From Lytechinus pictus (Eukaryota): a stretch of 64,000 nucleotides of DNA. The stretch lies in assembly GCF_037042905.1 (NCBI RefSeq), contig NC_087250.1:12402001-12466000 (forward strand), written 5' to 3'. The notes below the pieces were generated by a model that made no database searches, was not told the origin of the DNA, and saw nothing but the letters and a program-made list of their open reading frames with translations. Shown piece by piece: positions 1 through 64,000 of this stretch (positions are counted from its first letter, which is position 1; each line of letters begins with the position of its first letter). The translations under genes were made by a program, and so were the position numbers.

Positions 1-41
1 CGTTCTGATTGCTGTTTATTTGGTTATTTTCTTTAATTCAG

Positions 42-183
42 TCAGCGACAGTCCCATTCCCCTATTGTCCGAAGAGCGCCCTCGCTCCGTCTGCAGAAGA
101 AGAGCCCGGAAGGAACGGCATTACCAGAGGGTTTCAAGGAACCACCTCTTCAAAGTTATTACACACAGCAGACCAGAGAACGC
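42..183 (+). CDS. WDR76: WDR76 internal exon (first in window; the gene starts upstream)
   Basis: ttcag acceptor, CGC|gtaggt donor. Reads QRQSHSPIVRRAPSLRLQKKSPEG..., resembling the RRSxRL motif that precedes the WD40 region. Phase 0 end matches the next exon. Confidence 0.75.
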
Positions 184-216
184 GTAGGTTTTTTTCATTT
201 TATATTTTTTATGTTA

Positions 217-323
217 TGCCAATAATTGGGCTAAAATAAGACCACATGTCCCTGTATCCCCCTCAGTGGCGTACCTAGGATTTTCCACAGGGGGGGCAAA
301 ATCGGTCGCCAAAAAATTTGACA

Positions 324-362
<39 letters not shown>

Positions 363-1390
363 TCCTCAAGAAACTCGTCAGGGGGGGCAGGTATATGTCT
401 TTTGTATGGGTTGTGACTCGTCAGGGGGGGCAGAGTGCCCCCCCTGCCCCCCCCCCCCCGTAGGTACGCTAGTGATCCCCCTTAACCCATGCACACACTA
501 ATTCTATTTGAATACTCATCCTAGTATTGGTCAATACAGGAGAGATTGCGCTCTGACCCTATCAAAAATGGAGGCCATGAATTTCAAGCAAGATCTTTTG
601 AAAAGAAGGGGGTATAGTATTTGTGAGAGAGTAGGAGCATACAGTGGTGCCTAATTTGGGCTGTAAAAGGAACACATTCCCCTGCCATGAATACGCCAAT
701 TCTATTTGAATACTCATTCCTTATTGGTCGATACAGGAGAGATTGCCCTCTGACCCGATCAGAAATGGGAGCCACGAATCTCAAGCAAGATCTTTTAAAA
801 AGAAGGAGGTACTTTAGTGGGGGTATGATGCCAATAATTGGTGCAAAAATAGGAGCACATGCCCCCTGTATCCCTCTTAATCCATGCATACTCTAATTCT
901 ATTTGAATACTCGATCTTAGTATTGGTTGATACAGGAGAGATTGCTCTCTGACCCGATCAAAAATAAAAATGGAGGCAACGAATCTCAAGCAAGATCTTT
1001 TGAAAAGGAGATTCTTTGGTGGGGGTTATGATGTCAATAATTGGTGCAATAATAGGAGCACATGCCCCCTGTATCCCTCTTAATCTGCACACACCCCAAT
1101 TCTATTTGAATACTCTATCTAAATTGTTTGATACAGGAGAGTTTACCCCCGACCCGATCCAAAAATGGAGGCCACAAATCTCAAGCAAGATGTTTTGAAA
1201 AGAAGGGGGTATATTATTTGTGAGAGAATAGGAGAATATGGCCAAATTTGGGGCTATAAAAAGAGCACCTGCCCCCTGTATCCCCCTTAATCAATGAATA
1301 CTCCAATTCTATTTGATGCTCAATCCTGATTGTTCGATACAGGAGAGGTTGCCCTCTGACCCAATCAAGATGGATGCCACGAACGTCAAG
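217..1390 (+). repeat. Tandem repeat of about 200 bp containing the WDR76 intron/exon junction
   Basis: atacag|GAGAG(A/G/T)TT junction copies, with exon-like sequence starting at 540, 737, 936, 1137 and the functional copy at 1343. Confidence 0.9.
264..474. mobile_element. hAT-type MITE
   Basis: Imperfect TIR CAGTGGCGTACCTA / TAGGTACGCTAGTG; 8-bp TSD ATCCCCCT at 256-263 and 475-482. A related 5' fragment lies near 19438. Confidence 0.85.
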
Positions 1391-1494
1391 AAAGAGGACA
1401 AGTCGGATGCTGGGGCCGACTTTGTGAAGGGGCTTGCTGCCCTCGCAAAGGGGAAAAAGACAAGCATCAAGGCTGATGACAGGGATATTGACAA
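1343..1494 (+). CDS. WDR76: WDR76 exon
   Basis: tacag|GAG...GAC AA|gtaagc. Reads ERLPSDPIKMDATNVKKEDK... Phase 0 in, phase 2 out, joining 2501 in frame. Confidence 0.8.
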
Positions 1495-2500
1495 GTAAGC
1501 TCTTATTTCTCTTTAACATTAAAGCCCACGGGCTGTATTCTGAGGTCATTTTATCTTTGAAATATTTTATTATATCTCTTGAAATGAAATTGGTATTCTG
1601 AGATGACATTTTATCTCTATATTTTATTTTATATAAATAAATGAATAAAAAAAAGGAAATCTCTTTGAAGAAGTGATAGCGAATATTGCAAGTGTATTTG
1701 AAGGAAAAGTTGACGCAATCTTACTCCTTTGCCACACCTCTTGGCGGAATGGATTTCTTTTGGTTGAGTGAGATGAGAGAGTTGTTAAAGCGCGTTTCTC
1801 ATTGGATATTGCTTAAAAAGTAGGTGTGTCTTACAGAGATAAAATGAAGATAACATTGTTCTCAGATACCAATTCGGAGAGATTTTTAAGGTATTTTCTC
1901 TCGCTGATTATTTTCGGAGATAAAATGGATCTCAGAATACCACACCAGCACACTCTATGCGATCAAATGAGACATATTTGTAATGAATTGCATTTTGCTT
2001 TAAATGTGAAGGTTTCTAGAAGTTAAATTTTTTCATTTTAAGTTCGGCATTATTTTAGGAATAATAAAATCATAATTTTGCTGTGCAGCAAGCCCTGTGG
2101 TCGGAGTTAAGTCCAAATAGGCTTCAAGTCGCAGCTGATGATGACGTCATTACGATTTGAAATTGAATTTGTTTTTATTCCTGTAGGGAGGCTCAAACTA
2201 GACTGAATTTTGAATTCAGTAATTCTTGCCACTATTTTAAACTCTGATCGCTAAGATTTTATTGGCTGGAATGTTCATGTCAGATGCTTTTACAATTTCT
2301 TTAAAATTTGGATCGCAACAAATTGCATATTGTGCGCCGGGCTTAAGATGTCAATAAAACCGGGGAAATAATATCCAATATCCAAATCCTTTGAAAGCGC
2401 ATAAAGACTTTATATGTGATATGTGTTGTACAAGAATTGTTTTTATTACTATTATTATTTTCCCACTGAATTCATCATTTTATCAATCTTTCTTTAACAG

Positions 2501-2654
2501 GTTTGCCACACAACTCCAGAAGATGAAGACGAAACCTCAATACGTCGCTAAGGTTGTCCCAGAGCGCATCTTCTCCGTCGTAGTTCACCCGTCCGTCGAC
2601 AAGACCATAGTAGCAGCTGGAGACAAGTGGGGAAAGATCGGTCTTTGGGACGTT
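2501..2654 (+). CDS. WDR76: WDR76 exon (WD40 repeat)
   Basis: taacag acceptor, GTT|gtaagt donor. Reads VAKVVPERIFSVVVHPSVDKTIVAAGDKWGKIGLWDV, typical of the first WD repeat of WDR76/Cmr1. Confidence 0.93.
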
Positions 2655-2764
2655 GTAAGTACATAGCCACTTTACTGTGTTTCATACCAAGTGGACGCAA
2701 GTTTCTTTTGTAATCATTAATTGTTATTGTTGCTGTTTTTTTCTTACATCAAGGATTATTCATT

Positions 2765-3115
2765 ATTGTTGTGGTCTAGTGTTTACGACTCTCATCTTTC
2801 AATCTGAGGGATGTGGGTTTCGATTCACAGCCATGGCGTGTTTTCTTTCAGCAAGAAATTAATCCACATTGTTCTGCACTCAACCCAGGTGAAAGGGTAC
2901 CTGGTAGGAAGACATTCCCTTAATGCTTCAGTGCTTATATGGCAGTACAGCTAAGCCGGGGTAATAATAGCAGCGCTTTGCATCCTCAGGCAACCCTATA
3001 TAAATCCAGTTATTATTATTATTATCATTGTTATTATCATTATTGTTATTATTATCATTATTGTTATTATTATCATTATTATTAATATTATTATTATGTT
3101 TATTATTATTATTAT
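2765..3115 (+). mobile_element. tRNA-derived SINE, degenerate, with (TTA)n tail
   Basis: A-box TGGTCTAGTG, degenerate B-box, and a CCACATTG...CCCAGGTG...GGGTACC core shared with 8036-8338. Confidence 0.75.
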
Positions 3116-3144
3116 CTATGGAAACCCTGTTTATCCCTTCCCAG

Positions 3145-3303
3145 AATTCCTCTAAAGGCGACGATGGGGTCTTCCTGTTTGCTCCTCATTCCAGACCCGT
3201 GAATTGTCTTCGGTTCGCACCCAACGATCCAAACAAACTCTATTCCGTCTCCTACGATGGGACAGTGCGGTGCGGAGACTTCGCTAATGCTGTGTTTGAT
3301 CAG
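3145..3303 (+). CDS. WDR76: WDR76 exon (WD40)
   Basis: cccag acceptor, CAG|gtacag donor. Reads DDGVFLFAPHSRPVNCLRFAPNDPNKLYSVSYDGTVRCGDF. Confidence 0.93.
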
Positions 3304-3390
3304 GTACAGTGTAGGGGTCTTTGGACCTTTTAATCTGGGTTGGGAGGAGTGGGGGGGGGGGATAAAGCCCAGGCGCGTATCCAGCATCCG

Positions 3391-3556
3391 GGGACCATTT
3401 CATGAAGTTGTCAGCACTGACAACTTGTCTCTCTCCGACAGTTACCAAGGTAACAGTCAGAGGTTAGTGCCTCTCAGCCAATCAATACCAAGGATTTCAC
3501 TGAAATTGTCAGCTCTGACAATTTAGTCAGCGCTGACAACTTTGATGAAACCTCCC
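3391..3556. mobile_element. MITE
   Basis: Inverted ends TTTCATGAAGTTGTCAGC / GCTGACAACTTTGATGAAA. Confidence 0.65.
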
Positions 3557-4378
3557 CTAGATCCTACAAAGCATTTCATGGGCCCAATTGTCTGGGGACA
3601 ATAATGACTGTACTATGCTTGTGCACGGGCCTATACATTTCTTTTTCAAAAGATAAAATTTATGTAAAGATTTGAGTATTTGATCGCTCTTGCTACGTTT
3701 GCTTAGATCTTCCAATGATCTATACCCAAAATGAGTCAATAGAAATAAAAGAATACTTTCCAATAATATTTTCAAATAATGAGCAAAATACAAGTTGTTC
3801 CAAGATCGGATCATGGACCAGTCAGTCGTAATGTGTGTCGAGGCTCTCATAAGAATCATTTGTTACACTGCAGTCACAGCCCTACACATTTGAACACAAT
3901 TTAAGTGCTTAGCGTCAGTACCTGCATTGCTTCATGGTTTTGTGAAGTAGTGATGCTACTGGCAAACGGCCCATTGCTTGCATACACCAACGCCAAGAAA
4001 GAAGGGAACACATTTTGAGGGCAACATCAGATTCGGACAAGCCACTTTAATGGATTGATTGCTTCAGGACTCTGTGCCCTAGACCACATCAACATCACTA
4101 ATCCTAATACAAAGCTGCCAACTAATATGTTTTAACGATATTTAGTAAGTTTTTTTTCATAATCCAAAGTGATAAAATATTATTTTCTCTTGCAAAATAT
4201 GTTTTTTGTTAAATTTGATTGGCATGCTTCATATTTATAATTTATCAATTTTAGTACTAAAATGTGTTTTTTCCTGCAAAATATGATTTTAATTATGGAT
4301 CAGTATGTTTTTTGGTTAACAGAGGTTGGCAGCTCTGCTAATATGACTCTTAGAACTCCATCTCTTTTCTATGTTCAG

Positions 4379-4503
4379 GTATATGTAGCAGACGACGATG
4401 AAGTCATGTGGACAAGTTACTTTGACTTTTTGTCGGAAACCTCGCTTCTTGTTACATCGAATGATAGGACTGGAAATGTAGCAGTAGTTGACACTAGAAC
4501 AAG
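4379..4503 (+). CDS. WDR76: WDR76 exon
   Basis: ttcag acceptor, AG|gtaaac donor. Reads VYVADDDEVMWTSYFDFLSETSLLVTSNDRTGNVAVVDTR; phases consistent. Confidence 0.88.
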
Positions 4504-4713
4504 GTAAACAGCCATCTTAAAAAGGCACACTTTCCTTAGTTTTTATATAAATTTTTGCATGATAGATCATTATCACCCATATAATATACCAAGCAGTACT
4601 GATTTTCTGTATTTAGTCCTGAAAATAAGAAGAATACTGATGGTTTCATGCTAAATGCTGATTTCTAAAGTTTCAGTTTTGTATGTTAGCCTTTGGTATA
4701 TTTCTTTAAATAC

Positions 4714-4897
4714 TGGGGACTGTTTCAGAAAGCTGTTTGTAAGTTAAGAGCAACTTTAAGAACAACTGGTGATCGTTTTTTTTGTGGTAAATGATATTCA
4801 CCAATAAATGTTCATTGGTGATTATTTAGCACGTAAGAAAGGATCACCAGTCGTTCTTTAAGTCGCTCTTTCAACCAGCTTTATGAAATACCCACCT
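4714..4897. mobile_element. MITE; second copy at about 36468-36638
   Basis: tgtttca.aaagctg / cagctttatgaaa inverted ends, with a homologous internal sequence at 36.5 kb. Confidence 0.65.
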
Positions 4898-4922
4898 GAT
4901 TTTTAGCTTGTTTTCTTATTAA

Positions 4923-5361
4923 AGGGGCCTGCCATTGACAAATCATGGGGAAATTTAATCAATACGAAATTTCCAAAAGGCCAATTGACTTGCATAATAT
5001 AATCCATCCGTCATGAGAGCCTGTCGGACTAATGTGATCAAAGTTCGGATAGCACATATTAGACCGAACTTGTGATAGTATTCACTTAGGGTCGTCGCAG
5101 TTCTAGTTTCCAACAATCACAATTCCTAGACTCTTAGTAGGTCTCTTGATTGCTAAACAAAAATAAATAACCTCTGTGAAGTTACATGTTTCAAAGTGAA
5201 AACATGCAGTTTACTTCTGGTTGATTAGTTTGCTCTTCTCCCAGACATGCCGGCGTCTATTACATAACACCCTAGGCATGCAGCCGAGTGAAAGGCTTGA
5301 ATCCCTTCTCTGTTCTGAGATTAGCCTTGATTCCCCCATGATTTGTCAATGTAAGGTCGCT
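4923..5361. mobile_element. TTAA-flanked non-autonomous DNA transposon
   Basis: TIR core CATTGACAAATCATGGGG / CCCCATGATTTGTCAATG; TTAA on both sides. Confidence 0.75.
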
Positions 5362-5450
5362 TTAAGGTGACTGCTCTGAGGAATACTTATATCTAACTGA
5401 CCCTTGATCTTCATTCTTGGGCCTGTATTCTGAAGTTGGGTTTAACTTAA

Positions 5451-6053
5451 AGGACAAGTCCACCCCAACAAAAAGTTGATTTGAATAAAAAGAGAAAAAT
5501 CCAACAAACATAACACTGAAAATTTCATCAAAATCGGATGTAAAATAAGAAAGTTATGATATTTTAAAGTTTCGCTTAATTTCACAAAACAGTTATATGC
5601 ACATCCTGGTCGGTATGCAAATGAGGAGACTGATGACATCATCCACTCACTATTACTTTTGTATTTTATTATGTGAAATATGAAATATTCGAATTTTCTC
5701 CTCATTGTCAAGTGAAACAACGATTAATTGGGCCCTGAACATGTGGAATTAACATTGTTTAATACTATATGGCTGAGTCAAGTTGGTCCTTATCGTTGAA
5801 TCTGTAAAAAATGAGATATTGTATAATTCAAACAATAAAAAACAAAAGAAATAGTGAGTGAGGGACATCATCGACTGTCTCATTTGCATGCAACTGAGTT
5901 GTGCATATCACTGTTTTGTGAAAAATAAGTGGAACTTAAAAATGTCATAACTTTCTTATTTTACATCCGATTTTGATGAAATTTTCAGCGTTATGTTTGT
6001 TGGATTTTTCTCTTTTTATTCAAATCAACTTTTTTTTGGGGTGTACTTGTCCT
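5451..6053. mobile_element. TTAA-flanked long-TIR element (Kolobok-like AGG termini), family 1
   Basis: TTAA|AGGACAAGTCCACCCC...GGGGTGTACTTGTCCT|TTAA with TIRs over 100 bp. Full copy at 23532-24124; fragments near 7067 and 10875. Confidence 0.88.
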
Positions 6054-6263
6054 TTAAGTTAAACCCGACTTCAGAATACAGGCCCAAGAATGAAGATCAA
6101 GGGTCAGTTAGATATAAGTATTCCTCAGATTGTCTGATTGTCTTCACCATCGATGAATCAGGAAAGAGCACAGTCAACATAAGAATCATACAAGTTAATA
6201 AAAAGTTTGACACTTTCGGCTTCCCATGACTTTGGAGCAAAGTTAGACCATGGTCTAAGTTAA

Positions 6264-6849
6264 AGGAAAATGAAACCTTTGAACAAAGATAGCTTGTGTG
6301 AAAACAGAAAAAAAACACCAGAATGAGATCAACAAAAGTTTGAGAAAAATCAGACAAATAATGAAAAAGTTATGAGCATTTGAATATTGTGATCACTAAT
6401 GCTATGGAGATCCTCACATTGACAATGCGACAAAGATGTGTGATGTCACATGTGAACAACTCTCCCCATTACTTAAGTATATATTTCACTAAAACTGTCT
6501 CTTATCACATCTATCAGTAGATCATGTGTACTTTCTATAGGAGAGCATGTAATACAGATTTTTAAAGAATACATCATGGATAAAGAGTTTGTATCACCAT
6601 AAGAAAAAGTGAAGAGAGACATTTTGGGGGTATTTTATAGTCCATCAAAGGGAAAGTTGTTCACATGTGACATTACACATCCTTGTCGCATTGCCAACGG
6701 GAGGATCTCCATGGCATTAGTGATTGCAATATTCAAATGCTCTTAACTTTCTCACTATTTGTCCGATTTTTCTCAAACTTTCTTTATTCTTATTCTTTGA
6801 TTTTTCTGTTCTGACACAAGCCTACTTGTTCCAAAGGTTTCATTCCCCT
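6264..6849. mobile_element. TTAA-flanked long-TIR element, family 2
   Basis: TTAA|AGGAAAATGAAACCTTT...AAAGGTTTCATTCCCCT|TTAA; long inverted arms. Confidence 0.85.
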
Positions 6850-6930
6850 TTAAACCTGAGTTCAGAATACGGGTCTATGTGTATTGGATGAGCATTACTA
6901 TTTTTGTTTGTTTTTGTTCATGTCTTTCAG

Positions 6931-7035
6931 CAACAAGAGCGGTGAGACGGTGTACAAGGCACACCCTCGGTATATCAAAACTCTCTCCGTCCATCCCACC
7001 ATGCCTCACTACTTTGTCACTTGCTCCAGTGACTG
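6931..7035 (+). CDS. WDR76: WDR76 exon (WD40)
   Basis: tttcag acceptor, TG|gtgagt donor. Reads YKAHPRYIKTLSVHPTMPHYFVTCSSD. Confidence 0.9.
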
Positions 7036-7404
7036 GTGAGTATAAATACTTTGGATTGTTTATTTAAAGTACAAGTCCACCCCAGCAAGAAGTTACTTTG
7101 AATAAAAAGATACAAATCCAACAAACATGGCACAGAAAATTTTATCAAAATCGGATGTAAAATAAGAAAGTTATGACATATAACATTTGCTAATTTCACA
7201 AAACAGATATATTCATATCCTGTACTGGCCGCACAGAAATAAATGTTTGATCTGTTCACTAACAGTGCCAAGGGGACCGATAGTGACAATGTTTGTGAAT
7301 ATCTCTTGCGTGTCTTGCGTAAAACTTGTCTCCTTCTTATATCAAGTGTTTGAAATAAACCTTGATCCAATTAAAAGGGTACTCCAGGCCGGGGCAGGGT
7401 TTAA

Positions 7405-7782
7405 AGGTATTGTTTAACTTTGTGAGCAGCCGATTTAAAAAATTCTCAAACCAAGATGAAACATGTGTACAAGTGCATGTATAAGAACTAATAAACCCTG
7501 AAAACAACCATTATTGAGAATAAAAAACTAAAACTACAAGGCAAACCCCGATTTTGTAAATTGGCGTCTTACAGACGCCTAAATAGTACACATAAGTGTA
7601 TGGGATGAAATTAAGATGGTGTTTTCGGTCACTTTATATTTCAATTTTTGAAGCACTAAATAATTATTTTCGAACGCAATTTTTTCTGGGCTTCATTTTT
7701 GTAACATATCACAGACACAGGTGACAAGTGTGACCTTCTAGCTCAGATTTTTTAAAAGTCAAACCAACGTTAACCAATCACT
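7405..7782. mobile_element. TTAA-flanked short-TIR element
   Basis: TTAA|AGGTATTGTTTAAC...GTTAACCAATCACT|TTAA. Confidence 0.6.
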
Positions 7783-7816
7783 TTAATGAAAATGAATTAT
7801 TCTCTTATATTTACAG

Positions 7817-7969
7817 CACGGCCCAACTATGGGACCTCCGCAGCATGAAGGAGAGCGGGAGCAGCAAGTCCGTCGCAGTGATGCCGCACAGCAAGAGCGT
7901 CAACTCCGCATTCTTCTCACCGATCAACGGATCAAAGATACTCACCACCTCCCATGACGATAAGATCAG
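7817..7969 (+). CDS. WDR76: WDR76 exon (WD40)
   Basis: ttacag acceptor, AG|gtaagg donor. Reads TAQLWDLRSM...HSKSVNSAFFSPINGSKILTTSHDDKI. Confidence 0.93.
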
Positions 7970-8035
7970 GTAAGGGGGATTCGTGTCAGAGGGAAAAGAA
8001 GTTTTACCTTAATGAGGGAAAAGTCATTCAGGGGC

Positions 8036-8338
8036 TTAATAATGATGATAATAATAACGGCATATTTACCCAGGGTAACCACTTCAGTTCCGAAAACTGT
8101 TCTCCCAGCGGGCCCTGTTATTATTATTACCCCGGCTTTAGCACGGCTACCTTGATCGGGCGCTCGAGCATTCGAGGAATTTCTTCCTACCGGGTACCCA
8201 TTCACCTCACCTGGGTCGAGTGCGGCACAATGTGGATAAATTTCTTGCCGAAGGAAATTTATGCCATGGCTGGGATTCGAACCCACGACCCTCTGTTTCA
8301 AAGTCCGGAGACTAATCCACTGGGCCACAGCGCTCCAC
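8036..8338 (-). mobile_element. tRNA-derived SINE, near intact
   Basis: On the minus strand: A-box TGGCCCAGTGG, B-box GGTTCGAATCC, shared core, LINE-like 3' tail and (TTA)n end. Confidence 0.88.
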
Positions 8339-9144
8339 TTGGCTTGGTGCAATTTAGCGCCTGAAACAGTCAAAAGAGCACTGGAATGTAATCAAGGGAG
8401 AGCGCTGGAAATCGCCATTCATGGCAGTGGTGAAGTTTAGCCAGTGTTGCAGATTTAGGCAATGAGTTGTGAAAGGGTACCCCTGAAAATAAAAATATAA
8501 ACATAATTTTTGCTTGACCCAAATGATGGTAGAAAATTCAATCTACCCTGTTTACATAGCTAAATTTGACTGAATCTGTTGTTTTTATGTCAATTATTTC
8601 ATTTGAGGCATGGAATGACCATATTAACGATTTGTATGATGGAAGGAAGTGAAACTTTTACCCCTTTCCATGCATGGGGGGAATGCTGACTTAATAGGTA
8701 ATCATGTAAAACCTGCCGCAAACTACACAATCCGATATGACACGATAATTCAACACACTTTGAAGAATTAAAAAAAATTTGGAGCTCAGTATAATGCTAT
8801 AGTAAGAATTATGCCTTTTTTCAAGCCTTGGGATTTGATTTAAAACCATATCAGCTTCAAGTCACAGCCGATGATGTCAGCATTATGATTTGAAATTGAA
8901 TTTGATTTTGTTCCTACAGGGAGGCTCTAACGCCTCTGAGTAGACTGGCATTTCGATTTCAGTATTCATACCACTATTCTGAACTTTGATCTTTATTATC
9001 GGTTGGAATGTGTCATATTGAATGCTACTATATTTTTTTGGAGAAGCGGATCAGGACAGATCATGAATAATCGGGGTTGAAATTGCATATGGTAGACCAC
9101 CAAATTAATTTTTTTTTCAAAACAAAGTGAACTTATACCCTTAA

Positions 9145-9739
9145 AGGGATGGTCCAGTCTAGAGATATTTCTATCTCAATAAAAAGAGTAAAATTCACAA
9201 AGCAAAATGCTGAAAATTTAATCAAAAGCGGATAACAAATAAAGTTATTGAATTTTTAAGATTTGCATTATTCTGGTGAAACAGTTCTAGGCATGTCTTT
9301 ATGAATATTCATTAGATTGGCTGATGATGTCATATCCCCACTTCTTTTGTTTTTTATTATATGAAATAACGTTTATTGAAAAATGTTCTCCCAAAACAAA
9401 AAAAATGGATTGACAACTGATTAAGTGCATTAGTTATGTATTGCCGCAACTTATTTCATCATAATGGAGACACATCACTTATACATGTATCAAAAAATTA
9501 AAAAATTTAGGATTTCATGTAACAACATAAGAAAAGGGAAAGTGGGGATGTGACATCATCAGCGCACCTAATGAATATTCATGACGATGTGCATATAACT
9601 GTTTTCAGAAAATATTGATTAACCTTAAAATTCAATAACTGTTATTTGTTATCCGATTTTGATGAAATTTTCAGCATTTTGCTCTGTGAATGTTACTCTA
9701 TTTATTTAGATATAAATATTTTCAGCCCGGACCATCCCT
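9145..9739. mobile_element. TTAA-flanked long-TIR element, family 3
   Basis: TTAA|AGGGATGGTCC...GGACCATCCCT|TTAA; long inverted arms. Confidence 0.85.
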
Positions 9740-9743
9740 TTAA

Positions 9744-10675
9744 GGACGTTCCACAGTTAAAGTGAAATCCATGTCATTTTCACCAAACTTTGCACATAGA
9801 TACTTTAGAACCTTAATATTCGAAATATGCAAAAATTAACATAGGTCCATGTGCTTGATTTTTTGCTATAGAGCTTCAAAGTTCACCCAAATTGATGTTT
9901 TTAAGAATTGCGCATTCAAAAGAATTTTGCATTTTTAGACCGCCCAAGATTGAATGAGTTTAAACCTCTATTACTCAGTCAAAATACATGAAAAAGTCAT
10001 CAAATTTCGCAAGAGAGTTAATAATTGTATCGTTAAAATGGAGAATATATTTATAGTGCTATGTGTTTGCAATTTTAAGTTTAACAGCACTGTCAGTTCT
10101 TAAAAATGGCGTAAAAGATAACAAAATCCCAATCTAAAAAATGTAAAATTTCAGTAACAAACTACAAACGTACAATAAATGCTGCACTTTATTCAAAATC
10201 CATGTCATTTTCACCAAAATTTGCAGAGTTGTAGAAGAAGGTATACCTAAGAGGTACAAACATTAAAAAATAGGGGTTCATGTGCTTGTTTTTAAACTAT
10301 CACAATTTTTATTCGAGCAAATGTGCTTTTTAAAACACCAAAAATGCGCCGAATGCTTAGTATCTATGTGAAGAAAAAATCAAAACCACTCTACCATTTA
10401 TTCAAACTCGGGTTAATATTCGTGATTCTTGGCAGCACTGCAGAGTAAAGTATTTTGAAATTGTAGAGAATATTTTTTTGAATGGTCCATGGAATAATTC
10501 AATTTTTTATCTTCATGAAATAGCGCATCGGATCTGCAGTTAAAGTGCAGAAGTTGAGAAAAATCAGCTCATACCCGCAGCTAATTAATCACCTGTTCAT
10601 CCATTGTGACGTCAGCGCGCAGAGTGTAAATTATGCGCAGATCATAATGCGCACAAACATAACTGTGGAACGTCC
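9744..10675. mobile_element. TTAA-flanked element with 16-bp TIR
   Basis: TTAA|GGACGTTCCACAGTTA...TAACTGTGGAACGTCC|TTAA. Confidence 0.85.
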
Positions 10676-10749
10676 TTAAACTCTGCCAATAGGACTTGAA
10701 GTCCATGTTATGTAATTTAATTGATTGTATTTTTGTTGTTGTTTTACAG

Positions 10750-10815
10750 CATCTTCAATACTGAGAGCGCTAAGACTGGGCAACTGAAAGGAGTTCAACG
10801 GACTCTATGGATGAG
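10750..10815 (+). CDS. WDR76: WDR76 exon
   Basis: ttacag acceptor, AG|gtaaga donor. Reads IFNTESAKTGQLKGVQRTLWM; phase 2-2 bridges the flanking exons. Confidence 0.82.
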
Positions 10816-12208
10816 GTAAGATTATTGGCGATTTCTTGATTTGTAAACTACTACCCATTTGGTACACATTTAAAAGCCAAGTCCACCCCTAGAAAAAAGT
10901 TTATTCAAATGAATAGGGGGAAAAAAATCAGACATGCATATTGCTGAAAATTTCATCAAAATTGGTTGCATAATTACAGACGTTTTAAAGTTTTGCTCAA
11001 CTTTAGAAAAGGGAACCGATGACAGCACCTGTTTACAAATCCGTTTTATTTTATTATAGGAAATGTGAAATCTTATTTTTTACCCCTCTTTTTCATGTGA
11101 AATGAGGGTTGATTCTTACCTGAATATATGAAATTGTCATTTTTGTAACTTTTTCTGATTCAATAAAGTACTTCAATATTGGCAAATAAAAAAAATAAAA
11201 AAAGGGAATGTTCTAGCATTCATTTAAAACATTAAAGATAAATGCCAGTAGTGGTAACGGCCTCCAAATGAGTTCAAACAGACTCCAATGAAATTACCAC
11301 CCAAGAGTTTGTATGTACAAATAAGAAAATATGTGCCAAATGGCTCTGGAAAAAAAATGTGTAACTGCTGAGAAATGAGCAAAATAAGCACAGAATTCCA
11401 TGAAAATGTCGGGTATTTTTCAAGCAATATTAATGCACTGTCCAACATATGCCTTTTGTGTTGGTTATCAAAATTATCGGTTTTCAGGTAAGATTTCATG
11501 ATTTCACAAAGATGAGTTTTAATGTACCAGATCTAGATCTTTGATGATATGGTGGTAATTAACCTTGATTTTAAACGCTTTCTCATTAAATAATTGCTGC
11601 AATTACTTTCTTTTACCTTAAATAAAATTAGAAAGTCATCTTTAATGAAATTGTGAGATATGATTGCTCATTGTTGATGAGCAATCTTAAGCACTATGGG
11701 AAAAGACAAAGCCACGTCTTTTCTGCAGGAATCTTGCAAGCAGCTTTTCATTCAAAATAACCACAGCCACCAAAGACAAAACAATGGGGACTGCAATGAA
11801 AAAAGACATCCTTAAACTTTACAGGCATGATATTCTCTGAAAAATAAAATCTGTAAAGTAGCTAAGTTCCTGCCGAAGTCCGAGACGCCCCAGTCGGGGT
11901 TACAAGCTCTTGCATAGTAAAGGAATTAAAGTGATTTTTCAAGGTGAGTCTGCATGATAGCTTTATTATTTGACTTAAAAAAGCAGTAAAAACAGCATGA
12001 AAATTTTCTTCGTTAAAAGATATTATGTGTAAAAAAATAAAAAAATAAAACAAATATAAAAAATATCGAAAAAAATTCTGAAAAAAAATTCAGAATTCTG
12101 ATTTTAATCAGGAGAACATCATGCCTGCAAAGTGGGATCTAGCGATTAAGATGTGGTACAGACCTTTGACAAGTTTCATTATCATGTAGATTGTTATTGC
12201 CTTTTTAG

Positions 12209-24995: not shown

Positions 24996-26019
24996 TATTC
25001 GAAGAGATGGGTGGCGGCATCGGGATGTTTCATAATTATGGGCGAGGCTGGAGGGGGGTGGCTCTTTAAAATATGACTTCTCCTTTGTCAGTTTAACGAG
25101 AGGGAGTAATATAAAGTTACACGACTCAGAACTCTGTTAACAGTGGGCGTATAAACATTTACTTTTAGCAATGCTGTCAAAAATATGATCTGTTTTCTTG
25201 GAACGTTTAATACAATATTACAAAACCATCAAAAGCGGACCTTTTTATAAGCATTCTAAAACATTCTAAAATAATAACCCCAAAAATGTTACATGAGGAA
25301 TATGATGTTGCCCTATTCTTATGGGAGCGTTATAATTGGGAATAACTTGTGAAATTAATTTCTTAGACCTTCCAGAAATGTTGTTAAGCATTGTGTGCGA
25401 CCTGGCATTGGCTTAATTTGGAACTCATTACCAGTTGCGTTTGAAAATGCTTGGAACTGAGGTTCGGAAATTAAGAAAGATACAGTTCAATAATACGAGA
25501 AAAAAAATTCCCTTTCAACTAGAATTAGTTTTCCCAAAGTGGTATCATTGAAAAATCAAAATTTGCTTTGTATTTCATCCAAGCGCACCCTGTCTGGACG
25601 CCTGAAAGCCTAATAAACTGCATTGTTGTACAGTATTGCAGGAGTGATTGCATATTCGCTTCATTACCCGCGATAAAAAGCAAAAATCAACCGCAAAATT
25701 CATAGATTTGTGCAGACTAACTCACAATGTAAGCGCGTGTACTGACTGAGAGTGGCACCCAAGTGATACGTGCTTGAAACACACATTACAGTTCGAGGTT
25801 CGGAGTTGATACACATCGCTGTACACTTTTTACACTCTGGAAAACGTGCTTATTAATCTAACTCTTTTTCATATCACTGACTCGTGCTTCCGAAATGGCG
25901 CCTTAACGGTCGTGAAATAATATTGTTTCCGTTCAAGTATTCTCCCTAGGAACTCGGTTAACCCGCATCATAGCCAAGCTTTTATTATAACCCATCACAT
26001 ACGAAACATTGTACTTCTC

Positions 26020-26170
26020 AGTTTAATCAGTCATTGCGGCCGACCTTACAGACGAGAGAAATTACTCTTGAGCCTTTTTTCGGTTTAAGTGGAGATATTG
26101 TCGAGCAGGGTTTCGAACTGACAACCTCACAATCATAAGTCCAATGCTCTACCACTAGACCGCATGACCT
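26020..26170 (-). mobile_element. tRNA-SINE head, second family; related copy at about 58420-58550
   Basis: Minus strand TGGTCTAGTGGTAGAGCATTGGAC-like A-box and GTTCGAAACC B-box; the copy at 58.5 kb is homologous. Confidence 0.65.
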
Positions 26171-26559
26171 TCTGTACTGCTCTTGGAGTATTTCTTCTCT
26201 GTTGAATCAATTAAGGCTTGTAAACTATATCTGTTTAGTTTTTTCGACTGTCCTCATTGGTCTAATCGCATTATAGAATCACCTCGGTCTATTTGTTCTT
26301 TGGATTTAAAGACAAACACCTTGAAACGGAAAACAAACTTTGCCAAAGGTTTTATGGTTTATGTGCCAACAGTCTCTAGAAGCGTGTCTATATCGGATCA
26401 ACCTAGTTATGGTCTAAAGACCAAAACATTCATCTGACGTGCTTGACGTTTGGGTCATTATTTCCTCTTTCAAGTAACAGTTGGTAAGTGTGTATTACAT
26501 TTTTTTAAAATAATGTAGCCTTCCCTTTAGCCACGTTATTTCATGTCCTTCAGTACAAT

Positions 26560-27125
26560 TATTTAAAAAAGCTAGAAACATATTCATTTTTTTCAATAAC
26601 GCACTCCAAGTACTTGAAGAGTGGAATTATATGTATTCTATATATTCGATATTCGATAGATTTATTTCCCGTAAATCTATATACAACTGGCCTTGAACTG
26701 CCCCATGCAAAACTGAATATGGCATAAGACGTTTCTTGTTTCAAGGCGAAAAGCTATGGAACAAGTCAGTATCGTACATCCCTCCTAAAACTTCTCTTAC
26801 TACATTCAAGATAATGCTTCGGACCACATTAGTTCAACACTTATTATAATTTCCCCCTTACTGCATGCTACCCCCCCCCCCCCCACCACCACCATCCCAC
26901 TTTTTTGTATTATTTTTTTTATTTGTATAAGTTGTAATTTGTAGTCGTAAGTTGTTTTGTATAGGATTGATTTATGTCTTCTTTTATATAATTATGTATT
27001 TATTTGTATATTGTATGTTTGTATTTCTAAACGTGTACACTGGACCCCTCAGAAGAACAGCCTGTGGCTGAAGAGGGTCATCCAGCCCACGAGTGGAAAA
27101 TAAATGAATAAATAAATAAAATAAA
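26560..27125 (+). mobile_element. Degenerate CR1/L2-type LINE 3' fragment
   Basis: Reads KTEYGIRRFLFQGEKLWN at about 26710-26763, like an ORF2 C-terminal motif. Followed by a T-rich 3'UTR, a stem-loop-like tail and (AATA)n. Confidence 0.5.
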
Positions 27126-27906
27126 TATCATATTGTAAGATGCTTTGAGATTGTTAAGTGATAAAAGTGCTATATAATATGGTAATGTACATGTATATAT
27201 AAACCCCTCAAAAAAGTTGGAAATCTGAGTTTGGCCATTTATTTCTCCCAACTTCCAATTTTACACAATGCATATTTGACATCATTCAAAAGATAATTTA
27301 ATCCTCTTTAAAATGATACCATGCTTGTTAAGATCATGCCATCACGAAAAGAGCAGGATTCAAAAGTGTTGGATGAGGTCTGAATTGAAAAGCCGCAAAA
27401 CGAGCAGAAATAGTCATGAAGGGTCAATACAGAACATGATTCTTTTGTCTGTGTCAATAGAGATGAAAATCCATTCAAATCAAGCCCCTGCTTCTTCATT
27501 TTTTATGTTTTGTTGTGGTTTATGTAGTGATGGTTTGTTTGTTTGTTATGTGTTTGCTTGTGCAGAGGTGTGTTTGATTCCATGTTAATGTTGATGTTAA
27601 TCTGCACGAAAACAATTAAAAGACACCGCTGAGAAACTCACTCATCACCACGGAAAAAAGAACAGTGACTTTCAATATTGTGTCATTTGCAACTTTTGAA
27701 CTTTGACCTTGCCCCACATTTCAAGGCACTGCACCTCCTTGTGAACCATAATCATATCATGGAGGGTATCATTTCAAAAACAATTAAATGATCTATTCAT
27801 TAATATTAATTAAAGACGTTGTGATATTTAGTACAACCGAGGAGGGACTATCGATCAAAATCAGATTTCCAAACTTTATTTTTTTTGAGGAGTTTATATA
27901 TATATT

Positions 27907-27937
<31 letters not shown>

Positions 27938-27953
27938 ATGTACATATATATAA

Positions 27954-27990
<37 letters not shown>

Positions 27991-29857
27991 ATACTGTACT
28001 TTAACAATAAAGCGTTGCATGAGAATTTGTGTTGCAATTTTGTATGTTTAATCTGGAAAGTTCTCAATCGGCCTCCAAAGCGTTAGCTGTTTTTGCCAAT
28101 TTATTTTTCTGTTTCCAAATAGTTATGCCCCAGCAGCAGTGGAGTCAGTGTTTGGGCGCCACGAATAGACTTAAAAGCATGCTGGTGTATTTTTATGCCT
28201 AGCAATGCAAACGTGCGTTCCTAAAATGTTTATAATCCTATAGGCCTATATCTCACGCCCACGCTATTAATTTATACCAAATGCGGTGATGATTGCACAA
28301 TCTTATTTATTGCAAATTAGTTGACTACTTTTACTTTGCTTGTATTTTGTTGAAGCAAAATTAGTAATTGAAATGAAATGAAATTTCGAACATCGCGCTG
28401 CCCCCCGGGCTTTGCTTGGAAGGAACACATTGTGAGCACAGTGTCACATATTGGACGTTGTGAAAATATTATTCACACTTTAAAATTGCTCGAATTCAAC
28501 ATTTTCACACTGCATGTGGACACCTCAGTGTGACTGTTCACAGCACGTTAACATGGTCGACTATGTGAATGTGTGACTCATACTGTTGAAATTCTTAAAA
28601 TTAACGAGTAGGGGATTTCTCATTGTGTTCCACACTTTGAACACATTGTCAAGTTTACGGCGATGTACTTTCATGTTGTACATAATCTGATTCCGTAATT
28701 ATGGGCTTTTGATGTGACTATTAAATTGTAATTTTTTTTACGTGCCGCGTTCTATAACGATCGAAACCTCATTTCCCCTATTATGTACACGGTTTCATTA
28801 TGTGGGTTCATTATGGGTTTACCCATGTGGGTCCCATATGGGTTTACATGGGGCATATTGCACATATCAGTGGGGCCTATATGGGTTCCATGTGGGTTTT
28901 ACATAGTACATATGAGGCCCAGATGGCCCATACTATAAAACCAATATTGGCACCAGTTACTTTGCTATCTGACTCTGTTCTTCCATGCAGTAGCCATGTA
29001 ATCTCACCTCCAAAACAAGGGGAAAACCACATTCCATATGATTCATGATTCAAAGAATGTAAGAATTGTCATGTAAAAGTCATTTATTCGTAATGATATC
29101 CAATCGGGTCTCTGCATTATGGTCGCTTATCAGTTTTCGTGTAGGCCTATAGAACGCAAACATTGTTCAAAGACAGGCTTTGTAACATCCAGTTGAGACA
29201 AGAAAAACTATAAGTTTACTTCTAAGCACTAAGATTACATTGACAACCGGGTAGGACTTTTAAAATGCCAGAAACAACAACAAAACAAAAAACAAGCGAA
29301 ATAAAACAAGGGGGGGTCTGTGGGCTGTTTCACAAAGCCGTTCGTGAATGAAACAGTAGGAAAGTTAAGTTCCAAAATACTGAGAACCCAAAATTTGCCA
29401 TGAAATTCCCACGAAATATGTATTTTTCATTATATGCGACAAGTGTGGGTTTTCGTGTTTTCCACAGTTATTCAATAACTGTTAATCAACATCGGATTAT
29501 TTCTTTGTACTTCAGCTAAACCCCATGTCAATATTCCAGGTTTTTTTTCGAAAAGCTATGCTTTCTATTTTATTTTGATCAGAACCATATTGCCGGAATG
29601 ATTACTGCATTAGTGTCCGATTTAGACTTTGATTCTGCTTTAACATTTTAATTTGACTTTTTGGTATGTCGGTCATATAAGGTGTTGTTCCTGTCATTAT
29701 CACCTTTAGCCCTTTATGCGCTGATGTTGCAATTTTGCACATAAGTACAATTAAATTCAACAATCGTAATAATTAGTTTTCTCCCCTACCTTCAAATTAT
29801 AACCCTTGGATAACATCTACATAATAATAAGTATCAATGGTGCAATATGGATATAAT

Positions 29858-30166
29858 AGGCCCATATTCTGAAGTCAGGTTTAACTTAAACTCAGGTTTA
29901 AAGTTGTGGTTTAAGTATGGAGAGCCAATTGTTACATAAATCACTAACAGTAGAGATATCATACTTTAGCTCATTTGGCTCTCAAATCATTCATAATTGT
30001 CTAGGAAGTATAAAAAGATTATTCACCATCGATGCATCAGGAAAGAGCACAGTAAACATAAGAAACATACAACTTAATAAATTTTTTTGATACTTTTGGC
30101 TTCCCATACTTAAACCACAACTTTAAACCCGAGTTTAAGTTAAACCCGACTTCCGAATACGGGCCC
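29858..30166. mobile_element. GGGCC-ended MITE, intact copy; disrupted copy at 5419-6876
   Basis: TIR GGCCCATATTCTGAAGTCAGGTTTAACTTAAAC / GTTTAAGTTAAACCCGACTTCCGAATACGGGCC. Confidence 0.8.
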
Positions 30167-31055
30167 TTGAATTAAAGAAAATAACATGGAAACAATTGTC
30201 ATTACTATCCCCCATAATTAAATCTGCATTAATAGTTAAACAAATACCGCAACGGTTTTTATTTATCTGCAGGCCTGCAATTATACATCATTAATCAAAT
30301 GTTTACAATAAAAGTATGGTTTGAATACTGTAATAAACACTGTAACTGAGGGATACGGTTTACCGCCTTGTAACCCCATATTTGCAGACGAAAATTTTGA
30401 TAAATATTTCACTACTATCGGAAAACAATATACAGACATTCCAAAAACCAGACCTTTTCATTACCCCAGCTGTTATCCTACATAGATACTTTGTTCTAGA
30501 TGAACATGCTCTAAGCTTATATTTCTAATTGAATGTAGGTATATTGTTTGATATCCATGGCCATATGGAAGATCAAGTCTTGTTGAATGAGCTACCCTGG
30601 TGAAATACAGATTAGTAAATCAATAAATAAATGAATGAATAAATAAATAACAAGAAAAAGAAAATGTAATAATTAATATTTCAATAAATAAGAAAGCAAT
30701 TGAACTTTAAAAAATCGATAAATAGGTAAAGAAAATAAGACGATGAATGAATAAATATGAAGTTTACTTGGCTTGGATGGTGTATGCATTATTGTTTTGA
30801 GATAGACATATTAGTATATGATATCTATTTTCTTACATCTCTTTTTTTTACATAAAGGTCTTTTGGAGGATGACTCTTGGCATGGAATCGGACTTCCGAG
30901 ACTGTTGATAACATTATCGTCAGGAAATGTTTTCTCTGGAATATATGGATTTGATTCGAGCCACAACTTAAACCGTAATGCTAGGGAAGAAATGGAAGAA
31001 GCTAAATACATGTACATCATATTGTTGTACCTCAATTATGACGTCATCAATGTAG

Positions 31056-31132
31056 GACTGAGGACTTTCATAGTGCGATTCGAACCCTAGACGTGGAGTC
31101 CGAGAGCTCCGTTTCCCAGATGGCTTGTTATG
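31056..31132 (+). CDS. Candidate upstream RASEF exon
   Basis: Strong donor G|gtgagt. ATG GCT TGT TAT G (31120-31132) ends in phase 1, which fits the acceptor at 37101. The 5' boundary is uncertain. Confidence 0.4.
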
Positions 31133-31236
31133 GTGAGTATATAGCGTCTACTTAAAACAAAGGAGGAATATTAGAAAAGGAGAGGACGGATTCGTGACTC
31201 GACCTGTTATTCAAATGAAAAAAGTGCATAATGATG

Positions 31237-31385
31237 TAGGGGCCGCGGAACGGTTTTCAAAGTGGGGGGGGGGGCTGACCATGCAAAAAATCACAATCTT
31301 ATGGTCATTCTTACGTTTTTGTACACGGTTTTGGAAAAAAAAGTGGGGGCTGAAGCCCCCCAGCCCCCCGCTTCCGTTGCCCCTG
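31237..31385. mobile_element. Short hAT-like MITE
   Basis: AGGGGCCGCGGAA / TTCCGTTGCCCCT ends with poly-G/C runs; TSD not evident. Confidence 0.5.
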
Positions 31386-32835
31386 TGACGTCACAATAAG
31401 ATCGGCTCCCTTATGTTGTTGTGCTCCGCGCGTGTGAAAGAGAGGGGCTTTATTATGTCTTTGCTTTTTGCTGTTTTTTTAATTATATGTTCGCTAAATA
31501 AATTAGTATTTGAAAGCAAGTCCAGTCGATATTGTGTAATTTCAGCAAGTGTATGGTCTTCCCCTTCTGGGAAGGACACACTGGAAAGAAACCTGTGTCT
31601 CACAGTGTGTTAACAGGTTTTTTTTTCTGTTTTGGACGCGGGTATCAAAAACACCGTTTTTCAAGCAAAAGGGTGGTTTTGAAAGACTGGTCAATGGTCA
31701 ATCGCAGCTCCAAATCAAAGCAATGGTATTGAAAAATAGTAATACCTTTATACCGTTTATACTGCATCTACTGGAAAAATACAGTTGTTCCTGCAGTCAA
31801 GTTTCCAGGTCTATCTTGTTGTCTTCCTATCTTGTTGTCTTCCTAGCTTGTTGTCTTCCTAGCTTGGATAAGTTCGAAAACTGAGTATGTGCTATTTGTG
31901 CAATGTTCTGACTGTTCTGACTGTTCTGACTGTTGCCAACTCAACACAAGACAGAAGAAGGAGCGGGGTCAAACGTATTTAGCTAGGGTATGTTTTTTCC
32001 AAAGCTTTTTTTAAGACTAGCCAAGCGTGTTTAGGGTATGTTTTTCCCCTAGGTTTTTCGCCGGGGTCATATTCTGGCGACAACTTGTTTAGGGGCCAAA
32101 ATGTATAATAAAGCCCGCGAAAAACTTGTTTAGGGGGTTATTTTGCACACAGAGAAAAAAACTCGTTTAGGGGATGTTTGGAAATAATTTGGTCACGCAT
32201 GTGTAGCGCAATACATTTGACTGCCCCCTCCCCCGGGTATACACCCCATATATTCGACAGCGAAATATCAGAAAAGCCGGGCTGGCCTATTTAGCTATGT
32301 GGGCTTGTTTATTCCAAACAAGTTCATACACCTCTTCCACATACCTATTCACACCCACGTCACTCTAGCATTGATAATACACGGATTATCCCATTGCCCC
32401 CAAACACGAGTTAAGGCGCTTTAGCGATCGATTTACAAGAAACTATTGATTAAAACTTTAAAAAAGAATTAAGATCGTGGCTCCACGCCTATTCACCTCA
32501 ATCGCCTTGTACCTCTTTTCATGTACTGCTCGGGGGTTCTATTCGAAAAATCTATCTGTGATTACTCAGGTATCAAAAACGAGAAGAAAACTGCACGCAA
32601 GTTGGGACATTGTATGAAGAAACGCACTCAAATCTTATTCAAAACCGCTCGACCCTGGGGTAAAACCACATGAAATCTTTGGTGTTTTTGTTCAAAATGC
32701 TGGCGGCTGTCTGCAACACATGATGCCTATGTTCTCGTAGAAACGCAGGGCTGTTTCAGTATATGGTTTGTTTTCCCGTTTGGAACTGTGCGTTTTGGAG
32801 GATCATAATAAATTTGGAATATATACCACTCGACG

Positions 32836-32866
32836 ATGCTGCGTCTTTTGATACCCTGTAACGACG
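32836..32866 (+). CDS. Second candidate first coding exon of RASEF
   Basis: ATG...MLRLLIPCND G|gtatgt ends in phase 1, also compatible with 37101. It is preceded by non-repetitive UTR-like sequence. Confidence 0.3.
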
Positions 32867-34258
32867 GTATGTAGTCCCGTATCCATGAAGCTCCTAAAGC
32901 TATATATGTACATGATGTATAACACCATGTACATGAAGCTCCTAAATCTACATGTATAATCCTTCTATTGATATGTTTTTTTATAATATCATATTAATGT
33001 AGTCGAAGTATAATGCCTTGAATGCATGCATCTTTAATTTACCTTGAAGGCCATAATTCATCTCATTTTTTCATATCGAACTTGGACGACAACGACGGCG
33101 AATGCCATTAATTCATTAATGTTAATGACGGTGAGGGTTGAAGGGTTAAGGCAGGGGGCGGCAGTGTTAGGGACGGGGGTTGCTGGGACAATTAGATCTG
33201 GAATTGAAGGAATGATTTTTGCCTCGATAGTTTTTTTTTTCAGTCAGTCCACTGCACTCTGACTGAAGTTGTTTTTGTTTTTGTTTTATTTTTTGTTTTA
33301 TTTTTACTTCCAATCTACTTTTTTTTTCTTAGTCACCTTAGGAGGAATCCTGTCTTTATTATAAATTCTGTCATATCTGGCCATATTGTAATCATATTAA
33401 TTTGGAGAGGAATGGATAGGGAAAAAAGAACAAGAAAACTTATTTTACCAAACACTTCACTTCACATAACCATCATTAATTGTCTAGATTAGGGAGGGGC
33501 GGTGTTACAATTGTGTTGATTTTGCAACAATAAAAAAAAAAAAGAAGCAAAATCAGTATTTTGATATTTGCAGAATTTCAACATATGTACTTTTCTATGC
33601 GTATAATGAGCTTATTTAGCTTGCTGATAATAATATTGCCCTTTCATCATGTTCATTTTCCATTAGCCATCAGTCAATAGTGACACCATCCAGCGATTTC
33701 TTTCAGTGTCATCATCGTCCATTTCATTGTCATCTCTCACGAAGCGATTCCCCACCCATGATCCCGATTCTTTCCATATTTAATCCATCAACCGTGATCG
33801 TCATCTATATCTTCTTCGTCATCCTTCCGTGGTCATTGATCCTCGATATCCTGATCAAAGCAAGCTTTGTCTTCCCCCTCATTATCGTCATCATCCATTT
33901 CATGAATACCATGTCAGGTACATCAGCGTTTGCTGTGTGATGTGTTGAATCCTTCCTAACGAGTCCCTTAAGGTCTAATAATGTGGATTTTGTCAAAACA
34001 TTAAAAGCTAACTAACATTTTTATTCTTTTTTTCTTCTTCTTAGTTGTGCATTTTTTTCTCTCTGAGGGAGTGAGTGTTTTATAATACCTTGGATGTAGG
34101 CATTTAAAGTTAATAACTTATTTGCCTCTCGACGGCTTCTCACGAAGAGTTCTGAACACTTTTAACTTTATATCAATTTGTTTTGTTTGTTTGATGTGTC
34201 CATTGCGATGATGATTTTAAAGTAACGTAAATGCTATATGATTGATAGACATACACTG

Positions 34259-34513
34259 CACTCTAAAAAAACATTGAGTAAAATGCTCCAGGAGGGTAAT
34301 TATTTGTCCAACCCACATTGGGCATTTCGTTTGGGAATTTTTATTTATCCAGTGTGATGAAAATTACGCCCATTCTAAAGTAATTGCTGCTTTTTATTTT
34401 AACCTTACTGGACAATATGCTTCCCACATTGGGTAAAATACTTCCCAAAATTGGTTGGACACATAATTACCCTCGTGCTGGTTAAGATTTTACCCAATAT
34501 TTTTTTTCCAGTG
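34259..34513. mobile_element. CACT-ended MITE
   Basis: CACTCTAAAAA...TTTTTCCAGTG; an opposite-orientation homologue lies at 59224-59475. Confidence 0.75.
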
Positions 34514-37100
34514 ATGAGGAGGAGGAGGATGATAAGAAGAAGAAGAAAAGTTTTTAGTGTTTGTATTAATATTTGTTCAGTGGAACCATTAATTTTCTTT
34601 CAAGATATCCTTCTTCTACCCTTTCTGTGAAAGCCATATTTATCACCAATAAGGCCAAGATAACGTGTATTTGATTTCAATGCTTTACAATTAGTAAAAC
34701 AAAAAAATTGAGGGTCCCTGACGTGACGTATGGGGTAAAATTTCAACACCCCCCCCCCCCAAAAAAAAAAAACGCTGCGAGAGAGCAAACCTTTTGACCC
34801 TTTCAATACATGTACAAAGTATCTAATTTCGTGATAGATTTGAACATAATATTCAGAAAATAATATCATATTTCATCTTTCTCCTTTCATTTTCTTTCCT
34901 TTTTTTCTTAGTTGTGATTTTTTTGGGGTCCACACCCTCAAGCCCCACCCCCTTCTGTACGCCGATGCTTGGTCTGACACGACTGTTGAGATAAAGTTTG
35001 CAAGATCAGATCTGTGATGTTGGCTATCATCATCATATTGATTTCCTTCAACATCGGTTCCTCTAGACAGAACAAAATGACATTTAGGTCCCACCCTTTT
35101 ACCATTCACTGACCTTCTTTACCTACAACTGCATTATGTTACACCAGTGAATGAGTTTGAGCATTTACCCAGTTATGTTAGGACCTTTTCACACGTGAAT
35201 CTTGAATGATGATTGCAGGCGTTCGTGATTCAAATCATGTTCTAGTCTGGTTCCACACATGCTAAAAATTCGTCATCAGCCTTATTTTCACTGGAATCAT
35301 TCAAATTAGATTTTTTTTTTCCGTGTGAAAGGGCGGTTAGATAGAAGGCCTTTCCATACGTGAATCTTGAATCATCATTGTAATGATGATTGTTATTGTA
35401 ATCGTGACTGTGATTAGCGTTCGTGATTCTAATCATGTTCTAGTTTGGTTTCACACGTATTGTACTCAAAATTCGCCATTAGCCTTAATTTTCATTGGAA
35501 TCATCATTCAAATTACGATTTTTTTTACCGTGTGAATGGGCGGTTAGCTAGAGTTGTGAACATGGTGAATAGCCTAGCATTTTTAATTCCATACTTCAAT
35601 TCGATTGCTTGAATGGAGTTATATTTGCCGAATATGAACATAATTATGCTATTCATCTTACTTATCTGTATAATCTTACACTGTTTAATATGTTGTTTTA
35701 CGCACACTATTGATTTATAGTCATTGTTTCACCCAAATGTCCATTTCCTATAGTGCCCCTATTAATTCAGGACTTTCATTTCAGTGGTTTTTATCAGTGA
35801 TAAATACGACTTGCAGTTTATAACTATATTTTTCCGTTCTGATAACTTTAGCATTTTAGACATTTTCGTGTTATCATATATGTAAAACTAGTTGTTTGTT
35901 CATGTTACTAATCATTGCCTAGATAATGACTAAGAATTTGATTTTATTTACATGTATGGTATTGATTATTTTTGTTAAAATCTTGATTCTGTTATCATCA
36001 GGTCATTGATGAAAAACTGTTTTTATGCTGATCTTTTGTAACTGACTAAATTATATTCTAATGAATAAATATATAAATAAACAAATAAATTAATAAATAA
36101 GTAAATAAGTAAATGAATAAATAAGTTAAAGGAATAAATAAATAAAAGAATGAATGAATAAATAAATAAATAAATGAATAAATAGATAGATGAATAAATA
36201 AATAAATATATACATATAAATAAATACATACATAAAGTAATATCTCAGTTTAACGAGTTGCTTACTAAAGGTGCTATCCATATGCAAAGGCAATTGGATT
36301 TAAGAGATCTACTATTCAATGTGTTAATGATATCATAAACACGTATTAGATTAATCTTATTTATGTTATGCGAAAGCCACACTGGTGAATGCGTCCCCCC
36401 CCCCCCCATACCATCCAAATTTATTACATCGTTTCTAATGTCACGCATTAGGTTGGACAATAGTGCAGGTAGGTGTTTCATAAAGCTGTTTGTAAGTTAC
36501 GAGCGACTTAACAAACGACTTATGATCGTTTCTTAGGTGCTGAATAATCATCAATGAAAATTCGGCGCATATTAATTTGAAACAAGAAAGGATCACCAGT
36601 CGCTCATAATTTACCAACAGCGTTATGAAACACCCACCGGTTCTTGTAAGTGACCGTAGCATAAACAAGTTAGATTGTTTTAATACGTGTTCATAGTAGC
36701 ATTAACACATTGACTAGCATATGTCTTAAAGCCAATTGAGCCAATTGTATTTTCGTAGGGAAAATCCCGTTTTAGTGAGCAACCGGTTAAAACCAGGATT
36801 ACACCAAAACCGAATTCTCCCGAATAAAATTCGGACCGATTCTAGCCGAATTAGTCCTAATTCGGATGGTTCCGGTGGATTCGAATGTTTCTGAATCCTT
36901 GCTGAATTTTCTCGCATTCACGGAAGGAGACCAGAATACTCCCATAACCACCCAAATACGTGTATTCGGATGGATTCGCAGCTTATTCGTTTCCGGTGTA
37001 ACCCGGCCTTCCTCGACATAAAGGTAGGTTCAGGGATATCCCTGGTAGGTTATAAGAATCCAGAATCCATTGTAAACTTGTTTAATCTACTTTCTTGTAG

Positions 37101-37294
37101 GTTCAAGGGCGTCATCGGATAACCTGGAAGCACCTACAGATATGGGCAGCGCCACCAACGGTGGTCCAAGTCCAGAGGCCATTCAGCAGTTGTTTGATGC
37201 ATGTGATTTGGATGGTAACGGGTATATCGAATGGGAAGAGCTGGAGATGGTCTGCGAGAATCTGGACAGAGATGAACTCGAGCATATATTTGAG
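37101..37294 (+). CDS. RASEF: RASEF alternative N-terminal module A, exon 1 (EF-hand 1)
   Basis: ttgtag acceptor, in-frame ATG at 37142, GAG|gtcagt donor. Reads IQQLFDACDLDGNGYIEWEELEMVC, a canonical EF loop. Confidence 0.85.
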
Positions 37295-37914
37295 GTCAGT
37301 GGTGATTCTGCAAATCGGAATATTGGAAGGTGGGGGGGGGGGGGGGGGGGCGGTGGCCTCCAATGTGACAAATAGTTTAAGGTACTGTGTGATCGAAGAA
37401 AGATTAGCTGTTACTTGTTTAGGTCATGCTGGTAAGTGGACACTAAACGAGTAATTATTTCTTTGATCTGAGAGTACCTTAAAGTATTTTTCACATTATC
37501 CCACCGTAAACGATGTCTCGAATATTCTGCAAAGACTAGCTGCCTTGTAAAGAGTGCCAGGTTTGAGTCAAATATACCTACTTCCTAGCCTTAACTAGCA
37601 GCCTTAATTGCACCACCCAAAGTCCTCAATTTCTCATAGCTGGCCAGGTTTCTAACCATGACATCCCGAGCAATATAGTCTTACAAAATATAAGCCCACT
37701 TGAAAGATTTTCACACCAAATAATAATCCTGTTACCAAGCTGAAAAAAGGTACCCTTCCTTTAAAAAAAACATTCACGTTTATCTATACAAATTAAATTA
37801 TTGGCTGCTTTATTTTCTGTATTATCTCAAAAGGAATATCGACTAGCTATTTATAACAAACAGTCAATAAGCGATCACCCGTTTTTTTCAATTCGTCTTA
37901 TGCAAATTCTCCCA

Positions 37915-38275
37915 ATTGCCAACTCGTCCAATATCGTTTGGTCTACCATCAGTTCGTCCACTATACACATGGTCTAATAGCCAATTCGTCATCTCACCAT
38001 TTCGTCTAATAACCAGTTGGTCCATTCGTCATTTAGTCCATTTTGGTCTAATTGGACTAAATGTTAATTGTGCAAAATGAACGAAAATGAAATTGGAATG
38101 ATATTAGAACAACTGGTTATGAGACGAAATGGTCATAGACGAAATGGTGATTAGACGAAGTGATGATCGGACCAAATTTATGATTGTTTGACGAAATGTT
38201 GGTGGATGGAATAGCATTAGACTAAATGAAAGTAGACCAAGTGGTGAGTGGACGAGTTGGCAGTAGACGAATTGT
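37915..38275. mobile_element. Foldback-like MITE with internal short repeats
   Basis: GCCAACTCGTCCA / TGGACGAGTTGGC ends; repeated TAGACGAAATGG motifs and their complements. Confidence 0.65.
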
Positions 38276-38365
38276 CAATTTCACAATCACCCACACCGAT
38301 TGGTCAGTTCGGCCCTCCTTCAAATGATTCTTCTTCTATGTTTTCCATTTTTTTTTAAATTCTAG

Positions 38366-38553
38366 GCTTTAGATGGAGATGGTGATGGGCGAATCAGTAT
38401 CACCGATTTCACTGAAGGTTTCCACAGTGTCAGTGAAGCTCTCCTGTCCGTCAGCCGTCGTAGGCGGCGCCAGCAATATCTACAGGATTATGACAGTGAA
38501 GAATTTGAGGTCTTTCTGCAACAATTGGGACCTGATTTTGACCTCGTGTCATG
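38366..38553 (+). CDS. RASEF: RASEF module A, exon 2 (EF-hand 2)
   Basis: ttctag acceptor, TG|gtgagt donor (phase 2). Reads ALDGDGDGRISITDFTEGF...FLQQLGPDFDLVS. Confidence 0.85.
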
Positions 38554-40248
38554 GTGAGTCTAATAATATCCATACGTGGTATTTGTGATGATGACAATTA
38601 AGTTTGATTCAGTAAGTAATAAATCTATTATTTTGAAATGTTATGAATAATGCACTGTTTAAATGTATTAAGACATGACTTATTTGACAGATTAAGAACA
38701 GAAGTAGCAATGCACATCTGTTATCAATGATCAATTAAAAAAATGGGCGGGATTAAATCTGCATACAATAGAAACTATACTTGAATATAATTTTTATATC
38801 ATCGTCTTTTAACAAGAAAACAAAACGAAGATGAATAGGAGAAAACTGCTTTTCAGGTGTATAAGTAGAGCAACTATCTACTTACTCGAGAATGTCCGTA
38901 TACTTTTACAAATCATAGTAATGAATCATTACATTGCCATAAAGAAGTAAAAACTGATGAAGACAAGAGGTGAAAAAGTAAAGATGAAAGGGAAGGCATA
39001 TACCTTACTTACACTGTTAGATCTGAGAATGATTGATGTTTATTTTGAACACCGTCATGCAACAAGGGCAATTGGGCCAAACGTAATACGAAAAAAAAAA
39101 TGCCCCCAAAATTGTCTGGTTGTGTCTATGTTTTCCATTGTCTAAGCTCGGATTGTCATATATTTGGATATAAATTATATGGTAAATAAAAGTGATAATT
39201 TTTAACCGTCATTGCTAGAATAATGAGGGCATTCCCCCTTCCGCCTCCAATTCCCCCCCCCCCCCATTATTTATGTCCTTTTATTACTCGGCTTTGAACA
39301 TAATAACCCGAATTTCGACAAATATAAATGAGTGGATGAGAGGATTAATTAACGCATGAAACAGGGCCCATAGATCTGCATTGTCACATCAACTAATAGT
39401 TAAATAAGATTTTATGGCTATGTCATATCTCTGCATAAGTATGAAAGCGAATTTAATTCATAATCGCAATGGCAGCAAGGCCATCTTCTGGTGACGTACA
39501 CTTGATAAATTATTTTTGAAAATTGTATTAGTGTATTATATTTTATATAATAATATACAAGTGTATTATATATATATATATTTAACTGTTAGAAGTGCCA
39601 TTTCTTCCACGATCTGGTAGCATACCAGTCGTCAGGTGTGAGGTGGGTTTTAAACTGGATACCGTCAAAATCCTCTACATCCAGCGATCGAGATTAATTC
39701 CGAATATTCATGGAGCTTAAATATAAATACATAAGAATAAAACATCTGAAAAAGCCAACAAAATAATAATAGATTAATAGTGTACGTTTTTAATTTCACT
39801 CGCTGCTATGGAGTTTCTTTTTTTTTCTCTCTCTCTCCATAATATAATTGTCAGCTTACACAGTTACACATAATTGTTTGATTGAATTCGATACTTGATC
39901 TCAGCATAAGTATAGTGTTACTATGTTATTTAATTGGATTTTTAACAAGTGGGTTGTGACAGGTGTTATACATAATAATGATATAATATGCAAGCGGGTT
40001 TTGCTTTTATTGACATTGAAAATTCAATCCGCTCTGTTTATCATCGTCCTTGCCAATTACACCGAGCAACGTAAAAGTAGAAATACAGTATTTTTTGTAA
40101 CCATTGTATTAAAAGAACGGCTATACCAAATTTAGGAACCTGGGATTCCTAGAAATGTGCAATAAATTAATATGAGCAGTAACCATACAATATTTTTCGC
40201 GCCTGAATGCTAGTACATTAAGGAATTTCCGGTGAAGAAAAAACACAT

Positions 40249-40674
40249 TAATCGCTAGAGGGTATTCATTTGTCTCGCAATCTACTATGGTCAACAAGGA
40301 AATTCGTGATCACTCTCGCAAAAAGTGTTCACTAGCTTACAAGTTCACGAGCTTTCGAGTGCCGCTGCAACTCTTTATCAAGTGACGAAAATTATCTGAT
40401 AACGTAGTCTATTTATACCAATCCCCAGGACCGTACGCACGAACGCGGGACTTGATAAAGAGTTGCAGTGGCACTCGAAAGCTCGTGAACTTGTAATCTA
40501 GTGAACACTTTTTGCGAGAGTGATCACGAATTTCCTAGAAAGCTAGTGAACACTTTTTGCAAGAGTGATCACGAATTTCCTAGAAAGCTAGTGAACACTT
40601 TTTGCGAGAGTGATCACGAATTTCCTTGTTGACCATAGTAGATTGCGAGACAAATGAATACCCTCTAGCGATTA
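40249..40674. mobile_element. Penelope-like element remnant (inverted pLTR pair)
   Basis: Near-perfect inverted arms of about 135 bp, each with a hammerhead-like core; 45-bp triplication in the right arm. Confidence 0.65.
40345..40385 (-). ncRNA. Minimal type I hammerhead ribozyme motif (U3-A8 variant)
   Basis: Minus strand reads UCAC-UUGAUAA-A-GAGU(ugcagcggc)ACUC-GAAA-GC-UC-GUGA: stem I UCAC/GUGA, stem II GAGU/ACUC, palindromic AGCU stem III. Confidence 0.6.
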
Positions 40675-41014
40675 TTTCATTCCGCAATAATGAACCTATT
40701 TAGTTTTAAAAAACACTTTGTTCCACACTGTGTCCAACAGCAAGTGTGTTCACAGTGTGGAACACAATGCGAAACTATATTCACACAGTTAAATTTGACC
40801 ATTTTAATAGTCAATCACGTTTTCTTTATCGTCTGAATGCTACTTCATGCATTTGATATACTCCTGCTGTAAAGTGTTCCACAGTGTGTTTCACAATATG
40901 TTAACAGTGTGGACCACAATGTGAAATCACCATTTTAGAAGTGTGAATTACATTTGCACTGTGAAAACACTGAACACCCATACTGTAAAGATGTCTAGAG
41001 TACGAAATAGTAGT

Positions 41015-41305
41015 AATCACTATCATCATCATCCTCATCGTCATCATCAGCATTCTCGCCATCATCATAATCATCGTCATTATCAGCATCCTCACCATCA
41101 TCATAATCACCATCGTCATCATCATGATGAAGATGATAATGATCATCATCATCAAAATCATCATCACCATCACAATCATCATCATCATCATCACAATCAT
41201 CATCACAACCACCACCACCACCAACACCACCACCACCACCATCATCATCCTCAACATCATCCGGAGCATCACTACTTCGTCATCCTTGTTATCGTCATCA
41301 TTATA
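41015..41305. repeat. (CAT/CAC)n microsatellite
   Basis: Direct inspection. Confidence 0.95.
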
Positions 41306-42177
41306 CTCACAATATGATAACCATTCCCTTACTAGTATACCCTGTACCTATACTGACACTGCTTTTTTTCTTTTGAGACACTCTGTACATGAACACCTGT
41401 TGCCTAACAATTTTTGTACACGGAATACATATACCGTGTTTCTGTTTGCATTTGAGTATACGTTTATGCTACAGTTACACCAATGCAACCGATTCCAAAC
41501 CGACCGATGGTATGTCATTGGTAATAACGTAATAGCTTTAATCGGCCTAGAGTGTGTCAGAAAGGTGTAACCGTAACATAAACGTTTGCCATGCATAATG
41601 TGGCTGTGTGTAGTTTGAGTAATACAACAAATATCACGTCATGCCCAGCTACACTTACGACGGATAATAAAGGATTGTTGTCAGTTTATAGCATCTAAAA
41701 CTTCACACCTCAAACAATACAAAAAACTGAAATATTATATACCTTCTATATTGTATCTTATCAATAGCAGGTCTCGGCAGATTCTAAAGTTACCTTTTAA
41801 AGAAATATTTGACTTTAAATGTTAAAGAATGGGCGAAATGACCAATACTGTTTCAGCTCGTCCTAAGATTATTTCTTTTTAGATAGTTATCAAAAATGGG
41901 CTATGGTTTTTTGAAAGAGAAACTATAATGCTATTGAGAGGAATATATTAGTTCGCTACTAGACGATATTGAGTAGTGAATTATAATGTGTTATCATCGA
42001 AGTGGGCCTATATTACAAGACTACACTGCTAAGAATGTTGCATTATGGGTAAGGCATCTGGCCAGGTTTGAGAGGTTGAGGATTTGGTGCCATTTAAACC
42101 TGCTAGTTCGTATCTGCTTCAAAACTTAGAATATACACACGCGCCTAGCCAATAGTCATTCTAGGCCTATTGTAGAT

Positions 42178-42445
42178 GTATTGTCGCCCAGTGGGTAGGT
42201 CTCCGGACCTTGCACCACAAGGTCCGCGGTTCAAATCCCATCGCTGCACTTGCGTTCTTTGGACAGGCATTTATCTACATTTGCCACTCTCCACCCAGGT
42301 GTAGTAAATAGGTACCTGGTAGGAAATGATTCCTTGAATGCTTGAGCGCCCGGTGAGAATGTCAGTGAAGCCTTGTTAAAACATATACGCAACGCTTAGA
42401 AACATTGTTTTGAGAGATAAACATTAAATTATCATTATTTATCAT
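42178..42445 (+). mobile_element. tRNA-derived SINE
   Basis: GCCCAGTGG A-box, GGTTCAAATCC B-box, CCACCCAGGTG...GGTACCTGGTAGGAA core. Confidence 0.75.
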
Positions 42446-43741
42446 AATAGTCATATATTTTTACATTATTCACATTTAAAAATGAATGCGGGTCTCCATG
42501 GAGATATAAACTAATATCATTTACGTCACCAGTCGTGCGTTAATATACATGTATGCCCTGCTGTTTTCAAGAAATGTCAATACCCTGAGGTTTAACAGTG
42601 TAAACTCTGAGTTAAGTGTATATACCAATTGACATTTAGACGGTTGGAGGGGGGGGGGGTGTCACAAGTCGTTAGAAGGGAGGCACCGTGCTTGTATGCA
42701 TGTACATTGAAAAGATCCTTAAACAAGACGAAACAACCATCTGAGAACACCCAAACGAATTTTATATTTTCCCCTCCATAAATAATATCTCAAATATTTC
42801 ATCTCCATGATAACCAATTTTCGCGTTTCTAGGTCGAAAACCCCCCACTTTTCTCAGATTTTTGCATTTTTGATACAAATTTAAATGTTCATATAAAGTC
42901 AACGGGTAGACAAAAACAACCCCTTTTCATTTTTTTTCGCTTCAAAATGAGAGTATACAATACCGACATAGATTTTCATCAGAGCTGCATCGCTGCGAGA
43001 AGTGAACATTTCCTTTAATCTTACTTAAGTGTGAAACACGGATGTCGGTTAACAATGCAACAGGTCCTCTTTTTTTAATTACCAGTGTGTCGTATTACTG
43101 TTCCTCGTCGTCATACGAAGTGTGTCCGTTCTTAATCACAACATCTCGCAACAGGTGTGCTCCCTGCCAGTGTTTGATTGAATGCAGAGCGGCATGTATC
43201 AGCTTGTGGAACTAGCATATTAATTTGGAGTTGAAACAAGTTGAAATTGCAGCCAATCGCAGAAGGAAAAGAAGGAAAAGAAGGATATTGCCCTGAATTT
43301 GGATTTTTATTTTGGAAATAGACCCATTCATTGGAAATGAATCCCAGAAGTGGATCCAGTGGCTCTAGTAGTTTGTTTAATTTATTTGAGATGAAGTCTG
43401 TTTCATTTGGATAATTGCTACGCCATTCCAGTTTTGCTGGTGACGTAGACCAAGTGTTGAGCTGATGTTGCAGTTGGAACAGTCTGCACAGGATCCGAGC
43501 ATAATCGTTTACTACTCTATTAAAAATAGTGGAAAGAAAGGGGAAACATTTGTTTTGTCTTCAGCATTCCTTAGATTAACCACAATTTCATCTTAAAGCT
43601 CATCTGAATCTATATTTAAAAAGAAAACCCAACAACGCCAACAACGAAACGTGGCAATCCTGAAAATGGGGTCATATGGATAAGTAAATATTTTTGGATG
43701 TAGGCGATTGGTATTCTGGGAAACACGATTACAAAGGAATA

Positions 43742-44175
43742 ATGGACGAATCACGTATCCGACACCTCTTCGAAGTCTGCGATCTCAACGCGAGCGGATA
43801 CATCGAGTACGACGACCTCCGCGATCTCTGCCTCGGCAGCGACCTGGAGATCACCGACGCCGAGCTCGGCAGCGTGTTCGACGAGCTCGACACCGATGGC
43901 GACGGGAAGATAAGCGTTGAGGAGTTCGAGCAGGGCTTCCAAGGGGTGGAGGAGCTGCTCCGACGGAAGGTCAAGGCCAACAGTAGCGGTGGTGGAGGAG
44001 TGTCGACAGGGGGGCAAGATGGAGTTGATGGGGGTAGCGATGGGTCCAAGAGGGGGCAGAAGAAGGGGGAGAACAATAATACCGTGACTGGTAGAGATGG
44101 GAAGGCTAACCAAGCCTACACGGCGTGGCAAAGCCTGGTGACCAGCCTCGGACCGGGCGTTACTCTTCTTCCAAG
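43742..44175 (+). CDS. RASEF: RASEF N-terminal module B (two EF-hands in one exon)
   Basis: Reads MDESRIRHLFEVCDLNASGYIEYDD...LDTDGDGKISVEEFEQGF...AWQSLVTSLG. GC-rich codon usage; AG|gtgcgt donor in phase 2; resembles vertebrate RASEF exon 1. Confidence 0.9.
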
Positions 44176-47100
44176 GTGCGTACTATATACGGCAGAATTC
44201 AATTCCAAAAAAATCAATTCAATTCAATTTATTTTCCACATATTGAGTAAAAAAACATACAATATCAGTACAATCAAATGCATTCATAGATAATAACAAT
44301 ACAAGTATAAAGAGTTACAATATATTACATTAAAAATTGAATTGCATTGAATTGAACTTGCCAGCCCAAGGGGGGGGGGGGGAGCGGTATAACCCTTTAA
44401 ACCCCCGTACATGTAGATCTGCCACTGATCGTACGTTTTATTTTACGTCATTACAATAAGACGACGTCATTACATTTACATGTCAAAATCATAAGAAGAG
44501 TTACAATTTCCATGAATATGAACCCAAGTTATGATTTAAAACAAGGCAAAGTAAGACGTTCCATATTTCAATATCAACATGATAATTCGGGGAACATTTA
44601 TGACGTCTTATTCGAAAATCAGGTCGCAAGGCAATCGTAAGGTTTGCGGTGGTCCTTATAGAAACGAGTTATGAATTTTTGAGTTCATTATCCCTTACTA
44701 CATTTTTAAACGAATGCGCAAAAAAAATTAAATGATGCTTTAACTTTTAAAACATATATTTTTTTATGGAAGAATAAGCAGAATACAACATATAGTGGGT
44801 ATGAAAGTTATAAATAATGTTATTGATTTATCTATTTATTTATTTACTCGTTTATTTATTTATCCATTTATTTATTTCGTTTTATTTATACAGGGTGCCC
44901 CCGTCAGTATTCAGGCTACTGTTTTCCAAGGGGCCCTGTAAACAGATATTTTCAACATAACAAGCAAACAAATAAACATAACAATATGAATGAACAATAC
45001 AAGCAGAATAATCGTAACTTTATATGGTATTTATGTTTATGTATTTAGTTTTCTGAGTTTATCGGGTTTAATTGTATGTTATTCTATTATGATAAGGGCT
45101 ATATATTTGAGTAAAATGTAAAGATATAGGTCGATGTAAATCTAAAAGCTGATGAAAGAGGAGGAGCGAATATGGAAAACCTTGTCAGTAGGGCCAAAAT
45201 TTTCTTGACAAAGAGTACATAATAATAATGATGATAATCCGGGAGCACTTAAACGTAATTTATCATTTCTGACGACCCCTTCTTTTTCCCTCAAAAAGGG
45301 AAAAGGGTAAGAAAAAGTCATCGAAATTTTGTTGGTGTCGGGGAGGATAGGGCACCTTGCCACCTCTGCCCACCATCTCAATCAAGCTTGTGATTATGAC
45401 ATGTATGAGGGGTGAATGGAATCGCTATAAATATACGACTTTGGGATATATCCTACCTACCTCCACGGCTCACTAAATGAAAATTTACGATTTTAAATAT
45501 TAAGACTGTAAAAAGTTAAAGTACAAGTGAGAACTAACCATTATGTAGCTTGAACCAAAAGAAAAATAATAAAATCATGAATAAAATAGCATTAAGGATT
45601 ATTTCTTTGCTTTTACGAGCCGGTTTATTTTATAACTTTGCTACCGATTTCGGCTTAGATTATACCGTCAAGAAATGTATTTATTTATTTATTTTGTTTT
45701 ATTCATTTTATACTGCAGGGTAGGCCTGTTCAGTTCTTAAAACTGCTTTACAAAGGCGCCATGCAGTTTAAAATACATGTCAAGATAACTATGAACAACA
45801 ACAACAAACAACATCAAAAATACAAAATACAAAATATCTAACATCAGAAACTATTAACACCAAAATATAGAGTGGGAAGTGACAATTTAAACATACATAG
45901 CATTGTAAATCAAAGAAGTAAATAATTAAACAAATATACCAACCACAAACATGACAAATTTAGCAATATGCCTGCGTAATACCATTTACAAAGTAATTTA
46001 TGCACATTTACACTCAGCAAGTAGTACGCGGTGTACCATGAAATTAGGGGCGGCGCAAGTATGTTCTGATTAAGGGGGAGGGGGTGAAAGAATAGCTAAA
46101 AGTGACGCAAATGTTTCTCATTGAAACACAAAAGTGTATTATAAATTCATACGGCCCGGTCGCCTGGATATTCTTCCTGAATATAAATATTTGTTATTTT
46201 CTTTTAATTGTTTACTGTTACTCTCATTTTCTTTCGTATTATTATTATATATTACTGTTATTATTATTATCATCATCATCATCGTTATTATCATTTATAG
46301 TTAAGACTTGTTTATACAAGGTAGCCTCATCAGTGACGCACACTGTCCTCCCAGAGGCCCCTGTTACATGTAAGCACACACAGATACATGTAAAAAAATA
46401 ACCCAAAACAAAGGAGAAAAAAAACTCCAAAGGTACAAAAAAGAATAAAGTTTGCCGAGTTGTTTCGTAACTCTAGGGTTAAGGACTTAGGGTTCTACGA
46501 TAGGTTGAAATGAAAGATTTCATTTTTCAAACACCCTTTTAATATGTTTTGATCAAGTAAAAACAAAATGGGCGGCCGTGCCAATGCCTCCCCCCCCCCC
46601 TCCTGTTGCACCACCAATGCGTGGGATATTAAATAATATCCAACCCTGTCACGGCCGTTGACGCCAGATGGAGCTTTCTCATGCATAATACATACATAAA
46701 CGTGATATTCCGAGTATTTACTGTACACACAATACACGATATACCTTTCTGATGAAGTGTGTGCGAATATACATATATATATATTTATATTTAATCCTGT
46801 ATAGCATGCATAAGAATTATCAGTATACACCGAGATATGAAATGTCATTGTATCGTCATACCATGAGTTAAAGAAGGAGTTATTTTAAAACAACTAGCAA
46901 TGCATTCCCAAACATGCAGGCTGTCACAAAATTTAAAATCTTAGCTGTAGCAATGGGTTCATGTGTAAACTTCGGGATTGTTCATTTTTATTCGAATAAA
47001 TAAATGAATAAATAAGAAAATGATAGAATTATACTTTTAGTATCCCCTTCCACATCTTTACGGAGCAGTATATTCAGTGATGGAGATACCCCCGCGGATT

Positions 47101-48374
47101 GATATTATAAACGTATTACGTATTCTATACCAAAGCAATATTTATTCTATATACGTATGTAGATTGTTTTCCCTGTTAGTCGTTATCTTTTTGTGAACTT
47201 AACATGCAATCTACTTTTCAACAGAGTTATCATAATACACTACTCTTTGAAGAAGGTTTTAGAATAGTTAAATCCCACCCCATAACTAATAACTTTCCAT
47301 TAAAAAAGAGAAATAAATATCAAACTAGCATAACACGGACAAATTTATAACATTGGACATAAAACAAAAAAAAGTATTCGCTTTTGTTTAGCCCCAATGT
47401 GCACAATATTCCAAATCTTGGAGGCAATGTAATGCTATATCAACATGAGTGTATTTCTTTTCATAAAACACGAAAGATTTCTTTTTGTAATTCAAAACCT
47501 GTCACTATTCAGTAAACCTCTAAGATCTCAATTACTGTATACATGAAGGTAGCATCTTTATAATCGAATAAAAAAATGCGTTTTATTAAATAGTGGATCT
47601 TCAATGATCATAAACTACGAAATATATCATGAATGAGTGAAAACATGGATTTATCATTTTACCTATTACTCGCGATGTGCATGTCATCATAATTTTGTTC
47701 AAATTAAGCCAAACATAGAAATGTCATAAATTGTTTATCTTACATTACATTTTGATGGAATGATGCATTAGATAATGTTTACCAAATAGATCACGCCGGC
47801 AGCACCAGCTGCAAAATTAGCAGAATGACAAATAGATCGGACTTTGAACATATAGCACGGTTTTCATATTTGGGTTACTCGTCTGACGGTGTCCAAATTT
47901 GCCGTCTATTATCTCATGACGTCACAAATCTAATAGTTCTGATTTCGTTCAATATTTCCCCATTTAGTATTTGAAAGTCCGTTTTCTTTTTAAAGGCTTG
48001 TTGTTCTCATCTGAAAATGGAGTACAATATTTATCCCTATCTTTAATCAACTGAGGGCCATTACTTGTACTTCTACCTTCATTAAATCGTTAAAAACGTA
48101 CTTGTTCTCATGTTGAATTATGTGGGATATGAAACGTGCATTACAATAATAATTTGTTAATTTTCCATTTAATATATATATATTTTTGTTTACAGTTACT
48201 GGTATTACACTTAATTATTTGTATGTAAAGCACGGAGATTCTGTTGAATATTATGCGCTATATAAGCATCTATTGTAATAATTATAATTATTTCAAATTT
48301 TAGTGAGCTAAGTTTATGTGATTTTCATTGATGGTGCATTGAGCACCCTTGATGTGGTGGATATGTTGTTGGGC

Positions 48375-48427
48375 ATTATTAATATTATTATTATCATTAT
48401 TATTATCATTATTATTATTATTGTTAT

Positions 48428-48473
<46 letters not shown>

Positions 48474-48576
48474 GGTGGTATTAGTATTATTAGTATTATT
48501 ACCATTATAAGCATTATCCATATCCGTTTTAATTTACAAGTATTTAGATATAAATTAATTAATGTAGTATTAGTAA

Positions 48577-48635
<59 letters not shown>

Positions 48636-48774
48636 TTTATTACCATTATAAGCATTATCCATATCCGTTTTAATTTACAAGTATTTATATATAAATTAAT
48701 TAATGTAGTATTAGTAGTAGTAGTAGTAGTAGTATAAGTATTAGAAGTAGTAGTAGTAATAGTAGTAGTAGTAA

Positions 48775-48829
<55 letters not shown>

Positions 48830-48895
48830 ATTAGTATTATTACCTTATCATTATCCCTATCTGTTTTAATCTACAAGTATTTAGATATAAATTTA
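48375..48895. repeat. (TAG/TAT)n microsatellite with a repeated unique spacer
   Basis: ACCATTATAAGCATTATCCATATCCGTTTTAATTTACAAG occurs at 48501 and 48642, with a diverged copy near 48842. Confidence 0.9.
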
Positions 48896-49144
48896 TGACT
48901 GTCTAATCTGCATTGATGTTTGAAAAAGATTTACAACTGAATGCCAATTCTTCCATTCCATAAATGGTTGACACGTGCAGGAAATATCCAATCAATATAA
49001 ACAAAAGAAATCTTGGAAATTGTATTGTTCTCGTGATGCAAATGGTATGCGCAAGCATTCCACACGCTTATTTATTCTCAATGTTTGTTTGCCGAAATGA
49101 GTCGAGTTAGTTTTGTTTAAAAATCCTGACATATACGATTTCTA

Positions 49145-50124
49145 CAGTGCGTATCAAAAAAAAGTTTACACTTTGAAAAAGCACTGGGAATTAAAGAATA
49201 TACAACATGTGGGTAATTTTTTCACATATAATATTGGGTTTGGGTCTCATCTATCCAATGAAAGTAAAAGTTTGTATAGAATGTTATACTTGAGTGAGCA
49301 CTGTCCATTTTTGTAAAGCTCGCAGAAATCTGTTTGCGCAGAAATGCTCGTTTTCACGCTGTGTCAATGGGAAAGGGCAAAATCAAACTTACCCTGCGAA
49401 ACATTTCTCATACATTTCCCTTGCACTTTTAGTCAATTTAAATAAAATGGATACATTCAAGCATTTTGTAACAGTTTTGCCACCCAAATTGAAATTTTAA
49501 CACTTAGTAAGCACAATGTTTACACTTTATGTGCCAGCTGGATCTGAGGACATAACTGGATCTGAACAAAAGTTTACATCAGACATCTCCAGCATTTTCA
49601 CTAAGTTTCTATTATTCAAAGTGGGTTCATTTTTCATTTAATACTTGTTTCTCCACACTTTTTCCAATCTTGACAATGATTAACAAAATGAAAATCATGC
49701 CTAAGCCATTCCATGTAAATCACAGCTCGATCAGTGTAAAGCAAATATCGTCAAGATGGCCTCGGTGTGTTGGGGAGTGGGGTGGGGCGCAATGCACTCT
49801 TCGAAGTGATTTGGGCAAGGAAACAAGTTAAAAAAGATAAAAGATATCTTCAAATCAAATTTACTAGCTAAATTCCATGTGTTCTTCATGATTAAGGTCT
49901 ACTCTTATTTCCACAACTATTTCAAAGTTCTGCGCAAATCATTTTTCACTAACTTTTCAAAAGTAAGTGGTGCTCACTCAAGCGGAAATATTTTTCGACA
50001 GTTATATCGTCATTTGCTTAAATGGATCTGTACCAATGTTAAAATGTGGAAAATTCCTCAGTATATTACAAATGTATAATTTTACAGGATTTTATCTAAG
50101 TGTAAACTTTTTTGATGCGCACTG
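49145..50124. mobile_element. Tc1/mariner-type non-autonomous element
   Basis: TA|CAGTGCGTATCAAAAAAAAGTTTACACTT...AAGTGTAAACTTTTTTGATGCGCACTG|TA. Confidence 0.85.
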
Positions 50125-51024
50125 TATAGTAGTAGGTATAAGAACAGTTGCTAAATCTACTACTAAGTATATATTAATGATACCAAATTCCCATGTCTTC
50201 AATTTTCTAACACAATTAAGTTCCACGACAGCTTTACCATTTACAGCTTTTATCATTATTTAAAAAAATTCATTGATTCTTTTAGCGAAGTCTCAAAAAC
50301 ATACGCCTACATTATGCACATAAAGTAAATCATTATCATTTTTGTTTACATGGCAAGAGCAAACGAAACAGTATGAGCAGTGTAACATGCTGGTCAGGGG
50401 TGAAGAAAACATAACAAATAGCTGTTGCTCAAAAGCATATCCCTCATATAGCACTGAGCATCATTATATTTATTTAAAAACAGACATACACAACCGATTC
50501 AATCAGATTTAACATTGATTAATTATTGTCAACTTCGTTTTCATTTTCTAACCGAACTTTCTTCTTATTATTTTCTTAACAAACCGTGCGTCGTATAATC
50601 TTATTTGGGATTTTAACCATATATAATAAATTCGGTAATTTTAGCAATTTTGTCGAATTTTAACTCTTACCTTGGTCACATTTGCTCTACGGTGGCCGTA
50701 CGGCGAGTCGAAAACAGCCGTTTTATTAATTTTAATTAAAACCACCTATATGAAGTTGGGCAAAAAAAAATGTGACCAAGGTATTACTGCTGTACCATTT
50801 TTCTACAGGCTTTAACTTGTTTAAGATGATAAGACTGTACACGTACCCGAGTTTGTATATATAATTACCTTACTTTGCATGTCAACATAATCCAGCATTA
50901 GTGTTTGTATAAGAAAGGTCAAAATGGTTGAAATACACATTTGATGAGATGCGCCACGGGTATATTTGATTAATATCATGTGAAACATATGGATGAAAAC
51001 GGCCATGAGAGGCCTAAGAGAGCA

Positions 51025-51170
51025 GGGGCCCATTGCAGAAAGAGTTGCAATCAATCGCAACTCTAAAAATCATGCGCAACTTGATTTTCAACCAATCAAC
51101 AGCGTGCATTTGGGACTTGCGATTGATTTTTTGGTTTGCGTTTAAACGCAACTCTTTCTGCAACGGGCAG
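51025..51170. mobile_element. MITE
   Basis: GCCCATTGCAGAAAGAGTTGC / GCAACTCTTTCTGCAACGGGC inverted ends. Confidence 0.7.
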
Positions 51171-51781
51171 GGAGAGATCGAGAGTGGAGAGACAGAGAGA
51201 TAGATGGAGATACTGTAGAGACAGAAAAAAAATGGACAGGTTTTCGTTGAGCCTAATGTGGGTGTAAAAGAGTGCGGTGAGGTTTATGGCATCCATTTTG
51301 TAGTTCATTTAGAATGCTAAAGTGAATTATGCATGATGAACTAAAACACGCGCACAAAAAAAAAACACATGATAAAAAAAGGAATTTACATGCCCTTTAT
51401 GAAATTATTTGAAGATCATGAACAATTATTTTGTATTTGAAAACAAAAGGTTTTGCATGAATTGAAAGTGGAAATAAGTGATTGTAATAATATACGACAT
51501 TTAGAAATTTCAGTATTTCCTCCGATATTGGGCCTTATAGTGTTACGTAACCACGTTAAAGACTGATATATATCCATATATATATATACATGTATATATG
51601 AATAGAAATAAATATATATAATTTCACAAATTCCATTTTATGTAACTCTACCAGATCTCGATCCATAATGATATATTGACAATCTTGGTTTTACCGGCTT
51701 TTTAAGGCTTTCTGGTCTAAATATCAGTGTTTTACTGCAACTTCTTTCATTTATCATATTTTTTTGTTTTCTTATTTTCAG

Positions 51782-51931
51782 CCAAGATCAAATTTGTGAG
51801 TTGTATCAGCAGCTCCATTCGTCGGAGGTGCCTCAAACACTTCGCCAGTATGAATCCGTTATCTATGACGTCATAAAGGATCTTAGGCAATACCAGTCAG
51901 AAGTCGATAGGTTAGAGAAATCATTAAAGAG
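51782..51931 (+). CDS. RASEF: RASEF exon
   Basis: tttcag acceptor, AG|gtaagc donor. Reads QDQICELYQQLHSSEVPQTLRQYESVIYDVIKDLRQYQSEVDRLEKSLKR, like RASEF EQVSTLYQ...YEHVI. Confidence 0.9.
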
Positions 51932-52342
51932 GTAAGCTGTTTATAATTCCTTCTTTTTTCAGTATTATTTTTTAATATTTTTTTTATTATTATCATCAGT
52001 AGCAGTAGTAGTAACACTTCTAGTATAATCATGTGCTGTAAACTTAGATTCATATGAATTTCATTGCATTTTTATTTTTTTATGATCTCATGTCCCGGGA
52101 AGAACCCAATAGATTGAATTTACATTTTCTTATAATTATTATCATTGTTATTTGTGTTATGATTTTTATAATATTTATCATTACTACTTGAATTATTATC
52201 ATTATTATTATTATCATTATTACTATTATCACAATTATTATTTCTATTATCATTATTATAATCATTATTTCCAAAATTATTATACCATTATCATGAAAAA
52301 CTCATGATGATCATCATTATCAAATGCAATCATTTATTGCAG

Positions 52343-52433
52343 GACAAATGAAAGCAATACCGAGCACCTACAGCAGCTGGAGTATGAGATGGAAGTACAG
52401 ATGACAAGAACAGAACAGAGAGTTAGGAAGGAG
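52343..52433 (+). CDS. RASEF: RASEF exon (coiled coil)
   Basis: ttgcag acceptor, GAG|gtaaga donor. Reads HLQQLEYEMEVQMTRTEQRVRKE. Confidence 0.9.
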
Positions 52434-52459
52434 GTAAGAGCATAGTACTGAATGAAGAT

Positions 52460-54210
<1,751 letters not shown>

Positions 54211-55313
54211 TACACATTGCTAGTGCAGTTTGATGTATAATTTATATTAAATGTGATATATTTATATACACTATGTTTATGTTTTTCAACTCGGTCTGCA
54301 ATCATCATTGCTTATTCAAAAGATGAAGTATTTTAAAATGTTTTTATATTAATGTGAACCGTATGTTTGTAAATTTACCAATACCACCGAGTCCCTATGT
54401 CTATAGAGGAAAATAATATTTCAATAATAATTGAATACTGGTAAAAGACTACGACTGCGAATCAGATAATTGATTTATGGATGCGGTGGCAGTTGAACAA
54501 TAGGAGGATGAATGGCTCAACGCTCAACAAAAAGAAATCAATATACCTATATGCACCGCCTTTCAAAAAGACTGTATTCCCATACCATCTTAACGATCAA
54601 TACGGTAACTCCTTCGTACACAATGTGCTTGAGATGTGCTCGGATACCAGTCTAAGAAAAATAAGATCAATAATCGGGATGGTTTCTTAAGATGTTTATT
54701 GCGTCCTTGCTCTGCCTACCTCCAAACCTACTTGTACCATATTCTGGACCACAGAAGACTTAAGCTTGAATCACTGTAGATTGTGCGATGTGATCGTTTA
54801 TAAATCTGGCGTCTATATGGAACCTACCAAATGATTGGTCCGGGAAGAAAGCATCCTAAACACGCTTCATGTTTATCTTAATCAGTTTTCGAGTCTGGAA
54901 GTTTGGGCACTTGAATGATTTTAAGGAATAGACCATTCCCCCAATAGACGAGTCCTTGGTGCCTGGAAGTGAATGCAGTGACATTGGCTTGTTCCTAGCA
55001 GTCGTTAGCGAAACTTCTGTCCAGGACCTGACCTCCCACGTGATTACCTTCAAAAGGGAAATCTGAAATGGATGGTTCCATGTCTCCGGGGAAAGTTATT
55101 TCGGATCTTGATTCATTCTACATCATGTGACAGAAAGATTTTCAATGGGGATTGTCATTTATCTTGCTTTTCGATGTAATCAGTTTAAGATGTTATAGGT
55201 CTCTTTGATTGTTGATCTGGATAATATTCAGAATCATCTGCAAGGGCTTTAAAGGTGGAACTTATTACAAACGATATTTATTTGGAGGTTAAGGAAAAAG
55301 TCACACAAGCACG

Positions 55314-56609
55314 ATGGATCTCAGCTTTAACAGTCTTAAGGCTGCTTGGAGCGATGTTACCGAATCGCTCGGTGAGGCTGGTGAGGCCTTCAAGTCGCTG
55401 ATGACGGATGATTTCTCTCAGCCCGTACCCGCTCCTAAGCCTTACGATGCATCCGCCCATAAGTACAAACCAAATCAGCAGGTTCCACAGACGTCAAAGG
55501 CAACAGGGCAGCTTCAGAGACCGACAGGGAACACTGCAGCCAAGCAGAATCTGTCATCAGGTCTTCCACAAAATGCATCCGTCAATAAACAATCCAGTGG
55601 TGCAGTAAATCCACAAAATGTTCACCAGAATGGAATGGAGCAGAAGTCACAGCCCTCCCTACATCACCAACAGGGTCGTTCTATTTATGAGCCGTACTAT
55701 GCCCCGTCGCCAAGTTTTCCATCTGCTTCTGACCAAATCAGGGCTGCTCTTCAGAAGACTGCAGCACCAAAGCCCACAGAGGCTAAACAAATCAATGATA
55801 CTTCAAGTGGTATGATGAGTTCTCAACAGAAACAAAATCTCTCTTCAAATCATTCTACAATTAGTCTCCACGGGAATGAACACAATCTTAATCAGAATTC
55901 AGTAGATAATACTTCCCGACTGTACAAACCACCACCTTTCACAGATGAACATACTAATGTTGCACCACATTCTTTGCCTACAAATGACCAAATGTGGGCA
56001 ACATCCACCACAAATCTGAAGACACTGCCGAAATACTACAAGCCAACACCTTTACTTGCTCATTCTAGTCAAAATGCAGCTCATGGTCTCCAAGGAATTA
56101 ATCATGGTGAATCTCTGCTAACACATTCCATGTCCAATGACACATTACCGAAACATTTCAAACCATCCCCTTTGGTCGGACATTCGGGAATATCTTCAAG
56201 CTCTGGACCGTTGTCCAAAAGTGGCAAATTTGATACGCACCTGACGGATGTTCCGAATGAAGGAATTCTGAGTCACGAACCACACACTTCACTGTCAACT
56301 CGATCAAAATCAGTGTCTGATCTTAAGAAAGCGGACTCTACACCCGATCTTCAACGGGTTAGCAGTTCATCCGGCTTCAGCAGTGAGCATTCTAGCTTCC
56401 AAAGGCCAATCCCGCATAAACCGCTTCGAACCAGATCAAGCTGGCAGGATCTGAACTTGCACAAGTCAACACCGGACCTAAGAAGATGTGGCATCAGCCC
56501 AGGACCTGGATATGAATCTCCAGGAGCAGTAGTTCTTTCAAGAAGGAACTCGATAGGGTCAAGGCCCAGAGCATGGCGATCTTTATCGAGGGGACCAACC
56601 CCATCTCAG
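55314..56609 (+). CDS. Putative alternative first coding exon of RASEF (432 codons, S/P/Q/H-rich, likely disordered)
   Basis: Longest ORF in the window. In-frame TAA at 55290 precedes the ATG, and CAG|gtaaaa at 56609 is phase 0, joining exon 56956 in frame. Confidence 0.7.
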
Positions 56610-56955
56610 GTAAAACGTGAAAGCAGCAGTATTTCCTGCGCGATGGCCGTGTCATAACAGTAACTAATGACATTTTACCATTGGGTATGAAGCACGTATA
56701 GCATCGTTATTTCATGGAGCTCCATGTTTACCTATTTCCTTCGCTCTTGGGGCATAGGAGTTATTGTTGATGTTTATGTATCAACCCTCATTGAACTACC
56801 CATGTCCTCCAAAGTAGACTCGTTACACATAGTGTCAGTAAACGAAATAGCATATTCCACGAGCTTACAAGAATTCGTACGATCGAGAGAAATAGGTCAT
56901 ATGTATCAGTGTGCATGACTTTGAAGTAAAATTTTGATGATCTTTCTTTTGACAG

Positions 56956-57051
56956 GAAAGGGAAAGAATAGAATCTGAGAAAGCCGAGATCCAGAGGCAG
57001 CTTGAGGCAGAAATTCGAGAATTGAAAAGTAATCTCAATCAAATACACAAT
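56956..57051 (+). CDS. RASEF: RASEF exon (coiled coil)
   Basis: gacag acceptor, AAT|gtaagt donor. Reads ERERIESEKAEIQRQLEAEIRELKSNLNQIHN. Confidence 0.88.
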
Positions 57052-57570
57052 GTAAGTGTGGATACTTTACAGATAATCATCTTTTATGACTTAATTCGTT
57101 TGGAAAAATGCATTTTCGGTTATTTGGTAAGAATTTTTTCAGTGTTTCAGTAATTATATGAGCACATGTTACCTCCAAACTACCACCCCGCCCATCTGCT
57201 TTGAAAATACATCCCAAGGTGTGGATTTTTGTTCACCTTTTTTCACAGAGGGAGATAGATAGATGAATAGAGAGAAGGGGGGATACATGAACCATAATAA
57301 TTGATTTTTTGAAATGATGGTTCTTATGCACAAATATCGAATTAAACTTTGTTTTGATAATATCGTATCAATCGATCTTATATCAGTCTGCAGACAGAGA
57401 TTGATTTGAGCAAAACCGGTGTGTTGGGCCAAGATTAGCACCACTTGGCACGCTTGCCCAGTCAACCTCAAGTAGGCTTGAAATTCATACTTTGTTACGA
57501 TAAGTGATTCAACAAACCGAGCTTTTGTACGTGCAATCTAATGATGTTTCTCCATTGTTCTTCTTTAAAG

Positions 57571-57770
57571 GCTGAAGACAAAGTCGACAGAATAGACAAG
57601 CCACGCGAAGACCTGCTCCATTCCCTGAAACAGGACCTCGAACAATTGAGAAGTGAAAATAGGAGTCTGAGAAGCAGTCTAACCGAGGCTCAGACCAACT
57701 TGGTCCTCTCAAGAAGCGAGCTCGTCACCCTGAAAAGTGACTTTGATGAGCAGAATGGATTCATTTCAAA
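57571..57770 (+). CDS. RASEF: RASEF exon (coiled coil)
   Basis: taaag acceptor, AA|gtatgt donor. Reads ENRSLRSSLTEAQTNLVLSRSELVTLKSDF, matching RASEF [20 protein letters not shown]. Confidence 0.92.
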
Positions 57771-59121
57771 GTATGTTTGGCCCACTGGCTTACTGATGAG
57801 GGGGGGGGGGAACGGGGGCTCTCACGACAAAAAAAAAGGGGGGAAACGTGATTTTTGACATTTTCTGAATATTTCACAAAATTTTTCACAAAATAAGATT
57901 GTATTAAGATTAGATTTGTATTGAAAATGTCAACGAATTTGCAAGCATAGTTCGTATGTCCGCAGCATACGCCATTTCTGCCCCCCCCCCTCAACATAAT
58001 TCTTGGCTCATTACGCACCGGCTTGACCCATCTCGTTTCTACAAGTTTGAATGTATATTTTGTTGGAGGCTTTTGCAAGCAGGGGGCGACAGGTTATCGC
58101 CAACAAAGAGACGAGTTCAAGGTGATGGTTTTTTGGTCTATGAATGATAAACGCCCCCCTCTAATAATAGAGAGGGAAAAAATTCCCCCTCTCTCTTTTC
58201 AATACTTGGAAAATGGTAGAGGCGGTTGCCCCTGCCGCATGTAGACCCCCCCCCCCCACTACACACACACCCTCAAACACACACACACATTGGTTTCTGT
58301 TTATCATGGTGACTCCCGTAGGAGCTCTGCAGGACAGCATTTTACTGGTAAACGCCAAGCTGATACATAACCAATTACCTAGGAAACATTTTACGTCAAG
58401 GTTAATCAGTCATAGTGGCTGACCTTATAGACGACAGTTATTACTCTCATGTCTTTTTATCAAAGTGGAGACAATGAAAGAGAGGGGATTCGAACTCACC
58501 ACCTTACGATAATGAGTCCAATGCTCTAACCACTGGACCACACGACCCGTTGCAAATAATGGACCATGTTATCAAGATGTATATTGATCCATTTATTTTC
58601 AATTCTTGATCCTTTATTAATGAATAATTCGTAGTTCTTTTGTCCTGATTGTAAATGGTGATGTGTGATACCATTATTCATCAAACTGTTATTATTTCCG
58701 GCCTGGAAAATTGTTACTAGGATTAACTTTGTCATCTTATGTTTATCTTGATTATTCATATTATAATTTAACGATCAAATAAATACATCTTTTATTTAAG
58801 TCATACATATATTAAGGTCTTGTCGAAAATGTTTAGTCGAATGCAATTACTTCTGACCAGAAAACAGCACTTTACAACGTCTACACATGCAAGTACAAGT
58901 GTCGGTTGCACCTTAAGGATTAGTAATTATATTAATTTAACTAGCTTACTTTCAGAGTGTGCTATGTAATACTGATGGAAATATTATTTAGACTTCTAGG
59001 ATATACTTCTTTTTAATACATTGTTACTGTAATGTTTACTAAGACTATTGCATTTGTAGTCTATTGTTGCGACTAGCAGTATGAATATTGCGTATATATT
59101 TTTGTTTTATTTATTTTTCAG

Positions 59122-59190
59122 TAATCGTGACGTCATACAAGACTACATCGGAGAACAGGAGAACCTAACAAGACAACTCCAATTACTACA
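59122..59190 (+). CDS. RASEF: RASEF exon
   Basis: tttcag acceptor, CA|gtaagt donor. Reads RDVIQDYIGEQENLTRQLQLL. Confidence 0.88.
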
Positions 59191-59223
59191 GTAAGTTAAT
59201 TAAAAGGGATGTTTCGAAAACTA

Positions 59224-59475
59224 CACTGTAAAAACATTGGATAAATTTTTAACCAGCACGAGGGTAATTATGTGTCCAACCATTTTGGGGCAGTATTTTA
59301 CCCAATGCGGGAAGCATATTTTCCAGTAAGGTTAAAAAATTAGCAGCAATTACTTTAGAATGGGCAAAATTTTCATCACACTGGATGAATAAAAATGCCC
59401 AAAAGAAATGCCCAATGTTGGTTGGACCCATAATTACCCTCATGGAGCATTTTTTACTCAATATTCTTTAGAGTG
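59224..59475. mobile_element. CACT-ended MITE
   Basis: TA|CACTGTAAAAA...TTTAGAGTG|TA; homologous to 34259-34513. Confidence 0.78.
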
Positions 59476-59754
59476 TAGTATAAACATATCACAAAGTAAT
59501 ACAGAAATAATGTTAGCATATATTTTCAAAATTTTCAAGTGTATAGTTTAATGAAATTTTATTTATATTAAAAAAACACTGAGTAATAATATCAAACAAA
59601 TAATACTAAAACAGTGATTTGTTTCCTTGAAACGCAATTACGACATTTTACAAAAATAATAATAATAATAATAATAATTATAACATTTGTAGGGCGCTTA
59701 ATACAGGTGTTTCTAAGCGCTCAGTTTTCTGCTGCCTATCAACTAAATTACCGG

Positions 59755-59796
<42 letters not shown>

Positions 59797-60085
59797 AACG
59801 TAGAACTTAAAAAATAAGAAACATCTTGGACTACACATACTATAATGTTACGTGAGGAGGAGGATTTATTATCAATGTTATCAAAGCTATAAAAGAATCA
59901 TGAGCTAAATATTTCTTCCACCGTTTGGAAATATCATTAAAAACACGTGTTTGATAGCTTAAATTATTTATACGAATCCGGATGATTCGTGAAACATTTG
60001 TTTTTTTAACATATTTCAACAAAATACCCAAAGTTTGTACATATCCATACAATTCTAAACGAGTTGCCTTTTTTCTGATTTACAG

Positions 60086-60152
60086 TGAGGCAAACAAAAA
60101 ACTTCAAGACACAAATGACGATCTTAGAGCTGCACTGGAAAATGTATCGAGA
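60086..60152 (+). CDS. RASEF: RASEF exon
   Basis: tacag acceptor, AGA|gtaagt donor. Reads EANKKLQDTNDDLRAALEN, matching RASEF ANRKLHDSNDGLRSALEN. Confidence 0.93.
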
Positions 60153-60711
60153 GTAAGTAGCCGAGATTGAGGGTAGTATATAATATCTGGTGGTAAGATT
60201 AAGCATAACAATTATAGGCCTTAACATAATTTAAGATGTCAGGATGTACATGTAATCTAATTTTCTCTCTGATTCTTTTTTAATCAAAGCGTTAACTAAA
60301 CTTTGAGTAAATTCATTTCAAACGTGGAAAACATTATACTTTTCATTAATGAATATTTTCATTCCTTTATTGAAAGCAAATTATAATAAGAATGTTGACT
60401 AACGTTCAAAATATTTTTCAAACTGGTGAAACTTAAATTATTTGAGAAACTCCTTATTAATTGCCATTTTCTAGGCGATTAGTAGTAGTATTTGGGTGAG
60501 TAACTTTCTTGCCCATCCCTGTTATCTTGAATTAATTTCGTATAAATCATTAAAAGATATACATATAGTATTATTATTATTATTATCATCATCATCATCA
60601 TTACTACCACGCATTTATTATTTAGTATCATTATCATTAATACATATTTCCTTGTCTCCAAATTTGTAAATGTCTTGATCGGCTTTATAAAAAATGATAT
60701 TTTCATTTCAG

Positions 60712-60800
60712 TCGTCTCGGATGTCGCCTCGAACGACACGTCTTCTTAGCTCAGCATCGTACATGAATGATTACGTAGATGATGACGTCATGATAGATCA
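60712..60800 (+). CDS. RASEF: RASEF exon (linker)
   Basis: tttcag acceptor, CA|gtgagt donor; open frame, phases 0-2. Confidence 0.75.
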
Positions 60801-61411
60801 GTGAGTGTTAAATGCATATCATGTTTTTACGCACTAGTATTTTCAGACATCTTCGTTTTAATATTGTTTGTTTTATGTTGGTTCACTTTTGATTTGTTTT
60901 AACTGATTCTTGTTTTTTCCTAGTTATTTATTTGGCACTTGCCGCATCCATACCATGCGATACATTAAATGTAATGTTTAATTGATTTTGGTTTGACATG
61001 TTTCAATAAAACGTGTGAAAACAAGCCCTCATATAATATAAAACAAGCCTCCATGAAACAAACTAGCCTTCAAATTATTTTCTATGAGTGCTTGCTGCAT
61101 TTCCATTCATTATTTTTACCCGTACATGATAATTCTAATTTTGATATTACTCCTCTCCATTTTGCTGATGTTCAAATTTCAAATTTTGTATTTTGTGCAG
61201 AGATTGTATGTAGTGTATCACATACATTTTGAATCTGCTTATATGCTCCGTGGAGAAACATTGAATAAAGACTTCCTTTGCAAGGAGTATTTTGCCTTTT
61301 TTCTATCATTTGTGTGGGATAATGTTGTTGCTATCATATTCTTTCTTTGAAAGGGGGAAAACATCCGCATGTTATTGAATGGATTTTTTTTCTGCCATAT
61401 CACACCCGCAG

Positions 61412-61536
61412 GTCTAGGCAGCGTAAATCGTACGCATCGCAAGGTTCATACGAAGGCTCCGAGGTTCAGATGAATGGAGGAAGGCGCCATTTTGCTTACC
61501 ATACCACTAACGGTGACAACTACCCCGACGATGGAG
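61412..61536 (+). CDS. RASEF: RASEF exon (linker); the gene continues past the window
   Basis: cgcag acceptor, G|gtaggt donor; phase 2 in. Reads SRQRKSYASQGSYEGSEV... Confidence 0.72.
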
Positions 61537-61789
61537 GTAGGTTCTGATATACATGTATGTACATGTATATATTATTTTGATTTACTCAAGGAAGTGTTTT
61601 GAAAGGACGAATTGATAAACAATAATATTTCATCATCAATGATACTGCGCTTTAGTGATGGCCGTCGAGCTCTAGAGTGATAATATTGAGTTTTAACACT
61701 GCAACGCAGAAAGCTTTCAAAAACATAGAACATGTATATTGTTAAATGCCCTTTATGACAAAGAGCAAGCAAGAAGTCTTTATCTAAAA

Positions 61790-61900
61790 CTGGTGAATCG
61801 AAACAGCAGTTTCGTCCTGAACTCTCTGGACGGACAAATTCGATATTTGTAAGGTATTTTTTCCTGCTCGGACAAAACTGCTGTTCCGGTTCACCAACTT
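61790..61900. mobile_element. Small MITE
   Basis: TGGTGAATCGAAACAGCAGTTTCGTCC / GGACAAAACTGCTGTTCCGGTTCACCA inverted ends. Confidence 0.6.
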
Positions 61901-62104
61901 TGTGGATGTCAGTAATAATGTTGAATTTTACTTTTATTAAATACCGGTCACGTTAAAAAGGGCGTTATTTCAGATCTGAAGATGGGCCATTGATGAATTC
62001 AACTGGGGCCATACCTACTGTTAACTGGTTGGTTTCTCTCGAAAACCCCATGATTTCACTAATTAATATATTTTATCACCCCCCCCCCCCCTGGGAAGAA
62101 GTCA

Positions 62105-62460
62105 TTGTCGCACAGTGTGTCTCAAAGTGTGTTCACACTCTGAAATATGAGTAATTATCTTCACACTGTTGGAATTAGGCATGTTACTCGTGTGAACCGC
62201 ATCTTTGTAGTATCTACTATGTGAACACACTTGTGGACAGACGCTCTCACTGTACAGTCGTCCACAGTGGAATTTCAGCATTTAGACAGTATGAGACATA
62301 TCTGTAAAAAGCCCATTATATGATCACACTCAAACCTAACAATGTGGAGATTTACACAGTGTGGAATTACCTTCACACTTGTAAATTTGGGAATTTAACC
62401 AAATGTGAATTACATCCTTACATAGTCCAGTATGTAGACACACAGTGATCAAGATGTATG
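62105..62460. repeat. Dispersed CACAGTGTG/CACACTGTG-rich repeat; relatives at about 28420-28660, 40710-40990 and 63720-63990
   Basis: Recurring CACA(C/G)TGTG motifs in four regions. Confidence 0.55.
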
Positions 62461-64000
62461 ACAATGTTTTCTATCCTACTGCGATCGTCATTTACAGTTT
62501 CATGAATTCTAAGTGCATGCTATTATTATTCAAACGATTATCATGCAGAATGCAGATTCAGTGTCACTATTGTAATGAAGATCGACAAAATATTATATTT
62601 TCATAATTATACTACTTATATCTCAATTGTAATATTATGTTGCTGTTTTATGGTATATAATTATTTTTTTTATATTATCTGTATGTAAGTTATACATTAT
62701 TTATTCCAATGTATAAGATTTGCAGGTACGTCTCTTTTATACGGTAAACATTAAATGCATGGCCTTGAGTAATTTGCCTTAGAATAGATTGATGCTCTAC
62801 GATGTTGAAATAATGTAAACAAAAAATCAAAATAATCATTTTATTAATATTTGATGGTCTAGCACTCATACAACAATCTGGAGCGAGAAAACTGCTCGAG
62901 GAATTTCTAGGTGAGGGTGTGTGGCGATTGCTGTTTAAAAAGCTCAGATATAATAAATAATAACCGCCCACCATGTTCTCAATGTGTAATGACATAATAT
63001 CGCTGATTTTCACTGTGTGAAAACCTAATACACCTATTCCATCATTTAGGTTTTACTAATTGTAGACTTGTGCACTTAAATTTCGTTTGACTTTCTTCTA
63101 TTACGATATGAACAAGTATTTCGTGGATGTGCATTTGTGGTGGAGGCTTAATCAGTATGGACTCCGATTTACCATTCTTCGTTAGAAGAATTTAGCTCCT
63201 ATTACTCTTACCAATGGATGAACTCTACCCAGTATTGCATGATATCATGTTCCTTCTGTAAAGTAACTACTAGTATAAAATGAACGAATTAAAAAGACAA
63301 ACTAAAAACCAACAGTTAACTTATTTGCTGTGACTAATAATTCCTGTCTTCCCGAGAAATCCATTAATACATCATTTTAATAGCAATTCTTATTCAAAAA
63401 ATATTTCAAAATATATCCTACAACAAAGAGAAAAAATCACACTTAAAGTGTTCTTACAAATTTCATACATCAATTTTTACTATACGAACATTAAAAGTTG
63501 TTGTTTAAAAGGTTTAAACAAGTATTTAAAATCTTAAACAAAACCGTTTATTTTTAATAAACTTTGTTATTTAAGATTTCAAAATATGAAGATATCAAAA
63601 TTTTCAGTTCTTGATAAATCAAGCATGCTTTTTAAACTGTTAAACAACTTCTGAAAGGTTTATATACCATAACAACGTTGTATTAAAATCTTAGACGGTG
63701 TTTCTAGCTTTTAATCCCCACTGGAGGATAAACACAGTTTTCGACAGTGTAACACACAGTGTGAAATAACCTTCACTCTGTTGATTTTAAAGCATTATAA
63801 CAGTGTGAATCAAATGTTTGAACAGTCTACTAATTTTATTTTGCAAATATTTACACTTTTGAGATATCCACAGTGTGAACATTTCTTCACACCGTTCAAT
63901 ATGAGCATTTTGACAATGCGGTTCCCATTTTTACACTGCACATTTACACTGTCGACTTGTCCACAATGGGGAATTATGCTAACATTGTTTAATTTAACAT

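What the first reader, a model, noticed from the sequence alone, without database searches (positions are those of the whole stretch)
37101..44175. RASEF has two paralogous, mutually exclusive EF-hand N-terminal modules
Seen: module A (exons 37101-37294 and 38366-38553) and module B (single exon 43742-44175) each encode an EF-hand pair followed by a similar 'LGP' tail (FLQQLGPDFDLVS vs LVTSLGPGVTLLP). Both end in phase 2, and both join exon 51782 in frame. The two AGs in the open frame upstream of B's ATG (43703, 43736) are phase 1, so A cannot splice into B to give four EF-hands. Known: vertebrate RASEF/Rab45 has one EF pair encoded in exon 1, like module B. Inference: an intragenic duplication produced a swappable Ca2+-sensor head on a large Rab that may act as a dynein adaptor. 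The choice could be made by alternative promoters, or by mutually exclusive splicing from a phase-1 leader (31132 or 32866).
Basis: partly seen in the sequence, partly recalled or inferred. Interest (0 to 1): 0.8.

Follow-up and report, generated by a model that had tools for sequence, protein, structure and literature searches.

The report
Sea urchin RASEF: two alternative EF-hand heads
The sea urchin version of the large Rab GTPase RASEF/Rab45 can start with either of two related calcium-binding heads joined to the same body; this is real and old, but public gene models already record it.

Summary
The window is Lytechinus pictus and holds the 5' part of its RASEF/Rab45 homologue. Module A (37101-37294 + 38366-38553) and module B (43742-44175) each encode an EF-hand pair. 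They are 44% identical over the pair with no significant DNA similarity. Both join exon 51782 in frame.

RNA reads and contigs show GT..AG junctions 32866>37101, 37294>38366 and 38553>51782. Head A is therefore expressed, starts from an upstream leader exon, and was the main form in the two raw RNA runs. B>51782 rests on RefSeq proteins 100% identical to the window.

The feature is not new to databases. L. pictus RefSeq models already carry head A (P0258, P0259) or head B (P0260). The same head pair on a 99-100% identical body occurs in eight taxa, including starfish, crinoid, sea cucumber, amphioxus, a bivalve and a coral. So the duplication is ancient, at least as old as the deuterostome ancestor.

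The heads differ reciprocally in a calcium-ligand residue. No paper describing the pair was found. Any functional difference is inferred.

The parts
32696..32866 (+). Leader exon 1 of the head-A transcripts. Its 5' end is not mapped. It holds an in-frame ATG at 32836 (MLRLLIPCNDG...) and ends with one base of a codon.
   Evidence: Junction 32866>37101, GT..AG: X17 contig, 21 reads in X21, 12 reads in X22. X17 contig covers 32696-32842. Sequence. The N-terminus equals RefSeq P0259 and S. purpuratus P0013.
33758..33917 (+). Alternative leader exon 2 (coding part). ATG at 33758, encoding a hydrophobic 53-residue extension (MIPILSIF...MSG). Donor after 33917, also one base of a codon.
   Evidence: ATG, donor, in-frame join to 37101. 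It corresponds, with a few substitutions, to the start of L. pictus RefSeq P0258, and is similar to L. variegatus P0010 and S. purpuratus P0012. Depth was low in the runs laid.
37101..37294 (+). Head A, exon 1: internal Met at 37143, EF-hand 1 (DLDGNGYIEWEE) and the entering helix of EF-hand 2.
   Evidence: Junctions on both sides. Reads are strand-specific (depth 11.1 against 0.02 in X21).
38366..38553 (+). Head A, exon 2: EF-hand 2 loop (DGDGDGRISITD), RRRRRQQ patch and the tail FEVFLQQLGPDFDLVS. Ends with two bases of a codon.
   Evidence: Junction 37294>38366 (21 and 17 reads, 2 contigs) and 38553>51782 (16 and 18 reads, 2 contigs).
43742..44175 (+). Head B, a single coding exon from its own ATG: EF-hand pair, Gly/Ser-rich linker and the tail AWQSLVTSLGPGVTLLP. 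Ends with two bases of a codon. It lies inside the 13.2-kb intron of the head-A transcripts.
   Evidence: 100% identical to the start of RefSeq P0001-P0003 and P0260. Highest CpG density of the 30-58 kb region at 43601-44000. Depth was low in the runs laid.
51782..51931 (+). First common exon (QDQICELYQQLHSSEVPQ...), which accepts either head.
   Evidence: Junction reads from A. RefSeq proteins for B.
52343..52433 (+). Second common exon (TNESNTEHLQQLEYEMEVQMTRTEQRVRKE).
   Evidence: Matches P0001.
55314..56609 (+). Third alternative 5' coding exon without EF-hands: 432 residues, Ser-rich, no Pfam match. It would join exon 56956 (ERERIESEK...), skipping both heads and the first coiled-coil exons.
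   Evidence: ATG, donor, in-frame join. Homologous N-termini in P0017 and S. purpuratus isoform X5 P0015. No Pfam family. No reads were laid on it.

Best explanation
This is the 5' half of the single Lytechinus pictus RASEF/Rab45 homologue. RASEF is a large Rab GTPase: EF-hand pair, coiled coil, then a Rab domain (the Rab domain lies beyond the window).

The gene has alternative, mutually exclusive 5' modules.
- Transcripts from an upstream promoter carry a leader exon, ending at 32866 or less often at 33917, followed by head A in two exons.
- Transcripts most likely starting at a second promoter, inside the long intron, begin with head B in one exon.
- Either head splices to exon 51782. The same coiled coil and Rab domain therefore receive one of two EF-hand pairs.
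- A third 5' exon (55314-56609) would give a form with no EF-hands.

The two heads are old paralogues, about 40% identical, kept side by side at least since the common ancestor of echinoderms, hemichordates and amphioxus. Vertebrate RASEF retains only the B type.

Inferred, not shown: by analogy with human Rab45 and CRACR2a, the head binds the dynein light intermediate chain helix. The heads would differ in ion gating. Head A has a canonical Glu at the last calcium ligand of EF-hand 1 and Asp in EF-hand 2. Head B has the reverse, which is the CRACR2a pattern.
For: - Identity of the gene: head B is 100% identical to L. pictus RefSeq 'ras and EF-hand domain-containing protein' isoforms. These have an EF-hand pair plus a Ras-family domain, E 6e-49.
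- Head A expression and splicing: GT..AG junctions 32866>37101, 37294>38366 and 38553>51782 have 12-21 strand-consistent reads each in two raw RNA runs. They also occur in contigs of two further runs. One 1240-nt contig runs leader-A1-A2-exon C and 653 nt beyond.
- Relative level: depth over A was about 43-45 at 37180-37204. The bin holding B had mean depth 0.79 (X21) and 0.04 (X22).
- Same architecture in annotation: L. pictus P0258 and P0259 carry head A, P0260 carries head B. In 8 of 8 taxa compared, the two isoforms share a 99-100% identical body but have heads only 27-43% identical.
- Mutual exclusivity: 5 of 188 proteins with a head match have two separate head regions. None of the five is a RASEF homologue.
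- Age: no significant DNA similarity between A and B. L. pictus head A is 58% identical to starfish A and 45% to amphioxus A, against about 39-44% for A versus B within a species. In the tree of heads, an A clade has support 93/88. CRACR2A/EFCAB4B heads are split off at 100/95.
- HMM scores: amphioxus, mollusc and brachiopod heads are A-like. Vertebrate and arthropod heads are B-like.
- Reciprocal ligand pattern and inter-loop spacing: A heads, 10 of 10, are E/D with 20 residues. B heads, 9 of 9, have D in EF-hand 1 and 8 of 9 have E in EF-hand 2, with 22-24 residues. CRACR2A-family heads, 6 of 6, are D/E with 22-23 residues.
- Literature (passages read): Rab45 and CRACR2a are dynein adaptors, and only CRACR2a is calcium-gated (PMC6504896). 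The CRACR2a EF pair binds the LIC1 helix, only its second EF-hand binds Ca2+, and Asp cannot replace Glu at the last ligand (PMC7655957).
Against: - No 44175>51782 junction appeared among the 15 joints shown (56 were not shown). B had too few reads in the runs laid. B splicing in this species therefore rests on RefSeq models.
- B's transcription start is unmapped. The one contig running from 43568 into B (X1, depth 4.3, 16 mismatches) could be unspliced pre-mRNA of the A transcripts, because B sits in their intron. The CpG peak at B is only suggestive.
- The tissues or stages of the runs are unknown, so 'A dominant' holds only for those samples.
- Dating beyond deuterostomes is weak. The tree uses 109 columns. 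An AU test does not reject a duplication confined to Ambulacraria (p 0.059) or to deuterostomes (p 0.173). These groups were named after the tree was seen.
- Coral, nematode and arthropod heads mix A and B characters.
- No binding, calcium or localisation property of either head was tested.
Confidence: 0.85

Rival explanations
1. There is one promoter and mutually exclusive splicing. The phase-1 leader (32866 or 33917) splices either to A1 at 37101 or to an acceptor just upstream of B's ATG (AG at 43703 or 43736).
For: The arithmetic allows it. Both leaders end with one base of a codon. An exon starting at 43704 or 43737 needs exactly one. The frame upstream of B's ATG is open from 43688.
Against: All 9 ambulacrarian B-type proteins, and the L. 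pictus models, start at a Met 5-8 residues before EF-hand 1, with no leader peptide. No 32866>437xx joint is among the joints shown. The densest CpG cluster of the region lies on B's start. An X1 contig runs unspliced from 43568 through both AGs, but it could be pre-mRNA.
Confidence: 0.1
2. Head A belongs to a separate upstream EF-hand gene. The A>51782 junction would then be read-through or chimeric splicing with no protein of its own.
For: A lies 5-6 kb upstream of B and has its own leader and ATG.
Against: A>C junction reads (16 and 18) are as numerous as the A-internal junction reads (21 and 17). Contigs continue 650 nt past exon C. Full-length A-head proteins with the Rab domain are modelled in L. 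pictus, L. variegatus, S. purpuratus, starfish, crinoid, sea cucumber and hemichordates. Head A is more conserved than head B: 96% against 87% identity between L. pictus and S. purpuratus.
Confidence: 0.02
3. The two heads come from a recent, lineage-specific intragenic duplication in sea urchins or echinoderms, with similar pairs elsewhere arising independently.
For: AU tests do not reject trees that confine the duplication to Ambulacraria (p 0.059) or to deuterostomes (p 0.173). The two coral head types both fall inside the A clade and may be a separate duplication.
Against: No significant DNA similarity and only 44% protein identity between A and B. Both types occur in echinoid, asteroid, crinoid and holothurian gene models. 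Amphioxus has both types on one shared body. Each type is found in an enteropneust (A in Glandiceps and Ptychodera, B in Saccoglossus). Each type keeps its own spacing, tail motif and ligand pattern.
Confidence: 0.05

Closest known systems
RefSeq isoform models of the same gene (L. pictus XP_054757690.1 and XP_054757232.1 with head A; XP_063956992.1 and relatives with head B) and of its orthologues
   Same: The exon content is that of the window. P0259 starts MLRLLIPCNDG..., the same as leader 1 plus A. P0258 starts with leader 2 plus A. P0260 and P0001-3 start with B. All continue into QDQICELYQQLH.
   Different: These are automatic predictions with no description. The newer L. pictus proteins that my searches returned (isoforms X1-X4) are all head B. 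Here the A junctions were checked on reads.
Human RASEF/Rab45
   Same: EF-hand pair, coiled coil, Rab domain. Head B is the vertebrate-like head. It hits the solved RASEF EF-hand domain 2pmy_A at E 2.3e-10. Vertebrate RASEF heads score higher with the B profile than with the A profile. Rab45 is a dynein adaptor (PMC6504896, passages read).
   Different: Among vertebrate representatives with an EF-hand head, none had an A-type head. One partial fish protein, P0088, scored weakly toward A. The isoforms described for mouse differ by the presence or absence of the EF domain, not by a swap (PMC8303950, passages read).
CRACR2A/Rab46 (EFCAB4B)
   Same: A large Rab with an EF-hand pair that binds the dynein LIC1 helix. 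It has the same D/E pattern at the last calcium ligands and the same 22-residue spacing as head B. The tail motif F..(L/M)...LG is also shared.
   Different: It is a separate, old paralogue family with its own mollusc and cnidarian members. It is split from all RASEF heads at 100/95. Head A is therefore not a CRACR2A-like head.
EF-less short forms of large Rabs (mouse Rab45-S, Rab44-S)
   Same: The window's third 5' exon (55314-56609) would give a RASEF form without EF-hands, as S. purpuratus isoform X5 does. This parallels the short mouse forms (PMC8303950, passages read).
   Different: The urchin exon adds a long Ser-rich region with no Pfam match. Its expression was not examined.

Membership tests
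RASEF/Rab45 (large Rab GTPase) | N-terminal EF-hand pair | tested here: met
   Pfam EF-hand_7: head B E 5.4e-16. Head A in P0013 E 3.2e-12. A1 peptide EF-hand_6 E 2.8e-07.
RASEF/Rab45 (large Rab GTPase) | C-terminal Rab domain with prenylation cysteines | tested here: met
   The domain is not in the window. In the RefSeq proteins that start with the window's exons, Pfam Ras scores E 6.3e-49 (P0001, residues 566-732). The C-terminus is ...GCCDF.
RASEF/Rab45 (large Rab GTPase) | Central coiled coil between the EF-hands and the Rab domain | not tested
   No coiled-coil predictor was run. The exons at 51782, 52343, 56956 and onward align over their full length with RASEF homologues.
RASEF/Rab45 (large Rab GTPase) | Orthology to RASEF rather than to CRACR2A/EFCAB4B or RAB44 | tested here: met
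   Best full-length hits are all named RASEF homologues. CRACR2A-family heads form an outgroup at 100/95. That family has its own invertebrate members.
Alternative first exons / alternative promoters | Each 5' module splices to the same downstream exon | tested here: met
   A: 38553>51782 with 16 and 18 reads and 2 contigs. B: indirect only, through RefSeq proteins 100% identical to the window.
Alternative first exons / alternative promoters | No transcript carries both modules | tested here: inconclusive
   No A>B joint among the 15 joints shown; 56 were not shown. No RASEF homologue with two heads among 188 head-bearing proteins. A>B is out of frame.
Alternative first exons / alternative promoters | A separate transcription start for each module | tested here: inconclusive
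   A has upstream leader exons. B's start is not mapped. There is only a CpG peak and B proteins that begin at the exon's own Met.
Calcium-gated EF-hand dynein adaptor (CRACR2a type) | Calcium-ligand residues intact in at least one EF-hand | tested here: met
   A: EF1 DLDGNGYIEWEE (Glu at the last ligand), EF2 ends in Asp. B: EF1 ends in Asp, EF2 DTDGDGKISVEE. This is judged by sequence only.
Calcium-gated EF-hand dynein adaptor (CRACR2a type) | Binding of the dynein LIC1 helix, and its dependence on calcium | not testable with these tools
No complex was predicted.

The most novel reading that the evidence does not exclude
The A/B head pair is a bilaterian-old, functionally split calcium switch on one Rab. 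Head A would sense ions through EF-hand 1. Head B would sense them through EF-hand 2, as CRACR2a does. Promoter choice would then give the same dynein-adaptor Rab two different gating rules. Vertebrates and arthropods would have kept only B, and most lophotrochozoans mainly A.
Probability: 0.3. Interest if true: 0.6.

Novelty: already known. Interest (0 to 1): 0.33.

Why it matters
Large EF-hand Rabs (Rab44, Rab45, Rab46) are studied as adaptors that couple calcium signals to dynein transport. In mammals the difference between a calcium-gated adaptor (CRACR2a) and an ungated one (Rab45) lies between genes. In sea urchins, and in many other invertebrates, one RASEF gene offers two conserved heads with reciprocal calcium-ligand patterns. 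That gives a natural swap experiment on an identical coiled coil and Rab domain.

As a genome feature it is ordinary. It is a case of alternative 5' exons, and RefSeq already models it. Two searches found no paper that describes it. The wide conservation and the reciprocal ligand pattern are the only additions made here.

Tried and rejected
- the word-index search with the A1 peptide found no protein. This was a false negative. Searches show A-head proteins in the same database, including L. pictus. My interim idea that head A was unannotated was dropped.
- no RNA holder was listed on record for the head-A stretch. Four runs of unknown kind held 0.22-0.23 of the words, about the exon share of the stretch. 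This was used only to choose runs.
- no whole genome is held for this window, so paralogues elsewhere in the genome could not be sought.
- sequence searches of solved structures were dominated by calmodulin. B hit the RASEF EF domain 2pmy_A. A's top 60 did not include it. No CRACR2a chain was in either top 60. This is of little use for typing the heads.
- Idea that head A is a CRACR2A-like head: rejected.
- Idea that the coral head pair is the same A/B pair: left open. The second coral type has B-like spacing but an A-like ligand pattern. It sits inside the A clade on a long branch, and its HMM scores are near zero.
- AU tests: neither restricted-duplication tree was rejected.
- CpG profile: suggestive only.
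- no earlier notes exist for this genome.
- Structure and complex predictions were not run.
- Supplements of the papers were not opened.
Full report
**What is there**

The window comes from Lytechinus pictus. The single-exon module B (43742-44175) is 100% identical to the N-terminus of RefSeq 'ras and EF-hand domain-containing protein' isoforms of that species (sequences). Those proteins have an EF-hand pair and a C-terminal Ras-family domain (Pfam Ras E 6.3e-49). The gene is therefore the RASEF/Rab45 homologue, and its Rab part lies beyond the window.

In the stated frames, A1+A2 and B each encode an EF-hand pair followed by a tail with LGP. Both end with two bases of a codon and read in frame into QDQICELYQQLH at 51782. 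That exon ends at 51931, and the next one is 52343-52433.

A and B are 30/68 identical (E 3e-19). They show no significant DNA similarity; the best match is 18 bases, E 0.07. The two AGs upstream of B's ATG would need one base from the preceding exon, so A2 cannot join B in frame (sequence).

**RNA evidence**

The one run search gave no holder on record as RNA. Four runs of unknown kind held 0.22-0.23 of the words of 37101-38553, and three raw RNA runs of the same species label were added.

Two contig sets (X17, X1) and two raw stranded RNA runs (X21, X22, about 6% of each read) were laid on 32000-51950. This gave three GT..AG junctions.

| Junction | X21 reads | X22 reads | Contigs |
|---|---|---|---|
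| 32866>37101 | 21 | 12 | 1 |
| 37294>38366 | 21 | 17 | 2 |
| 38553>51782 | 16 | 18 | 2 |

- One X17 contig of 1240 nt reads leader (53 nt), A1, A2 and the common exon, then 653 nt more.
- Reads over A are strand-specific: 11.1 against 0.02 in X21.
- Depth at 37180-37204 was 43-45. The bin with B had mean depth 0.79 (X21) and 0.04 (X22), and its neighbours 0.04-0.06.
- Head A was therefore the main form in these two samples, whose tissue is unknown to me.
- No B>51782 joint was among the 15 shown (56 were not shown). B splicing in this species rests on the RefSeq models.

**Leaders and starts**

The leader exon ending at 32866 contains an in-frame ATG at 32836 (MLRLLIPCNDG...). A second possible leader has an ATG at 33758 and a donor after 33917. 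It also ends with one base of a codon and encodes a hydrophobic 53-residue extension.

Both are used in public models:
- L. pictus P0259 starts with the first.
- P0258 starts with the second, with a few substitutions.
- S. purpuratus P0013 and P0012, and L. variegatus P0010, do likewise.

B proteins in nine ambulacrarian taxa all begin at a Met 5-8 residues before EF-hand 1. The densest CpG cluster between 30 and 58 kb lies at 43601-44000 (36 CpG, observed/expected 1.34). I read this as a second promoter for B, at about 0.75. It was not mapped. The X1 contig that runs from 43568 into B may be pre-mRNA, because B lies in the intron of the A transcripts.

**Not new to databases**

My first search with the A1 peptide found nothing. 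That was a false negative. A full-length search, together with cluster look-ups, shows A-head models in the following:
- L. pictus itself
- L. variegatus and S. purpuratus
- Diadema
- three starfish
- a crinoid
- a sea cucumber
- two enteropneusts

It shows B-head models in:
- L. pictus and S. purpuratus
- Diadema
- Asterias
- a brittle star
- the crinoid
- sea cucumbers
- Saccoglossus

In 8 of 8 taxa where both forms were at hand, the two isoforms share a body that is 99-100% identical and have heads 27-43% identical. The eight are S. purpuratus, Asterias, Antedon, Diadema, Apostichopus, Branchiostoma, Dreissena and Pocillopora.

Of 188 proteins with a head match, five have two head regions. 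None of them is a RASEF homologue: three are EFCAB4B-like and two are unrelated.

**Age of the pair**

Head A of L. pictus is 96% identical to S. purpuratus A, 58% to starfish A, 47% to Ptychodera A and 45% to amphioxus A. Head B is 87%, 46%, 44% (Saccoglossus) and 35% identical to the corresponding B heads.

A maximum-likelihood tree of 61 heads on 109 columns, rooted on six CRACR2A/EFCAB4B/RAB44-like heads (split 100/95), gives the following:
- An A clade at 93/88 holds ambulacrarian A, amphioxus isoform X10, mollusc and brachiopod heads, and both coral types.
- Ambulacrarian B, amphioxus X3, vertebrate RASEF and arthropod heads form an unresolved grade.

Profiles built from the ambulacrarian heads agree with this:
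- Amphioxus X9/X10, Liolophura, Argonauta, Dreissena and the first coral type prefer A by 20-30 bits.
- Amphioxus X3, vertebrate RASEF and arthropod heads prefer B by 5-30 bits.

The names of key rows come: Branchiostoma, Salmo RASEF, C. briggsae TAG-312, Corvus CRACR2A, and Mytilus and Nematostella EFCAB4B.

The statistical tests are weak. A tree that confines the duplication to Ambulacraria is not rejected (p 0.059), nor is one that confines it to deuterostomes (p 0.173). The groups were named after seeing the tree.

I therefore claim the pair for the common ancestor of echinoderms, hemichordates and amphioxus. I regard an older, bilaterian origin as likely but unproven. The CRACR2A family is a separate old paralogue, so head A is not a CRACR2A-type head.

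**What differs between the heads**

| Head | n | Last ligand, EF-hand 1 | Last ligand, EF-hand 2 | Residues between loops | After the EF pair |
|---|---|---|---|---|---|
| Ambulacrarian A | 10 | Glu (10/10) | Asp (10/10) | 20 | Arg-rich patch, SRRRRRQQ in most |
| Ambulacrarian B | 9 | Asp (9/9) | Glu (8/9) | 22-24 | tail with (A/S)W |
| CRACR2A-family | 6 | Asp (6/6) | Glu (6/6) | 22-23 | not scored |

Outside the deuterostomes the characters are mixed. Lophotrochozoan and amphioxus A heads are Glu/Glu. Coral type 2 is Glu/Asp with spacing 22. Nematode heads are Asp/Glu with spacing 20.

From the passages I read:
- Lee et al. (PMC7655957) report that the CRACR2a EF pair binds the dynein LIC1 helix in its hydrophobic cleft, that only its second EF-hand binds Ca2+, and that Asp cannot replace Glu at this ligand.
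- Wang et al. (PMC6504896) report that both Rab45 and CRACR2a activate dynein, and that only CRACR2a needs calcium.

From this I infer, without any test, that promoter choice gives the urchin Rab two heads with different ion gating of dynein recruitment.

**Literature**

The review of large Rabs (PMC8303950, passages found by term search) describes isoforms with or without the EF domain or the Rab domain. It has no occurrence of 'invertebrate', 'phylogen' or 'first exon'. Two full-text searches returned no paper describing alternative EF-hand heads of RASEF:
- (RASEF, Rab45, EF-hand, alternative)
- (RASEF with alternative first exon/promoter, sea urchin, amphioxus, rsef-1)

In the rows listed, RASEF had zero occurrences. 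Papers outside the held library cannot be excluded.

**Verdict**

However, the feature is an old, conserved and already annotated case of alternative 5' exons. What remains open, and mildly interesting, is whether the two heads gate the adaptor differently and why vertebrates kept only one.

Noticed in passing
window 55314-56609 (+), joining 56956: A third alternative 5' coding exon of the same gene. It has 432 Ser-rich residues and no Pfam match. It would replace both EF-hand heads and the first coiled-coil exons. It corresponds to S. purpuratus isoform X5 (P0015) and P0017, and recalls the EF-less short forms of mouse Rab45 and Rab44.
   Followed up: partly
window 33758-33917 (+): The alternative leader exon encodes a strongly hydrophobic 53-residue N-terminal extension (MIPILSIFNPSTVIVIYIFFVILPW...). 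The open frame is kept in L. pictus, L. variegatus and S. purpuratus models. It may be a membrane segment or only an upstream ATG in a 5' UTR exon. Read depth was low in the runs laid.
   Followed up: partly
window 32698-32810 (+): The leader exon of the head-A transcripts carries several short upstream open reading frames before the in-frame ATG at 32836. The real start (32836 or 37143) is therefore open.
   Followed up: no
window 2358-12335 (+): Exons of a WD-repeat gene lie upstream on the same strand. The Pfam WD40 match is weak and below its cut-off (E 1.9e-05 for 3154-3333). By recall it looks like WDR76; this was not tested.
   Followed up: partly
window 5362-5723, 5951-6229, 7017-7370, 23490-23978: Repeated ORF fragments share the words LSYFTSDFDEIFSVMFVGFF and HNFLILHPILMKFS on both strands. 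This is probably a dispersed repeat or transposon relic. The copy that was scanned has no Pfam match.
   Followed up: partly
proteins P0146, P0176, P0212 (not in the window): EFCAB4B/CRACR2A-like proteins with two or four EF-hand pairs in tandem. P0146 is from Nematostella; the other two are unnamed. In that sister family, duplicated heads are kept in series rather than as alternatives.
   Followed up: no
window 40900-41400, 48300-48900, 52430-52720, 53900-54200: Long low-complexity tracts lie in the introns, with codon-like runs of His, Ile, Thr, Ser and Leu in all frames. Reads seemed cut at such repeats.
   Followed up: no

Follow-up and report, generated by a model that had tools for sequence, protein, structure and literature searches.

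The EF-hand type activating adaptors of dynein-dynactin include CRACR2a, Rab45, FIP3 and ninein. To our knowledge, no proteins other than the EF-hand large Rab GTPases combine a Rab, a calcium sensor and a dynein-activating coiled coil within a single chain. Outside this family, UGT1A and the clustered protocadherins are textbook cases of genes in which alternative first coding exons are spliced to a shared set of exons, so that promoter choice fixes the N-terminal domain. CRACR2a has been described as requiring calcium to activate dynein motility, while Rab45 does not (PMC6504896), and the EF pair of CRACR2a as binding the LIC1 helix with calcium only (PMC7655957). Isoforms of the large Rabs are described as well, Rab45-S and Rab44-S being without the EF-hand domain and CRACR2A-S without the Rab domain (PMC8303950).

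The window analyzed here, meaning the whole stretch of 64,000 nucleotides, contains a RASEF/Rab45-family gene of Lytechinus pictus that matches RefSeq isoforms of the species at 100% and codes for a large Rab GTPase expected to connect vesicles with the dynein motor. We think it quite likely that the locus is a single gene of the RASEF/Rab45-CRACR2A large Rab GTPase family with two alternative N-terminal EF-hand heads, A and B (Table 1). The gene architecture runs from an EF-hand pair through a coiled coil to a Rab domain. L. pictus RASEF isoforms X2-X4 begin with the module B sequence (100% identity), and both EF-hand and Ras (PF00071) families figure in their precomputed Pfam lists. The Rab-domain exons lie past the window end, and the Rab domain and prenylation motif were judged from the proteins P0005-P0007 (100% identical over module B), which carry PF00071 and end in CC-x-x. 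For the coiled coil, the common exons from 51782 onward map, in order, to RefSeq RASEF homologues by tblastn. In a HMMER search with P0016, the alignments of 48 proteins at E<=1e-30 extend across the coiled-coil region; named RASEF proteins from fish, hagfish, amphioxus and molluscs are among them. A preliminary description of this DNA had proposed one RASEF gene with two paralogous, mutually exclusive EF-hand heads. Its exon coordinates, frames and phases all hold on re-checking, and the proposal is supported by RNA joining A to 51782, by RefSeq models joining B to 51782, and by the incompatible frames of the two heads.

Table 1. Features of the L. pictus RASEF locus, in window coordinates
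Feature	Position	Strand	Content and borders
Leader L1, coding part	31120..31132	+	ATG GCT TGT TAT G, then gt; phase-1 donor; joins module A exon 1 in RefSeq model P0014
Leader L2, coding part	32836..32866	+	MLRLLIPCNDG; phase-1 donor; leader used in the RNA runs examined
Leader L3	33758..33917	+	53 codons and 1 base, MIPILSIFNPS...HFMNTMS-G; phase-1 donor
Module A exon 1	37101..37294	+	N-terminal extension, EF-hand 1 loop DLDGNGYIEWEE; phase-1 acceptor (AG 37099-37100), phase-0 donor (GT 37295-6); internal ATG 37142
Module A exon 2	38366..38553	+	EF-hand 2 loop DGDGDGRISITD, RRRRR stretch, tail EEFEVFLQQLGPDFDLVS; ends TG then gt, phase 2
Alternative terminal coding exon after module A	43155..43215	+	W-CAPCQCLIECRAACISLWN, then stop; AG 43153-4, TAG 43213-5; RefSeq model P0014
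Module B, single exon with own ATG	43742..44175	+	EF-hand 1 DLNASGYIEYDD, EF-hand 2 DTDGDGKISVEE, Gly/Ser-rich linker, tail AWQSLVTSLGPGVTLLP; ends AG then gt, phase 2
First common exon	51782..51931	+	first base finishes Cys codon (after A) or Ser codon (after B), then QDQICELYQQLHSSEVPQ..., the beginning of the coiled-coil region; end placed by sequence and RNA joint 51931>52343
Second common exon	52343..52433	+	R-TNESNTEHLQQLEYEMEVQMTRTEQRVRKE; tblastn and RNA joint
Further common exons, coiled coil/linker	56953-57054, 57571-57768, 59123-59173, 60078-60158, 60709-60801, 61410-61538 (all approximate)	+	tblastn of RefSeq isoforms; borders approximate
Optional cassette exon	near 62853-62918	+	tblastn of RefSeq isoforms; approximate

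Each module had been described as an EF-hand pair followed by a similar tail, and searches agree. Pfam assigns EF-hand_6 to module A exon 1 (E 6e-7) and EF-hand_7, the EF-hand pair family, to module B (E 6.9e-16), whereas module A exon 2 alone scores under the cut-offs because it contains just half a hand and one loop. A and B share 44% identity over 68 residues (tblastn E 1.4e-14), with BLASTP of the two A exons against B giving 2e-8 and 2e-7. The specific evidence for kinship of the heads is their common tail, their same splice phase and acceptor, and their orthologues. EF-hand likeness alone is generic, in that PDB searches rank calmodulins above human RASEF.

Both heads end in phase 2 and join the exon at 51782 in frame, as originally claimed, giving the junction peptides LVS-C-QDQICELY after A and LLP-S-QDQICELY after B, each of which occurs exactly in RefSeq proteins. 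The A junction is found in models of L. variegatus (P0015, P0016) and S. purpuratus (P0017, P0018), and the B junction in those of L. pictus (P0005-P0009) and S. purpuratus (P0011). An uninterrupted B-type protein of 716 aa (P0212) is also encoded on a 4.7-kb Logan contig from a holothurian-like organism. The two forms are not new to databases, as RefSeq lists both for S. purpuratus and L. variegatus. The RefSeq (Gnomon) models named ‘ras and EF-hand domain-containing protein homolog’ in these two species, Saccoglossus kowalevskii and Antedon mediterranea already hold both forms with the same junction peptides. These models are automatic and unremarked, however, and the L. pictus A form is absent from the modeled RASEF of that species yet joined in RNA reads. 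Instead, L. pictus RefSeq separates module A as a 151-aa ‘EFCAB4B-like’ gene (model P0014). Our literature search found no paper describing these swappable RASEF heads.

Upstream of module A lie three leaders. The phase-1 donors at 31132 and 32866, with peptides MACYG and MLRLLIPCNDG, were recognized in the preliminary description and are confirmed by sequence. L1, placed beyond the read-covered part of the window, is defined by sequence and by P0014, which starts with the peptide MACYG-SRASS, and S. purpuratus isoform P0017 begins with a leader similar to L2. By tblastn, the very hydrophobic L3 peptide has 83% identity with the N terminus of L. variegatus P0015 and 44% with that of S. purpuratus P0018. 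L3, the terminal exon at 43155-43215 and the RefSeq isoforms of sister species had been missed in the preliminary description.

The new element beyond the databases is the age of the A/B pair. Hemichordates, crinoids, echinoids and a holothurian all retain both head types on one gene. In Saccoglossus (X1 with A, X2 with B; 635 residues), the crinoid Antedon (X5 and X3; 599 residues) and S. purpuratus (X4 and X3; 647 residues), an A isoform and a B isoform have exactly the same residues downstream of the head. Trees built from the short head alignment (111-112 columns) split 9 A rows and 6 B rows by one branch (support 85/89; 96/80; 100% of 200 bootstrap trees), and a clade uniting the A and B heads of Saccoglossus is rejected by the AU test (p 0.027). 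The duplication is at least as old as Ambulacraria and is probably older; the same pair in sea lilies and acorn worms makes the choice older than half a billion years.

Comparison with other animals suggests a still earlier, pre-bilaterian date. The EF loops are spaced by 32 residues in Lingula, octopus, Biomphalaria, a rotifer, two nematodes and every one of the 8 ambulacrarian A heads, by 34 in four ambulacrarian B heads, six chordates, Limulus and two cnidarians, and by 36 in two echinoid B heads. A-type heads resemble those of molluscs, a brachiopod, a rotifer and nematodes, while B-type heads resemble those of chordates (including vertebrate RASEF), the horseshoe crab and, loosely, cnidarians; outside Ambulacraria usually one isoform per species was sampled, so that the head type seen there need not be the sole one. 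The A likeness to spiralians and nematodes consists of a linker shorter by two residues and a Cys junction.

A credible alternative, although not the one we favor, is that the duplication took place on the ambulacrarian or the deuterostome stem and not before Bilateria, the likeness of B to arthropod and cnidarian heads being a shared ancestral state and that of A to spiralian and nematode heads the product of convergence or of slow evolution in one copy. When arthropods are left out, placing all deuterostome heads together costs just 0.8 log-likelihood units (p 0.48), and an ambulacrarian A+B clade is borderline and not formally rejected (p 0.071). The shortness of the alignment also speaks for such an origin, as does the long arthropod-like branch (1.34), one of several long-branch rows along with amphioxus, the tunicate and the nematodes. 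On the other hand, once Limulus and four arthropod-like rows are added the all-deuterostome clade is rejected (AU p 0.0098), as are spiralian and arthropod-like heads as one clade (AU p 0.015), the groups of these later tests having been named after seeing a tree. The spacing of 32 versus 34 residues likewise parts nematodes and spiralians from arthropods as it parts A from B.

With a pre-bilaterian duplication, we can tentatively picture a bilaterian ancestor with both heads, of which nematodes and spiralians kept A, arthropods and chordates, with every vertebrate paralogue (RASEF, CRACR2A/B), kept B and ambulacrarians kept both on one gene, the heads setting different calcium needs for engaging the dynein light intermediate chain; as a whole, this scenario is rather doubtful. 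If true, the swap would be the invertebrate counterpart of the calcium-gated CRACR2a and the calcium-insensitive Rab45, which are separate genes in vertebrates. The comparison of heads also indicates that ‘vertebrate-type’ and ‘protostome-type’ heads may be two old paralogues and not diverged orthologues, which changes how heads are to be aligned and compared across animals.

We next consider the RNA, consisting of stranded raw reads from runs X15 and X16 and contigs from runs X1 and X2. L2 is joined to module A (32866>37101, GT..AG) by 21 reads in X15 and 12 in X16, and the two A exons are joined (37294>38366) by 21 and 17 reads and a contig. The junction 38553>51782, which the preliminary description had proposed to look for, is present in all four runs examined, with 16 reads from 14 starts in X15, 18 from 16 starts in X16 and one contig each in X1 and X2. 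The common exons are joined (51931>52343) by 16 and 26 reads and by contigs. Read depth is 32-45 on module A exon 1 and 20-22 on the common exon at 51782; set against the 16 and 18 A-junction reads, the A form makes up most of the latter. Reads or contigs show 12 exon differences from the window, 11 of them synonymous. L3 has a sense depth of just 0.8-1.4 in its bin, with no L3 joint among the 15 of 59 joints listed. The module B exon is nearly silent in X15 and X16 (depth 0.79 and 0.04), without a cluster of starts in these data, and 44175>51782 is absent among the same 15 of 59 joints. The earlier claim that both heads join 51782 is borne out by RNA for A, and for B it is the RefSeq gene models that suggest its usage in L. 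pictus.

These data also bear on whether module A is instead a separate small EF-hand-only ‘EFCAB4B-like’ gene ending at 43215, the 38553>51782 joint being a read-through or chimeric by-product, a reading that we consider very improbable. A 3′ end of its own for A, which the preliminary description had named as counter-evidence, does exist in the form of P0014, the single L. pictus entry among the five matches to module A exon 2. This model has a product of 151 aa with the EF-hand head only, and its last exon matches 43156-43212 at 100% identity (tblastn). The terminal exon is without visible RNA support, however: bin 42660-43323 has a depth of ~0, and none of the 15 joints listed (of 59) leads to this exon. 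Nor does it supplant the A>51782 junction, whose 16 and 18 reads compare with a common-exon depth of 20-22 and which recurs in contigs of two more runs. Full-length A-form models in S. purpuratus, L. variegatus, Apostichopus, Antedon, Saccoglossus, Ptychodera and Glandiceps argue against a separate gene as well. The L. pictus annotation is corrected accordingly, in that head A, filed as a separate gene, belongs to RASEF.

The simplest reading of the intragenic duplication first proposed, a recent event inside sea urchins, would fit two heads 5 kb apart in one intron-exon context with an LGP tail on both in echinoids, but, while the paralogy of the heads stands, we rejected this local event as next to impossible given the AU test against an echinoid A+B clade (p 0.0008, log-likelihood difference 42.3), the hemichordate and crinoid isoform pairs, and bit scores that put L. 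pictus A (101-125 bits to other ambulacrarian A heads, 65 bits to its own B) and B (83-90 bits to crinoid, sea star and hemichordate B heads) each nearer to its counterparts in other phyla than to the other.

The exon structure further constrains how one head would be chosen. Two AGs precede the B ATG in its open frame, at 43702-3 and 43735-6, and both are acceptors of phase 1; further upstream the frame is shut by the TAA at 43685-7. Since the A donor is of phase 2, an in-frame fusion is impossible, and A cannot splice into B to give four EF-hands, just as the preliminary description had it. It had also named transcripts with both modules as evidence against mutual exclusion; no protein with both heads was found among the echinoderm and hemichordate protein models examined. 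In the mechanism we propose, the two-exon head A would be transcribed from upstream promoters via one of the three short phase-1 leaders, and head B, located in the 13.2-kb intron that separates A from the common exon, would act as a first coding exon and supply its own ATG. Transcription begun upstream would yield an RNA with 38553 joined to 51782 and B removed as intron, and transcription begun just 5′ of B one with 44175 joined to 51782; promoter use would set the choice, and the two heads would never come together in frame. As B brings an ATG of its own but lacks an in-frame acceptor, exon logic makes alternative promoters the most likely mechanism. Of the two mechanisms initially offered, this is the one that fits, as the leaders feed A and B is without a compatible acceptor.

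AF2 models place the EF cores of both heads at pLDDT about 90. The complex of CRACR2a with a LIC1 peptide (6psd) is the rank 2 Foldseek match for both, and the human RASEF EF domain (2pmy) is also among the top matches; rmsd to 6psd is 1.3-1.5 over 63-65 columns, with calmodulins equally alike. By sequence, all four L. pictus loops fit the canonical EF pattern, in which residues 1, 3 and 5 of the loop supply oxygen ligands and residue 12 is acidic. At position 12, A-EF1 and B-EF2 have Glu, and A-EF2 and B-EF1 have an Asp that is conserved in all 8 ambulacrarian A-EF2 loops and all 6 ambulacrarian B-EF1 loops. All four loops thus look calcium-competent, and a functional difference between A and B is not evident at this level. 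In vertebrate relatives the EF pair engages the helix of the dynein light intermediate chain, some of these proteins needing calcium for it and others not. By analogy, the swap would most likely give the same coiled-coil and Rab body two settings of calcium or dynein engagement by cell or stage. A natural exchange of EF heads on an identical body is a ready-made experiment on calcium-gating differences among family members, and sea urchin embryos offer a tractable system for isoform-specific knock-down.

Compared with known systems, the urchin forms share with Rab45-S, Rab44-S and CRACR2A-S an N-terminal isoform diversity that arises in the same family by alternative transcripts (PMC8303950), and the 151-aa P0014 formally resembles a Rab-less short form such as CRACR2A-S. 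Those isoforms add or drop a domain, whereas the urchin gene swaps its EF pair for a paralogous pair. That review makes no mention of an exchange of EF pairs, has C. elegans as its only invertebrate and contains no occurrence of the word ‘invertebrate’ (PMC8303950). Vertebrate RASEF/Rab45 and CRACR2A/Rab46 have the same layout as the urchin gene, including the C-terminal CCxx motif. Head B shares with chordates its own Met just before EF-hand 1, the loop spacing of 34-36 residues and an A-W-x-x-F/L...LG...P-S/R tail preceding the conserved Q-[DE]-Q exon, and both urchin head models superpose on the CRACR2a EF pair and the human RASEF EF domain. The vertebrate proteins sampled have one head type each (B), and an A-type head is found in none of the 11 named chordate records examined (not an exhaustive set), whereas the urchin gene also carries A. 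UGT1A and the clustered protocadherins follow the same logic of variable first exons, each with its own start and donor, and one downstream acceptor. The urchin gene differs from them in having just two variable units, both EF-hand pairs, with a promoter choice that we infer, and in its unit A, which is itself two exons and is fed by three leaders.

The preliminary description held that RASEF, a large Rab gene of Lytechinus pictus, carries two mutually exclusive, paralogous EF-hand heads, here called A and B, and translation of its exons reproduced exactly the coordinates, frames and phases of A, B and the common exon at 51782. The two heads share 44% identity over 68 residues, and in Pfam searches B matches an EF-hand pair (E 6.9e-16) and A exon 1 matches an EF-hand (E 6e-7). 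In-frame splicing of A into B is impossible, as had also been claimed: a TAA at 43685-7 closes the frame 5' of the B start codon and the two AGs within it are both phase-1 acceptors. Runs of G are found just 3' of the donor of A exon 1 (37322-37350) and about 190 bases 3' of the donor of B (44366-44381).

Exons, leaders and RNA-supported joints of the two-headed RASEF gene (window positions; X15 and X16 are the stranded RNA runs)
Feature	Position	Strand	Description
Leader L1	ends 31132	+	MACYG, as in the 151-aa L. pictus model P0014
Leader L2	ends 32866	+	the leader joined to A in the RNA runs; similar to the beginning of S. purpuratus X4
Leader L3	33758-33917	+	~53 residues, very hydrophobic, in two segments
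Module A exon 1	37101-37294	+	phase 1 opening, internal ATG at 37142, EF-hand 1 (translation)
Module A exon 2	38366-38553	+	EF-hand 2, Arg run, tail ...EEFEVFLQQLGPDFDLVS; last two bases a partial codon
Alternative terminal exon	43155-43215	+	follows A (leaving at 38553) in P0014, a head-only protein
Module B	43742-44175	+	own ATG, two EF-hands, Gly/Ser-rich linker, tail ...AWQSLVTSLGPGVTLLP; last two bases a partial codon
Common exon	51782-51931	+	third codon base gives Cys after A, Ser after B; then QDQICELYQQLHSSEVPQ
Joint	32866>37101		sense GT..AG; X15 21 reads, X16 12 reads
Joint	37294>38366		sense GT..AG; X15 21 reads, X16 17 reads
Joint	38553>51782		sense GT..AG; X15 16 reads (14 starts), X16 18 reads (16 starts)
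Joint	51931>52343		sense GT..AG; X15 16 reads, X16 26 reads

Fourteen indexed runs, guessed to be RNA or of unknown kind and none of them listed as RNA, match part of the stretch. Reads or contigs of four runs with the same species label were placed on 32700-52600, two of them stranded raw RNA runs chosen by that label (X15 and X16) and two contig runs (X1 and X2). The joint between A and the common exon is present in both contig runs as well as in the RNA runs, where the common exon has a depth of 20-22, indicating that these samples express chiefly the A form. Depth in the RNA runs is 0.79 and 0.04 over module B and essentially zero over exon 43155. Of the two head junctions that the preliminary description proposed to look for in RNA, that of A was seen, and 44175>51782 does not appear in the 15 of 59 joints listed; use of B in L. 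pictus is predicted from the gene models. Inside these exons, 11 of the 12 differences between the reads or contigs and the window are synonymous, consistent with module A being under purifying selection. Four intronic stretches (36020-36683, 38012-38675, 40004-40667 and 48636-51291) show summed contig depths in the thousands, reads on both strands, many loose ends and odd joints; they are probably copies of dispersed repeats or pieces of transposons whose transcription takes place at other genomic sites.

Isoforms X2-X4 of the L. pictus RefSeq protein "ras and EF-hand domain-containing protein homolog" begin with a segment 100% identical to module B. These isoforms have 762-778 aa with coiled-coil and Ras-family Pfam domains and end in CC-x-x; their further exons align consecutively across 51783-62918, with the Rab exons past the window end. 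A protein search with module B returned nine matches, seven echinoid RASEF proteins and two unrelated EF-hand proteins, while A exon 2 matched five proteins. Four of these five (L. variegatus, 830 and 667 aa; S. purpuratus, 784 and 809 aa) pass straight from A into C-QDQICELY and a complete RASEF body. The only L. pictus model with A among the five is P0014, which is filed as an "EFCAB4B-like" gene. The possibility that A is a separate gene with its own 3' end, named in the preliminary description as contrary to its interpretation, is rejected since reads join A to 51782 and 43155 has almost no depth in these runs; on the same grounds, A belongs to RASEF, a single gene that the L. pictus annotation divides.

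An ORF scan of the whole window yielded no additional gene matching Pfam. The intron separating the exons at 52433 and 56953 contains a 454-codon stop-free frame (55293-56657, + strand) with no Pfam match at E<=0.01. An optional cassette at ~62853-62918 (+ strand), encoding ALIQQSGARKLLEEFL, is included in the L. pictus B-form record P0007 but missing in P0005 and P0006, and a second optional stretch, VTSAVNNLMEYFENE, lies past the window end. Outside the window, a 280-aa S. purpuratus-like B-form protein (P0010) carries two tandem copies of the 50-residue peptide that the first common exon encodes; either the assembly or the gene model is at fault, or the exon is duplicated in that source.

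Module A can be fed by three alternative leaders, each having an ATG and a phase-1 donor compatible with the phase-1 acceptor of A. Two of them (ending at 31132 and 32866) had been proposed earlier as phase-1 leaders; their donors indeed fit, and the second is joined to A in both RNA runs. The third, L3, is absent from the preliminary description and is kept in RefSeq models, with 83% identity in L. variegatus and 44% in S. purpuratus; its depth in the RNA runs is about 1, with no L3 joint among the 15 of 59 listed. If translated, L3 would add a membrane-anchor-like segment to the N-terminus of a prenylated Rab. In every species, B-type proteins begin at a Met just 5-13 residues before EF-hand 1, and A-type proteins have variable extensions, as would follow from B being a first coding exon and A being supplied by leaders. 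On the basis of these protein starts, we infer that the head is chosen by promoter use.

The single-exon, word-based protein searches gave matches confined to echinoids, and wider sampling came from HMMER representatives and a crinoid query. The HMMER search, using an A-form protein minus most of the Rab domain against 1.84 billion representatives, yielded 1295 matches at E<=0.001, including 48 with E<=1e-30; 30 of these were named, and the crinoid query added 16 named proteins. Three species have isoform pairs with different heads and identical sequence after the junction: S. purpuratus (A-type X4 and B-type X3, 647 identical downstream residues), Saccoglossus kowalevskii (X1 and X2, 635 residues) and Antedon mediterranea (X5 and X3, 599 residues). 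The two-head observation is confirmed, and the interpretation of one gene with two swappable heads is supported.

Further A-type heads were found in Apostichopus, Anneissia, Ptychodera and Glandiceps, and further B-type heads in Asterias amurensis and a holothurian-like assembled contig (P0212). Characters that mark the A type are a run of Arg/Lys following EF-hand 2, an F-x-x-F...L...F..L-S/N-C tail and a Cys junction; those of the B type are an A-W-x-x-F/L...G...P-S tail and its own Met. The EF loops are spaced by 32 residues in 8/8 ambulacrarian A heads and by 34 in the B type (36 in echinoids), in counts that leave aside Candidula, amphioxus, lamprey and record P0041, whose loops were mis- or half-detected. 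By these characters and profile scores, proteins of Lingula, octopus, two snails, a rotifer, a flatworm and two nematodes are A-like, and those of amphioxus, tunicate, lamprey, hagfish, fish and mammals are B-like. Limulus has the loop spacing and tail of the B-like group, though a small profile-score margin, and two cnidarians have a spacing of 34 and about equal scores on both profiles.

A first tree of the head alone (112 columns, 33 rows) placed nine ambulacrarian A heads with spiralians and six B heads with chordates (support 85/89), and the order within the A group follows the species tree. The nematode proteins P0032 and P0053, which may belong to either type, have the A-type spacing of 32 and the Cys junction, yet fell on the B side of this tree with a very long branch (2.27). 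AU tests gave p 0.0008 for the echinoid A and B heads as one clade, 0.027 for those of Saccoglossus, 0.071 for all ambulacrarian heads and, with no arthropods in the set, 0.48 for all deuterostome heads. A second tree added Limulus and four unnamed arthropod-like rows and removed the rotifer and two nematodes (long branches); the A/B split had support 96/80 with the arthropod-like group on the B side, and the position of the mis-cut tunicate row (425 residues) is to be disregarded. With Limulus and the four arthropod-like rows added, single clades of all deuterostome or all protostome heads had p 0.0098 and 0.015, for groups picked after a tree was seen. P0041, P0045, P0074, P0113 and a duplicate hagfish-like row are absent from both trees. 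That the A/B pair predates Ambulacraria is well supported; that it predates Bilateria is graded as likely, because of these post hoc groups, the short alignment and some long branches.

AlphaFold2 models both heads as EF-hand pairs with a core pLDDT of about 90. CRACR2a bound to a dynein LIC1 peptide (6psd) ranks second among the structure matches of both heads; this likeness is not specific evidence, because calmodulins match equally well. PDB sequence searches likewise cannot separate the head types, as they are dominated by calmodulins, with the human RASEF EF domain 2pmy matched by B only (E 2.3e-10). The pLDDT of the tail helix is 73-81 for B and about 55 for A; that this helix might dock in the EF-hand cleft as a built-in ligand was considered and not adopted. 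All four EF loops appear calcium-competent from their residues. Loop position 12 is Asp instead of Glu in EF-hand 2 of A and EF-hand 1 of B, a difference kept in 8/8 ambulacrarian A heads and 6/6 ambulacrarian B heads.

Both forms already exist as automatic RefSeq models. Within titles and abstract openings on RASEF, CRACR2A and large Rabs, a literature sample in which subscription journals are mostly uncovered, no paper on swapped heads was found. The feature probably represents alternative first exons that produce N-terminal isoforms of a large Rab, and its main interest is the great age of the head pair and the natural head-swap experiment that it offers. The excerpted text of a 2021 large-Rab review reports isoforms without the EF-hand domain or without the Rab domain and describes no head swap, with C. 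elegans as the sole invertebrate covered (PMC8303950). In mammals, CRACR2a and Rab45 are dynein-dynactin activating adaptors. CRACR2a requires calcium for motility and Rab45 does not (PMC6504896), and the EF pair of CRACR2a binds to the LIC1 helix solely with calcium (PMC7655957). By analogy, the A and B heads are proposed to provide a single Rab-adaptor body with two settings, either of calcium control or of engagement with dynein.

Follow-up and report, generated by a model that had tools for sequence, protein, structure and literature searches.

Gene context of the head exon

The window analysed here is a stretch of 64,000 nucleotides of Lytechinus pictus DNA, and its + strand carries part of a RASEF/Rab45-type gene. 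An open frame at 55314-56609 (hereafter the head exon) sits in the intron between the exons of this gene that end at 52433 and start at 56956 (Table 1), which is where an earlier, sequence-only reading had placed it. Both flanking exons are in phase 0, the first of them ending ..AGGAAGGAG/GT (a slash marks the splice site). Further upstream on the same strand, two ORFs of the window matched Pfam EF-hand families: 37076-37372 (EF-hand_6, E 8.5e-07) and 43688-44290 (EF-hand_7, E 9.4e-16). Two separate Met-initiated EF-hand N-termini are apparent there, one composed of 37076-37372 and 38366-38554 and the other of 43688-44290 (+), which encodes a full EF-hand pair within one exon. Coiled-coil exons lie between these and the head exon, at ∼51.78–51.93 kb and 52311-52433; of the splicing from this upstream part of the gene, only the 52433>56956 join was seen.

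Downstream of the head exon, a tblastn search with the related protein P0002 (see below) matched 56956-57048 (97%), 57571-57768 (89%), 60078-60158, 60709-60798 and 61413-61535, and the exons 56956-57051 and 57571-57770 correspond to the region of P0002 between its head and its Rab domain (97% and 89%, respectively). When the exons were joined at the observed junctions, the frame was open from 55314 to 61534. The window stops before the Rab-domain part of the gene, and a tblastn search of the window with P0002 residues beyond 596 returned low-complexity chance matches only; judging from its relatives, the head isoform of this species would also end in a Rab domain. The 69-nt exon at 59122-59190 may be a cassette exon; otherwise, the older model behind P0002 overlooked it. 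At the far end of the chain, contigs from datasets X1 and X2 (described below) join 61534(+2)>62861(+2); the exon so reached encodes ALIQ.SGARKLLEEFL, which the related protein P0004 also has, and 16 reads from run X22 leave 61536 into sequence reading DSGNSTLRDP (translated by eye), as in P0002; no exact match of the latter sequence was present in the window. The exon at ∼62863 thus looks alternatively skipped.

Several other features were observed in the window. Two intronic segments, 58257-58565 and 59184-59492, are high-copy interspersed repeats, with X1/X2 contig depth in the thousands and many loose ends; ARAGORN found no tRNA genes on 57800-59600, and ORF translations similar to these repeats occur at ∼8.1–8.4 kb and 42.2 kb. 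Trinucleotide arrays occupy 52459-52635, 53787-54175 and 48564-48836: (TAC)x59 and (ACT)x130 flank the intron before the head exon and, with a complementary (GTA)n array ∼5 kb upstream, make up 140–160-nt inverted repeats. Apparent exons of a WD40-repeat gene were noted at ∼2.4–8.0 kb and 21.2 kb (+); one of these WD40-like pieces had a Pfam WD40 match with E 6.8e-05 that fell short of the gathering score, and matches of the others were weak or absent.

Table 1. Features of the RASEF/Rab45-type gene around the head exon.
Feature	Position	Strand	Evidence and remarks
Last exon specific to EF-hand isoforms, joins 56956 and skips the head exon	52311..52433	+	Loose end at 56954 matching 52402-52431
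TATAAAT, ∼110 nt 5' of the first covered base	54799..54805	+	Candidate core-promoter element, proposed from sequence only
399-nt 5' leader running straight into the ORF, with 9 upstream ATGs	54915..55313	+	X1 contig 1 coverage
In-frame TAA closing the frame 5' of the ATG	55290..55292	+	Sequence, frame listing
Probable alternative first coding exon, 432 codons (P0001), encoding an EF-hand-less head predicted to be mostly disordered	55314..56609	+	ORF; X1 and X2 contigs; orthologues P0002, P0003, P0004
Intron, 346 nt, GT..AG, removed from head-exon transcripts	56610..56955	+	X1 contig joint
Shared coiled-coil exon (ERERIESEKAEIQRQLEAEIRELKSNLNQIHN), acceptor for the head exon and the 52433 exon	56956..57051	+	tblastn, RNA joints
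Shared coiled-coil exon	57571..57770	+	Joints 57051>57571 and 57770>59122 in all 4 runs; 89% identical to P0002
Shared 69-nt exon (NNRDVIQDYIGEQENLTRQLQLLH)	59122..59190	+	Joints in all 4 runs; in P0004, absent from P0002
Shared exon	60086..60152	+	tblastn, RNA joints
Shared exon	60712..60800	+	tblastn, RNA joints
Shared exon, end of the in-frame chain from 55314	61412..61536	+	tblastn, RNA joints

Open frame and exon boundaries

The stop-to-stop frame in the standard-code listing spans 55293..56657 on the + strand (454 codons) and is preceded by an in-frame TAA. The ATG at 55314 is the first in frame and stands in good context (A at −3, G at +4), so that 55314-56609 comprises exactly 432 codons (peptide P0001). 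The exon closes at the donor CAG/GTAAAA, with its GT at 56610-56611, and the acceptor of the downstream exon reads TTTTGACAG/G; past the donor, the frame runs on for 16 further codons to a stop at 56655-56657. As the sequence-only reading had stated for this 1.3-kb frame, no phase-0 acceptor lies between the TAA and the ATG: the sole AGs there would open an exon at 55301 or 55310, both off-phase, and on inspection neither is preceded by a pyrimidine tract. Because of the TAA at 55290 and the absent phase-0 acceptor, the head exon is unreadable in frame from upstream, and the possibility that it is a cassette exon was rejected on the same grounds.

The other five frames of the head exon contain 14 to 32 stops, the chance of 454 open codons at the local base composition is ∼1.3e-10, and the second-longest stop-free frame in the whole window, on both strands, has 201 codons. 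GC content is 0.40–0.50 over 55200-56799, compared to 0.25–0.42 over 51400-54599. No tandem repeats were reported between 54176 and 57867, and the stretch before the ORF was therefore correctly described as non-repetitive.

Transcription and alternative splicing

The RNA analysis covered 54240-63500 and was kept clear of the trinucleotide arrays at 52459-52635 and 53787-54175; because of this range, the EF-hand exons and the 52433 exon are represented by a loose end only. Four datasets were used; the run search listed no holder recorded as RNA, and organism B runs with small shares (0.04–0.13) were left aside. X1 and X2 are Logan contigs labelled ‘RNA?’ by guess, which we took to be spliced RNA because the GT..AG joints of the gene (57051>57571, 57770>59122, 59190>60086, 60152>60712, 60800>61412 and 61534>62861) are found in both. 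X21 and X22 are raw stranded RNA runs, of which ∼6% each was read.

Contigs from X1 tile 54915-56606 with no gap. A 612-nt contig of depth 21.6 follows the genome over 56026-56606 and then jumps to 56953, with GT..AG ends; this joint fits equally well three bases further on, which gives 56609>56956, the phase-0 junction that had been foreseen from the sequence. The junction rests on this one X1 contig, whose short side is 31 letters long. The X1 depth of 14.3 in the bin 56403-56711 equals 204 covered bases at a depth of 21.6, which implies that the start of the intron (56607-56711) was uncovered in X1. An X1 contig of the shared exon, with a depth of 42.5, starts at 56954, as expected where two upstream paths fork; a second contig terminates there in a loose end. 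In X2, five contigs lie on parts of 55087-56577, and the 56609>56956 joint is not among the assembled contigs.

The depth of X21 and X22 on the head exon was 0, and the downstream exons were covered. Reads that skip the head exon by joining 52433>56956 numbered 23 in X21 and 19 in X22, with one further contig each in X1 and X2; the predicted in-frame joining of these two phase-0 exons without the head exon thus occurs. The loose end concerned (TGACAAG...AAAGG at 56954) has a single match in the window, to 52402-52431 (one mismatch), which is the end of the 52433 exon. Exons were covered in X21 and X22 solely by pairs with the first mate on the − strand, which in most stranded libraries corresponds to + strand RNA. 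Both forms exist: some samples use the head exon, and in others it is silent. Its coverage in X1 and lack of coverage in X21 and X22 point to a sample-specific alternative first exon.

Relatives and conservation of the head

Relatives of the head were sought by word-index and HMMER searches. The ‘longer’ word-index search gave one match (P0002) among 5812 candidates and the ‘near’ search gave two (P0003 and P0004) among 3182, while the ‘shorter’ search with residues 330-432 gave none among 26; HMMER against 1.84 billion representatives returned P0004 alone. Neither type of search found head relatives beyond these three, i.e. outside urchin entries, which may reflect sparse echinoderm sampling rather than a true absence.

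P0002 is a UniParc entry of 917 aa that starts MDLSFNGLK and is 53% identical to the window head over 97% of its length. Its head (...VLSRKNS/ERERIESEKAEIQ...) is followed by a coiled coil and a Ras-family domain (E 4e-49); Pfam gave GTPase families only, and no EF-hand. P0003 (437 aa) derives from a 1838-nt Logan contig and represents the whole head alone, with 55% identity at 100% cover; it ends ...PTPSQV, reading through the donor. P0004 is isoform X5 of the NCBI Strongylocentrotus purpuratus (S. purpuratus) RASEF homolog and carries the last ∼120 head residues, with 79% identity over the last ∼100. It contains ...VLSRKNSVGSRPRAWRSLSRGPTPSQ/ERERIES (...RGPTPSQ/ERERIES), the same junction as 56609>56956, and starts at an internal Met rather than at MDLSF. 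P0002 and P0004, which are possibly computational gene models, both have a Pfam Ras match (E about 1e-49) and end ...GCCDF. An alignment of the two gave 609 identities and 74 gap columns in 692; apart from exon-sized gaps and a handful of residues close to the P0004 start they do not differ, and they very probably belong to one species. At 84% identity to P0002, P0003 was counted as a third lineage.

Both P0002 and P0004 are orthologous to the head exon, P0004 sharing its donor junction and P0002 its start (MDLSFN...); they differ in belonging to another species, in the internal Met start of P0004, and in the junction of P0002 (...RKNS/ERERIES), which lies 19 codons earlier than that of the window. 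This earlier donor could be an alternative one specific to that species, or it could be an old-model artefact. At the corresponding place in the window, 56551-56553 is an Ile codon (ATA) after ...RRNS, and no GT is present; S. purpuratus-type proteins have Val here, so that, judging from the proteins, their gene could offer a GT donor at this place.

Two of the relatives' proteins begin at the same Met as the window head, and head length differences among relatives are of whole codons only, including a 21-codon insertion (DTHLTDVPNEGILSHEPHTSL) in the window. Identity to the relatives is uneven along the head: 75–78% over residues 1-36, 67–69% over 109-144, 28–44% over 181-324, 83–86% over 361-396, and 92% (to P0003) over 397-432. 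Among the differences listed between X1/X2 and the window, at least 16 fell inside the ORF, seven of them synonymous and nine not (304 and 992 sites, respectively); the resulting pN/pS of ∼0.39, from a small sample, fits a coding but loosely constrained sequence. The alignments indicate that the head exon has been kept open in three urchin lineages. The description of the exon as an orphan was mistaken, given orthologues in other urchins and its 3' part in NCBI S. purpuratus isoform X5. The frameshift in close relatives that would have spoken against a coding exon was not seen, as the head is open in both P0002 and P0003 with whole-codon indels only.

Motifs and predicted structure

The peptide P0001 contains three KPxP units (LYKPPPF, YYKPTPL and HFKPSPL), two TPDL motifs (DSTPDLQR and KSTPDLRR) and two RSxS-type sites (RSKSVSDL and RTRSSWQDL). 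The internal repeats reported from the sequence are kept in relatives, namely the KPxP units and both (S/V)TPDL(Q/R)R units, along with RTRSSWQDL and SR(R/K)NS. Of the two RSxS sites that had been proposed, both are present in P0001 and RTRSSWQDL is conserved; RSKSVSDL is not, relatives reading TAMVASDL at that place.

Pfam assigned no families to the head at E≤1, in keeping with the EF-hand-less N-terminus that had been suggested and with the passage of P0002 from head to coiled coil to Ras-family domain. A search of the ESM Atlas with the head gave a best score of 0.76 (recognition 956), below any useful level. AlphaFold2 modelling yielded a mean pLDDT of 40.9 and a pTM of 0.15, with helices only at residues 5-32 and 138-148; the alignment had 4 rows, and low pLDDT from it is weak evidence of disorder. 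Ser makes up 16% and Pro 9.5% of the head, and disorder-promoting residues 58%. Together, model and composition suit a head that is disordered for the most part, as the sequence-only reading had anticipated, and that has a short helix at its N-terminus.

Transcript start and competing explanations

X1 contig 1 (687 nt, depth 18.9) fits the genome over its whole length, 54915-55601, and depth was zero on 54240-54857 in all four runs. A transcript start at or a little upstream of 54915 is the simplest reading of the contig coverage, and from where the X1 contigs begin, together with the zero depth on 54240-54857, we infer an internal promoter near 54.8–54.9 kb. A different account would make the head exon internal or 5'-extended, with transcription starting further upstream, at an EF-hand promoter or an unseen non-coding exon, and with no promoter at ∼54.9 kb; the ORF would then be reached by internal initiation only, or would lie within a nonsense-decay-prone variant. 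Contigs cannot show the true 5' end of a transcript, and the leader holds nine upstream ATGs, which would damp translation of the main ORF and are unusual for an efficiently translated first exon. However, contig 1 follows the genome from 54915 without interruption, no joint or loose end is listed within 54240-55313 in the four runs, every run is at zero before 54858, no AG is found directly before 54915 on reading the sequence, and the same starting Met recurs in two relatives' proteins. We therefore regard an upstream start as improbable.

It could also be argued that the locus is transcribed but untranslated, with a frame open by chance or composition and gene models that simply followed the ORF. 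Such an argument could draw on the lack of peptide evidence, on the low-complexity, disordered sequence with no assigned family, and on the many upstream ATGs; it is highly improbable, however, given at least 430 codons open in three lineages at 53–55% identity with whole-codon indels and strongly conserved blocks, a probability of chance opening of ∼1e-10, and a per-site excess of synonymous changes. Also highly improbable, in our view, is an independent, unspliced gene within the RASEF intron that stops at 56655-56657. The 16 codons past the donor and P0003, whose 437 aa read through the donor to ...PTPSQV on a 1838-nt contig, are what such a gene would produce, but that contig may be genomic DNA or pre-mRNA, P0004 and P0002 run on into the coiled coil and Rab domain, and in X1 the transcript is spliced 56609>56956 with no depth on 56607-56711. 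The ending at 56657 without spliced reads that would have marked an independent gene was thus not found.

Proposed model

The long ORF at 55314-56609 is confirmed as a real coding exon, and with high probability it serves a sea-urchin large Rab GTPase gene of the RASEF/Rab45 type as an alternative first coding exon. Some samples contain transcripts that run unbroken from 54915 through the 399-nt leader and the 432-codon exon, are spliced from 56609 to 56956 and remain in frame across the shared exons; others draw on the upstream EF-hand exons only, with 52433 joined directly to 56956. We propose that the start near 54.9 kb reflects a promoter in the intron. The predicted product would carry a Ser/Pro/Gln/Thr-rich head of 432 residues, with an N-terminal helix, two more conserved stretches and mostly disordered linkers, in place of both EF-hands and of the two leading coiled-coil exons (51.8 and 52.4 kb). 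It would retain the rest of the coiled coil and a C-terminal prenylated Rab domain, and would thus be expected to remain a membrane-bound, self-associating Rab, minus the EF-hand-mediated (Ca2+/dynein) coupling. The conserved short motifs of the head may recruit other partners or undergo kinase control.

A bolder and rather doubtful extension is that the head constitutes an echinoid-restricted ‘head swap’ on a dynein-adaptor-type Rab, which would, in particular tissues or stages, re-route the Rab/coiled-coil cargo module from Ca2+/dynein coupling to another partner. Under such a scheme, a lineage-specific disordered module would replace the EF-hand and first coiled-coil segment; the module would carry a conserved amphipathic helix at its N-terminus, LPx(Y/H)(Y/F)KPxP(L/F) units in duplicate, and a tail that is near-invariant (…RTRSSWQDLNLHKSTPDLRR…VVLSR(R/K)NS(I/V)GSRPRAWRSLSRGPTPSQ). 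If true, the head swap would be a cargo-adaptor switch by promoter choice, not a mere truncation.

Comparison with known large Rab systems

Isoforms are common among large Rab GTPases, examples being mouse Rab44-S, mouse Rab45-S and Caenorhabditis elegans (C. elegans) 4R79.2b, according to a review of this family (PMC8303950). The same source describes Rab44-S as having no EF-hand domain and half the coiled coil, and Rab45-S as a testis form with no EF-hand domain. For mouse Tsg/Rab45-S, transcription begins at an alternative site with an alternative exon 1 and the product is without the EF-hand domain (PMC5057473; PMC8303950), being translated from an internal Met (PMC5057473). Tsg/Rab45-S is the closest known case (PMC5057473): it belongs to the same gene family, has its alternative exon 1 within the gene, lacks the EF-hand, keeps the coiled coil and Rab domain, and is expressed in a tissue-restricted manner (testis). 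As described there, its exon 1 is non-coding and the internal Met is in the common frame, so that the protein is a plain truncation of 97 residues; in the urchin, by contrast, the start codon lies in the alternative exon, which contributes 432 unique residues, and two coiled-coil exons (∼51.78–51.93 kb and 52311-52433) are replaced. Rab44-S and 4R79.2b resemble the urchin form in being EF-hand-less, Rab44-S also being without the N-terminal half of the coiled coil, but they are other paralogues, and a long unique head is not described for either.

Mammalian Rab45 and CRACR2a, which are dynein-activating adaptors, combine EF-hands, coiled coil and Rab (PMC6504896), and the EF-hand isoforms of the urchin gene are predicted to be built alike. 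In that study, mutation of the CRACR2a EF-hands abolishes dynein-dynactin binding; for Rab45, dynein binding is Ca2+-insensitive, and a direct role of its EF-hands is put forward as a suggestion (PMC6504896). The urchin head isoform differs from the dynein adaptors CRACR2a, Rab45, Rab11FIP3 and ninein in being without the N-terminal EF-hand pair. From the mammalian EF-hand/dynein data, it would be expected not to respond to motor or Ca2+ control exerted through EF-hands, and not to act as an adaptor of the EF-hand dynein type.

In the literature on RASEF and sea urchin, as judged by titles and the beginnings of abstracts, no publications on urchin RASEF isoforms were found. The exon itself has a prior record, in part in NCBI S. 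purpuratus isoform X5 and in full in the older UniParc entry. EF-hand-less isoforms are already known for this gene family, and the head exon is real but fairly ordinary. The urchin case stands apart in that the coding sequence of its lineage-restricted head lies in the alternative exon; it is not a new kind of system.

Significance

A 1.3-kb intronic frame is hereby confirmed as a real, regulated coding exon, and existing gene models are corrected or extended, as NCBI S. purpuratus X5 begins at an internal Met and the older entry uses another donor. The habit of large Rabs of producing EF-hand-less isoforms from internal starts probably reaches echinoderms. The urchin brings a twist, in that its alternative exon contributes a long head that evolves rapidly and includes a small number of strongly conserved short motifs. 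The EF-hand and EF-hand-less forms make a natural isoform pair, which could provide a handle on the EF-hand contribution to RASEF-type adaptors.
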